Below are positions 1-64,000 of a stretch of 64,000 nt of DNA, piece by piece (position 1 is the first letter of the stretch; every line of letters starts with the position of its first letter). Both the position numbers and the translations under genes were made by a program. The notes under the pieces were generated by a model that saw nothing but the letters and a program-made list of their open reading frames with translations, was not told the origin of the DNA and ran no database searches. The stretch covers positions 175,584,001 to 175,648,000 of the forward strand of contig OZ024743.1 of the NCBI GenBank assembly GCA_964016885.1, in the 5' to 3' direction. Origin of the DNA: Eledone cirrhosa (taxonomy: Eukaryota).

Positions 1-46
1 TTTTCGGCGGGATCGGATTGAAAATCTAGATGTCTGATTTTGAGTT

Positions 47-125
47 TGTCTCCTGATGAATCCTAACTCAGGACATTCCTATTATTTGGATGTCTAAAAA
101 TAAGGATGAAACCATGGTAGAGATA
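47..125 (+). ncRNA. Type I hammerhead ribozyme (representative copy; repeated once per monomer)
   Basis: Stem I TGTCTC(47-52)/GAGATA(120-125); core CTGATGA(53-59); stem II ATCCT(60-64)/AGGAT(103-107) extended by GGACAT(T)CC/GGATGTCT(71-95); GAAA(108-111); stem III palindrome ACCATGGT(111-118); cleavage triplet GTA(117-119). Confidence 0.9.
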
Positions 126-3100
126 TAATTACGGTATGTACGCATATCTTCTAATTTTAATTTTACACCTAATTGTGTATGGTTGATGATATATTTAGTC
201 AATTTCTACATGCTGTCGAAATGTTGGATAAATTCTCGATTGGGGCCACCGCGAAGAGGCTACGTCCGGTTATTTGTCGGAGATTTCTCCATAAGAGCCT
301 TTCTTCTTATAGCTTGATCTAATTGATTTTTTATATGGTTAATTATGCTAATTAGAAGAAGAAATAGTATATATTTTATCTGATGATTCTAAAGACATGA
401 TTTATGATATATTGCTCTGATTTTTTAATTTATTATTTCTTCATAGAGCTTAAAAGTGACCAGTTGCAACATGTATATATCTATAACTTTATGTATATGT
501 TAACCTTTATATTTAATAATCTCCCAATGCGTTGAGATTAAATTTGGCTGCGCTTTCTAGCAGCAAGCCTACCCGCTGTAAGCAACCAATCACATTCTTT
601 CTGACTTGACCACAGCCACGTAGCGATTCTTAGCCATTTTTTAATCTATTTTCGGCGGGATCGGATTGAAAAACTAGATGTCTGATTATGAGTTTGTCTC
701 CTGATGAATCCTAACTCAGGACATTCCTATTATTTGGATGTCTAAAAATAAGGATGAAACCATGGTAGAGATATAATTACGGTATGTACGCATTTCTTCT
801 AAGTTCAATTTTACACCTAATTGAGTATGGTAGATGATATATTTAGTCAATTTCTACATGCTGTCGAAATGTTGGATAAATTTATGTTTGGGGCCACCGC
901 GAAGAGGCTACGTTCGGTTATTTGTCGGAGATTTCGCCATAAGAGCCTTTCTTCTTATAGCTTGATCTAATTGATTTTTTTATATGGTTAATTATGCTAA
1001 TTAGAAGAAGAAATAGTATATATTTTATCTGATGATTCTAAAGACATGATTTATGATATATTGCTCTGATTTTGTAATTTATTAATTCTTCATGGTGCTT
1101 AAAAGTGACCAGTTGCAACATGTATATATCTATAACTTTATGTATATGTTAACCTTTATATTTAATAATCTTCCGAAAGGTTGAGATTAAATTTGGCGAT
1201 AATTGGCTGAGCTTTCTAGCAGCAAGCCTACCCGCCGTAAGCAAACAATCACATTCTTTCTGGCTTAACCACAGCCACATAGCGATTCTTAGACATTTTT
1301 GAATCTATTTTCGGCGGGATCGGATTGAAAAAATAGATGTCTGATTTTGAGTTTGTCTCCTGATGAATCTAACTCAGGACATTCCTATTATTTGGATGTC
1401 TAAAAATAAGGATGAAACCATGGTAGAGATATAATTACGGTATGTACGCATTTCTTCTGAGTTTAATTTTACACCTAATTGTGTATGGTTGATGATATAT
1501 TTAGTCAATTTCTACATGCTGTCGAAATGTTGGATAAATTCTCGATTGGGACCACCGCGAAGAGGCTACGTTCGGTTATTTGTCGGAGATTTCTCCATAA
1601 GAGCCTTTCTTCTAATAGCTTGATCTAATTGATTTTTTATATGGTTAATTATGCTAATTAGAAGAAGAAATAGTATATATTTTATCTGATGATTCTAAAG
1701 ACATGATTTGTGATATATTGCTCTGATTTTTTAATTTATTAATTCTTCATAGAGCTTAAAAGTGACCAGTTGCAACATGTGTATATCTATAACTTTATGT
1801 ATATGTTAACCTTTATATTTAATAATCTCCCGATGCGTTGAGATTAAATTTGGCTGCGCTTTCTAGCAGCAAGCCTACCCTCCGTAAGCAACCAATCACA
1901 TTCTTTCTGACTTGACCACAGCCACGTAGCGATTCTTAGCCATTTTTGAATCTATTTTCGGCGGGATCGGATTGAAAAACTAGATGACTGATTTTGAGTT
2001 TGTCGCCTGATGAATCCAAACTCAGGACATTCCTATTATTTGGATGTCTAAAAATAAGGATGAAACCATGGTAGAGATATAATTACGGTATGTACGCATA
2101 TCTTCTAATTTTAATTTTACACCTAATTGTGTATGGTTGATGATATATTTAGTTAATTTCTACATGCTGTCGAAATGTTGGATAAATTCTCGTTTGTGGC
2201 CACCGCGAAGAGGCTACGTTCGGTTATTTGTCGGAGAATTCTCCATAAGAGCCTTTCTTCTTATAGCTTGATCTATTTGATTTTTTTATATGGTTAATTA
2301 TGCTAATTAGAAGAAGAAATAGTATATATTTTATCTGATGATTCTAAAGACATGATTTGTGATATATTGCTCTGATTTTTTAATTTATTAATTCTTCATA
2401 GAGCTTAAAAGTGACCAGTTGCAACATGTGTATATCTATAACTTTATGTATATGTTAACCTTTATATTTAATAATCTCACGATGCGTTGAGATTAAATTT
2501 GGCTGCGCTTTCTAGCAGCAAGCCTACCCTCTGTAAGCAACCAATCACATTCTTTCTGACTTGACCACAGCCACGTAGCGATTCTTAGCCATTTTTGAAT
2601 CTATTTTCGGCGGGATCGGATTGAAAAACTAGATGACTGATTTTGAGTTTGTCGCCTGATGAATCCAAACTCAGGACATTCCTATTATTTGGATGTCTAA
2701 AAATAAGGATGAAACCATGGTAGAGATATAATTACGGTATGTACGCATATCTTCTAATTTTAATTTTACACCTAATTGTGTATGGTTGATGATATATTTA
2801 GTTAATTTCTACATGCTGTCGAAATGTTGGATAAATTCTCGTTTGTGGCCACCGCGAAGAGGCTACGTTCGGTTATTTGTCGGAGAATTCTCCATAAGAG
2901 CCTTTCTTCTTATAGCTTGATCTATTTGATTTTTTTATATGGTTAATTATGCTAATTAGAAGAAGAAATAGTATATATTTTATCTGATGATTCTAAAGAC
3001 ATGATTTGTGATATATTGCTCTGATTTTTTAATTTATTAATTCTTCATAGAGCTTAAAAGTGACCAGTTGCAACATGTGTATATCTATAACTTTATGTAT

Positions 3101-6100
3101 ATGTTAACCTTTATATTTAATAATCTCACGATGCGTTGAGATTAAATTTGGCTGCGCTTTCTAGCAGCAAGCCTACCCTCTGTAAGCAACCAATCACATT
3201 CTTTCTGACTTGACCACAGCCACGTAGCGATTCTTAGCCATTTTTGAATCTATTTTCGGCGGGATCGGATTGAAAAACTAGATGACTGATTTTGAGTTTG
3301 TCGCCTGATGAATCCAAACTCAGGACATTCCTATTATTTGGATGTCTAAAAATAAGGATGAAACCATGGTAGAGATATAATTACGGTATGTACGCATATC
3401 TTCTAATTTTAATTTTACACCTAATTGTGTATGGTTGATGATATATTTAGTTAATTTCTACATGCTGTCGAAATGTTGGATAAATTCTCGTTTGGGGCCA
3501 CCGCGAAGAGGCTACGTTCGGTTATTTGTCGGAGAATTCTCCATAAGAGCCTTTCTTCTTATAGCTTGATCTATTTGATTTTTTTATATGGTTAATTATG
3601 CTAATTAGAAGAAGAAATAGTATATATTTTATCTGATGATTCTAAAGACATGGTTTGTGATATATTGCTCTGATTTTGTAATTTATTAATTCTTCATAGA
3701 GCTTAAAAGTGACCAGTTGCAACATGTGTATATCTATAACTTTATGTATATGTTAACCTTTATATTTAATAATCTCCCGATGCGTTGAGATTAAATTTGG
3801 CTGCGCTTTCTAGCAGCAAGCCTACCCTCCGTAAGCAACCAATCACATTCTTTCTGACTTGACCACAGCCACGTAGCGATTCTTAGCCATTTTTGAATCT
3901 ATTTTCGGCGGGATCGGATTGAAAAACTAGATGACTGATTTTGAGTTTGTCGCCTGATGAATCCAAACTCAGGACATTCCTATTATTTGGATGTCTAAAA
4001 ATAAGGATGAAACCATGGTAGAGATATAATTACGGTATGTACGCATATCTTCTAATTTTAATTTTACACCTAATTGTGTATGGTTGATGATATATTTAGT
4101 TAATTTCTACATGCTGTCGAAATGTTGGATAAATTCTCGTTTGGGGCCACCGCGAAGAGGCTACGTTCGGTTATTTATCGGAAATTTCGCCATAAGAGCC
4201 TTTCTTCTTATAGCTTGATCTAATTGATTTTTTTATATGGTTAATTATGCTAATTAGAAGAAGAAATAGTATATATTTTATCTGATGATTCTAAAGACAT
4301 GATTTATGATATATTGCTCTGATTTTGTAATTTATTAATTCTTCATGGTGCTTAAAAGTGACCAGTTGCAACATGTATATATCTATAACTTTATGTATAT
4401 GTTAACCTTTATATTTAATAATCTCCCGATAGGTTGAGATTAAATTTGGCGATAATTGGCTGCGCTTTCTAGCAGCAAGCCTACCCGCCGTAAGCAACCA
4501 ATCACATTCTTTCTGGCTTGACCACAGCCACATAGCGATTCTTAGCCATTTTTGAATCTATTTTCGGCGGGATCGGATTGAAAAACTAGATGTCTGATTT
4601 TGAGTTTGTCGCCTGATGAATCCTAACACAGGACATTCCTATTATTTGGATGTCTAAAAATAAGGATGAAACCATGGTAGAGATATAATTACGGTATGTA
4701 CGCATTTCTTCTAAGTTTAATTTTACACCTAATTGTGTATGGTTGATGATATATTTAGTCCATTTCTATGCTGTCGAAATGTTGGATAATTTCTCGATTG
4801 GGGCCACCGCGAAGAGGCTACGTTCGGTTATTTGTCGGAGATTTCTCCATAAGAGCCTTTCTTCTTATAGCTTGATCTAATTGATTTTTTATATGGTTAA
4901 TTATGCTAATTAGAAGAAGAAATAGTATATATTTTATCTGATGAATCTAATGACATGATTTATGATATATTGCTCTGATTTTGTAATTTATTAATTCTTC
5001 ATGGAGCTTAAAAGTGACCAGTTGCAACATGTATATATCTATAACTTTATGTATATGTTAACCTTTATATTTAATAATCTCCCGAAAGGTTGAGATTAAA
5101 TTTGGCGATAATTGGCTGCGCTTTCTAGCAGCAAGCCTACCCGCCGTAAGCAACTAATCACATTCTTTCTGGCTTGACCACAGCCACATAGCGATTCTTA
5201 GACATTTTTGAATCTATTTTCGGCGGGATCGGATTGAAAAAATAGATGTCTGATTTTGAGTTTGTCTCCTGATGAATCTAACTCAGGACATTCCTATTAT
5301 TTGGATGTCTAAAAATAAGGATGAAACCATGGTAGAGATATAATTACGGTATGTACGCATTTCTTCTAAGTTTAATTTTACACCTAATTGTGTATGGTTG
5401 ATGATATATTTAGTCAATTTCTACATGCTGTCGAAATGTTGGATAAATTCTCGATTGGGACCACCGCGAAGAGGCTACGTTCGGTTATTTGTCGGAGATT
5501 TCTCCATAAGAGCCTTTCTTCTAATAGCTTGATCTAATTGATTTTTTATATGGTTAATTATGCTAATTAGAAGAAGAAATAGTATATATTTTATCTGATG
5601 ATTCTAAAGACATGATTTATGATATATTGCTCTGATTTTTTAATTTATTATTTCTTCATAGAGCTTAAAAGTGACCAGTTGCAACATGTATATATCTATA
5701 ACTTTATGTATATGTTAACCTTTATATTTAATAATCTCCGAATGCGTTGAGATTAAATTTGTCTGCGCTTTCTAGCTAGAAGCCTACCCGTTGTAAGCAA
5801 CCAATCACATTCTTTCTGACTTGACCACAGCCACGTAGCGATTCTTAGCCATTTTTTAATCTATTTTCGGCGGGATCGGATTGAAAAACTAGATGTCTGA
5901 TTATGAGTTTGTCTCCTGATGAATCCTAACTCAGGACATTCCTATTATTTGGATGTCTAAAAATAAGGATGAAACCATGGTAGAGATATAATTACGGTAT
6001 GTACGCATTTCTTCTAAGTTCAATTTTACACCTAATTGAGTATGGTTGATGATATATTTAGTCAATTTCTACATGCTGTCGAAATGTTGGATAAATTTAT

Positions 6101-9100
6101 GTTTGGGGCCACCGCGAAGAGGCTACGTTCGGTTATTTGTCGGAGATTTCGCCATAAGAGCCTTTCTTCTTATAGCTTGATCTAATTGATTTTTTTATAT
6201 GGTTAATTATGCTAATTAGAAGAAGAAATAGTATATATTTTATCTGATGATTCTAAAGACATGATTTATGATATATTGCTCTGATTTTGTAATTTATTAA
6301 TTCTTCATGGTGCTTAAAAGTGACCAGTTGCAACATGTATATATCTATAACTTTATGTATATGTTAACCTTTATATTTAATAATCTTCCGAAAGGTTGAG
6401 ATTAAATTTGGCGATAATTGGCTGAGCTTTCTAGCAGCAAGCCTACCCGCCGTAAGCAAACAATCACATTCTTTCTGGCTTAACCACAGCCACATAGCGA
6501 TTCTTAGACATTTTTGAATCTATTTTCGGCGGGATCGGATTGAAAAAATAGATGTCTGATTTTGAGTTTGTCTCCTGATGAATCTAACTCAGGACATTCC
6601 TATTATTTGGATGTCTAAAAATAAGGATGAAACCATGGTAGAGATATAATTACGGTATGTACGCATTTCTTCTGAGTTTAATTTTACACCTAATTGTGTA
6701 TGGTTGATGATATATTTAGTCAATTTCTACATGCTGTCGAAATGTTGGATAAATTCTCGATTGGGACCACCGCGAAGAGGCTACGTTCGGTTATTTGTCG
6801 GAGATTTCTCCATAAGAGCCTTTCTTCTAATAGCTTGATCTAATTGATTTTTTATATGGTTAATTATGCTAATTAGAAGAAGAAATAGTATATATTTTAT
6901 CTGATGATTCTAAAGACATGATTTGTGATATATTGCTCTGATTTTTTAATTTATTAATTCTTCATAGAGCTTAAAAGTGACCAGTTGCAACATGTGTATA
7001 TCTATAACTTTATGTATATGTTAACCTTTATATTTAATAATCTCCGGATGCGTTGAGATTAAATTTGGCTGCGCTTTCTAGCAGCAAGCCTACCCTCCGT
7101 AAGCAACCAATCACATTCTTTCTGACTTGACCACAGCCACGTAGCGATTCTTAGCCATTTTTGAATCTATTTTCGGCGGGATCGGATTGAAAAACTAGAT
7201 GACTGATTTTGAGTTTGTCGCCTGATGAATCCAAACTCAGGACATTCCTATTATTTGGATGTCTAAAAATAAGGATGAAACCATGGTAGAGATATAATTA
7301 CGGTATGTACGCATATCTTCTAATTTTAATTTTACACCTAATTGTGTATGGTTGATGATATATTTAGTTAATTTCTACATGCTGTCGAAATGTTGGATAA
7401 ATTCTCGTTTGTGGCCACCGCGAAGAGGCTACGTTCGGTTATTTGTCGGAGAATTCTCCATAAGAGCCTTTCTTCTTATAGCTTGATCTATTTGATTTTT
7501 TTATATGGTTAATTATGCTAATTAGAAGAAGAAATAGTATATATTTTATCTGATGATTCTAAAGACATGATTTGTGATATATTGCTCTGATTTTTTAATT
7601 TATTAATTCTTCATAGAGCTTAAAAGTGACCAGTTGCAACATGTGTATATCTATAACTTTATGTATATGTTAACCTTTATATTTAATAATCTCCCGATGC
7701 GTTGAGATTAAATTTGGCTGCGCTTTCTAGCAGCAAGCCTACCCTCCGTAAGCAACCAATCACATTCTTTCTGACTTGACCACAGCCACGTAGCGATTCT
7801 TAGCCATTTTTGAATCTATTTTCGGCGGGATCGGATTGAAAAACTAGATGACTGATTTTGAGTTTGTCGCCTGATGAATCCAAACTCAGGACATTCCTAT
7901 TATTTGGATGTCTAAAAATAAGGATGAAACCATGGTAGAGATATAATTACGGTATGTACGCATATCTTCTAATTTTAATTTTACACCTAATTGTGTATGG
8001 TTGATGATATATTTAGTTAATTTCTACATGCTGTCGAAATGTTGGATAAATTCTCGTTTGGGGCCACCGCGAAGAGGCTACGTTCGGTTATTTGTCGGAA
8101 ATTTCGCCATAAGAGCCTTTCTTCTTATAGCTTGATCTAATTGATTTTTTTATATGGTTAATTATGCTAATTAGAAGAAGAAATAGTATATATTTTATCT
8201 GATGATTCTAAAGACATGATTTATGATATATTGCTCTGATTTTGTAATTTATTAATTCTTCATGGTGCTTAAAAGTGACCAGTTGCAACATGTATATATC
8301 TATAACTTTATGTATATGTTAACCTTTATATTTAATAATCTTCCGAAAGATTGAGATTAAATTTGGCGATAATTGGCTGAGCTTTCTAGCAGCAAGCCTA
8401 CCCGCCGTAAGCAAACAATCGCATTCTTTCTGGCTTGACCACAGCCACGTAGCGATTCTTAGCCATTTTTGAATCTATTTTCGGCGGGATCGGATTGAAA
8501 AACTAGATGACTGATTTTGAGTTTGTCGCCTGATGAATCCAAACTCAGGACATTCCTATTATTTGGATGTCTAAAAATAAGGATGAAACCATGGTAGAGA
8601 TATAATTACGGTATGTACGCATTTCTTCTAAGTTTAATTTTACAGCTAATTGTGTATGGTTGATGATATATTTAGTCAATTTCTACATGCTGTCGAAATG
8701 TTGGATAAATTCTCGATTGGGACCACCGCGAAGAGGCTACGTTCGGTTATTTGTCGGAGATTTCTCCATAAGAGCCTTTCTTCTAATAGCTTGATCTAAT
8801 TGATTTTTTATATGGTTAATTATGCTAATTAGAAGAAGAAATAGTATATATTTTATCTGATGATTCTAAAGACATGATTTGTGATATATTGCTCTGATTT
8901 TTTAATTTATTATTTCTTCATAGAGCTTAAAAGTGACCAGTTGCAACATGTATATATCTATAACTTTATGTATATGTTAACCTTTATATTTAATAATCTC
9001 CGAATTCGTTGAGATTAAATTTGGCTGCGCTTTATAGCAGCAAGCCTACCCGCTGTAAGCAACCAATCACATTCTTTCTGACTTGACCACAGCCACGTAG

Positions 9101-12100
9101 CGATTCTTAGCCATTTTTGAATCTATTTTCAGCGGGATCGGATCGAAAAACTAGATGTCTGATTTTGAGTTTGTCTCCTGATGAATCCTAACTCAGGACA
9201 TTCCTATTATTTGGATGTCTAAAAATAAGGATGAAACCATGGTAGAGATATAATTACGGTATGTACGCATTTCTTCTAAGTTTAATTTCACACCTAATTG
9301 TGTATGGTTGATAATATATTTAGTCAATTTCTACATGCCGTCGAAATGTTGGATAAATTCTCGATTGGGGCCACCGCGAGGAGGCTACGTTCGGTTATTT
9401 GTCGGAGAATTCTCCATAAGAGCCTTTCTTCTTATAGCTTGATCTAATTGATTTTTTTATATGGTTAATTATGCTAATTAGAAGAAGAAATAGTATATAT
9501 TTTATCTGATGATTCTAAAGACATGATTTATGATATATTGCTCTGATTTTTTAATTTATTAATTCTTCATAGAGCTTAAAAGTGACCAGTTGCAACATGT
9601 GTATATCTATAACTTTATGTATATGTTAACCTTTATATTTAATAATCTCCCGATGCGTTGAGATTAAATTTGGCTGCGCTTTCTAGCAGCAAGCCTACCC
9701 TCCGTAAGCAACCAATCACATTCTTTCTGACTTGACCACAGCCACGTAGCGATTCTTAGCCATTTTTGAATCTATTTTCGGCGGGATCGGATTGAAAAAC
9801 TAGATGTCTGATTATGAGTTTGTCTCCTGATGAATCCTAACTCAGGACATTCCTATTATTTGGATGTCTAAAAATAAGGATGAAACCATGGTAGAGATAT
9901 AATTACGGTATGTACGCATTTCTTCTAAGTTTAATTTTACACCTAATTGTGTATGGTTGATGATATATTTAGTCAATTTCTACATGCTGTCGAAATGTTG
10001 GATAAAGTTTTGTTTGGGGCCACCGCGAAGAGGCTACGTTCGGTTATTTGTCGGAGATTTCGCCATAAGAGCCTTTCTTCTTATAGCTTGATCTAATTGA
10101 TTTTTTTATATGGTTAATTATGCTAATTAGAAGAAGAAATAGTATATATTTTATCTGATGATTCTAAAGACATGATTTATGATATATTGCTCTGATTTTG
10201 TAATTTATTAATTCTTCATGGTGCTTAAAAGTGACCAGTTGCAACATGTATATATCTATAACTTTATGTATATGTTAACCTTTATATATAATAATCTCCC
10301 GATAGGTTGAGATTAGATTTGGCGATAATTGGCTGCGCTTTCTAGCATCAAGCCTACCCGCCGTAAGCAACCAATCACATTCTTTCTGGCTTGACCACAG
10401 CCACATAGCGATTCTTAGACATTTTTGAATCTATTTTCGGCGGGATCGGATTGAAAAACTAGATGTCTGATTTTGAGTTTGTCTTCTGATGAACCTAACT
10501 CAGGACATTCCTATTATTTGGATGCCTAAAAATAAGGATGAAACCATGGTAGAGATCTAATTACGGTATGTACGCATTTCTTCTAAGTTTAATTTTACAC
10601 CTAATTGTGTATGGTTGATGATATATTCAGTCAATTTCTACATGCTGTCGAAATGTTGGATAAATTCTCGATTGGGGCCACCGCGAAGAGGCTACGTTCG
10701 GTTATTTGTCGGAGATTTCTCCATAAGAGCCTTTCTTCTTATAGCTTGATCTAATTGATTTTTTATATGGTTAATTATGCTAATTAGAAGAAGAAATAGT
10801 ATATATTTTATCTGATGATTCTAATGACATGATTTATGATATATTGCTCTGATTTTGTAATTTATTAATTCTTCATGGAGCTTAAAAGTGACCAGTTGCA
10901 ACATGTATATATCTATAACTTTATGTATATGTTAACCTTTATATTTAATAATCTTCCGAAAGGTTGAGATTAAATTTGGCGATAATTGGCTGCGCTTTCT
11001 AGCAGCAAGCCTACCCGCCGTAAGCAAACAATCACATTCTTTCTGGCTTGACCACAGCCACATAGCGATTCTTAGACATTTTTGAATCTATTTTCGGCGG
11101 GATCGGATTGAAAAAATAGATGTCTGATTTTGAGTTTGTCTCCTGATGAATCTAACTCAGGACATTCCTATTATTTGGATGTCTAAAAATAAGGATGAAA
11201 CCATGGTAGAGATATAAGTAAGGTATGTACGCATTTCTTCTAAGTTTAATTTTACACCTAATTGTGTATGGTTGATGATATATTTAGTCAATTTCTACAT
11301 GTTGTCGAAAAGTTGGATAAATTCTCGATTGGGACCACCGCGAAGAGGCTACGTTCGGTTATTTGTCGGAGATTTCTCCATAAGAGCCTTTCTTCTAATA
11401 GCTTGATTTAATTGATTTTTTATATGGTTAATTATGCTAATTAGAAGAAGAAATAGTATATATTTTATCTGATGATTCTAAAGACATGATTTGTGATATA
11501 TTGCTCTGATTTTTTAATTTATTATTTCTTCATAGAGCTTAAAAGTGACCAGTTGCAACATGTATATATCTATAACTTTATGTATATGTTAACCTTTATA
11601 TTTAATAATCTCCGAATTCGTTGAGATTAAATTTGGTTGCGCTATATAGCAGCAAGCCTACCCTCCGTAAGCAACCAATCACATTCTTTCTGACTTGACC
11701 ACAGCCACGTAGCGATTCTTAGCCATTTTTGAATCTATTTTCGGCGGGATCGGATTGAAAAAATAGATGTCTGATTTTGAGTTTGTCTCCTGATGAATCT
11801 AACTCAGGACATTCCTATTATTTGGATGTCTAAAAATAAGGATGAAACCATGGTAGAGATATAAGTAAGGTATGTACGCATTTCTTCTAAGTTTAATTTC
11901 ACACCTAATTGTGTATGGTTGATAATATATTTAGTCAATTTCTACATGCTGTCGAAATGTTGGATAAATTCTCGATTGGGGCCACCGCGAGGAGGCTACG
12001 TTCGGTTATTTGTCGGAGAATTCTCCATAAGAGCCTTTCTTCTTATAGCTTGATCTATTTGATTTTTTTATATGGTTAATTATGCTAATTAGAAGAAGAA

Positions 12101-15100
12101 ATAGTATATATTTTATCTGATGATTCTAAAGACATGATTTATGATATATTGCTCTGATTTTTTAATTTATTAATTCTTCATAGAGCTTAAAAGTGACCAG
12201 TTGCAACATGTGTATATCTATAACTTTATGTATATGTTAACCTTTATATTTAATAATCTCCCGATGCGTTGAGATTAAATTTGGCTGCGCTTTCTAGCAG
12301 CAAGCCTACCCTCTGTAAGCAACCAATCACATTCTTTCTGACTTGACCACAGCCACGTAGCGATTCTTAGCCATTTTTGAATCTATTTTCGGCGGGATCG
12401 GATTGAAAAACTAGATGACTGATTTTGAGTTTGTCGCCTGATGAATCCAAACTCAAGACATTCCTATTATTTGGATGTCTAAAAATAAGGATGAAACCAT
12501 GGTAGAGATATAATTACGGTATGTACGCATATCTTCTAATTTTAATTTTACACCTAATTGTGTATGGTTGATGATATATTTAGTTAATTTCTACATGCTG
12601 TCGAAATGTTGGATAAATTCTCGTTTGGGGCCACCGCGAAGAGGCTACGTTCGGTTATTTGTCGGAAATTTCGCCATAAGAGCCTTTCTTCTTATAGCTT
12701 GATCTAATTGATTTTTTTATATGGTTAATTATGCTAATTAGAAGAAGAAATAGTATATATTTTATCTGATGATTCTAAAGACATGATTTATGATATATTG
12801 CTCTGATTTTGTAATTTATTAATTCTTCATGGTGCTTAAAAGTGACCAGTTGCAACATGTATATATCTATAACTTTATGTATATGTTAACCTTTATATTT
12901 AATAATCTCCCGATAGGTTGAGATTAAATTTGGCGATAATTGGCTGCGCTTTCTAGCAGCAAGCCTACCCGCCGTAAGCAACCAATCACATTCTTTCTGG
13001 CTTGACCACAGCCACATAGCGATTGTTAGACATTTTTGAATCTATTTTCGGCGGGATCGGATTGAAAAAATAGATGTCTGATTTTGAGTTTGTCTCCTGA
13101 TGAATCTAACTCAGAACATTCCTATTATTTGGATGTCTAAAAATAAGGATGAAACCATGGTAGAGATATAAGTAAGGTATGTACGCATTTCTTCTAAGTT
13201 TAATTTTACACCTAATTGTGTATGGTTGATGATATATTTAGTCAATTTCTACATGCTGTCGAAAAGTTGGATAAATTCTCGATTGGGACCACCGCGAAGA
13301 GGCTACGTTCGGTTATTTGTCGAAGATTTCTCCATAAGAGCCTTTCTTCTAATAGCTTGATCTAATTGATTTTTTATATGGTTAATTATGCTAATTAGAA
13401 GAAGAAATAGTATATATTTTATCTGATGATTCTAAAGACATGATTTGTGATATATTGCTCTGATTTTTTAATTTATTAATTCTTCATAGAGCTTAAAAGT
13501 GACCAGTTGCAACATGTGTATATCTATAACTTTATGTATATGTTAACCTTTATATTTAATAATCTCCGAATTCGTTGAGATTAAATTTGGCTGCGCTTTA
13601 TAGCAGCAAGCCTACCCGCTGTAAGCAACCAATCACATTCTTTCTGACTTGACCACAGCCACGTAGCGATTCTTAGCCATTTTTGAATCTATTTTCAGCG
13701 GGATCGGATCGAAAAACTAGATGTCTGATTTTGAGTTTGTCTCCTGATGAATCCTAACTCAGGACATTCCTATTATTTGGATGTCTAAAAATAAGGATGA
13801 AACCATGGTAGAGATATAATTACGGTATGTACGCATTTCTTCTAAGTTTAATTTCACACCTAATTGTGTATGGTTGATAATATATTTAGTCAATTTCTAC
13901 ATGCCGTCGAAATGTTGGATAAATTCTCGATTGGGGCCACCGCGAGGAGGCTACGTTCGGTTATTTGTCGGAGAATTCTCCATAAGAGCCTTTCTTCTTA
14001 TAGCTTGATCTAATTGATTTTTTTATATGGTTAATTATGCTAATTAGAAGAAGAAATAGTATATATTTTATCTGATGATTCTAAAGACATGATTTATGAT
14101 ATATTGCTCTGATTTTTTAATTTATTAATTCTTCATAGAGCTTAAAAGTGACCAGTTGCAACATGTGTATATCTATAACTTTATGTATATGTTAACCTTT
14201 ATATTTAATAATCTCCCGATGCGTTGAGATTAAATTTGGCTGCGCTTTCTAGCAGCAAGCCTACCCTCCGTAAGCAACCAATCACATTCTTTCTGACTTG
14301 ACCACAGCCACGTAGCGATTCTTAGCCATTTTTGAATCTATTTTCGGCGGGATCGGATTGAAAAACTAGATGTCTGATTATGAGTTTGTCTCCTGATGAA
14401 TCCTAACTCAGGACATTCCTATTATTTGGATGTCTAAAAATAAGGATGAAACCATGGTAGAGATATAATTACGGTATGTACGCATTTCTTCTAAGTTTAA
14501 TTTTACACCTAATTGTGTATGGTTGATGATATATTTAGTCAATTTCTACATGCTGTCGAAATGTTGGATAAAGTTTTGTTTGGGGCCACCGCGAAGAGGC
14601 TACGTTCGGTTATTTGTCGGAGATTTCGCCATAAGAGCCTTTCTTCTTATAGCTTGATCTAATTGATTTTTTTATATGGTTAATTATGCTAATTAGAAGA
14701 AGAAATAGTATATATTTTATCTGATGATTCTAAAGACATGATTTATGATATATTGCTCTGATTTTGTAATTTATTAATTCTTCATGGTGCTTAAAAGTGA
14801 CCAGTTGCAACATGTATATATCTATAACTTTATGTATATGTTAACCTTTATATATAATAATCTCCCGATAGGTTGAGATTAGATTTGGCGATAATTGGCT
14901 GCGCTTTCTAGCATCAAGCCTACCCGCCGTAAGCAACCAATCACATTCTTTCTGGCTTGACCACAGCCACATAGCGATTCTTAGACATTTTTGAATCTAT
15001 TTTCGGCGGGATCGGATTGAAAAACTAGATGTCTGATTTTGAGTTTGTCTTCTGATGAACCTAACTCAGGACATTCCTATTATTTGGATGCCTAAAAATA

Positions 15101-18100
15101 AGGATGAAACCATGGTAGAGATCTAATTACGGTATGTACGCATTTCTTCTAAGTTTAATTTTACACCTAATTGTGTATGGTTGATGATATATTCAGTCAA
15201 TTTCTACATGCTGTCGAAATGTTGGATAAATTCTCGATTGGGGCCACCGCGAAGAGGCTACGTTCGGTTATTTGTCGGAGATTTCTCCATAAGAGCCTTT
15301 CTTCTTATAGCTTGATCTAATTGATTTTTTATATGGTTAATTATGCTAATTAGAAGAAGAAATAGTATATATTTTATCTGATGATTCTAATGACATGATT
15401 TATGATATATTGCTCTGATTTTGTAATTTATTAATTCTTCATGGAGCTTAAAAGTGACCAGTTGCAACATGTATATATCTATAACTTTATGTATATGTTA
15501 ACCTTTATATTTAATAATCTTCCGAAAGGTTGAGATTAAATTTGGCGATAATTGGCTGCGCTTTCTAGCAGCAAGCCTACCCGCCGTAAGCAAACAATCA
15601 CATTCTTTCTGGCTTGACCACAGCCACATAGCGATTCTTAGACATTTTTGAATCTATTTTCGGCGGGATCGGATTGAAAAAATAGATGTCTGATTTTGAG
15701 TTTGTCTCCTGATGAATCTAACTCAGGACATTCCTATTATTTGGATGTCTAAAAATAAGGATGAAACCATGGTAGAGATATAAGTAAGGTATGTACGCAT
15801 TTCTTCTAAGTTTAATTTTACACCTAATTGTGTATGGTTGATGATATATTTAGTCAATTTCTACATGTTGTCGAAAAGTTGGATAAATTCTCGATTGGGA
15901 CCACCGCGAAGAGGCTACGTTCGGTTATTTGTCGGAGATTTCTCCATAAGAGCCTTTCTTCTAATAGCTTGATTTAATTGATTTTTTATATGGTTAATTA
16001 TGCTAATTAGAAGAAGAAATAGTATATATTTTATCTGATGATTCTAAAGACATGATTTGTGATATATTGCTCTGATTTTTTAATTTATTATTTCTTCATA
16101 GAGCTTAAAAGTGACCAGTTGCAACATGTATATATCTATAACTTTATGTATATGTTAACCTTTATATTTAATAATCTCCGAATTCGTTGAGATTAAATTT
16201 GGTTGCGCTATATAGCAGCAAGCCTACCCTCCGTAAGCAACCAATCACATTCTTTCTGACTTGACCACAGCCACGTAGCGATTCTTAGCCATTTTTGAAT
16301 CTATTTTCGGCGGGATCGGATTGAAAAAATAGATGTCTGATTTTGAGTTTGTCTCCTGATGAATCTAACTCAGGACATTCCTATTATTTGGATGTCTAAA
16401 AATAAGGATGAAACCATGGTAGAGATATAAGTAAGGTATGTACGCATTTCTTCTAAGTTTAATTTCACACCTAATTGTGTATGGTTGATAATATATTTAG
16501 TCAATTTCTACATGCTGTCGAAATGTTGGATAAATTCTCGTTTGGGGCCACCGCGAAGAGGCTACGTTCGGTTATTTGTCGGAAATTTCGCCATAAGAGC
16601 CTTTCTTCTTATAGCTTGATCTAATTGATTTTTTTATATGGTTAATTATGCTAATTAGAAGAAGAAATAGTATATATTTTATCTGATGATTCTAAAGACA
16701 TGATTTATGATATATTGCTCTGATTTTGTAATTTATTAATTCTTCATGGTGCTTAAAAGTGACCAGTTGCAACATGTATATATCTATAACTTTATGTATA
16801 TGTTAACCTTTATATTTAATAATCTCCCGATAGGTTGAGATTAAATTTGGCGATAATTGGCTGCGCTTTCTAGCAGCAAGCCTACCCGCCGTAAGCAACC
16901 AATCACATTCTTTCTGGCTTGACCACAGCCACATAGCGATTGTTAGACATTTTTGAATCTATTTTCGGCGGGATCGGATTGAAAAAATAGATGTCTGATT
17001 TTGAGTTTGTCTCCTGATGAATCTAACTCAGAACATTCCTATTATTTGGATGTCTAAAAATAAGGATGAAACCATGGTAGAGATATAAGTAAGGTATGTA
17101 CGCATTTCTTCTAAGTTTAATTTTACACCTAATTGTGTATGGTTGATGATATATTTAGTCAATTTCTACATGCTGTCGAAAAGTTGGATAAATTCTCGAT
17201 TGGGACCACCGCGAAGAGGCTACGTTCGGTTATTTGTCGAAGATTTCTCCATAAGAGCCTTTCTTCTAATAGCTTGATCTAATTGATTTTTTATATGGTT
17301 AATTATGCTAATTAGAAGAAGAAATAGTATATATTTTATCTGATGATTCTAAAGACATGATTTGTGATATATTGCTCTGATTTTTTAATTTATTAATTCT
17401 TCATAGAGCTTAAAAGTGACCAGTTGCAACATGTGTATATCTATAACTTTATGTATATGTTAACCTTTATATTTAATAATCTCCCGATGCGTTGAGATTA
17501 AATTTGGCTGCGCTTTCTAGCAGCAAGCCTACCCTCCGTAAGCAACCAATCACATTCTTTCTGACTTGACCACAGCCACGTAGCGATTCTTAGCCATTTT
17601 TGAATCTATTTTCGGCGGGATCGGATTGAAAAACTAGATGACTGATTTTGAGTTTGTCGCCTGATGAATCCAAACTCAGGACATTCCTATTATTTGGATG
17701 TCTAAAAATAAGGATGAAACCATGGTAGAGATATAATTACGGTATGTACGCATATCTTCTAATTTTAATTTTACACCTAATTGTGTATGGTTGATGATAT
17801 ATTTAGTTAATTTCTACATGCTGTCGAAATGTTGGATAAATTCTCGTTTGGGGCCACCGCGAAGAGGCTACGTTCGGTTATTTGTCGGAAATTTCGCCAT
17901 AAGAGCCTTTCTTCTTATAGCTTGATCTAATTGATTTTTTTATATGGTTAATTATGCTAATTAGAAGAAGAAATAGTATATATTTTATCTGATGATTCTA
18001 AAGACATGATTTATGATATATTGCTCTGATTTTGTAATTTATTAATTCTTCATGGTGCTTAAAAGTGACCAGTTGCAACATGTATATATCTATAACTTTA

Positions 18101-21100
18101 TGTATATGTTAACCTTTATATTTAATAATCTCCCGATAGGTTGAGATTAAATTTGGCGATAATTGGCTGCGCTTTCTAGCAGCAAGCCTACCCGCCGTAA
18201 GCAACCAATCACATTCTTTCTGGCTTGACCACAGCCACATAGCGATTCTTAGCCATTTTTGAATCTATTTTCGGCGGGATCGGATTGAAAAACTAGATGT
18301 CTGATTTTGAGTTTGTCGCCTGATGAATCCTAACACAGGACATTCCTATTATTTGGATGTCTAAAAATAAGGATGAAACCATGGTAGAGATATAATTACG
18401 GTATGTACGCATTTCTTCTAAGTTTAATTTTACACCTAATTGTGTATGGTTGATGATATATTTAGTCCATTTCTATGCTGTCGAAATGTTGGATAATTTC
18501 TCGATTGGGGCCACCGCGAAGAGGCTACGTTCGGTTATTTGTCGGAGATTTCTCCATAAGAGCCTTTCTTCTTATAGCTTGATCTAATTGATTTTTTATA
18601 TGGTTAATTATGCTAATTAGAAGAAGAAATAGTATATATTTTATCTGATGATTCTAATGACATGATTTATGATATATTGCTCTGATTTTGTAATTTATTA
18701 ATTCTTCATAGAGCTTAAAAGTGACCAGTTGCAACATTTATATATCTATAACTTTATGTATATGTTAACGTTTATATTTAATAATCTCCCGAAAGGTTGA
18801 GATTAAATTTGGCGATAATTGGCTGCGCTTTCTAGCAGCAAGCCTACCCGCCGTAAGCAACTAATCACATTCTTTCTGGCTTGACCACAGCCACATAGCG
18901 ATTCTTAGACATTTTTGAATCTATTTTCGGCGGGATCGGATTGAAAAAATAGATGTCTGATTTTCAGTTTGTCTCCTGATGAATCTAACTCAGGACATTC
19001 CTATTATTTGGATGTCTAAAAATAAGGATGAAACCATGGTAGAGATATAATTACGGTATGTACGCATTTCTTCTAAGTTTAATTTTACACCTAATTGTGT
19101 ATGGTTGATGATATATTTAGTCAATTTCTACATGCTGTCGAAATGTTGGATAAATTCTCGATTGGGACCACCGCGAAGAGGCTACGTTCGGTTATTTGTC
19201 GGAGATTTCTCCATAAGAGCCTTTCTTCTAATAGATTGATCTAATTGATTTTTTATATGGTTAATTATGCTAATTAGAAGAAGAAATAGTATATATTTTA
19301 TCTGATGATTCTAAAGACATGATTTATGATATATTGCTCTGATTTTTTAATTTATTATTTCTTCATAGAGCTTAAAAGTGACCAGTTGCAACATGTATAT
19401 ATCTATAACTTTATGTATATGTTAACCTTTATATTTAATAATCTCCGAATGCGTTGAGATTAAATTTGTCTGCGCTTTCTAGCTAGAAGCCTACCCGTTG
19501 TAAGCAACCAATCACATTCATTCTGACTTGACCACAGCCACGTAGCGATTCTTAGCCATTTTTGAATCTATTTTCGGCGGGATCGGATTGAAAATCTAGA
19601 TGTCTGATTTTGAGTTTGTCTCCTGATGAATCCTAACTCAGGACATTCCTATTATTTGGATGTCTAAAAATAAGGATGAAACCCTGGTAGAGATATAATT
19701 ACGGTATGTACGCATATCTTCTAATTTTAATTTTACACCTAATTGTGTATGGTTGATGATATATTTAGTCAATTTCTACATGCTGTCGAAATGTTGGATA
19801 AATTCTCGATTGGGGCCACCGCGAAGAGGCTACGTCCGGTTATTTGTCGGAGATTTCTCCATAAGAGCCTTTCTTCTTATAGCTTGATCTAATTGATTTT
19901 TTATATGGTTAATTATGCTAATTAGAAGAAGAAATAGTATATATTTTATCTGATGATTCTAAAGACATGATTTATGATATATTGCTCTGATTTTTTAATT
20001 TATTATTTCTTCATAGAGCTTAAAAGTGACCAGTTGCAACATGTATATATCTATAACTTTATGTATATGTTAACCTTTATATTTAATAATCTCCCAATGC
20101 GTTGAGATTAAATTTGGCTGCGCTTTCTAGCAGCAAGCCTACCCGCTGTAAGCAACCAATCACATTCTTTCTGACTTGACCACAGCCACGTAGCGATTCT
20201 TAGCCATTTTTTAATCTATTTTCGGCGGGATCGGATTGAAAAACTAGATGTCTGATTATGAGTTTGTCTCCTGATGAATCCTAACTCAGGACATTCCTAT
20301 TATTTGGATGTCTAAAAATAAGGATGAAACCATGGTAGAGATATAATTACGGTATGTACGCATTTCTTCTAAGTTCAATTTTACACCTAATTGAGTATGG
20401 TTGATGATATATTTAGTCAATTTCTACATGCTGTCGAAATGTTGGATAAATTTATGTTTGGGGCCACCGCGAAGAGGCTACGTTCGGTTATTTGTCGGAG
20501 ATTTCGCCATAAGAGCCTTTCTTCTTATAGCTTGATCTAATTGATTTTTTTATATGGTTAATTATGCTAATTAGAAGAAGAAATAGTATATATTTTATCT
20601 GATGATTCTAAAGACATGATTTATGATATATTGCTCTGATTTTGTAATTTATTAATTCTTCATGGTGCTTAAAAGTGACCAGTTGCAACATGTATATATC
20701 TATAACTTTATGTATATGTTAACCTTTATATTTAATAATCTTCCGAAAGGTTGAGATTAAATTTGGCGATAATTGGCTGAGCTTTCTAGCAGCAAGCCTA
20801 CCCGCCGTAAGCAAACAATCACATTCTTTCTGGCTTAACCACAGCCACATAGCGATACTTAGACATTTTTGAATCTATTTTCGGCGGGATCGGATTGAAA
20901 AAATAGATGTCTGATTTTGAGTTTGTCTCCTGATGAATCTAACTCAGGACATTCCTATTATTTGGATGTCTAAAAATAAGGATGAAACCATGGTAGAGAT
21001 ATAATTACGGTATGTACGCATTTCTTCTGAGTTTAATTTTACACCTAATTGTGTATGGTTGATGATATATTTAGTCAATTTCTACATGCTGTCGAAATGT

Positions 21101-24100
21101 TGGATAAATTCTCGATTGGGACCACCGCGAAGAGGCTACGTTCGGTTATTTGTCGGAGATTCCTCCATAAGAGCCTTTCTTCTAATAGCTTGATCTAATT
21201 GATTTTTTATATGCTTAATTATGCTAATTAGAAGAAGAAATAGTATATATTTTATCTGATGATTCTAAAGACATGATTTGTGATATATTGCTCTGATTTT
21301 TTCATTTATTAATTCTTCATAGAGCTTAAAAGTGACCAGTTGCAACATGTGTATATCTATAACTTTATGTATATGTTAACCTTTATATTTAATAATCTCC
21401 CGATGCGTTGAGATTAAATTTGGCTGCGCTTTCTAGCAGCAAGCCTACCCTCCGTAAGCAACCAATCACATTCTTTCTGACTTGACCACAGCCACGTAGC
21501 GATTCTTAGCCATTTTTGAATCTATTTTCGGCGGGATCGGATTGAAAAACTAGATGACTGATTTTGAGTTTGTCGCCTGATGAATCCAAACTCAGGACAT
21601 TCCTATTATTTGGATGTCTAAAAGTAAGGATGAAACCATGGTAGAGATATAATTACGGTATGTACGCATATCTTCTAATTTTAATTTTACACCTAATTGT
21701 GTATGGTTGATGATATATTTAGTTAATTTCTACATGCTGTCGAAATGTTGGATAAATTCTCGTTTGGGGCCACCGCGAAGAGGCTACGTTCGGTTATTTG
21801 TCGGAAATTTCGCCATAAGAGCCTTTCTTCTTATAGCTTGATCTAATTGATTTTTTTATATGGTTAATTATGCTAATTAGAAGAAGAAATAGTATATATT
21901 TTATCTGATGATTCTAAAGACATGATTTATGATATATTGCTCTGATTTTGTAATTTATTAATTCTTCATGGTGCTTAAAAGTGACCAGTTGCAACATGTA
22001 TATATCTATAACTTTATGTATATGTTAACCTTTATATTTAATAATCTCCCGATAGGTTGAGATTAAATTTGGCGATAATTGGCTGCGCTTTCTAGCAGCA
22101 AGCCTACCCGCCGTAAGCAACCAATCACATTCTTTCTGGCTTAACCACAGCCACATAGCGATTCTTAGCCATTTTTGAATCTATTTTCGGCGGGATCGGA
22201 TTGAAAAACTAGATGTCTGATTTTGAGTTTGTCGCCTGATGAATCCTAACACAGGACATTCCTATTATTTGGATGTCTAAAAATAAGGATGAAACCATGG
22301 TAGAGATATAATTACGGTATGTACGCATTTCTTCTAAGTTTAATTTTACACCTAATTGTGTATGGTTGATGATATATTTAGTCCATTTCTATGCTGTCGA
22401 AATGTTGGATAATTTCTCGATTGGGGCCACCGCGAAGAGGCTACGTTCGGTTATTTGTCGGAGATTTCTCCATAAGAGCCTTTCTTCTTATAGCTTGATC
22501 TAATTGATTTTTTATATGGTTAATTATGCTAATTAGAAGAAGAAATTATATATATTTTATCTGATGATTCTAAAGACATGATTTATGATATATTGCTCTG
22601 ATTTTTTAATTTATTATTTCTTCATAGAGCTTAAAAGTGACCAGTTGCAACATGTATATATCTATAACTTTATGTATATGTTAACCTTTATATTTAATAA
22701 TCTCCGAATGCGTTGCGATTAAATTTGTCTGCGCTTTCTAGCTAGAAGCCTACCCGTTGTAAGCAACCAATCACATTCATTCTGACTTGACCACAGCCAC
22801 GTAGCGATTCTTAGCCATTTTTGAATCTATTTTCGGCGGGATCGGATTGAAAATCTAGATGTCTGATTTTGAGTTTGTCTCCTGATGAATCTAACTCAGG
22901 ACATTCCTATTATTTGGATGTCTAAAAATAAGGATGAAACCATGGTAGAGATATAATTACGGTATGTACGCATTTCTTCTAAGTCTAATTTTACACCTAA
23001 TTGTGTATGGTTGATGATATATTTAGTCAATTTCTACATGCTGTCGAAATGTTGGATAAATTCTCGATTGGGGCCACCGCGAAGAGGCTACGTCCGGTTA
23101 TTTGTCGGAGATTTCTCCATAAGAGCCTTTCTTCTTATAGCTTGATCTAATTGATTTTTTTATATGGTTAATCATGCTAATTAGAAGAAGAAATAGTATA
23201 TATTTTATCTGATGATTCTAAAGACATGATTTATGATATATTGCTCTGATTTTTTAATTTATTAATTCTTCATAGAGCTTAAAAGTGACCAGTTGCAACA
23301 TGTGTATATCTATAACTTTATGTATATGTTAACATTTATATTTAATAATCTCCCGATGCGTTGAGATTAAATTTGGCTGCGCTTTCTAGCAGCAAGCCTA
23401 CCCTCCGTAAGCAACCAATCACATTCTTTCTGACTTGACCACAGCCACGTAGCGATTCTTAGCCATTTTTGAAACTATTTTCGGCGGGATCGGATTGAAA
23501 AACTAGATGACTGATTTTGAGTTTGTCGCCTGATGAATCCGAACTCAGGACATTCCTATTATTTGGATGTCTAAAAATAAGGATTAAACCATGGTAGAGA
23601 TATAATTACGGTATGTACGCATATCTTCTAATTTTAATTTTACACCTAATTGTGTATGGTTGATGATATATTTAGTTAATTTCTACATGCTATCGAAATG
23701 TTGGATAAATTCTCGTTTGGGGCCACCGCGAAGAGGCTACGTTCGGTTATTTGTCGGAGATTTCTCCATAAGAGCCTTTCTTCTTATAGCTTCATCTAAT
23801 TGATTTTTTATATGGTTAATTATGCTAATTAGAAGAAGAAATAGTATATATTTTATCTGATGATTCTAAAGACATGATTGATGATATATTGCTCTGATTT
23901 TGTAATTTATTAATTCTTCATGGAGCTTAAAAGTGACCAGTTGCAACATGTATATATCTATAACTTTATGTATATGTTAACCTTTATATTTAATAATCTC
24001 CCGATAGGTTGAGATTAAATTTGGCGATAATTGGCTGCGCTTTCTAGCAGCAAGCCTACCCGCCGTAAGCAACCAATCACATTCTTTCTGGCTTGACCAC

Positions 24101-24135
24101 AGCCACAGAGCGATTCTTAGACATTTTTGAATCTA

Positions 24136-27100
24136 TTTTCGGCGGGATCGGATTGAAAAAATAGATGTCTGATTTTGAGTTTGTCTCCTGATGAATCTAA
24201 CTCAGGACATTCCTATTATTTGGATGTCTAAAAATAAGGATGAAACCATGGTAGAGATATAATTACGGTATGTACGCATTTCTTCTAAGTTTAATTTTAC
24301 ACCTAATTGTGTATGGTTGATGATATATTTAGTCAATTTCTACATGCTGTCGAAATGTTGGATAAATTCTCGATTGGGACCACCACGAAGAGGCTACGTT
24401 CGGTTATTTGTCGGAGATTTCTCCATAAGAGCCTTTCTTCTAATAGCTTGATCTAATTGATTTTTTATATGGTTAATTATGCTAATTAGAAGAAGAAATA
24501 GTATATATTTTATCTGATGATTCTAAAGACATGATTGATGATATATTGCTCTGATTTTTTAAATTATTATTTCTTCATAGAGCTTAAAAGTGACCAGTTG
24601 CAACATGTGTATATCTATAACTTTATGTATATGTTAACCTTTATATTTAATAATCTCCCGATGCGTTGAGATTAAATTTGGCTGCGCTTTCTAGCAGCAA
24701 GCCTACCCTCCGTAAGCAACCAATCACATTCTTTCTGACTTGACCACAGCCACGTAGCGACTCTTAGCCATTTTTGAATCTATTTTCGGCGGGATCGGAT
24801 TGAAAAACTAGATGACTGATTTTGAGTTTGTCGCCTGATGAATCCTAACTCAGGACATTCCTATTATTTGGATGTCTAAAAATAAGGATGAAACCATGGT
24901 AGAGATATAATTACGGTATGTACGCATATCTTCTAATTTTAATTTTACACCTAATTGTGTATGGTTCATGATATATTTAGTTAATTTCTACATGCTGTCG
25001 AAATGTTGGATAAATTCTCGTTTGGGGCCACCGCGAAGAGGCTACGTTCGGTTATTTGTCGGAAATTTCGCCATAAGAGCCTTTCTTCTTATAGCTTGAT
25101 CTAATTGATTTTTTTATATGGTTAATTATGCTAATTAGAAGAAGAAATAGTATATATTTTATCTGATGATTCTAAAGACATGATTTATGATATATTGCTC
25201 TGATTTTGTAATTTATTAATTCTTCATGGTGCTTAAAAGTGACCAGTTGCAACATGTATATATCTATAACTTTATGTATATGTTAACCTTTATATTTAAT
25301 AATCTCCCGATAGGTTGAGCTTAAATTTGGCGATAATTGGCTGCGCTTTCTAGCAGAAAGCCTACCCGCCGTAAGCAACCAATCACATTCTTTCTGGCTT
25401 GACCACAGCCACGTAGCCATTCTTAGCCGTTTTTGAATCTATTTTCGGCGGGATCGGATTGAAAAACTAGATGTCTGATTTTGAGTTTGTCGCCTGATGA
25501 ATCCTAACACAGGACATTCCTATTATTTGGATGTCTAAAAATAAGGATGAAACCATGGTAGAAATATAATTACGGTATGTACGCATTTCTTCTAAGTTTA
25601 ATTTTACACCTAATTGTGTATGGTTGATGATATACTTAGTCCATTTCTATGCTGTCGAAATGTTGGATAATTTCTCGATTGGGGCCACCGCGAAGAGGCT
25701 ACGTTCGGTTATTTGTCGGAGATTTCTCCATAAGAGCCTTTCTTCTTATAGCTTGATCTAATTGATTTTTTATATGGTTAATTATGCTAATTAGAAGAAG
25801 AAATAGTATATATTTTATCTGATGATTCTAAAGACATGATTTATGATATATTGCTCTGATTTTGTAATTTATTAATTCTTCATGGTGCTTAAAAGTGACC
25901 AGTTGCAACATGTATATATCTATAACTTTATGTATATGTTAACCTTTATATTTAATAATCTCCCGATAGGTTGAGATTAAATTTGGCGATAATTGGCTGC
26001 GCTTTCTAGCAGCAAGCCTACCCGCCGTAAGCAACCAATCACATTCTTTCTGGCTTGACCACAGCCACATAGCGATTCTTAGACATTTTTGAATCTATTT
26101 TCGGCGGGATCGGATTGAAAAAATAGATGTCTGATTTTGAGTTTGTCTCCTGATGAATCTAACTCAGGACATTCCTATTATTTGGATGTCTAAAAATAAG
26201 GATGAAACCATGGTAGAGATATAATTACGGTATGTACGCATTTCTTCTAAGTTTAATTTTACACCTAATTGTGTATGGTTGATGATATATTTAGTCAATT
26301 TCTACATGCTGTCGAAATGTTGGATAAATTCTCGATTGGGACCACCACGAAGAGGCTACGTTCGGTTATTTGTCGGAGATTTCTCCATAAGAGCCTTTCT
26401 TCTAATAGCTTGATCTAATTGATTTTTTATATGGTTAATTATGCTAATTAGAAGAAGAAATAGTATATATTTTATCTGATGATTCTAAAGACATGATTGA
26501 TGATATATTGCTCTGATTTTTTAAATTATTATTTCTTCATAGAGCTTAAAAGTGACCAGTTGCAACATGTGTATATCTATAACTTTATGTATATGTTAAC
26601 CTTTATATTTAATAATCTCCCGATGCGTTGAGATTAAATTTGGCTGCGCTTTCTAGCAGCAAGCCTACCCTCCGTAAGCAACCAATCACATTCTTTCTGA
26701 CTTGACCACAGCCACGTAGCGACTCTTAGCCATTTTTGAATCTATTTTCGGCGGGATCGGATTGAAAAACTAGATGACTGATTTTGAGTTTGTCGCCTGA
26801 TGAATCCTAACTCAGGACATTCCTATTATTTGGATGTCTAAAAATAAGGATGAAACCATGGTAGAGATATAATTACGGTATGTACGCATATCTTCTAATT
26901 TTAATTTTACACCTAATTGTGTATGGTTCATGATATATTTAGTTAATTTCTACATGCTGTCGAAATGTTGGATAAATTCTCGTTTGGGGCCACCGCGAAG
27001 AGGCTACGTTCGGTTATTTGTCGGAAATTTCGCCATAAGAGCCTTTCTTCTTATAGCTTGATCTAATTGATTTTTTTATATGGTTAATTATGCTAATTAG

Positions 27101-30100
27101 AAGAAGAAATAGTATATATTTTATCTGATGATTCTAAAGACATGATTTATGATATATTGCTCTGATTTTGTAATTTATTAATTCTTCATGGTGCTTAAAA
27201 GTGACCAGTTGCAACATGTATATATCTATAACTTTATGTATATGTTAACCTTTATATTTAATAATCTCCCGATAGGTTGAGCTTAAATTTGGCGATAATT
27301 GGCTGCGCTTTCTAGCAGAAAGCCTACCCGCCGTAAGCAACCAATCACATTCTTTCTGGCTTGACCACAGCCACGTAGCCATTCTTAGCCGTTTTTGAAT
27401 CTATTTTCGGCGGGATCGGATTGAAAAACTAGATGTCTGATTTTGAGTTTGTCGCCTGATGAATCCTAACACAGGACATTCCTATTATTTGGATGTCTAA
27501 AAATAAGGATGAAACCATGGTAGAAATATAATTACGGTATGTACGCATTTCTTCTAAGTTTAATTTTACACCTAATTGTGTATGGTTGATGATATACTTA
27601 GTCCATTTCTATGCTGTCGAAATGTTGGATAATTTCTCGATTGGGGCCACCGCGAAGAGGCTACGTTCGGTTATTTGTCGGAGATTTCTCCATAAGAGCC
27701 TTTCTTCTTATAGCTTGATCTAATTGATTTTTTATATGGTTAATTATGCTAATTAGAAGAAGAAATAGTATATATTTTATCTGATGATTCTAAAGACATG
27801 ATTTATGATATATTGCTCTGATTTTGTAATTTATTAATTCTTCATGGTGCTTAAAAGTGACCAGTTGCAACATGTATATATCTATAACTTTATGTATATG
27901 TTAACCTTTATATTTAATAATCTCCCGATAGGTTGAGATTAAATTTGGCGATAATTGGCTGCGCTTTCTAGCAGCAAGCCTACCCGCCGTAAGCAACCAA
28001 TCACATTCTTTCTGGCTTGACCACAGCCACATAGCGATTCTTAGACATTTTTGAATCTATTTTCGGCGGGATCGGATTGAAAAAATAGATGTCTGATTTT
28101 GAGTTTGTCTCCTGATGAATCTAACTCAGGACATTCCTATTATTTGGATGTCTAAAAATAAGGATGAAACCATGGTAGAGATATAATTACGGTATGTACG
28201 CATTTCTTCTAAGTTTAATTTTACACCTAATTGTGTATGGTTGATGATATATTTAGTCAATTTCTACATGCTGTCGAAATGTTGGATAAATTCTCGATTG
28301 GGACCACCACGAAGAGGCTACGTTCGGTTATTTGTCGGAGATTTCTCCATAAGAGCCTTTCTTCTAATAGCTTGATCTAATTGATTTTTTATATGGTTAA
28401 TTATGCTAATTAGAAGAAGAAATATTATATATTTTATCTGATGATTCTAAAGACATGATTGATGATATATTGCTCTGATTTTTTAAATTATTATTTCTTC
28501 ATAGAGCTTAAAAGTGACCAGTTGCAACATGTGTATATCTATAACTTTATGTATATGTTAACCTTTATATTTAATAATCTCCCGATGCGTTGAGATTAAA
28601 TTTGGCTGCGCTTTCTAGCAGCAAGCCTACCCTCCGTAAGCAACCAATCACATTCTTTCTGACTTGACCACAGCCACGTAGCGATTCTTAGCCATTTTTG
28701 AATCTATTTTCGGCGGGATCGGATTGAAAAACTAGATGAGTGATTTTGAGTTTGTCGCCTGATGAATCCTAACTCAGGACATTCCTATTATTTGGATGTC
28801 TAAAAATAAGGATGAAACCATGGTAGAGATATAATTACGGTATGTACGCATATCTTCTAATTTTAATTTTACACCTAATTGTGTATGGTTCATGATATAT
28901 TTAGTTAATTTCTACATGCTGTCGAAATGTTGGATAAATTCTCGTTTGGGGCCACCGCGAAGAGGCTACGTTCGGTTATTTGTCGGAAATTTCGCCATAA
29001 GAGCCTTTCTTCTTATAGCTTGATCTAATTGATTTTTTTATATGGTTAATTATGCTAATTAGAAGAAGAAATAGTATATATTTTATCTGATGATTCTAAA
29101 GACATGATTTATGATATATTGCTCTGATTTTGTAATTTATTAATTCTTCATGGTGCTTAAAAGTGACCAGTTGCAACATGTATATATCTATAACTTTATG
29201 TATATGTTAACCTTTATATTTAATAATCTCCCGATAGGTTGAGCTTAAATTTGGCGATAATTGGCTGCGCTTTCTAGCAGCAAGCCTACCCGCCGTAAGC
29301 AACCAATCACATTCTTTCTGGCTTGACCACAGCCACGTAGCCATTCTTAGCCGTTTTTGAATCTATTTTCGGCGGGATCGGATTGAAAAACTAGATGTCT
29401 GATTTTGAGTTTGTCGCCTGATGAATCCTAACACAGGACATTCCTATTATTTGGATGTCTAAAAATAAGGATGAAACCATGGTAGAGATATAATTACGGT
29501 ATGTACGCATTTCTTCTAAGTTTAATTTTACACCTAATTGTGTATGGTTGATGATATACTTAGTCCATTTCTATGCTGTCGAAATGTTGGATAATTTCTC
29601 GATTGGGGCCACCGCGAAGAGGCTACGTTCGGTTATTTGTCGGAGATTTCTCCATAAGAGCCTTTCTTCTTATAGCTTGATCTAATTGATTTTTTTATAT
29701 GGTTAATTATGCTAATTAGAAGAAGAAATAGTATATATTTTATCTGATGATTCTAAAGACATGATTTATGATATATTGCTCTGATTTTGTAATTTATTAA
29801 TTCTTCATGGTGCTTAAAAGTGACCAGTTGCAACATGTATATATCTATAACTTTATGTATATGTTAACCTTTATATTTAATAATCTCCCGATAGGTTGAG
29901 ATTAAATTTGGCGATAATTGGCTGCGCTTTCTAGCAGCAAGCCTACCCGCCGTAAGCAACCAATCACATTCTTTCTGGCTTGACCACAGCCACATAGCGA
30001 TTCTTAGACATTTTTGAATCTATTTTCGGCGGGATCGGATTGAAAAATAGATGTCTGATTTTGAGTTTGTCTCCTGATGAATCTAACTCAGGACATTCCT

Positions 30101-33100
30101 ATTATTTGGATGTCTAAAAATAAGGATGAAACCATGGTAGAGATATAATTACGGTATGTACGCATTTCTTCTAAGTTTAATTTTACACCTAATTGTGTAT
30201 GGTTGATGATATATTTAGTCAATTTCTACATGCTGTCGAAATGTTGGATAAATTCTCGATTGGGACCACCGCGAAGAGGCTACGTTCGGTTATTTGTCGG
30301 AGATTTCTCCATAAGAGCCTTTCTTCTAATAGCTTGATCTAATTGATTTTTTATATGTTTAATTATGCTAATTAGAAGAAGAAATAGTATATATTTTATC
30401 TGATGACTCTAAAGACATGATTTGTGATATATTGCTCTGATTTTTTAATTTATTATTTCTTCATAGAGCTTAAAAGTGACCAGTTGCAACATGTATATAT
30501 CTATAACTTTATGTATATGTTAACCTTTATATTTAATAATCTCCGAATTCGTTGACATTAAATTTGGCTGCGCTTTATAGCAGCAAGCCTACCCGCTGTA
30601 AGCAACCAATCACATTCTTTCTGACTTGACCACAGCCACATAGCGATTCTTAGACATTTTTGAATCTATTTTCGGCGGGATCGGATTGAAAAAATAGATG
30701 TCTGATTTTGAGTTTGTCTCCTGATGAATCTAACTCAGGACATTCCTATTATTTGGATGTCTAAAAATAAGGATGAAACCATGGTAGAGATATAATTAAG
30801 GTATGTACGCATTTCTTCTAAGTTTAATTTTACACCTAATTGTGTATGGTTGATGATATATTTAGTCAATTTCTACATGCTGTCGAAATGTTGGATAAAT
30901 TCTCGATTGGGACCACCACGAAGAGGCTACGTTCGGTTATTTGTCGGAGATTTCTCCATAAGAGCCTTTCTTCTAATAGCTTGATCTAATTGATTTTTTA
31001 TATGGTTAATTATGCTAATTAGAAGAAGAAATAGTATATATTTTATCTGATGATTCTAAAGACATGATTGATGATATATTGCTCTGATTTTTTAAATTAT
31101 TATTTCTTCATAGAGCTTAAAAGTGACCAGTTGCAACATGTGTATATCTATAACTTTATGTATATGTTAACCTTTATATTTAATAATCTCCCGATGCGTT
31201 GAGATTAAATTTGGCTGCGCTTTCTAGCAGCAAGCCTACCCTCCGTAAGCAACCAATCACATTCTTTCTGACTTGACCACAGCCACGTAGCGATTCTTAG
31301 CCATTTTTGAATCTATTTTCGGCGGGATCGGATTGAAAAACTAGATGAGTGATTTTGAGTTTGTCGCCTGATGAATCCTAACTCAGGACATTCCTATTAT
31401 TTGGATGTCTAAAAATAAGGATGAAACCATGGTAGAGATATAATTACGGTATGTACGCATATCTTCTAATTTTAATTTTACACCTAATTGTGTATGGTTC
31501 ATGATATATTTAGTTAATTTCTACATGCTGTCGAAATGTTGGATAAATTCTCGTTTGGGGCCACCGCGAAGAGGCTACGTTCGGTTATTTGTCGGAAATT
31601 TCGCCATAAGAGCCTTTCTTCTTATAGCTTGATCTAATTGATTTTTTTATATGGTTAATTATGCTAATTAGAAGAAGAAATAGTATATATTTTATCTGAT
31701 GATTCTAAAGACATGATTTATGATATATTGCTCTGATTTTGTAATTTATTAATTCTTCATGGTGCTTAAAAGTGACCAGTTGCAACATGTATATATCTAT
31801 AACTTTATGTATATGTTAACCTTTATATTTAATAATCTCCCGATAGGTTGAGCTTAAATTTGGCGATAATTGGCTGCGCTTTCTAGCAGAAAGCCTACCC
31901 GCCGTAAGCAACCAATCACATTCTTTCTGGCTTGACCACAGCCACGTAGCCATTCTTAGCCGTTTTTGAATCTATTTTCGGCGGGATCGGATTGAAAAAC
32001 TAGATGTCTGATTTTGAGTTTGTCGCCTGATGAATCCTAACACAGGACATTCCTATTATTTGGATGTCTAAAAATAAGGATGAAACCATGGTAGAGATAT
32101 AATTACGGTATGTACGCATTTCTTCTAAGTTTAATTTTACACCTAATTGTGTATGGTTGATGATATACTTAGTCCATTTCTATGCTGTCGAAATGTTGGA
32201 TAATTTCTCGATTGGGGCCACCGCGAAGAGGCTACGTTCGGTTATTTGTCGGAGATTTCTCCATAAGAGCCTTTCTTCTTATAGCTTGATCTAATTGATT
32301 TTTTATATGTTTAATTATGCTAATTAGAAGAAGAAATAGTATATATTTTATCTGATGACTCTAAAGACATGATTTGTGATATATTGCTCTGATTTTTTAA
32401 TTTATTATTTCTTCATAGAGCTTAAAAGTGACCAGTTGCAACATGTATATATCTATAACTTTATGTATATGTTAACCTTTATATTTAATAATCTCCGAAT
32501 TCGTTGACATTAAATTTGGCTGCGCTTTATAGCAGCAAGCCTACCCGCTGTAAGCAACCAATCACATTCTTTCTGACTTGACCACAGCCACATAGCGATT
32601 CTTAGACATTTTTGAATCTATTTTCGGCGGGATCGGATTGAAAAAATAGATGTCTGATTTTGAGTTTGTCTCCTGATGAATCTAACTCAGGACATTCCTA
32701 TTATTTGGATGTCTAAAAATAAGGATGAAACCATGGTAGAGATATAATTAAGGTATGTACGCATTTCTTCTAAGTTTAATTTTACACCTAATTGTGTATG
32801 GTTGATGATATATTTAGTCAATTTCTACATGCTGTCGAAATGTTGGATAAATTCTCGATTGGGACCACCACGAAGAGGCTACGTTCGGTTATTTGTCGGA
32901 GATTTCTCCATAAGAGCCTTTCTTCTAATAGCTTGATCTAATTGATTTTTTATATGGTTAATTATGCTAATTAGAAGAAGAAATAGTATATATTTTATCT
33001 GATGATTCTAAAGACATGATTGATGATATATTGCTCTGATTTTTTAAATTATTATTTCTTCATAGAGCTTAAAAGTGACCAGTTGCAACATGTGTATATC

Positions 33101-36100
33101 TATAACTTTATGTATATGTTAACCTTTATATTTAATAATCTCCCGATGCGTTGAGATTAAATTTGGCTGCGCTTTCTAGCAGCAAGCCTACCCTCCGTAA
33201 GCAACCAATCACATTCTTTCTGACTTGACCACAGCCACGTAGCGATTCTTAGCCATTTTTGAATCTATTTTCGGCGGGATCGGATTGAAAAACTAGATGA
33301 GTGATTTTGAGTTTGTCGCCTGATGAATCCTAACTCAGGACATTCCTATTATTTGGATGTCTAAAAATAAGGATGAAACCATGGTAGAGATATAATTACG
33401 GTATGTACGCATATCTTCTAATTTTAATTTTACACCTAATTGTGTATGGTTCATGATATATTTAGTTAATTTCTACATGCTGTCGAAATGTTGGATAAAT
33501 TCTCGTTTGGGGCCACCGCGAAGAGGCTACGTTCGGTTATTTGTCGGAAATTTCGCCATAAGAGCCTTTCTTCTTATAGCTTGATCTAATTGATTTTTTT
33601 ATATGGTTAATTATGCTAATTAGAAGAAGAAATAGTATATATTTTATCTGATGATTCTAAAGACATGATTTATGATATATTGCTCTGATTTTGTAATTTA
33701 TTAATTCTTCATGGTGCTTAAAAGTGACCAGTTGCAACATGTATATATCTATAACTTTATGTATATGTTAACCTTTATATTTAATAATCTCCCGATAGGT
33801 TGAGCTTAAATTTGGCGATAATTGGCTGCGCTTTCTAGCAGAAAGCCTACCCGCCGTAAGCAACCAATCACATTCTTTCTGGCTTGACCACAGCCACGTA
33901 GCCATTCTTAGCCGTTTTTGAATCTATTTTCGGCGGGATCGGATTGAAAAACTAGATGTCTGATTTTGAGTTTGTCGCCTGATGAATCCTAACACAGGAC
34001 ATTCCTATTATTTGGATGTCTAAAAATAAGGATGAAACCATGGTAGAAATATAATTACGGTATGTACGCATTTCTTCTAAGTTTAATTTTACACCTAATT
34101 GTGTATGGTTGATGATATACTTAGTCCATTTCTATGCTGTCGAAATGTTGGATAATTTCTCGATTGGGGCCACCGCGAAGAGGCTACGTTCGGTTATTTG
34201 TCGGAGATTTCTCCATAAGAGCCTTTCTTCTTATAGCTTGATCTAATTGATTTTTTATATGGTTAATTATGCTAATTAGAAGAAGAAATAGTATATATTT
34301 TATCTGATGATTCTAAAGACATGATTTATGATATATTGCTCTGATTTTGTAATTTATTAATTCTTCATGGTGCTTAAAAGTGACCAGTTGCAACATGTAT
34401 ATATCTATAACTTTATGTATATGTTAACCTTTATATTTAATAATCTCCCGATAGGTTGAGATTAAATTTGGCGATAATTGGCTGCGCTTTCTAGCAGCAA
34501 GCCTACCCGCCGTAAGCAACCAATCACATTCTTTCTGGCTTGACCACAGCCACATAGCGATTCTTAGACATTTTTGAATCTATTTTCGGCGGGATCGGAT
34601 TGAAAAAATAGATGTCTGATTTTGAGTTTGTCTCCTGATGAATCTAACTCAGGACATTCCTATTATTTGGATGTCTAAAAATAAGGATGAAACCATGGTA
34701 GAGATATAATTACGGTATGTACGCATTTCTTCTAAGTTTAATTTTACACCTAATTGTGTATGGTTGATGATATATTTAGTCAATTTCTACATGCTGTCGA
34801 AATGTTGGATAAATTCTCGATTGGGACCACCACGAAGAGGCTACGTTCGGTTATTTGTCGGAGATTTCTCCATAAGAGCCTTTCTTCTAATAGCTTGATC
34901 TAATTGATTTTTTATATGGTTAATTATGCTAATTAGAAGAAGAAATATTATATATTTTATCTGATGATTCTAAAGACATGATTGATGATATATTGCTCTG
35001 ATTTTTTAAATTATTATTTCTTCATAGAGCTTAAAAGTGACCAGTTGCAACATGTGTATATCTATAACTTTATGTATATGTTAACCTTTATATTTAATAA
35101 TCTCCCGATGCGTTGAGATTAAATTTGGCTGCGCTTTCTAGCAGCAAGCCTACCCTCCGTAAGCAACCAATCACATTCTTTCTGACTTGACCACAGCCAC
35201 GTAGCGATTCTTAGCCATTTTTGAATCTATTTTCGGCGGGATCGGATTGAAAAACTAGATGAGTGATTTTGAGTTTGTCGCCTGATGAATCCTAACTCAG
35301 GACATTCCTATTATTTGGATGTCTAAAAATAAGGATGAAACCATGGTAGAGATATAATTACGGTATGTACGCATATCTTCTAATTTTAATTTTACACCTA
35401 ATTGTGTATGGTTCATGATATATTTAGTTAATTTCTACATGCTGTCGAAATGTTGGATAAATTCTCGTTTGGGGCCACCGCGAAGAGGCTACGTTCGGTT
35501 ATTTGTCGGAAATTTCGCCATAAGAGCCTTTCTTCTTATAGCTTGATCTAATTGATTTTTTTATATGGTTAATTATGCTAATTAGAAGAAGAAATAGTAT
35601 ATATTTTATCTGATGATTCTAAAGACATGATTTATGATATATTGCTCTGATTTTGTAATTTATTAATTCTTCATGGTGCTTAAAAGTGACCAGTTGCAAC
35701 ATGTATATATCTATAACTTTATGTATATGTTAACCTTTATATTTAATAATCTCCCGATAGGTTGAGCTTAAATTTGGCGATAATTGGCTGCGCTTTCTAG
35801 CAGCAAGCCTACCCGCCGTAAGCAACCAATCACATTCTTTCTGGCTTGACCACAGCCACGTAGCCATTCTTAGCCGTTTTTGAATCTATTTTCGGCGGGA
35901 TCGGATTGAAAAACTAGATGTCTGATTTTGAGTTTGTCGCCTGATGAATCCTAACACAGGACATTCCTATTATTTGGATGTCTAAAAATAAGGATGAAAC
36001 CATGGTAGAGATATAATTACGGTATGTACGCATTTCTTCTAAGTTTAATTTTACACCTAATTGTGTATGGTTGATGATATACTTAGTCCATTTCTATGCT

Positions 36101-39100
36101 GTCGAAATGTTGGATAATTTCTCGATTGGGGCCACCGCGAAGAGGCTACGTTCGGTTATTTGTCGGAGATTTCTCCATAAGAGCCTTTCTTCTTATAGCT
36201 TGATCTAATTGATTTTTTTATATGGTTAATTATGCTAATTAGAAGAAGAAATAGTATATATTTTATCTGATGATTCTAAAGACATGATTTATGATATATT
36301 GCTCTGATTTTGTAATTTATTAATTCTTCATGGTGCTTAAAAGTGACCAGTTGCAACATGTATATATCTATAACTTTATGTATATGTTAACCTTTATATT
36401 TAATAATCTCCCGATAGGTTGAGATTAAATTTGGCGATAATTGGCTGCGCTTTCTAGCAGCAAGCCTACCCGCCGTAAGCAACCAATCACATTCTTTCTG
36501 GCTTGACCACAGCCACATAGCGATTCTTAGACATTTTTGAATCTATTTTCGGCGGGATCGGATTGAAAAATAGATGTCTGATTTTGAGTTTGTCTCCTGA
36601 TGAATCTAACTCAGGACATTCCTATTATTTGGATGTCTAAAAATAAGGATGAAACCATGGTAGAGATATAATTACGGTATGTACGCATTTCTTCTAAGTT
36701 TAATTTTACACCTAATTGTGTATGGTTGATGATATATTTAGTCAATTTCTACATGCTGTCGAAATGTTGGATAAATTCTCGATTGGGACCACCGCGAAGA
36801 GGCTACGTTCGGTTATTTGTCGGAGATTTCTCCATAAGAGCCTTTCTTCTAATAGCTTGATCTAATTGATTTTTTATATGTTTAATTATGCTAATTAGAA
36901 GAAGAAATAGTATATATTTTATCTGATGACTCTAAAGACATGATTTGTGATATATTGCTCTGATTTTTTAATTTATTATTTCTTCATAGAGCTTAAAAGT
37001 GACCAGTTGCAACATGTATATATCTATAACTTTATGTATATGTTAACCTTTATATTTAATAATCTCCGAATTCGTTGACATTAAATTTGGCTGCGCTTTA
37101 TAGCAGCAAGCCTACCCGCTGTAAGCAACCAATCACATTCTTTCTGACTTGACCACAGCCACATAGCGATTCTTAGACATTTTTGAATCTATTTTCGGCG
37201 GGATCGGATTGAAAAAATAGATGTCTGATTTTGAGTTTGTCTCCTGATGAATCTAACTCAGGACATTCCTATTATTTGGATGTCTAAAAATAAGGATGAA
37301 ACCATGGTAGAGATATAATTAAGGTATGTACGCATTTCTTCTAAGTTTAATTTTACACCTAATTGTGTATGGTTGATGATATATTTAGTCAATTTCTACA
37401 TGCTGTCGAAATGTTGGATAAATTCTCGATTGGGACCACCACGAAGAGGCTACGTTCGGTTATTTGTCGGAGATTTCTCCATAAGAGCCTTTCTTCTAAT
37501 AGCTTGATCTAATTGATTTTTTATATGGTTAATTATGCTAATTAGAAGAAGAAATAGTATATATTTTATCTGATGATTCTAAAGACATGATTGATGATAT
37601 ATTGCTCTGATTTTTTAAATTATTATTTCTTCATAGAGCTTAAAAGTGACCAGTTGCAACATGTGTATATCTATAACTTTATGTATATGTTAACCTTTAT
37701 ATTTAATAATCTCCCGATGCGTTGAGATTAAATTTGGCTGCGCTTTCTAGCAGCAAGCCTACCCTCCGTAAGCAACCAATCACATTCTTTCTGACTTGAC
37801 CACAGCCACGTAGCGATTCTTAGCCATTTTTGAATCTATTTTCGGCGGGATCGGATTGAAAAACTAGATGAGTGATTTTGAGTTTGTCGCCTGATGAATC
37901 CTAACTCAGGACATTCCTATTATTTGGATGTCTAAAAATAAGGATGAAACCATGGTAGAGATATAATTACGGTATGTACGCATATCTTCTAATTTTAATT
38001 TTACACCTAATTGTGTATGGTTCATGATATATTTAGTTAATTTCTACATGCTGTCGAAATGTTGGATAAATTCTCGTTTGGGGCCACCGCGAAGAGGCTA
38101 CGTTCGGTTATTTGTCGGAAATTTCGCCATAAGAGCCTTTCTTCTTATAGCTTGATCTAATTGATTTTTTTATATGGTTAATTATGCTAATTAGAAGAAG
38201 AAATAGTATATATTTTATCTGATGATTCTAAAGACATGATTTATGATATATTGCTCTGATTTTGTAATTTATTAATTCTTCATGGTGCTTAAAAGTGACC
38301 AGTTGCAACATGTATATATCTATAACTTTATGTATATGTTAACCTTTATATTTAATAATCTCCCGATAGGTTGAGCTTAAATTTGGCGATAATTGGCTGC
38401 GCTTTCTAGCAGAAAGCCTACCCGCCGTAAGCAACCAATCACATTCTTTCTGGCTTGACCACAGCCACGTAGCCATTCTTAGCCGTTTTTGAATCTATTT
38501 TCGGCGGGATCGGATTGAAAAACTAGATGTCTGATTTTGAGTTTGTCGCCTGATGAATCCTAACACAGGACATTCCTATTATTTGGATGTCTAAAAATAA
38601 GGATGAAACCATGGTAGAGATATAATTACGGTATGTACGCATTTCTTCTAAGTTTAATTTTACACCTAATTGTGTATGGTTGATGATATACTTAGTCCAT
38701 TTCTATGCTGTCGAAATGTTGGATAATTTCTCGATTGGGGCCACCGCGAAGAGGCTACGTTCGGTTATTTGTCGGAGATTTCTCCATAAGAGCCTTTCTT
38801 CTTATAGCTTGATCTAATTGATTTTTTATATGTTTAATTATGCTAATTAGAAGAAGAAATAGTATATATTTTATCTGATGACTCTAAAGACATGATTTGT
38901 GATATATTGCTCTGATTTTTTAATTTATTATTTCTTCATAGAGCTTAAAAGTGACCAGTTGCAACATGTATATATCTATAACTTTATGTATATGTTAACC
39001 TTTATATTTAATAATCTCCGAATTCGTTGACATTAAATTTGGCTGCGCTTTATAGCAGCAAGCCTACCCGCTGTAAGCAACCAATCACATTCTTTCTGAC

Positions 39101-42100
39101 TTGACCACAGCCACATAGCGATTCTTAGACATTTTTGAATCTATTTTCGGCGGGATCGGATTGAAAAAATAGATGTCTGATTTTGAGTTTGTCTCCTGAT
39201 GAATCTAACTCAGGACATTCCTATTATTTGGATGTCTAAAAATAAGGATGAAACCATGGTAGAGATATAATTAAGGTATGTACGCATTTCTTCTAAGTTT
39301 AATTTTACACCTAATTGTGTATGGTTGATGATATATTTAGTCAATTTCTACATGCTGTCGAAATGTTGGATAAATTCTCGATTGGGACCACCACGAAGAG
39401 GCTACGTTCGGTTATTTGTCGGAGATTTCTCCATAAGAGCCTTTCTTCTAATAGCTTGATCTAATTGATTTTTTATATGGTTAATTATGCTAATTAGAAG
39501 AAGAAATAGTATATATTTTATCTGATGATTCTAAAGACATGATTGATGATATATTGCTCTGATTTTTTAAATTATTATTTCTTCATAGAGCTTAAAAGTG
39601 ACCAGTTGCAACATGTGTATATCTATAACTTTATGTATATGTTAACCTTTATATTTAATAATCTCCCGATGCGTTGAGATTAAATTTGGCTGCGCTTTCT
39701 AGCAGCAAGCCTACCCTCCGTAAGCAACCAATCACATTCTTTCTGACTTGACCACAGCCACGTAGCGATTCTTAGCCATTTTTGAATCTATTTTCGGCGG
39801 GATCGGATTGAAAAACTAGATGAGTGATTTTGAGTTTGTCGCCTGATGAATCCTAACTCAGGACATTCCTATTATTTGGATGTCTAAAAATAAGGATGAA
39901 ACCATGGTAGAGATATAATTACGGTATGTACGCATATCTTCTAATTTTAATTTTACACCTAATTGTGTATGGTTCATGATATATTTAGTTAATTTCTACA
40001 TGCTGTCGAAATGTTGGATAAATTCTCGTTTGGGGCCACCGCGAAGAGGCTACGTTCGGTTATTTGTCGGAAATTTCGCCATAAGAGCCTTTCTTCTTAT
40101 AGCTTGATCTAATTGATTTTTTTATATGGTTAATTATGCTAATTAGAAGAAGAAATAGTATATATTTTATCTGATGATTCTAAAGACATGATTTATGATA
40201 TATTGCTCTGATTTTGTAATTTATTAATTCTTCATGGTGCTTAAAAGTGACCAGTTGCAACATGTATATATCTATAACTTTATGTATATGTTAACCTTTA
40301 TATTTAATAATCTCCCGATAGGTTGAGCTTAAATTTGGCGATAATTGGCTGCGCTTTCTAGCAGAAAGCCTACCCGCCGTAAGCAACCAATCACATTCTT
40401 TCTGGCTTGACCACAGCCACGTAGCCATTCTTAGCCGTTTTTGAATCTATTTTCGGCGGGATCGGATTGAAAAACTAGATGTCTGATTTTGAGTTTGTCG
40501 CCTGATGAATCCTAACACAGGACATTCCTATTATTTGGATGTCTAAAAATAAGGATGAAACCATGGTAGAGATATAATTACGGTATGTACGCATTTCTTC
40601 TAAGTTTAATTTTACACCTAATTGTGTATGGTTGATGATATACTTAGTCCATTTCTATGCTGTCGAAATGTTGGATAATTTCTCGATTGGGGCCACCGCG
40701 AAGAGGCTACGTTCGGTTATTTGTCGGAGATTTCTCCATAAGAGCCTTTCTTCTTATAGCTTGATCTAATTGATTTTTTATATGGTTAATTATGCTAATT
40801 AGAAGAAGAAATAGTATATATTTTATCTGATGATTCTAAAGACATGATTTATGATATATTGCTCTGATTTTGTAATTTATTAATTCTTCATGGTGCTTAA
40901 AAGTGACCAGTTGCAACATGTATATATCTATAACTTTATGTATATGTTAACCTTTATATTTAATAATCTCCCGATAGGTTGAGATTAAATTTGGCGATAA
41001 TTGGCTGCGCTTTCTAGCAGCAAGCCTACCCGCCGTAAGCAACCAATCACATTCTTTCTGGCTTGACCACAGCCACATAGCGATTCTTAGACATTTTTGA
41101 ATCTATTTTCGGCGGGATCGGATTGAAAAAATAGATGTCTGATTTTGAGTTTGTCTCCTGATGAATCTAACTCAGGACATTCCTATTATTTGGATGTCTA
41201 AAAATAAGGATGAAACCATGGTAGAGATATAATTACGGTATGTACGCATTTCTTCTAAGTTTAATTTTACACCTAATTGTGTATGGTTGATGATATATTT
41301 AGTCAATTTCTACATGCTGTCGAAATGTTGGATAAATTCTCGATTGGGACCACCACGAAGAGGCTACGTTCGGTTATTTGTCGGAGATTTCTCCATAAGA
41401 GCCTTTCTTCTAATAGCTTGATCTAATTGATTTTTTATATGGTTAATTATGCTAATTAGAAGAAGAAATAGTATATATTTTATCTGATGATTCTAAAGAC
41501 ATGATTGATGATATATTGCTCTGATTTTTTAAATTATTATTTCTTCATAGAGCTTAAAAGTGACCAGTTGCAACATGTGTATATCTATAACTTTATGTAT
41601 ATGTTAACCTTTATATTTAATAATCTCCCGATGCGTTGAGATTAAATTTGGCTGCGCTTTCTAGCAGCAAGCCTACCCTCCGTAAGCAACCAATCACATT
41701 CTTTCTGACTTGACCACAGCCACGTAGCGATTCTTAGCCATTTTTGAATCTATTTTCGGCGGGATCGGATTGAAAAACTAGATGACTGATTTTGAGTTTG
41801 TCGCCTGATGAATCCTAACTCAGGACATTCCTATTATTTGGATGTCTAAAAATAAGGATGAAACCATGGTAGAGATATAATTACGGTATGTACGCATATC
41901 TTCTAATTTTAATTTTACACCTAATTGTGTATGGTTCATGATATATTTAGTTAATTTCTACATGCTGTCGAAATGTTGGATAAATTCTCGTTTGGGGCCA
42001 CCGCGAAGAGGCTACGTTCGGTTATTTGTCGGAAATTTCGCCATAAGAGCCTTTCTTCTTATAGCTTGATCTAATTGATTTTTTTATATGGTTAATTATG

Positions 42101-44400
42101 CTAATTAGAAGAAGAAATAGTATATATTTTATCTGATGATTCTAAAGACATGATTTATGATATATTGCTCTGATTTTGTAATTTATTAATTCTTCATGGT
42201 GCTTAAAAGTGACCAGTTGCAACATGTATATATCTATAACTTTATGTATATGTTAACCTTTATATTTAATAATCTCCCGATAGGTTGAGCTTAAATTTGG
42301 CGATAATTGGCTGCGCTTTCTAGCAGAAAGCCTACCCGCCGTAAGCAACCAATCACATTCTTTCTGGCTTGACCACAGCCACGTAGCCATTCTTAGCCGT
42401 TTTTGAATCTATTTTCGGCGGGATCGGATTGAAAAACTAGATGTCTGATTTTGAGTTTGTCGCCTGATGAATCCTAACACAGGACATTCCTATTATTTGG
42501 ATGTCTAAAAATAAGGATGAAACCATGGTAGAGATATAATTACGGTATGTACGCATTTCTTCTAAGTTTAATTTTACACCTAATTGTGTATGGTTGATGA
42601 TATACTTAGTCCATTTCTATGCTGTCGAAATGTTGGATAATTTCTCGATTGGGGCCACCGCGAAGAGGCTACGTTCGGTTATTTGTCGGAGATTTCTCCA
42701 TAAGAGCCTTTCTTCTTATAGCTTGATCTAATTGATTTTTTATATGGTTAATTATGCTAATTAGAAGAAGAAATAGTATATATTTTATCTGATGATTCTA
42801 AAGACATGATTTATGATATATTGCTCTGATTTTGTAATTTATTAATTCTTCATGGTGCTTAAAAGTGACCAGTTGCAACATGTATATATCTATAACTTTA
42901 TGTATATGTTAACCTTTATATTTAATAATCTCCCGATAGGTTGAGATTAAATTTGGCGATAATTGGCTGCGCTTTCTAGCAGCAAGCCTACCCGCCGTAA
43001 GCAACCAATCACATTCTTTCTGGCTTGACCACAGCCACATAGCGATTCTTAGACATTTTTGAATCTATTTTCGGCGGGATCGGATTGAAAAAATAGATGT
43101 CTGATTTTGAGTTTGTCTCCTGATGAATCTAACTCAGGACATTCCTATTATTTGGATGTCTAAAAATAAGGATGAAACCATGGTAGAGATATAATTACGG
43201 TATGTACGCATTTCTTCTAAGTTTAATTTTACACCTAATTGTGTATGGTTGATGATATATTTAGTCAATTTCTACATGCTGTCGAAATGTTGGATAAATT
43301 CTCGATTGGGACCACCACGAAGAGGCTACGTTCGGTTATTTGTCGGAGATTTCTCCATAAGAGCCTTTCTTCTAATAGCTTGATCTAATTGATTTTTTAT
43401 ATGGTTAATTATGCTAATTAGAAGAAGAAATAGTATATATTTTATCTGATGATTCTAAAGACATGATTGATGATATATTGCTCTGATTTTTTAAATTATT
43501 ATTTCTTCATAGAGCTTAAAAGTGACCAGTTGCAACATGTGTATATCTATAACTTTATGTATATGTTAACCTTTATATTTAATAATCTCCCGATGCGTTG
43601 AGATTAAATTTGGCTGCGCTTTCTAGCAGCAAGCCTACCCTCCGTAAGCAACCAATCACATTCTTTCTGACTTGACCACAGCCACGTAGCGATTCTTAGC
43701 CATTTTTGAATCTATTTTCGGCGGGATCGGATTGAAAAACTAGATGACTGATTTTGAGTTTGTCGCCTGATGAATCCTAACTCAGGACATTCCTATTATT
43801 TGGATGTCTAAAAATAAGGATGAAACCATGGTAGAGATATAATTACGGTATGTACGCATATCTTCTAATTTTAATTTTACACCTAATTGTGTATGGTTCA
43901 TGATATATTTAGTTAATTTCTACATGCTGTCGAAATGTTGGATAAATTCTCGTTTGGGGCCACCGCGAAGAGGCTACGTTCGGTTATTTGTCGGAAATTT
44001 CGCCATAAGAGCCTTTCTTCTTATAGCTTGATCTAATTGATTTTTTTATATGGTTAATTATGCTAATTAGAAGAAGAAATAGTATATATTTTATCTGATG
44101 ATTCTAAAGACATGATTTATGATATATTGCTCTGATTTTGTAATTTATTAATTCTTCATGGTGCTTAAAAGTGACCAGTTGCAACATGTATATATCTATA
44201 ACTTTATGTATATGTTAACCTTTATATTTAATAATCTCCCGATAGGTTGAGCTTAAATTTGGCGATAATTGGCTGCGCTTTCTAGCAGAAAGCCTACCCG
44301 CCGTAAGCAACCAATCACATTCTTTCTGGCTTGACCACAGCCACGTAGCCATTCTTAGCCGTTTTTGAATCTATTTTCGGCGGGATCGGATTGAAAAACT
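24136..44400 (+). repeat. Higher-order repeat domain: mainly 3-monomer (~1,962 bp) HOR with a superimposed ~6.5-kb (10-mer) duplication
   Basis: Type-A monomers start at 24136, 26098 and 28060 (period 1,962). The private variant GACTCTTAGC is at 24759 and 26721. A 5-A variant TGAAAAATAG is at 30041 and 36564 (offset ~6,523). Confidence 0.85.
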
Positions 44401-47400
44401 AGATGTCTGATTTTGAGTTTGTCGCCTGATGAATCCTAACACAGGACATTCCTATTATTTGGATGTCTAAAAATAAGGATGAAACCATGGTAGAGATATA
44501 ATTACGGTATGTACGCATTTCTTCTAAGTTTAATTTTACACCTAATTGTGTATGGTTGATGATATACTTAGTCCATTTCTATGCTGTCGAAATGTTGGAT
44601 AATTTCTCGATTGGGGCCACCGCGAAGAGGCTACGTTCGGTTATTTGTCGGAGATTTCTCCATAAGAGCCTTTCTTCTTATAGCTTGATCTAATTGATTT
44701 TTTATATGGTTAATTATGCTAATTAGAAGAAGAAATAGTATATATTTTATCTGATGATTCTAATGACATGATTTATGATATATTGCTCTGATTTTGTAAT
44801 TTATTAATTCTTCATGGAGCTTAAAAGTGACCAGTTGCAACATGTATATATCTATAATTTTATGTATATGTTAACCTTTATATTTAATAATCTCCCGAAA
44901 GGTTGAGATTAAATTTGGCGATAATTGGCTGCGCTTTCTAGCAGTAAGCAACTAATCACATTCTTTCTGGCTTGACCACAGCCACATAGCGATTCTTAGA
45001 CATTTTTGAATCTATTTTCGGCGGGATCGGATTGAAAAAATAGATGTCTGATTTTGAGTTTGTCTCCTGATGAATCTAACTCAGGACATTCCTATTATTT
45101 GGATGTCTAAAAATAAGGATGAAACCATGGTAGAGATATAATTACGGTATGTACGCATTTCTTCTAAGTTTAATTTTACACCTAATTGTGTATGGTTGAT
45201 GATATATTTAGTCCATTTCTATGCTGTCGAAATGTTGGATAATTTCTCGATTGGGGCCACCACGAAGAGGCTACGTTCGGTTATTTGTCGGAGATTTCTC
45301 CATAAGAGCCTTTCTTCTTATAGCTTGATCTAATTGATTTTTTATATGGTTAATTATGCTAATTAGAAGAAGAAATAGTATATATTTTATCTGATGATTC
45401 TAAAGACATGATTTGTGATATATTGCTCTGATTTTTTAATTTATTATTTCTTCATAGAGCTTAAAAGTGACCAGTTGCAACATGTATATATCTATAACTT
45501 TATGTATATGTTAACCTTTATATTTAATAATCTCCCGATGCGTTGAGATTAAATTTGGCTGCGCTTTCTAGCAGCAAGCCTACCCTCCGTAAGCAACCAA
45601 TCACATTCTTTCTGACTTGACCACAGCCACGTAGCGATTCTTAGCCATTTTTGAATCTATTTTCGGCGGGATCGGATTGAAAAACTAGATGTCTGATTAT
45701 GAGTTTGTCTCCTGATGAATCCTAACTCAGGACATTCCTATTATTTGGATGTCTAAAAATAAGGATGTAACCATGGTAGAGATATAATTACGGTATGTAC
45801 GCATTTCTTCTAAGTTTAATTTTACACCTAATTGTGTATGGTTGATGATATATTTAGTCAATTTCTACATGCTGTCGAAATGTTGGATAAATTTTCGTTT
45901 GGGGCCACCGCGAAGAGGCTACGTTCGGTTATTTGTCGGAGATTTCGCCATAAGAGCCTTTCTTCTTATAGCTTGATCTAATTGATTTTTTTATATGGTT
46001 AATTATGCTAATTAGAAGAAGAAATAGTATATATTTTATCTGATGATTCTAAAGACATGATTTATGATATATTGCTCTGATTTTGTAATTTATTAATTCT
46101 TCATGGTGCTTAAAAGTGACCAGTTGCAACATGTATATATCTATAACTTTATGTATATGTTAACCTTTATATTTAATAATCTCCCGATAGGTTGAGATTA
46201 AATTTGGCGATAATTGGCTGCGCTTTCTAGCAGCAAGCCTACCCGCCGTAAGCAACCAATCACATTCTTTCTGGCTTGACCACAGCCACATAGCGATTCT
46301 TAGACATTTTTGAATCTATTTTCGGCGGGATCGGATTGAAAAAATAGATGTCTGATTTTGAGTTTGTCTCCTGATGAATCTAACTCAGGACATTCCTATT
46401 ATTTGGATGTCTAAAAATAAGGATGAAACCATGGTAGAGATATAATTACGGTATGTACGCATTTCTTCTAAGTTTAATTTTACACCTAATTGTGTATGGT
46501 TGATGATATATTTAGTCAATTTCTACATGCTGTCGAAATGTTGGATAAATTCTCGATTGGGACCACCACGAAGAGGCTACGTTCGGTTATTTGTCGGAGA
46601 TTTCTCCATAAGAGCCTTTCTTCTAATAGCTTGATCTAATTGATTTTTTATATGGTTAATTATGCTAATTAGAAGAAGAAATAGTATATATTTTATCTGA
46701 TGATTCTAAAGACATGATTGATGATATATTGCTCTGATTTTTTAAATTATTATTTCTTCATAGAGCTTATAAGTGACCAGTTGCAACATGTGTATATCTA
46801 TAACTTTATGTATATGTTAACCTTTATATTTAATAATCTCCCGATGCGTTGAGATTAAATTTGGCTGCGCTTTCTAGCAGCAAGCCTACCCTCCGTAAGC
46901 AACCAATCACATTCTTTCTGACTTGACCACAGCCACGTAGCGATTCTCAGCCATTTTTGAATCTATTTTCGGCGGGATCGGATTGAAAAACTAGATGACT
47001 GATTTTGAGTTTGTCGCCTGATGAATCCTAACTCAGGACATTCCTATTATTTGGATGTCTAAAAATAAGGATGAAACCATGGTAGAGATATAATTACGGT
47101 ATGTACGCATATCTTCTAATTTTAATTTTACACCTAATTGTGTATGGTTGATGATATACTTAGTCCATTTCTATGCTGTCGAAATGTTGGATAATTTCTC
47201 GATTGGGGCCACCGCGAAGAGGCTACGAACGGTTATTTGTCGGAGATTTCTCCATAAGAGCCTTTCTTCTTATAGCTTGATCTAATTGATTTTTTATATG
47301 GTTAATTATGCTAATTAGAAGAAGAAATAGTATATATTTTATCTGATGATTCTAAAGACATGATTTATGATATATTGCTCTGATTTTGTAATTTATTAAT

Positions 47401-50400
47401 TCTTCATGGTGCTTAAAAGTGACCAGTTGCAACATGTATATATCTATAACTTTATGTATATGTTAACCTTTATATTTAATAATCTTCCGAAAGGTTGAGA
47501 TTAAATTTGGCGATAATTGGCTGAGCTTTCTAGCAGCAAGCCTACCCGCCGTAAGCAAACAATCACATTCTTTCTGGCTTGACCACAGCCACATAGCGAT
47601 TCTTAGACATTTTTGAATCTATTTTCGGCGGGATCGGATTGAAAAAATAGATGTCTGATTTTGAGTTTGTCTCCTGATGAATCTAACTCAGGACATTCCT
47701 ATTATTTGGATGTCTAAAAATAAGGATGAAACCATGTTAGAGATATAATTACGGTATGTACGCATTTCTTCTAAGTTTAATTTTACACCTAATTGTGTAT
47801 GGTTGATGATATATTTAGTCAATTTCTACATGCTGTCGAAATGTTGGATAAATTCTCGATTGGGACCAACGCGAAGAGGCTACGTTCGGTTATTTGTCGG
47901 AGATTTCTCCATAAGAGCCTTTCTTCTTATAGCTTGATCTAATTGATTTTTTATATGGTTAATTATGCTAATTAGAAGAAGAAATAGTATATATTTTATC
48001 TGATGATTCTAATGACATGATTTATGATATATTGCTGTGATTTTGTAATTTATTAATTCTTCATGGAGCTTAAAAGTGACCAGTTGCAACATGTATATAT
48101 CTATAACTTTATGTATATGTTAACCTTTATATTTAATAATCTTCCGAAAGGTTGAGATTAAATTTGGCGATAATTGGCTGAGCTTCTAGCAGCAAGCCTA
48201 CCCGCCGTAAGCAAACAATCACATTCTTTCTGGCTTGACCACAGCCACATAGCGATTCTTAGACATTTTTGAATCTATTTTCGGCGGGATCGGATTGAAA
48301 AAATAGATGTCTGATTTTGAGTTTGTCTCCTGATGAATCTAACTCAGGACATTCCTATTATTTGGATGTCTAAAAATAAGGATGAAACCATGGTAGAGAT
48401 ATAATTACGGTATGTACGCATTTCTTCTAAGTTTAATTTTACACCTAATTGTGTATGGTTGATGATATATTTAGTCAATTTCTACATGCTGTCGAAATGT
48501 TGGATAAATTCTCGATTGGGACCACCGCGAAGAGGCTACGTTCGGTTATTTGTCGGAGATTTCTCCATAAGAGCCTTTCTTCTAATAGCTTGATCTAATT
48601 GATTTTTTATATGGTTAATTATGCTAATTAGAAGAAGAAATAATATATATTTTATCTGATGATTCTAAAGACATGATTTGTGATATATTGCTCTGATTTT
48701 TTAATTTATTATTTCTTCATAGAGCTTAAAAGTGACCAGTTGCAACATGTATATATCTATAACTTTATGTATATGTTAACCTTTATATTTAATAATCTCC
48801 GAATTCGTTGAGATTAAATTTGGCTGCGCTTTATAGCAGCAAGCCTACCCGCTGTAAGCAACCAATCACATTCTTTCTGACTTGACCACAGCCACGTAGC
48901 GATTCTTAGCCATTTTTGAATCTATTTTCGGCGGGATCGGATTGAAAAACTAGATGTCTGATTTTGAGTTTGTCTCCTGATGAATCCTAACTCAGGACAT
49001 TCCTATTATTTGGATGTCTAAAAATAAGGATGAAACCATGGTAGAGATATAATTACGGTATGTACGCATTTCTTCTAAGTTTAATTTCACACCTAATTGT
49101 GTATGGTTGATAATATATTTAGTCAATTTCTACATGCTGTCGAAATGTTGGATAAATTCTCGATTGGGGCCACCGCGAAGAGGCTACGAACGGTTATTTG
49201 TCGGAGATTTCTCCATAAGAGCCTTTCTTCTTATAGCTTGATCTAATTGATTTTTTATATGGTTAATTATGCTAATTAGAAGAAGAAATAGTATATATTT
49301 TATCTGATGATTCTAAAGACATGATTTATGATATATTGCTCTGATTTTGTAATTTATTAATTCTTCATGGTGCTTAAAAGTGACCAGTTGCAACATGTAT
49401 ATATCTATAACTTTATGTATATGTTAACCTTTATATTTAATAATCTTCCGAAAGGTTGAGATTAAATTTGGCGATAATTGGCTGAGCTTTCTAGCAGCAA
49501 GCCTACCCGCCGTAAGCAAACAATCACATTCTTTCTGGCTTGACCACAGCCACATAGCGATTCTTAGACATTTTTGAATCTATTTTCGGCGGGATCGGAT
49601 TGAAAAAATAGATGTCTGATTTTGAGTTTGTCTCCTGATGAATCTAACTCAGGACATTCCTATTATTTGGATGTCTAAAAATAAGGATGAAACCATGTTA
49701 GAGATATAATTACGGTATGTACGCATTTCTTCTAAGTTTAATTTTACACCTAATTGTGTATGGTTGATGATATATTTAGTCAATTTCTACATGCTGTCGA
49801 AATGTTGGATAAATTCTCGATTGGGACCAACGCGAAGAGGCTACGTTCGGTTATTTGTCGGAGATTTCTCCATAAGAGCCTTTCTTCTTATAGCTTGATC
49901 TAATTGATTTTTTATATGGTTAATTATGCTAATTAGAAGAAGAAATAGTATATATTTTATCTGATGATTCTAATGACATGATTTATGATATATTGCTCTG
50001 ATTTTGTAATTTATTAATTCTTCATGGAGCTTAAAAGTGACCAGTTGCAACATGTATATATCTATAACTTTATGTATATGTTAACCTTTATATTTAATAA
50101 TCTTCCGAAAGGTTGAGATTAAATTTGGCGATAATTGGCTGAGCTTCTAGCAGCAAGCCTACCCGCCGTAAGCAAACAATCACATTCTTTCTGGCTTGAC
50201 CACAGCCACATAGCGATTCTTAGACATTTTTGAATCTATTTTCGGCGGGATCGGATTGAAAAAATAGATGTCTGATTTTGAGTTTGTCTCCTGATGAATC
50301 TAACTCAGGACATTCCTATTATTTGGATGTCTAAAAATAAGGATGAAACCATGGTAGAGATATAATTACGGTATGTACGCATTTCTTCTAAGTTTAATTT

Positions 50401-52884
50401 TACACCTAATTGTGTATGGTTGATGATATATTTAGTCAATTTCTACATGCTGTCGAAATGTTGGATAAATTCTCGATTGGGACCACCGCGAAGAGGCTAC
50501 GTTCGGTTATTTGTCGGAGATTTCTCCATAAGAGCCTTTCTTCTAATAGCTTGATCTAATTGATTTTTTATATGGTTAATTATGCTAATTAGAAGAAGAA
50601 ATAATATATATTTTATCTGATGATTCTAAAGACATGATTTGTGATATATTGCTCTGATTTTTTAATTTATTATTTCTTCATAGAGCTTAAAAGTGACCAG
50701 TTGCAACATGTATATATCTATAACTTTATGTATATGTTAACCTTTATATTTAATAATCTCCGAATTCGTTGAGATTAAATTTGGCTGCGCTTTATAGCAG
50801 CAAGCCTACCCGCTGTAAGCAACCAATCACATTCTTTCTGACTTGACCACAGCCACGTAGCGATTCTTAGCCATTTTTGAATCTATTTTCGGCGGGATCG
50901 GATTGAAAAACTAGATGTCTGATTTTGAGTTTGTCTCCTGATGAATCCTAACTCAGGACATTCCTATTATTTGGATGTCTAAAAATAAGGATGAAACCAT
51001 GGTAGAGATATAATTACGGTATGTACGCATTTCTTCTAAGTTTAATTTCACACCTAATTGTGTATGGTTGATAATATATTTAGTCAATTTCTACATGCTG
51101 TCGAAATGTTGGATAAATTCTCGATTGGGGCCACCGCGAGGAGGCTACGTTCGGTTATTTGTCGGAGAATTCTCCATAAGAGCCTTTCTTCTTATAGCTT
51201 GATCTAATTGATTTTTTTATATGGTTAATTATGCTAATTAGAAGAAGAAATAGTATATATTTTATCTGATGATTCTAAAGACATGATTTATGATATATTG
51301 CTCTGATTTTTTAATTTATTAATTCTTCATAGAGCTTAAAAGTGACCAGTTGCAACATGTGTATATCTATAACTTTATGTATATGTTAACCTTTATATTT
51401 AATAATCTCCCGATGCGTTGAGATTAAATTTGGCTGCGCTTTCTAGCAGCAAGCCTACCCTCCGTAAGCAACCAATCACATTCTTTCTGACTTGACCACA
51501 GCCACATAGCGATTCTTAGCCATTTTTGAATCTATTTTCGGCGGGATCGGATTGAAAAACTAGATGACTGATTTTGAGTTTGTCGCCTGATGAATCCTAA
51601 CTCAGGACATTCCTATTATTTGGATGTCTAAAAATAAGGATGAAACCATGGTAGAGATATAATTACGGTATGTACGCATTTCTTCTAAGTTTAATTTTAC
51701 ACCTAATTGTGTATGGTTGATGATATATTTAGTCCATTTCTATGCTGTCGAAATGTTGGATAATTTCTCGATTCGGGCCACCGCGAAGAGGCTACGTTCG
51801 GTTATTTGTCGGAGATTTCTCCATAAGAGCCTTTCTTCTTATAGCTTGATCTAATTGATTTTTTATATGGTTAATTATGCTAATTAGAAGAAGAAATAGT
51901 ATATATTTTATCTGATGATTCCAATGACATGATTTATGATATATTGCTCTGATTTTGTAATTTATTAATTCTTCATGGAGCTTAAAAGTGACCAGTTGCA
52001 ACATGTATATATCTATAACTTTATGTATATGTTAACCTTTATATTTAATAATCTCCCAATGCGTTGAGATTAAACTTGGCTGCGCTTTCTAGCAGCAAGC
52101 CTACCCGCTGTAAGCAACCAATCACATTCTTTCTGACTTGACCACAGTCACGTAGCGATTCTTAGCCATTTTTGAATCTATTTTCGGCGGGATCGGATTG
52201 AAAAACTAGATGTCTGATTATGAGTTTGTCTCCTGATGAATCCTAACTCAGGACATTCCTATTATTTGGATGTCTAAAAATAAGGATGAAACCATGGTAG
52301 AGATATAATTACGGTATGTACGCATTTCTTCTAAGTTTAATTTTACACCTAATTGTGTATGGTTGATGATATATTTAGTCAATTTCTACATGCTGTCGAA
52401 ATGTTGGATAAATTCTCGATTGGGGCCACCGCGAAGAGGCTACGTTCGGTTATTTGTCGGAGATTTCTCCATCAGAGCCTTTCTTCTAATAGCTTGATCT
52501 AATTGATTTTTTAAATGGTTAATTATGCTAATTAGAAGAAGAAATAGTATATATTTTATCTGATGATTCTAAAGACATGATTTATGATATATTGCTCTGA
52601 TTTTGTAATTTATTAATTCTTCATGGAGCTTAAAAGTGACCAGTTGCAACATGTATATATCTATAACTTTATGTATATGTTAACCTTTATATTTAATAAT
52701 CTTCCGAAAGGTTGAGATTAAATTTGGCGATAATTGGCTGCGCTTTCTAGCAGCAAGCCTACCCGCCGTAAGCAAACAATCACATTCTTTCTGGCTTGAC
52801 CACAGCCACATAGCGATTCTTAGATATTTTTGAATCTATTTTCGGCGGGATCGGATTGAAAAACTAGATGTCTGATTTTGAGTT

Positions 52885-52963
52885 TGTCTCCTGATGAATC
52901 CTAACTCAGGACATTCCTATTATTTGGATGTCTAAAAATAAGGATGAAACCATGGTCGAGACA
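52885..52963 (+). ncRNA. Type I hammerhead ribozyme, canonical GUC variant with perfect stem I
   Basis: TGTCTC-CTGATGA-ATCCT...AGGAT-GAAA-CCATG-GTC-GAGACA. GUC triplet at 52955-52957 and a fully Watson-Crick TGTCTC/GAGACA stem I. Confidence 0.92.
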
Positions 52964-54625
52964 TAATTACGGTATGTACGCATTTCTCCTAAGTTTAATT
53001 TTACACCTAATTGTGTATGGTTGATGATATATTTAGTCAATTTCTACATGCTGTCGAAATGTTGGATAAATTCTCGATTGGGGCCACCGCGAAGAGGCTA
53101 CGTTCGGTTATTTGTCGGAGATTTCTCCATAAGAGCCTTTCTTCTTATAGCTTGATCTAATTGATTTTTTATATGGTTAATTATGCTAATTAGAAGAAGA
53201 AATAGTATATATTTTATCTGATGATTCTAAAGACATGATTTATGATATATTGCTCTGATTTTTTAATTTATTATTTCTTCATAGAGCTTAAAAGTGACCA
53301 GTTGCAACATGTATATATCTATAACTTTATGTATATGTTAACCTTTATATTTAATAATCTCCCGATAGGTTGAGATTAGGTATGGCGATATTTGGCTGCG
53401 CTTTCTAGCAGCAAGCCTACCCGCCGTAAGCAACCAATCACATTCTTTCTGACTTGACCACAGCCACATAGCGATTCTTAGCCATTTTTGAATCTATTTT
53501 CGGCGGGATCATATTGAAAAACTAGATGTCTGATTTCTGTGTTTGTCTCCTGATGAATCCTAACTCAGGACATTCCTATTATTTGGATGTCTAAACATAA
53601 GGATGAAACCAAGGTAGAGATATAATTACGGTATGTACGCATTTATTCTAATTTTAATTTTACACCTAATTGTCTATGGTTGATGATATATTTAGTCCAT
53701 TTCTACATGCTGTCGAAATGTTGGATAAATTCTCGATTATGGACACCGCGAAGAGGCTACGTTCGGTTATTTGTCGGAGATTTCTCCATAAGAGCCTTTC
53801 TTCTTATAGCTTGATCTAATTGATTTTTTATATGGTTAATTATGCTAATTAGAAGAAGAAATAGTATATATTTTATCTGATGATTCTAAAGACATGATTT
53901 ATGATATATTGCTCTGATTTTTTAATTTATTATTTCTTCATAGAGCTTAAAAGTGACCAGTTGCAACATGTATATATCTATAACTTTATGTATATGTTAA
54001 CCTTTATATTTAATAATCTCCCGATAGGTTGAGATTAGGTATGGCGATATTTGGCTGCGCTTTCTAGCAGCAAGCCTACCCGCCGTAAGCAACCAATCAC
54101 ATTCTTTCTGACTTGACCACAGCCACATAGCGATTCTTAGCCATTTTTGAATCTATTTTCGGCGGGATCATATTGAAAAACTAGATGTCTGATTTCTGTG
54201 TTTGTCTCCTGATGAATCCTAACTCAGGACATTCCTATTATTTGGATGTCTAAACATAAGGATGAAACCAAGGTAGAGATATAATTACGGTATGTACGCA
54301 TTTATTCTAATTTTAATTTTACACCTAATTGTCTATGGTTGATGATATATTTAGTCAATTTCTACATGCTGTCGAAATGTTGGATAAATTCTCGATTGGG
54401 GCCACCGCGAAGAGGCTATGTTCGGTTATTTGTCGGAGATTTCTCCATAAGAGCCTTTCTTCTTATAGCATGATCTAATTGATTTTTTATATGGTTAATT
54501 ATGCTAATTAGAAGAAGAAATAGTATATATTTTATCTAAATGATTTTATCTGATATATTTTATCTGATATATATTTTATCTAAATGATTTTATCTGATGA
54601 TTCTAAAGACATGATTTATGATATA

Positions 54626-54663
<38 letters not shown>

Positions 54664-54757
54664 GAAAATATATAGCTTTCACCGTATTTTTAACTAAAGG
54701 AATTTTAGCTTGATAATGGGGTTTAGAACCCTTAGATAAATGGAAAAAGATGAGTAT

Positions 54758-54828
54758 TGACGTACATGGGAGTCGAACCCACATCTGTGGTTATCGCGAC
54801 CACTATGCTACCATTACACCAACACATC
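54758..54828 (-). pseudogene. tRNA-like cloverleaf (71 nt) with non-canonical anticodon loop; likely tRNA-derived element rather than a decoding tRNA
   Basis: GATGTGT TG GTG-TAATGGTAG-CAT A GTGGT-CGCGATA-ACCAC AGAT GTGGG-TTCGACT-CCCAT GTACGTC A. All four stems pair and A/B boxes are present, but the loop has G33 and U37. Confidence 0.75.
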
Positions 54829-55063
54829 ACCCATCTCTTTCCATTCAAATTAGAAACTACATTCTTAGCGAGTTTAAATGGCAAGTAAGTACGTTTTGAA
54901 ACAGTGAGCGAGTTTATTATCAAGCTAAAATTCCTTTAGTTAAAAATACTGTGAAAGCTATATATTTTCTAATTTCAAACTCGCTCACTGTTTCAAAACA
55001 TACTTACTTGCCATTTAAACTCGCTAAGAATGTAGTTTCTAATTTGAATGGAAAGAGATGGGT

Positions 55064-55126
55064 GATGTGTTGGTGAAATGGTAGCACAGTGGTCGCGATA
55101 ACCACAGATGTGGGTTCGACTCCCAT
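55064..55126 (+). pseudogene. Second, 3'-truncated copy of the tRNA-like sequence
   Basis: GATGTGTTGGTGAAATGGTAGCACAGTGGTCGCGATAACCACAGATGTGGGTTCGACTCCCAT. It joins the next unit through CCCAT microhomology. Confidence 0.7.
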
Positions 55127-55217
55127 TATCAAGCTAAAATTCCTTTAGTTAAAAATACGGCGAAAGCTATATATTTTCTAATTTCAAACTCGCTCACTGT
55201 TTCAAAACATACTTACT

Positions 55218-55219
<2 letters not shown>

Positions 55220-55263
<44 letters not shown>
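55220..55263. repeat. (TA)n microsatellite
   Basis: Directly visible. Similar tracts at ~54621-54659, 56295-56371, 56949-56990, 59863-59923 and 60751-60792. Confidence 0.97.
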
Positions 55264-55266
<3 letters not shown>

Positions 55267-55287
55267 GTATAATAAACAATACAATAT

Positions 55288-55365
55288 AATTACCTCATTA
55301 CCAGAGGTTTCCCGAATAAGACGAATACGAAAAACGTCCTCATTCGTTAATCGGACAAGGCAATT
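55288..55365 (-). ncRNA. Mirror hammerhead copy in left arm, core CCGAUUA (likely inactive)
   Basis: Reverse complement reads AATTGCCTTGT-CCGATTA-ACGAATGAGGACG...CGTCTTATTCGG-GAAA-CCTCTG-GTA-ATGAGGTAATT. Confidence 0.6.
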
Positions 55366-56113
55366 TAAAACAAAGTGAAATATTTGAAAAATCTCCTGAA
55401 GAAAGGCAAGAGTTTAACGGGTAAAAAAATATATAAATAAAAGTAATGCAAGAGATATATAAAAAATATAAGGAAATATAGTTAGGGTATGTGTATATGT
55501 ATGTATATACACTCACAAATGTACATATGTGTGTATGTACAAATGCATGTGTATGGTGAAAATGTATGCATAAGTACATATATGAGGGCACGTATATTTG
55601 TGTATGTGTGACCACAAATACGTATATAATATCAGTTGAAAAAGAAATTGTAAGAGAATATAGTTAACATACATCCAGATACAAGTATTAAATATATACA
55701 CATACGAATATGAAAGCACGTGTATAAACACACACACACGCGCGGTCACTTATATGCGGAAGATAAAGAGGGAAGGGAGTGTAATAGTAAAAACTAGTGT
55801 CATTCTCGATATATGTATAAAAATGAAACAATAGATGAGAATGAAAAAAAATTATATATGTATTTGTGGTCACACATACACAAATATACTTGCCCTCATA
55901 TATGTACTTACGCATACATTTTCACCATACACATGCATTTGTACATACACACATATGTACATTTGTGAGTGTATATACATACATATACACATACCCTAAC
56001 TATATTTCCTTATATTTTTATATATCTCTTGCATTACTTTATTTATATATTTTTTTGCCCGTTAAACTCTTGCTTTTATTGAGGAGTTTTTTCAAATATT
56101 TCACTTTGTTTTA

Positions 56114-56191
56114 AATTGCCTTGTCCGATGAACAAATGAGGACGTTTTTCGTATTCGTCTTATTCGGGAAACCTCTGGTAATGAGGTAATT
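56114..56191 (+). ncRNA. Type I hammerhead ribozyme, variant core CCGAUGA
   Basis: 11-bp stem I AATTGCCTTGT/ATGAGGTAATT (with G-U pairs); core CCGATGA 56125-56131; stem II AATGAGGACG/CGTCTTATT; GAAA 56168-56171; stem III ACC-TCT-GGT; GTA 56178-56180. Confidence 0.75.
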
Positions 56192-56289
56192 ATATTGTAT
56201 TGTTTATTATACATTAAATTTAGCTCTGGTACTTACATAGAGCACTCTTCACTCCTATGACTTTTTCAACTTTCAACGGAAACTTCAAT

Positions 56290-56375
<86 letters not shown>

Positions 56376-56592
56376 GTAGTAATAATAAATTTGAAGACTA
56401 AAATCCAAAGAGGGCTCGATAAGGATAAATATATATCAAATATATAAGAACCGTAGAGCAAATCTGTTATTTTAATAAATATATATATATATATATATAT
56501 TAAAAGAAATTTTTTGCTGAAAGGTAAAAGTATTACACATATTAGAGATATTCACATTTAGAAATATTAAAATATTAACAGTATTAATAATT

Positions 56593-56838
56593 TTAAATTG
56601 TTAAAGAGGATAGGATCATTTGAAGGATTATAGGAATATTATAAATTAAACATAGTTTTGAACGTGCAATTTTGTTGATGTCTCTGCAAGAAGAAAATAA
56701 CTCTGTCCTGAGATTAATAGAGTTTTGGCAGTTAATTATATAAAACATTTCTTCGATACATAATTTACAGAATCTTGATAAAGCCATATTGAAATATATA
56801 TAATAGAATAAATATGGTTTTATAAATAATGTTTCCAT
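56593..56838 (-). pseudogene. Degraded C-terminal fragment of a Penelope-like GIY-YIG endonuclease
   Basis: RFCKLCIEEMFYII...INLRTELFSSCRD matches the PLE C-terminus and parallels FCKLCIMELFCIM...LNNRIERSLYCNH of the 57641-58210 ORF. Confidence 0.75.
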
Positions 56839-56946
56839 TTATTTAATATCATTGAATATTATACTCCAGAAAAGCTGTCGAGTGCTCTGAATCAGTTATA
56901 CACATTTATATTTGTTGAATTACCATCAAAGTGAATATCCCTTCTG

Positions 56947-56996
<50 letters not shown>

Positions 56997-57640
56997 GAAT
57001 ATAAAATGAAAGTGCTTTTATAAAGGAATTTATTGGGTATTGACATATGTTTCTGTAACAGACGGAATACCTATGTATCGCTGCTTGCGTAATCATATAA
57101 TGTTAGCAAGTATTCGATAGCAAATGTATAATCAGTTGTCATTTCTTCAGAGATATTGGATACATTTGAAAAAATCAGAAAAATTGAAGTATTTATATTA
57201 GTTGTAAGAAAGGAAGAAGAGAGGGGATAGTATATGACAGATGACAATTCTATTTACTGGTAAAAAAGTATCTAAAAGGTTTCTAATGAGAATACAATGA
57301 GTATATGGTTTATTTTATCTAAATAAGAATTTTTGGGAGTGCCTATTTTTATCTATACTTGACCAATTGAACAATGGACAGGGCTGGTCGTTTGGTGTAG
57401 TAGTATTAATAGATATAAAGTGTCAATTAAGGAAGAGGGAGATTTTCACTGCTACTGAATAGCAACAATGCTGGTAGCCTGCTGGTATATGCATTAGGGA
57501 ATTGAATTAAGAAATCTCATTTTATCTATACCAGTTTATATTAAATGGTAAAGAATAGAAGAGTTGATAGAATTAAGACTAAGACTAATAGAGAATGTTA
57601 ATATGTACTTTGACAATCAAACGGAGATGGAGACAGGCGT

Positions 57641-58210
57641 TCAATCCTGGTAGTGTTTGTAATATGAAAATGTAGATTTCAAGCGATGGTTACAGTATAA
57701 CGATCGCTCTATTCTGTTATTTAATAAAATATTTTTTGATTTCATAATACAAAATAATTCCATAATACACAATTTACAAAATTCCTGTCCGTGGGTATAT
57801 GCAGGGGCAGCTGATTTTATATCCCATCTTAGGTTAAATTGTTGGTTATTTTCGCGCAGCTGCCAAGCCTTGTCTGCGCGTGTTGTTACATAACGCTGGT
57901 TTTCATGTTTTATTGAGTAACGATGTCTATAAAGGCGAGATTTGAAGGAGGTAGCTGTAGACCCCACATAGTACCACTTCTGGCTATCCGATTCGATAGT
58001 ACATTTGTATATGATGTTGCGTTCAAGACACTGATTGTTCAACGGACACATTCCTGGTTGGACACAGTTACAGTTATAATTTTGCGTTGTTGTATTGGCA
58101 TGGATGGGTTGATGAGGTTGCTTAGGTAGGACGGGATGTTGTTTGTTGTTTTGTGATGTTATAGCTAATCTTTTACGTGTATTGTTATGTGTTGGAAGGC
58201 GTTTATACAA
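57641..58210 (-). CDS. GIY-YIG endonuclease domain of the Penelope-like element (part of a disrupted ORF)
   Basis: CNCVQPGMCPLNNQC, NIIYKCTI, YYVGSTATSFKSRLYRH, LRWDI, FCKLCIMEL, LLNNRIE. Confidence 0.88.
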   Translation of the reverse strand: MYKRLPTHNNTRKRLAITSQNNKQHPVLPKQPHQPIHANTTTQNYNCNCVQPGMCPLNNQCLERNIIYKCTIESDSQKWYYVGSTATSFKSRLYRHRYSIKHENQRYVTTRADKAWQLRENNQQFNLRWDIKSAAPAYTHGQEFCKLCIMELFCIMKSKNILLNNRIERSLYCNHRLKSTFSYYKHYQD

Positions 58211-58668
58211 CCGTTTTGCGTTAAGCTTTTTTATATGTTGTTCAATATTAGGGGCGGTTGAATATGAAAGTCGAATAGTGTTAGGGTTTAAGATTTTATT
58301 ATATTTATGTGATGTTGGAAAGTGTTTTTTAACTAATCGAAAGAATTGTGAGGGTAGATTGGTTTTAATAGAGTTGTTATAGACCGGGTTGTACCATGTA
58401 TACTCTTTACATCGCCTTCTGTTTGGTGGTGTGCGACTATTAGTGTGTCTATTGCGGTAGTGTATGTATGGTGGTGATTTTATGCTATTTCTACCTCTAT
58501 GAGATTTATTTTGGGTGTTTTGGTGATCGTCGACTATATACTCGATATTATCTAGGTGTCCAGCCTGCCTAAGTGCATCATCATAATATTCGGCATGTTC
58601 TTTGGAGGTTTGCTGGTTGGACGACAGGCGGGAGATTCTAAGGGAAATATTTCTAGGGATGGATTTTA

Positions 58669-59215
58669 TTATAGAGGTGGATGGTTAGAACCCGTATTTA
58701 TATATTTAAGGTTCTCATTTAGTTTATGGAACGGTTTAATCGTTTCTGTATTGAGATTCAAAGTAACATCAAGGAAATTAACCTCTTTGAGGTTATATTC
58801 AAATGTAATATTTAATCCTAGTTCCTTAAAAAGCTTTCTGATATTTTTACGCATCCTTTCTAAATTCTGGTTATTCATATGCTTAACTAATAGGAGCGCA
58901 TCGTCACGGTAGATTCCACCGTGGAGATCCTTGAATTTTGCTTGTAGTCTGTGGGTGATATAAATTCCCACAAGATCAGTTACTTCCGCCGAATCATTGG
59001 AACCCATAGTAATATCAAAATTAGAAGGTCTATCTTTGCGAACCCAGTAGCTATCATCAAATTTAACAATAGTTTTCCTCGCTTCCATAAAAATATTAAT
59101 TTCAGCATCCGTAAGGTCGGAATTAGCCTTAGCGAACGAAAGAGCTTCATGCAGAGTATCAGGTGAAATTGAGGAATAATATTCATCAATATCGAACTGA
59201 ATAAATTTTGATTTT
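58669..59215 (-). CDS. Reverse transcriptase core of the Penelope-like element (part of a disrupted ORF)
   Basis: FDIDEYYSSI (read by hand upstream of the ORF-track start), MGS..SAE..DLVG, YRDD, FLDV, SNHPP motifs. Confidence 0.9.
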
Positions 59216-59884
59216 TTTTCCTATCAGTAATGCTATTAAACCATCTTATTGCCTCATTGGTGTTACCCCATAGTTTAATATCTACTTTAGCCTTAACTTG
59301 GGGGATAATTCTGTCTAGTATATATTTGCTAATTTTGCCTGTATCAGATTTAGAGGGGCATATAAGTCTAATTTTAGAGTCAGTATCGAAGTTTACCTTG
59401 TCGTCCTTCAGGTTGAAGGATGGTGTAGCTGGTGTTAAGGGTTGCGTTCTATCGTCAATACAAAGTTTTTTAACAATTTCACATGCCGAGTTGTTGATGT
59501 TTTTAAGTGTAGCTTCATTAGTTTTCTTGTATTTTTTATGCAATTCCTTACCGATGAAGTTATTGTAAGTGTCCACATCCATGGTATATACGTTTGATGT
59601 TTTATCTGCTCTAACAATAATTCCATTGGCGTTTTTTAGATTATTGAGCAGTGCCGTGATGTCATTCTGTAGTTTATTGTTTTTCTGTTTTGTAAATTTG
59701 ATCTCCATGATCATATCCATTAGGTCTTGTTCAAATGCATCCAAAAGTGGGTTTGAGGGTGGATTTTTGTAAGATTTAAATCCAAATGTATCCTTGTTAA
59801 GATCCGATGTTTGGTTTATACGGCTTTTGTCAAAGTGGAATGTTTTCCATCTGATTCGTCGAATATAAATATATATATATATAT

Positions 59885-59924
<40 letters not shown>

Positions 59925-60015
59925 CAAAGGAATTGTGATAAGGAACCTAATGGAACCTAACGCACCAGAGTACTCAATAGTTAGGGTAGTAGTGAGGGAA
60001 ATAGGAAAAATTATG

Positions 60016-60111
60016 ACCCCGACTCAGAGCTCAAGCCGTTTCGACGGCTATTTCTGGACTAAATTAGAATTTTTAGCCTGGTGAATAAATAGCCGAACTT
60101 TTCAAGGGGGT
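60016..60111 (-). ncRNA. Degenerate hammerhead-like motif upstream of the PLE, same strand
   Basis: Reverse complement: ACCCC-CTTGAAAA-GTTCGGCTATTT...AAATAGCCGTC-GAAA-CGGCTTGAGCTCTGA-GTC-GGGGT. Stem I ACCCC/GGGGT and long stem II CGGCTATTT/AAATAGCCG are present; the core is non-canonical. Confidence 0.5.
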
Positions 60112-60397
60112 ACTTCCTTATATGGGAGGATTGTAGTTGTCAAGAGGATTGGTTAAAATTTGTTGTAAACACACATAAGTCTATCATGGCAAATGGTGGG
60201 AGGTAGGGTGGCTGAACTTGCCTGTAGAACAATAGGGGAGTGAGTGGAGCGGTCAAGCGTTGAAAGTGATATGTATACATCAGATTCTAAGGATAGTGTA
60301 TGAGGTGGAGGAGGGGAGGTTATAGAATAGGTAAATCGAAAGAGAGTAGGAGACAATAACATATACTAGAAATAAATAAATAAATAAAAATATATAA

Positions 60398-60441
60398 AAT
60401 TAGATAAAATTAGATACAATTAGATAAAATTAGATAAAATT
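60398..60441. repeat. 10-bp minisatellite (AATTAGATAA) x ~4
   Basis: aattagataa aattagatac aattagataa aattagataa aatt. Confidence 0.85.
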
Positions 60442-60506
60442 GAGTACCTTGTTGTAACTATAATCATATCCTGATATACAGGCGGCTGCAACTATTATAT
60501 ATATAC

Positions 60507-60666
<160 letters not shown>

Positions 60667-60750
60667 GGGCGTGATAGATTGAGAGGGAGAGAGCGAGACA
60701 GAGAGGTAGAGAAAGTGAATACAAAGTCTATGAGAGAGGCAAAAATATGA

Positions 60751-60793
<43 letters not shown>

Positions 60794-62000
60794 CCTAATA
60801 TACATATATAACGTAATAATATATTCCAGGTGGACCATAACGTACCAGAGTACTTGATACTTAGGGTAGTAGAGTGGGTAACCAGAACTGATCCGATCTA
60901 GTTGTCGAAACGGTCGGAGCTCAGCCATCGGGGTCCTGACTCTTTTCCTATATACTCTTTTTAATTCCCCCCCCCCACGTTTTAATGTCTTTTCACCACT
61001 CCCCCTCACAGCCTCGGAACTCTTTTCCTGCCCACTTTTCTCCTGATGAAGGGCTTATGCCCTAAATGTAGTCCGCATCCCCCCACTCTCAAGCATGAAC
61101 CTAATACTAACACTTTGTACTGCACTCTTCGCTTTGTTTTTGTTTTCTGTTTTAACTATAATATATATATAAAAAAAAATATATATATATAAATACATAC
61201 ATATATACCTAATTCTATTAGAATGCTTCATGAGAAATAATTTGCTCATGTACAAAAAAATGAGAATTTCTCTTCGAGAAAATTCCAACGATAGAAAATA
61301 GAAAATAATAATAAGCATAAAAAAACAGCTTAGATACGTTTATAAAATACATAAACACAGGAACAAAATTTTAAGCGAACATCCTCTGGTGATATTATTT
61401 TTATATTTTGATATCAAACACTGTCATTTGATATGAATTATTTTGCAATTTTATTTATCTTTCTTTTTTTTTTGGTCTTTTCTTTTCCTCCTCTTTTCTA
61501 TTTATTATTTTTCGAAATTTTGGTGGTGGTGGGAATGTGTATATAATGGTTGATAATATGATGTTGTTGTTGTTGTGGTTGTTGTTGTTGTGGAAAGGAT
61601 TATATATATTATGGCTGGATTATTAAATCACGGTGAGATGATCACTAATGGAGCGTCGTTGAACATGAATCTGTACGTTCATGGTTGACATACGACCAAT
61701 CCAAAGCACCAGCAACACCAACACCATCATTATCAACACCATCATCAACACCATCATTATCAACAATAACAAGTTGGGCCAACAAGCCGAAAGGGAATTT
61801 GTTGTATCTAGTCACTTCACATTCCAAGACCAAGGGTTGGTTGGTGCACTGTATTATGTTGGGCAGCTTTTTAAAACCTAGCTGAGTCCATCCCTTCTCC
61901 AGGTCTGAACACAGCAGATTTTATTCCAGTGAAGAAAAGAGTGTGATAGAGAGGAAATGAGAAAGATATATAGAGGAAGAATAGACCTTCGTATTGGATT

Positions 62001-62110
62001 GGTACTTTATTTATCGACCTTGAATGGATGAAAGGCAAAGTTGGCCACGGTGGGCTTTGAACTCAGAGCGCAGAAAGCCGGCACGAATGCCACAAGCTTC
62101 TATCCAACAC
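62001..62110 (-). mobile_element. Diverged tRNA-derived SINE fragment (same family as 63128-63535)
   Basis: GGTACTTTATTTATCGACC..GGATGAAAGGCAAAGTT..TTTGAACTCAG matches the downstream copies; B-box-like GAGTTCAAA on the minus strand. Confidence 0.75.
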
Positions 62111-63127
62111 CCCGAATGACTCTGCCATTTCACCGCGGGATTCGACCTCAGAACGCAAAAGATCTCTGGAACTGAAGCAACAAAACATCCCATCATTTAA
62201 CATCCCGGTTTTTAACGATTTCACCACACCTCTAAATTTGTGGCCTTATGTCAAACTTAAATAGTAAAACATCATCTAGCTGTTTTTGTCTGGTTCTGAA
62301 TTCAAACATTCCTTCTATCCGTAGTCTATGTGTCTGAGCCATTGAAGATGATAGAAGAGAAGGAACTATAAGGGAAGATTTCAATATACGATCTCAAAAG
62401 TTATTTCTGACATTAGTTGTTTAAAAGACAAACAAAGAATAAAAAAAAAAATTATTCAGCAGACAAGCAGATAAAGATTCTCAAACCAAGCCCAGATCTC
62501 TAGCAAGGAAAGAAAATAATTCTGTTGGATCTTTTCTACTGTTGAAGCTGGAAACGTCGGAAACCAGAGATTAAGTAAATTCAGAACGACAGGCAATAAC
62601 ACTTTATTCTTTTATGTGAGATTTTTCACTTCAATTCAATGTCAAATATACATGACGTAGCATTTCATGCGAAACGTAAAGTGGCAGCAGTGAAAGATTT
62701 CTATCGAGATGCTTCCATAAACGCATTTATTATAGAGAACATCAAAACGTGTATGTCCACTAGATTTGACTTTTCAAAGATAGAGTTAGCAATTTTGCTC
62801 TTTCGTCTGCTAAATACAGATTTACTCTTTGTTAAAAATCGAACAGATAGAAATAGTGGAACATATTTTGAGAAGAGAATTCATTTATTAAAAGGATTTG
62901 GTTTTCATATCTTTATTTATTTATGTTTTATTTATTATTTAGATATAAAGTATAGCTTAAACTTATCACTTATAATGTTTTCATATTCCAATAGGAAAAT
63001 AAAATTAACAACTGTTTTGCAGTAAGCAAAAAGGTAAAAGAAGAACAAAACAAAGGGAGTTAACTAATTATTGAGAAGAATGTGACACAATAGAGACCAA
63101 AGGCGCGGCCTACAGTAATTGATACTA

Positions 63128-63535
63128 CTAATAATTGTTTCTACTTTTGGCACAAGGCCAGCAATTAACCAGTGTATTACTGGTACTTTATTTTATCGAC
63201 CCCGTAAGGATGAAAGGCAAAGTTAACCTCGGCGGGATTTGAACTCAGAATGGCAAGGGCCGTAACTCTATCCGTCAAAGCATGGCATCTGACCCTCTAT
63301 CGGACGCCATGCTTCCGGTAGAGGGTCGCTAATAATTGTTTCTACTTTTGGCACAAAGCCAGCAATTACCCAGTACATTACTGGTACTTTATTTTATCCA
63401 CCCCGTAAGGATGAAAGGCAAAGTTAACCTCGGCGGGATTTGAACTCAGACCATAAAGGGCCGTAACTCTTTGCTGCAAAGCATGGTGTCAGACCCTCTA
63501 CCGATACTGCCAATCCACCGGAGGATCGCTAATAA
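63128..63535 (-). mobile_element. Tandem dimer of a ~200-bp tRNA-derived SINE (octopus-type)
   Basis: Direct repeats 63128-63329 and 63330-63535. Minus-strand A-box TGGCAGTATCGG and B-box GAGTTCAAATCC. The body TACTGGTACTTTATTTTATCGACCCC..GGATGAAAGGCAAAGT is one I recall as an abundant octopus SINE (not verified). (TAA)-type boundaries. Confidence 0.8.
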
Positions 63536-63662
63536 TAAAATAATATTCTACAAAATATTTATTTGAATAAGGTGTGGTAGTTGCTTGAAGCATTGTGGAA
63601 TATGAGATACAAATATGACCAAGAAATAACTTTGGTTATTTCGAAGCTCGACAATGCGTGTT

Positions 63663-63850
63663 TGGTAAAAATGTCAAGGTAATAAAAAAGTAGAAGAAAA
63701 AGAGAACACAGTAAGAATGAGTATGATAGGAAGTCACCTCAGTAAGGGTTCATTAAACATTGCTCAGGTAAATTCCTATAGTCCTCATTCTTTACTTCAC
63801 TCTGTTCTTCTTTATTCTTCTACTTTATTATCATTTTAACATTTTTACCA
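63663..63850 (+). other. Long imperfect hairpin (~190 nt)
   Basis: Nested pairings TGGTAAAAATGT/ACATTTTTACCA, AAAGTAGAAGAA/TTCTTCTACTTT, AAGAATGAG/CTCATTCTT, ATAGGAA/TTCCTAT. Confidence 0.8.
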
Positions 63851-63867
63851 CACATATATATATATAT

Positions 63868-63913
63868 ATTTCTGATGATTTCATACGAATGAAACAGTTC
63901 TAGTCCTGTAGAA
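63868..63913 (+). ncRNA. Minimal/degenerate type I hammerhead candidate
   Basis: CTGATGA(63872-63878)-T TTC ATAC GAA T-GAAA-CAG TTCTAGTC CT-GTA. Stem III ACAG/CTGT is a near-palindrome; stem I is weak. Confidence 0.55.
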
Positions 63914-64000
63914 GCCATTTCTATATTAAACTCTTGATGTTTTCACTCTACTAATGTATTGTGTACCTTATTCACTGTGCTTATCCACGATTTAACTCAG

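What the first reader, a model, noticed from the sequence alone, without database searches (positions are those of the whole stretch)
108..119. Palindromic mini stem III (ACCAUGGU) implies cleavage as a dimeric hammerhead between neighbouring monomers
Seen: stem III is only 2-3 bp with a 2-4 nt loop, but the 8-mer ACCATGGT is self-complementary. Established: HHRs with short palindromic stem III (PLE-type minimal HHRs, newt satellite 2) cleave better as double hammerheads. Inference: tandem organisation supplies the partner in cis, so catalysis would depend on multimeric transcripts, linking array architecture to ribozyme activity.
Basis: partly seen in the sequence, partly recalled or inferred. 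Interest (0 to 1): 0.75.

Follow-up and report, generated by a model that had tools for sequence, protein, structure and literature searches.

The report
Dimer-type hammerhead in Penelope-mobilised retrozyme
This short palindrome sits in a hammerhead (self-cutting RNA) motif repeated every 650 bases, and it likely lets two neighbouring copies pair and cut together; that design is already published, but here scattered genomic copies that start exactly at the predicted cut suggest the ribozyme really cuts in the animal.

Summary
Real but mostly known. The window holds 84 type I hammerheads in a ~650-bp tandem array; 79 carry ACCATGGT and the five named variants are where stated. Helix III is one C-G pair plus a palindromic CAUG loop, the class that in axolotl cleaves far better as a dimer. 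Support found here: across 24 hammerhead clusters in this genome, 15 helix-III inserts are perfect palindromes of 12 different sequences. Against or neutral: the 8-mer is no better conserved in the array than other 8-mers, no informative covariation exists within the family, a predicted loop I-II pseudoknot could stabilise a monomer, and ACCATGTT cannot tell monomer from dimer. New here: the unit is a Penelope-mobilised retrozyme whose dispersed copies begin at the predicted cut (9 of 67 arms within 6 nt, 0.7 expected; 13 genome-wide exactly there), indirect evidence of cleavage in vivo. Dimer dependence itself is untested. The scan reported similar retrozyme families, end patterns and palindromes before, in this and other genomes.

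The parts
108..119 (+). GAAA core, helix III and GUA triplet; palindromic 8-mer at 111-118 (C112-G117 pair closing loop 113-116)
47..125 (+). First type I hammerhead: helix I 47-52/120-125, CTGATGA 53-59, helix II 60-64/103-107
   Evidence: sequence; fold; pair counts
119..120 (+). Predicted cleavage site (after GUA); dispersed genomic copies begin at 120
   Evidence: controls
42..45 (+). 5' strand of candidate loop I-loop II pseudoknot (pairs with 66-69)
   Evidence: one change on both sides in the sister subfamily; inferred
66..69 (+). 3' strand of candidate pseudoknot, in the internal loop of helix II
   Evidence: inferred
71..95 (+). Extra hairpin on top of helix II
   Evidence: fold; also pairable in the sister subfamily (by eye)
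394..412 (+). Fixed 3' end site 1 of dispersed copies (unit position 412/413), joined to (AT)n; inferred internal start of reverse transcription
   Evidence: 102 of 158 arms end here (sample largely chosen on this end); most arms, which was not chosen on it
500..515 (+). Fixed 3' end site 2 (unit position 515/516), mostly on the opposite arm
   Evidence: 33 of 158 arms
1..54626 (+). Tandem array, 83 whole units of 640-659 bp, mean identity 96.7%, with higher-order repeats; continues 12.4 kb upstream of the window (19 more hammerheads) to a short inverted arm
19681..19688 (+). Loop-only variant ACCCTGGT (discriminating)
47731..47738 (+). Variant ACCATGTT (also 49692); breaks C15.2-G16.2, not discriminating
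53608..53615 (+). Loop-only variant ACCAAGGT (also 54267); the two last units, adjacent
54621..54659 (.). (AT)n tract at the array's 3' end, the insertion target

Best explanation
The palindrome is helix III of a type I hammerhead in a ~650-bp non-coding tandem element that is likely copied by Penelope-type reverse transcriptase, and it likely works by pairing with the same palindrome in the next unit of a read-through transcript, so that two weak ribozymes swap strands and each is cut after GUA. Shown: the motif, the array, the dispersed copies with fixed 3' ends in (AT)n, and a pile-up of 5' ends at the cut site. Inferred: transcription, cleavage in vivo, the double-hammerhead fold, ligation of unit-length RNA to circles whose single hammerhead stays off, and reverse transcription from two internal start sites, which stops at the cut end of a linear RNA (about 1 pass in 7) or runs through it on a circular or uncut RNA.
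For: Helix III = 1 bp + palindromic tetraloop, as in axolotl HHR_Amex1 (6% cleavage as monomer, much more as dimer; PMC7229834 passages). Energy: hairpin +2.9 vs self-duplex -11.2 kcal/mol; the cis double fold is nested and costs 8.9-11.2 kcal/mol less than two single folds in 6 of 6 wild-type pairs, only 1.6 less for the CCAAGG/CCAAGG pair. Unconstrained scan of 254 sequences (1.0 Mb): 39 clusters, 24 with even 4-8-nt inserts, 15 perfect palindromes (12 sequences), 17 with G-U allowed, central two bases complementary in 19 of 24 vs 28% expected; 0 motifs in the reversed control. Genome pattern: 97,749 matches vs 3,308 control; of the first 100 listed, my hand tally gives 64 perfect and 21 G-U palindromes. 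Cleavage: 9 of 67 arms end within 6 nt of the site, 0.70 expected; 16 junctions genome-wide at 118-120, 13 exactly at 120, 5 at 121-122, 0 at an upstream control. Circular monomers are predicted to bury the ribozyme (3 of 3).
Against: No cleavage assay and no RNA data. In the array the 8-mer is intact in 78 of 83 units, and 307 of 649 8-mers do as well or better. The sister subfamily keeps CCATGG, but at 76% identity that has about 19% chance. Genome-wide double changes in the family: one palindrome-keeping event in a decayed array among CCATGG neighbours and two palindrome-breaking copies, so no usable covariation. The double fold beats the cheaper one-site single fold in only 3 of 10 pairs (1 tie, 6 worse). 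The clusters are not fully independent. The 5' pile-up proves nothing about monomer versus dimer; 4-6 of the 9 ends lie at 123-126, where AT microhomology or a stall could act. Only 40 of 84 copies are intact and 16 of 83 neighbour pairs both intact.
Confidence: 0.62

Rival explanations
1. Extended monomer: a Watson-Crick pseudoknot between the helix II internal loop (66-69) and the strand 5' of helix I (42-45) docks helices I and II, so one hammerhead cleaves on its own; the palindrome is inherited or only an aid.
For: The 4-bp contact has a change on both sides in the sister subfamily. Pseudoknots commonly give fast cleavage (PMC3088659 passages). Newt motifs cleave as monomers given helix I extensions (PMC6155905); coral and mussel single motifs cleave at 0.8 and 0.1 per min.
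Against: One compensatory event only. The contact is compatible with the dimer too. Axolotl Amex1 has all loop contacts and is still weak as a monomer. It does not explain central-loop complementarity in 19 of 24 clusters.
Confidence: 0.15
2. Protein-assisted cleavage: the RNA alone is nearly inactive in either form and the Penelope protein (or another chaperone) bound near the RT start sites switches it on, possibly by bringing two RNAs together.
For: The Anolis PLE hammerhead cleaves only with protein, and that protein is modelled as a dimer (PMC11167929 passages). PLE hammerheads are slow even as dimers; 8 of 9 Xenopus dimers did not cleave. All active folds here cost energy over the ensemble. 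Two-armed insertions share subfamily alleles (451 of 497 sites).
Against: No direct evidence for this family; the partner PLE was not identified. Not exclusive with the dimer fold.
Confidence: 0.13
3. Dimer in trans: two separate transcripts or circles pair through the palindrome, so tandem layout is not needed.
For: A swapped dimer of two isolated domains is 5.5 kcal/mol below two free domains at standard state. Only 4 of 87 sampled dispersed insertions hold two hammerheads on one strand.
Against: 5.5 kcal/mol is lost at micromolar concentration (inference); circles are predicted to bury helix I.
Confidence: 0.07
4. The motif is a dead or chance palindrome amplified as satellite DNA, with no cleavage role.
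For: The array itself drifts: 36 of 84 copies have a helix I mismatch, 2 a core mutation; the 8-mer is not specially conserved.
Against: 5' ends pile up at the exact cut site; helices I and II covary between sublineages. This may describe the present array but not the element.
Confidence: 0.03

Closest known systems
Amphibian retrozyme hammerheads (axolotl HHR_Amex1, newt satellite 2; PMC7229834 passages and Results part 1 of 3; PMC6155905 passages)
   Same: Type I, one-pair helix III with palindromic tetraloop, in tandem non-coding repeats of low GC.
   Different: Invertebrate-looking genome (most invertebrate retrozyme motifs were reported efficient as monomers); unit ~650 bp vs 330-350; helix II carries a 38-nt insert with an extra hairpin and a candidate pseudoknot.
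Metazoan non-LTR retrozymes (PMC7229834; preprint 10.64898/2026.07.22.740005, part 1 of 5 and passages)
   Same: Tandem units with one type I hammerhead, dimers to large multimers, no coding frame sought or expected, link to Penelope-like elements.
   Different: Unit longer than the 170-450 nt described; here two fixed 3' ends, two-armed insertions and 5' ends at the cut site are visible. Expression and circles not shown here.
Hammerheads in pseudo-LTRs of Penelope-like elements (PMC4209133, PMC6765202, PMC8557442, PMC11167929, PMC3088659 Fig. S8 legend; passages)
   Same: Palindromic helix III proposed or shown to work as dimers; 5' truncation, partial tandems, inverted 5' copy, tail at one end, (TA)n targets, internal RT start.
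   Different: Not a minimal motif (helix I 6 bp, long helix II); no ORF between the repeats; tail difference 103 nt rather than 30-40; in the Anolis PLE no RNA reads ended at the cut site, whereas here genomic copies do.

Membership tests
Type I hammerhead ribozyme | CUGANGA, GAAA and NUH core with helices I-III in type I order | tested here: met
   Sequence and fold; 40 of 84 copies intact; pair counts
Type I hammerhead ribozyme | Match to an Rfam hammerhead model | tested here: not met
   No hammerhead hit at gathering score or E<=10; RF00163 has 45 positions and this motif has a 38-nt insert
Type I hammerhead ribozyme | Self-cleavage after NUH | tested here: inconclusive
   No assay possible; indirect genomic support from 5' ends at position 120
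Dimeric (double) hammerhead | Very short helix III with self-complementary sequence | tested here: met
   79 of 84 copies; energies
Dimeric (double) hammerhead | Palindrome kept by covariation | tested here: inconclusive
   Across clusters in the genome yes; within this family no informative change
Dimeric (double) hammerhead | Two-copy RNA cleaves much faster than one-copy RNA | not testable with these tools
   Needs in vitro transcription
Non-LTR retrozyme | Tandem repeats, each with a type I hammerhead, dispersed in the genome | tested here: met
Non-LTR retrozyme | Unit of about 150-450 bp | tested here: not met
   640-659 bp; descriptive range, and the 2026 preprint searched periods up to 1000
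Non-LTR retrozyme | Expressed as linear and circular unit-length RNA | not testable with these tools
   No RNA run was available for this stretch
Penelope-type mobilisation | Fixed 3' ends, variable 5' truncation, inverted 5' arm, (TA)n target | tested here: met
Penelope-type mobilisation | Sequence shared with the pseudo-LTR of an autonomous element | not tested
   No partner element was searched for; the broken RT frames at 57.6-59.9 kb were not linked to the unit

The most novel reading that the evidence does not exclude
The genome records the ribozyme's duty cycle in vivo: a one-pair-helix-III hammerhead with a Watson-Crick loop I-II pseudoknot cuts only when paired with its neighbour through a family-typical palindrome, the released unit is circularised and thereby silenced, and Penelope reverse transcriptase copies both linear cut monomers (about 1 in 7 passes stop at the cut) and circles from two internal start sites. 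That would be in vivo evidence for dimer-gated cleavage in a Penelope-type ribozyme, for which published RNA data showed no cut ends.
Probability: 0.3. Interest if true: 0.55.

Novelty: new member of a known kind. Interest (0 to 1): 0.3.

Why it matters
The dimer idea is old and the palindrome is typical, so the finding as posed adds little. What is useful is the test bed: a young family with hundreds of dispersed copies whose 5' ends mark the cut site, natural loop-only variants in adjacent units (53608, 54267) and natural core mutants (near 23588, 45770). It makes two open questions testable in one system: whether Penelope-associated hammerheads cut in vivo, and whether dimer dependence is what protects the unit-length circle.

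Tried and rejected
Rfam scans found no hammerhead in the window; RF00163 on the genome gave 74 other matches, of little use here. No RNA holder listed; three runs of unrecorded kind, one sample, contigs only, showed presence and nothing on ends. Within-array conservation as proof of selection: rejected. Within-family covariation of the palindrome: not found. Circle versus multimer template: copies within an insertion agree at 1351 of 1453 diagnostic sites vs 56% between insertions, but window neighbours also agree at 93%, so the test does not separate the two; no stop at the second upstream cut site, 0 of 7 at risk, too few. The downstream junction control (1 match) is weak because its 19-mer is exact in only 17 of 82 sampled copies. 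A second CTGATGA at unit position ~380 as a ribozyme core: rejected, changed in the sister subfamily. One search split the units wrongly and one search used a mis-registered structure; both discarded. One of 11 pairs and the last part failed. Lunse et al. 2017 and Epstein and Pabon-Pena 1991 were not held; known only through reviews and reference lists.

Full report
1. Observation. Positions 108-119 read GAAA-CCATGG-TA. The 8-mer occurs 79 times on + against 0.40 expected. Splitting on a conserved anchor gives 84 hammerheads and 83 whole units of 640-659 bp, 96.7% mean identity, 56 distinct. Around the motif lies a full type I hammerhead: helix I 47-52/120-125, CTGATGA 53-59, helix II 60-64/103-107 carrying an internal loop and an extra hairpin, cut site after A119. 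Rfam misses it. In an alignment of 5 sequences from three sublineages, 92% of 78 cells pair and 4 of 16 pairs change on both sides, against 27-43% for slid partners. Helix III is best read as A15.1-U16.1 plus one C-G pair and a CAUG loop.

2. What the repeat is. The unit is dispersed through the 3.0-Gb genome (79 matches from 20 scored of 4,680 candidates; 476 matches to a 30-base pattern; 233 exact 3' ends). I fetched 91 of the 100 listed 3'-end places. Of 158 arms mapped, 102 end at unit position 413 and 33 at 516, both into (AT)n; 5' ends vary and many insertions have a second, inverted arm. These are the marks described for Penelope-like elements (PMC8557442 and PMC11167929, passages). The window's array is one such insertion: it starts 12.6 kb upstream with a 222-bp inverted arm, holds 19 + 84 hammerheads and ends at 413 into (AT)n. 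It shows recurring three-unit patterns and decay: 40 of 84 intact, 12 fully consensus. I infer later DNA-level expansion. Of 87 sampled dispersed insertions, 40 hold no whole hammerhead per arm, 43 one and 4 two.

3. Does it cut? In the sample chosen only on its 3' end (L021-L109, two duplicates dropped), 67 arms reach to within 6 nt of the cut site and 9 stop there; the background rate predicts 0.70 (Poisson p about 6e-8), and no other 7-nt window has more than 5. A genome-wide pattern for copies lacking the upstream palindrome gave 17 matches: 1 internal deletion and 16 junctions, 13 exactly at 120 (p about 1e-4 against an even spread over 118-120). Junctions at 121-122 number 5; an upstream control gave 0 (its 19-mer is exact in 26 of 49 sampled copies vs 46 of 69); a weak downstream control gave 1. 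I infer that cut RNA served as template. The other 58 of 67 arms run through an intact site, so most templates were circles or uncut multimers; cannot separate these. In the Anolis PLE study no RNA reads ended at the cut. Two searches listed no paper reporting such a junction pile-up for retrozymes; supplements of the retrozyme papers were not seen, and scan note e1-8803865 reports a like pattern for another family.

4. Monomer or dimer? Energy models: the lone hairpin costs +2.9 kcal/mol, the self-duplex gives -11.2, loop variants -4.5 to -4.7 with themselves and -6.8 with wild type. In two-unit RNA the swapped fold is nested, and it beats two single folds in 10 of 10 pairs (8.9-11.2 kcal/mol for six wild-type pairs, 6.5 and 9.0 for mixed pairs, 1.6 for the CCAAGG pair), but beats the cheaper one-site fold in only 3 of 10. 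These models ignore tertiary contacts, so they show feasibility only. Comparative evidence: within the array the 8-mer is ordinary (307 of 649 windows as conserved). A sister subfamily, 76% identical, changes helices I and II and keeps CCATGG, which is not significant alone. Double changes in the family are 2 CCTAGG matches from one event and 2 CTATTG copies. Across the genome the signal is strong: with no constraint on the insert, 15 of 24 clusters with even 4-8-nt inserts are perfect palindromes, and the two central bases, which cannot pair in a lone hairpin, are complementary in 19 of 24 against 28% expected; 15 clusters with odd or longer inserts were set aside, and clusters are partly related. 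A hand tally of the first 100 of 97,749 pattern matches gives 64 perfect palindromes, 21 with G-U, 5 one-mismatch variants and 10 others. So palindromic helix III is the rule in this genome's hammerheads, which is what selection for a symmetric swap predicts.

5. Rivals. A 4-bp contact between 42-45 and 66-69 has one change on both sides in the sister subfamily; such pseudoknots speed cleavage (PMC3088659 passages), and newt motifs can cut as monomers (PMC6155905 passages). It fits both folds, since both strands come from the same unit. Protein assistance is shown for the Anolis PLE motif. Pairing in trans is modestly favourable at standard state. Circles are predicted to bury helix I whatever helix III does (3 of 3), so protection of the circle need not come from dimer dependence.

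6. What is known. PMC4209133 (passages) states that metazoan type I motifs usually have a 1-2 bp helix III with a palindromic loop and fold as dimers in tandem repeats. PMC6765202 (passages) says the tandem layout may help adjacent motifs dimerise. PMC7229834 (passages and Results part 1 of 3) measured the monomer-dimer difference in axolotl. PMC3088659's Fig. S8 legend lists palindromic helix III across species. The 2026 preprint (part 1 of 5 and passages) ties retrozymes to Penelope elements. Lunse 2017 and Epstein 1991 were seen only as citations. The scan has noted related families and the same reading before; none of its notes matched this sequence.

7. Verdict. Observation confirmed; interpretation partly supported, probably right in mechanism (0.62), overstated as to the array, and already published. 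It works like the axolotl and newt dimer hammerheads and is filed as a new, unusually long non-LTR retrozyme, with expression and cleavage rate untested. Interest 0.3, carried by the genomic trace of cleavage and the ready-made natural variants.

Noticed in passing
window 57641-60023 (-): Broken reading frames of a retroelement: weak RVT_1 match (E 0.0087) and, by eye, a GIY-YIG-like C-terminal part; looks like a decayed Penelope-like element (recalled pattern). Not linked to the array.
   Followed up: partly
window 61040-61085 (+): Decayed minimal hammerhead (CTGATGA, short helix II, damaged GAAA) near a repeat end shared with 59950-60070.
   Followed up: no
window 63870-63920 (+): Another type I hammerhead with a 14-nt helix III insert (3 bp plus 8-nt loop); the same family occurs in L029 and L083. 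A monomer-type contrast case.
   Followed up: partly
window 54758-55220: Inverted pair of tRNA-like sequences (Rfam tRNA 41.9 and 33 bits) forming a two-armed insertion between (AT)n tracts right after the array.
   Followed up: no
window 55300-56200: A second long inverted-repeat insertion between (AT)n tracts.
   Followed up: no
window 52949-52964: One unit has a GUC triplet and a G-C pair in helix I instead of GUA and G-U.
   Followed up: no
genome-wide: About 98,000 matches to one hammerhead pattern vs 3,300 control; many lie as close inverted pairs.
   Followed up: partly
dispersed copies, e.g. L004-L019: Most dispersed copies have A instead of T at position 11.1 (A-A mismatch at the base of helix II), whereas the window's array has A-U.
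   Followed up: no
window 62000-63500: SINE-like repeats that resemble an octopod repeat (recalled, from no call).
   Followed up: no
L238/L242 (C4:42.64-42.66 Mb) and C1:92.99-93.02 Mb: Other long arrays of the same family and its sister subfamily, also with higher-order repeats and decayed motifs.
   Followed up: partly
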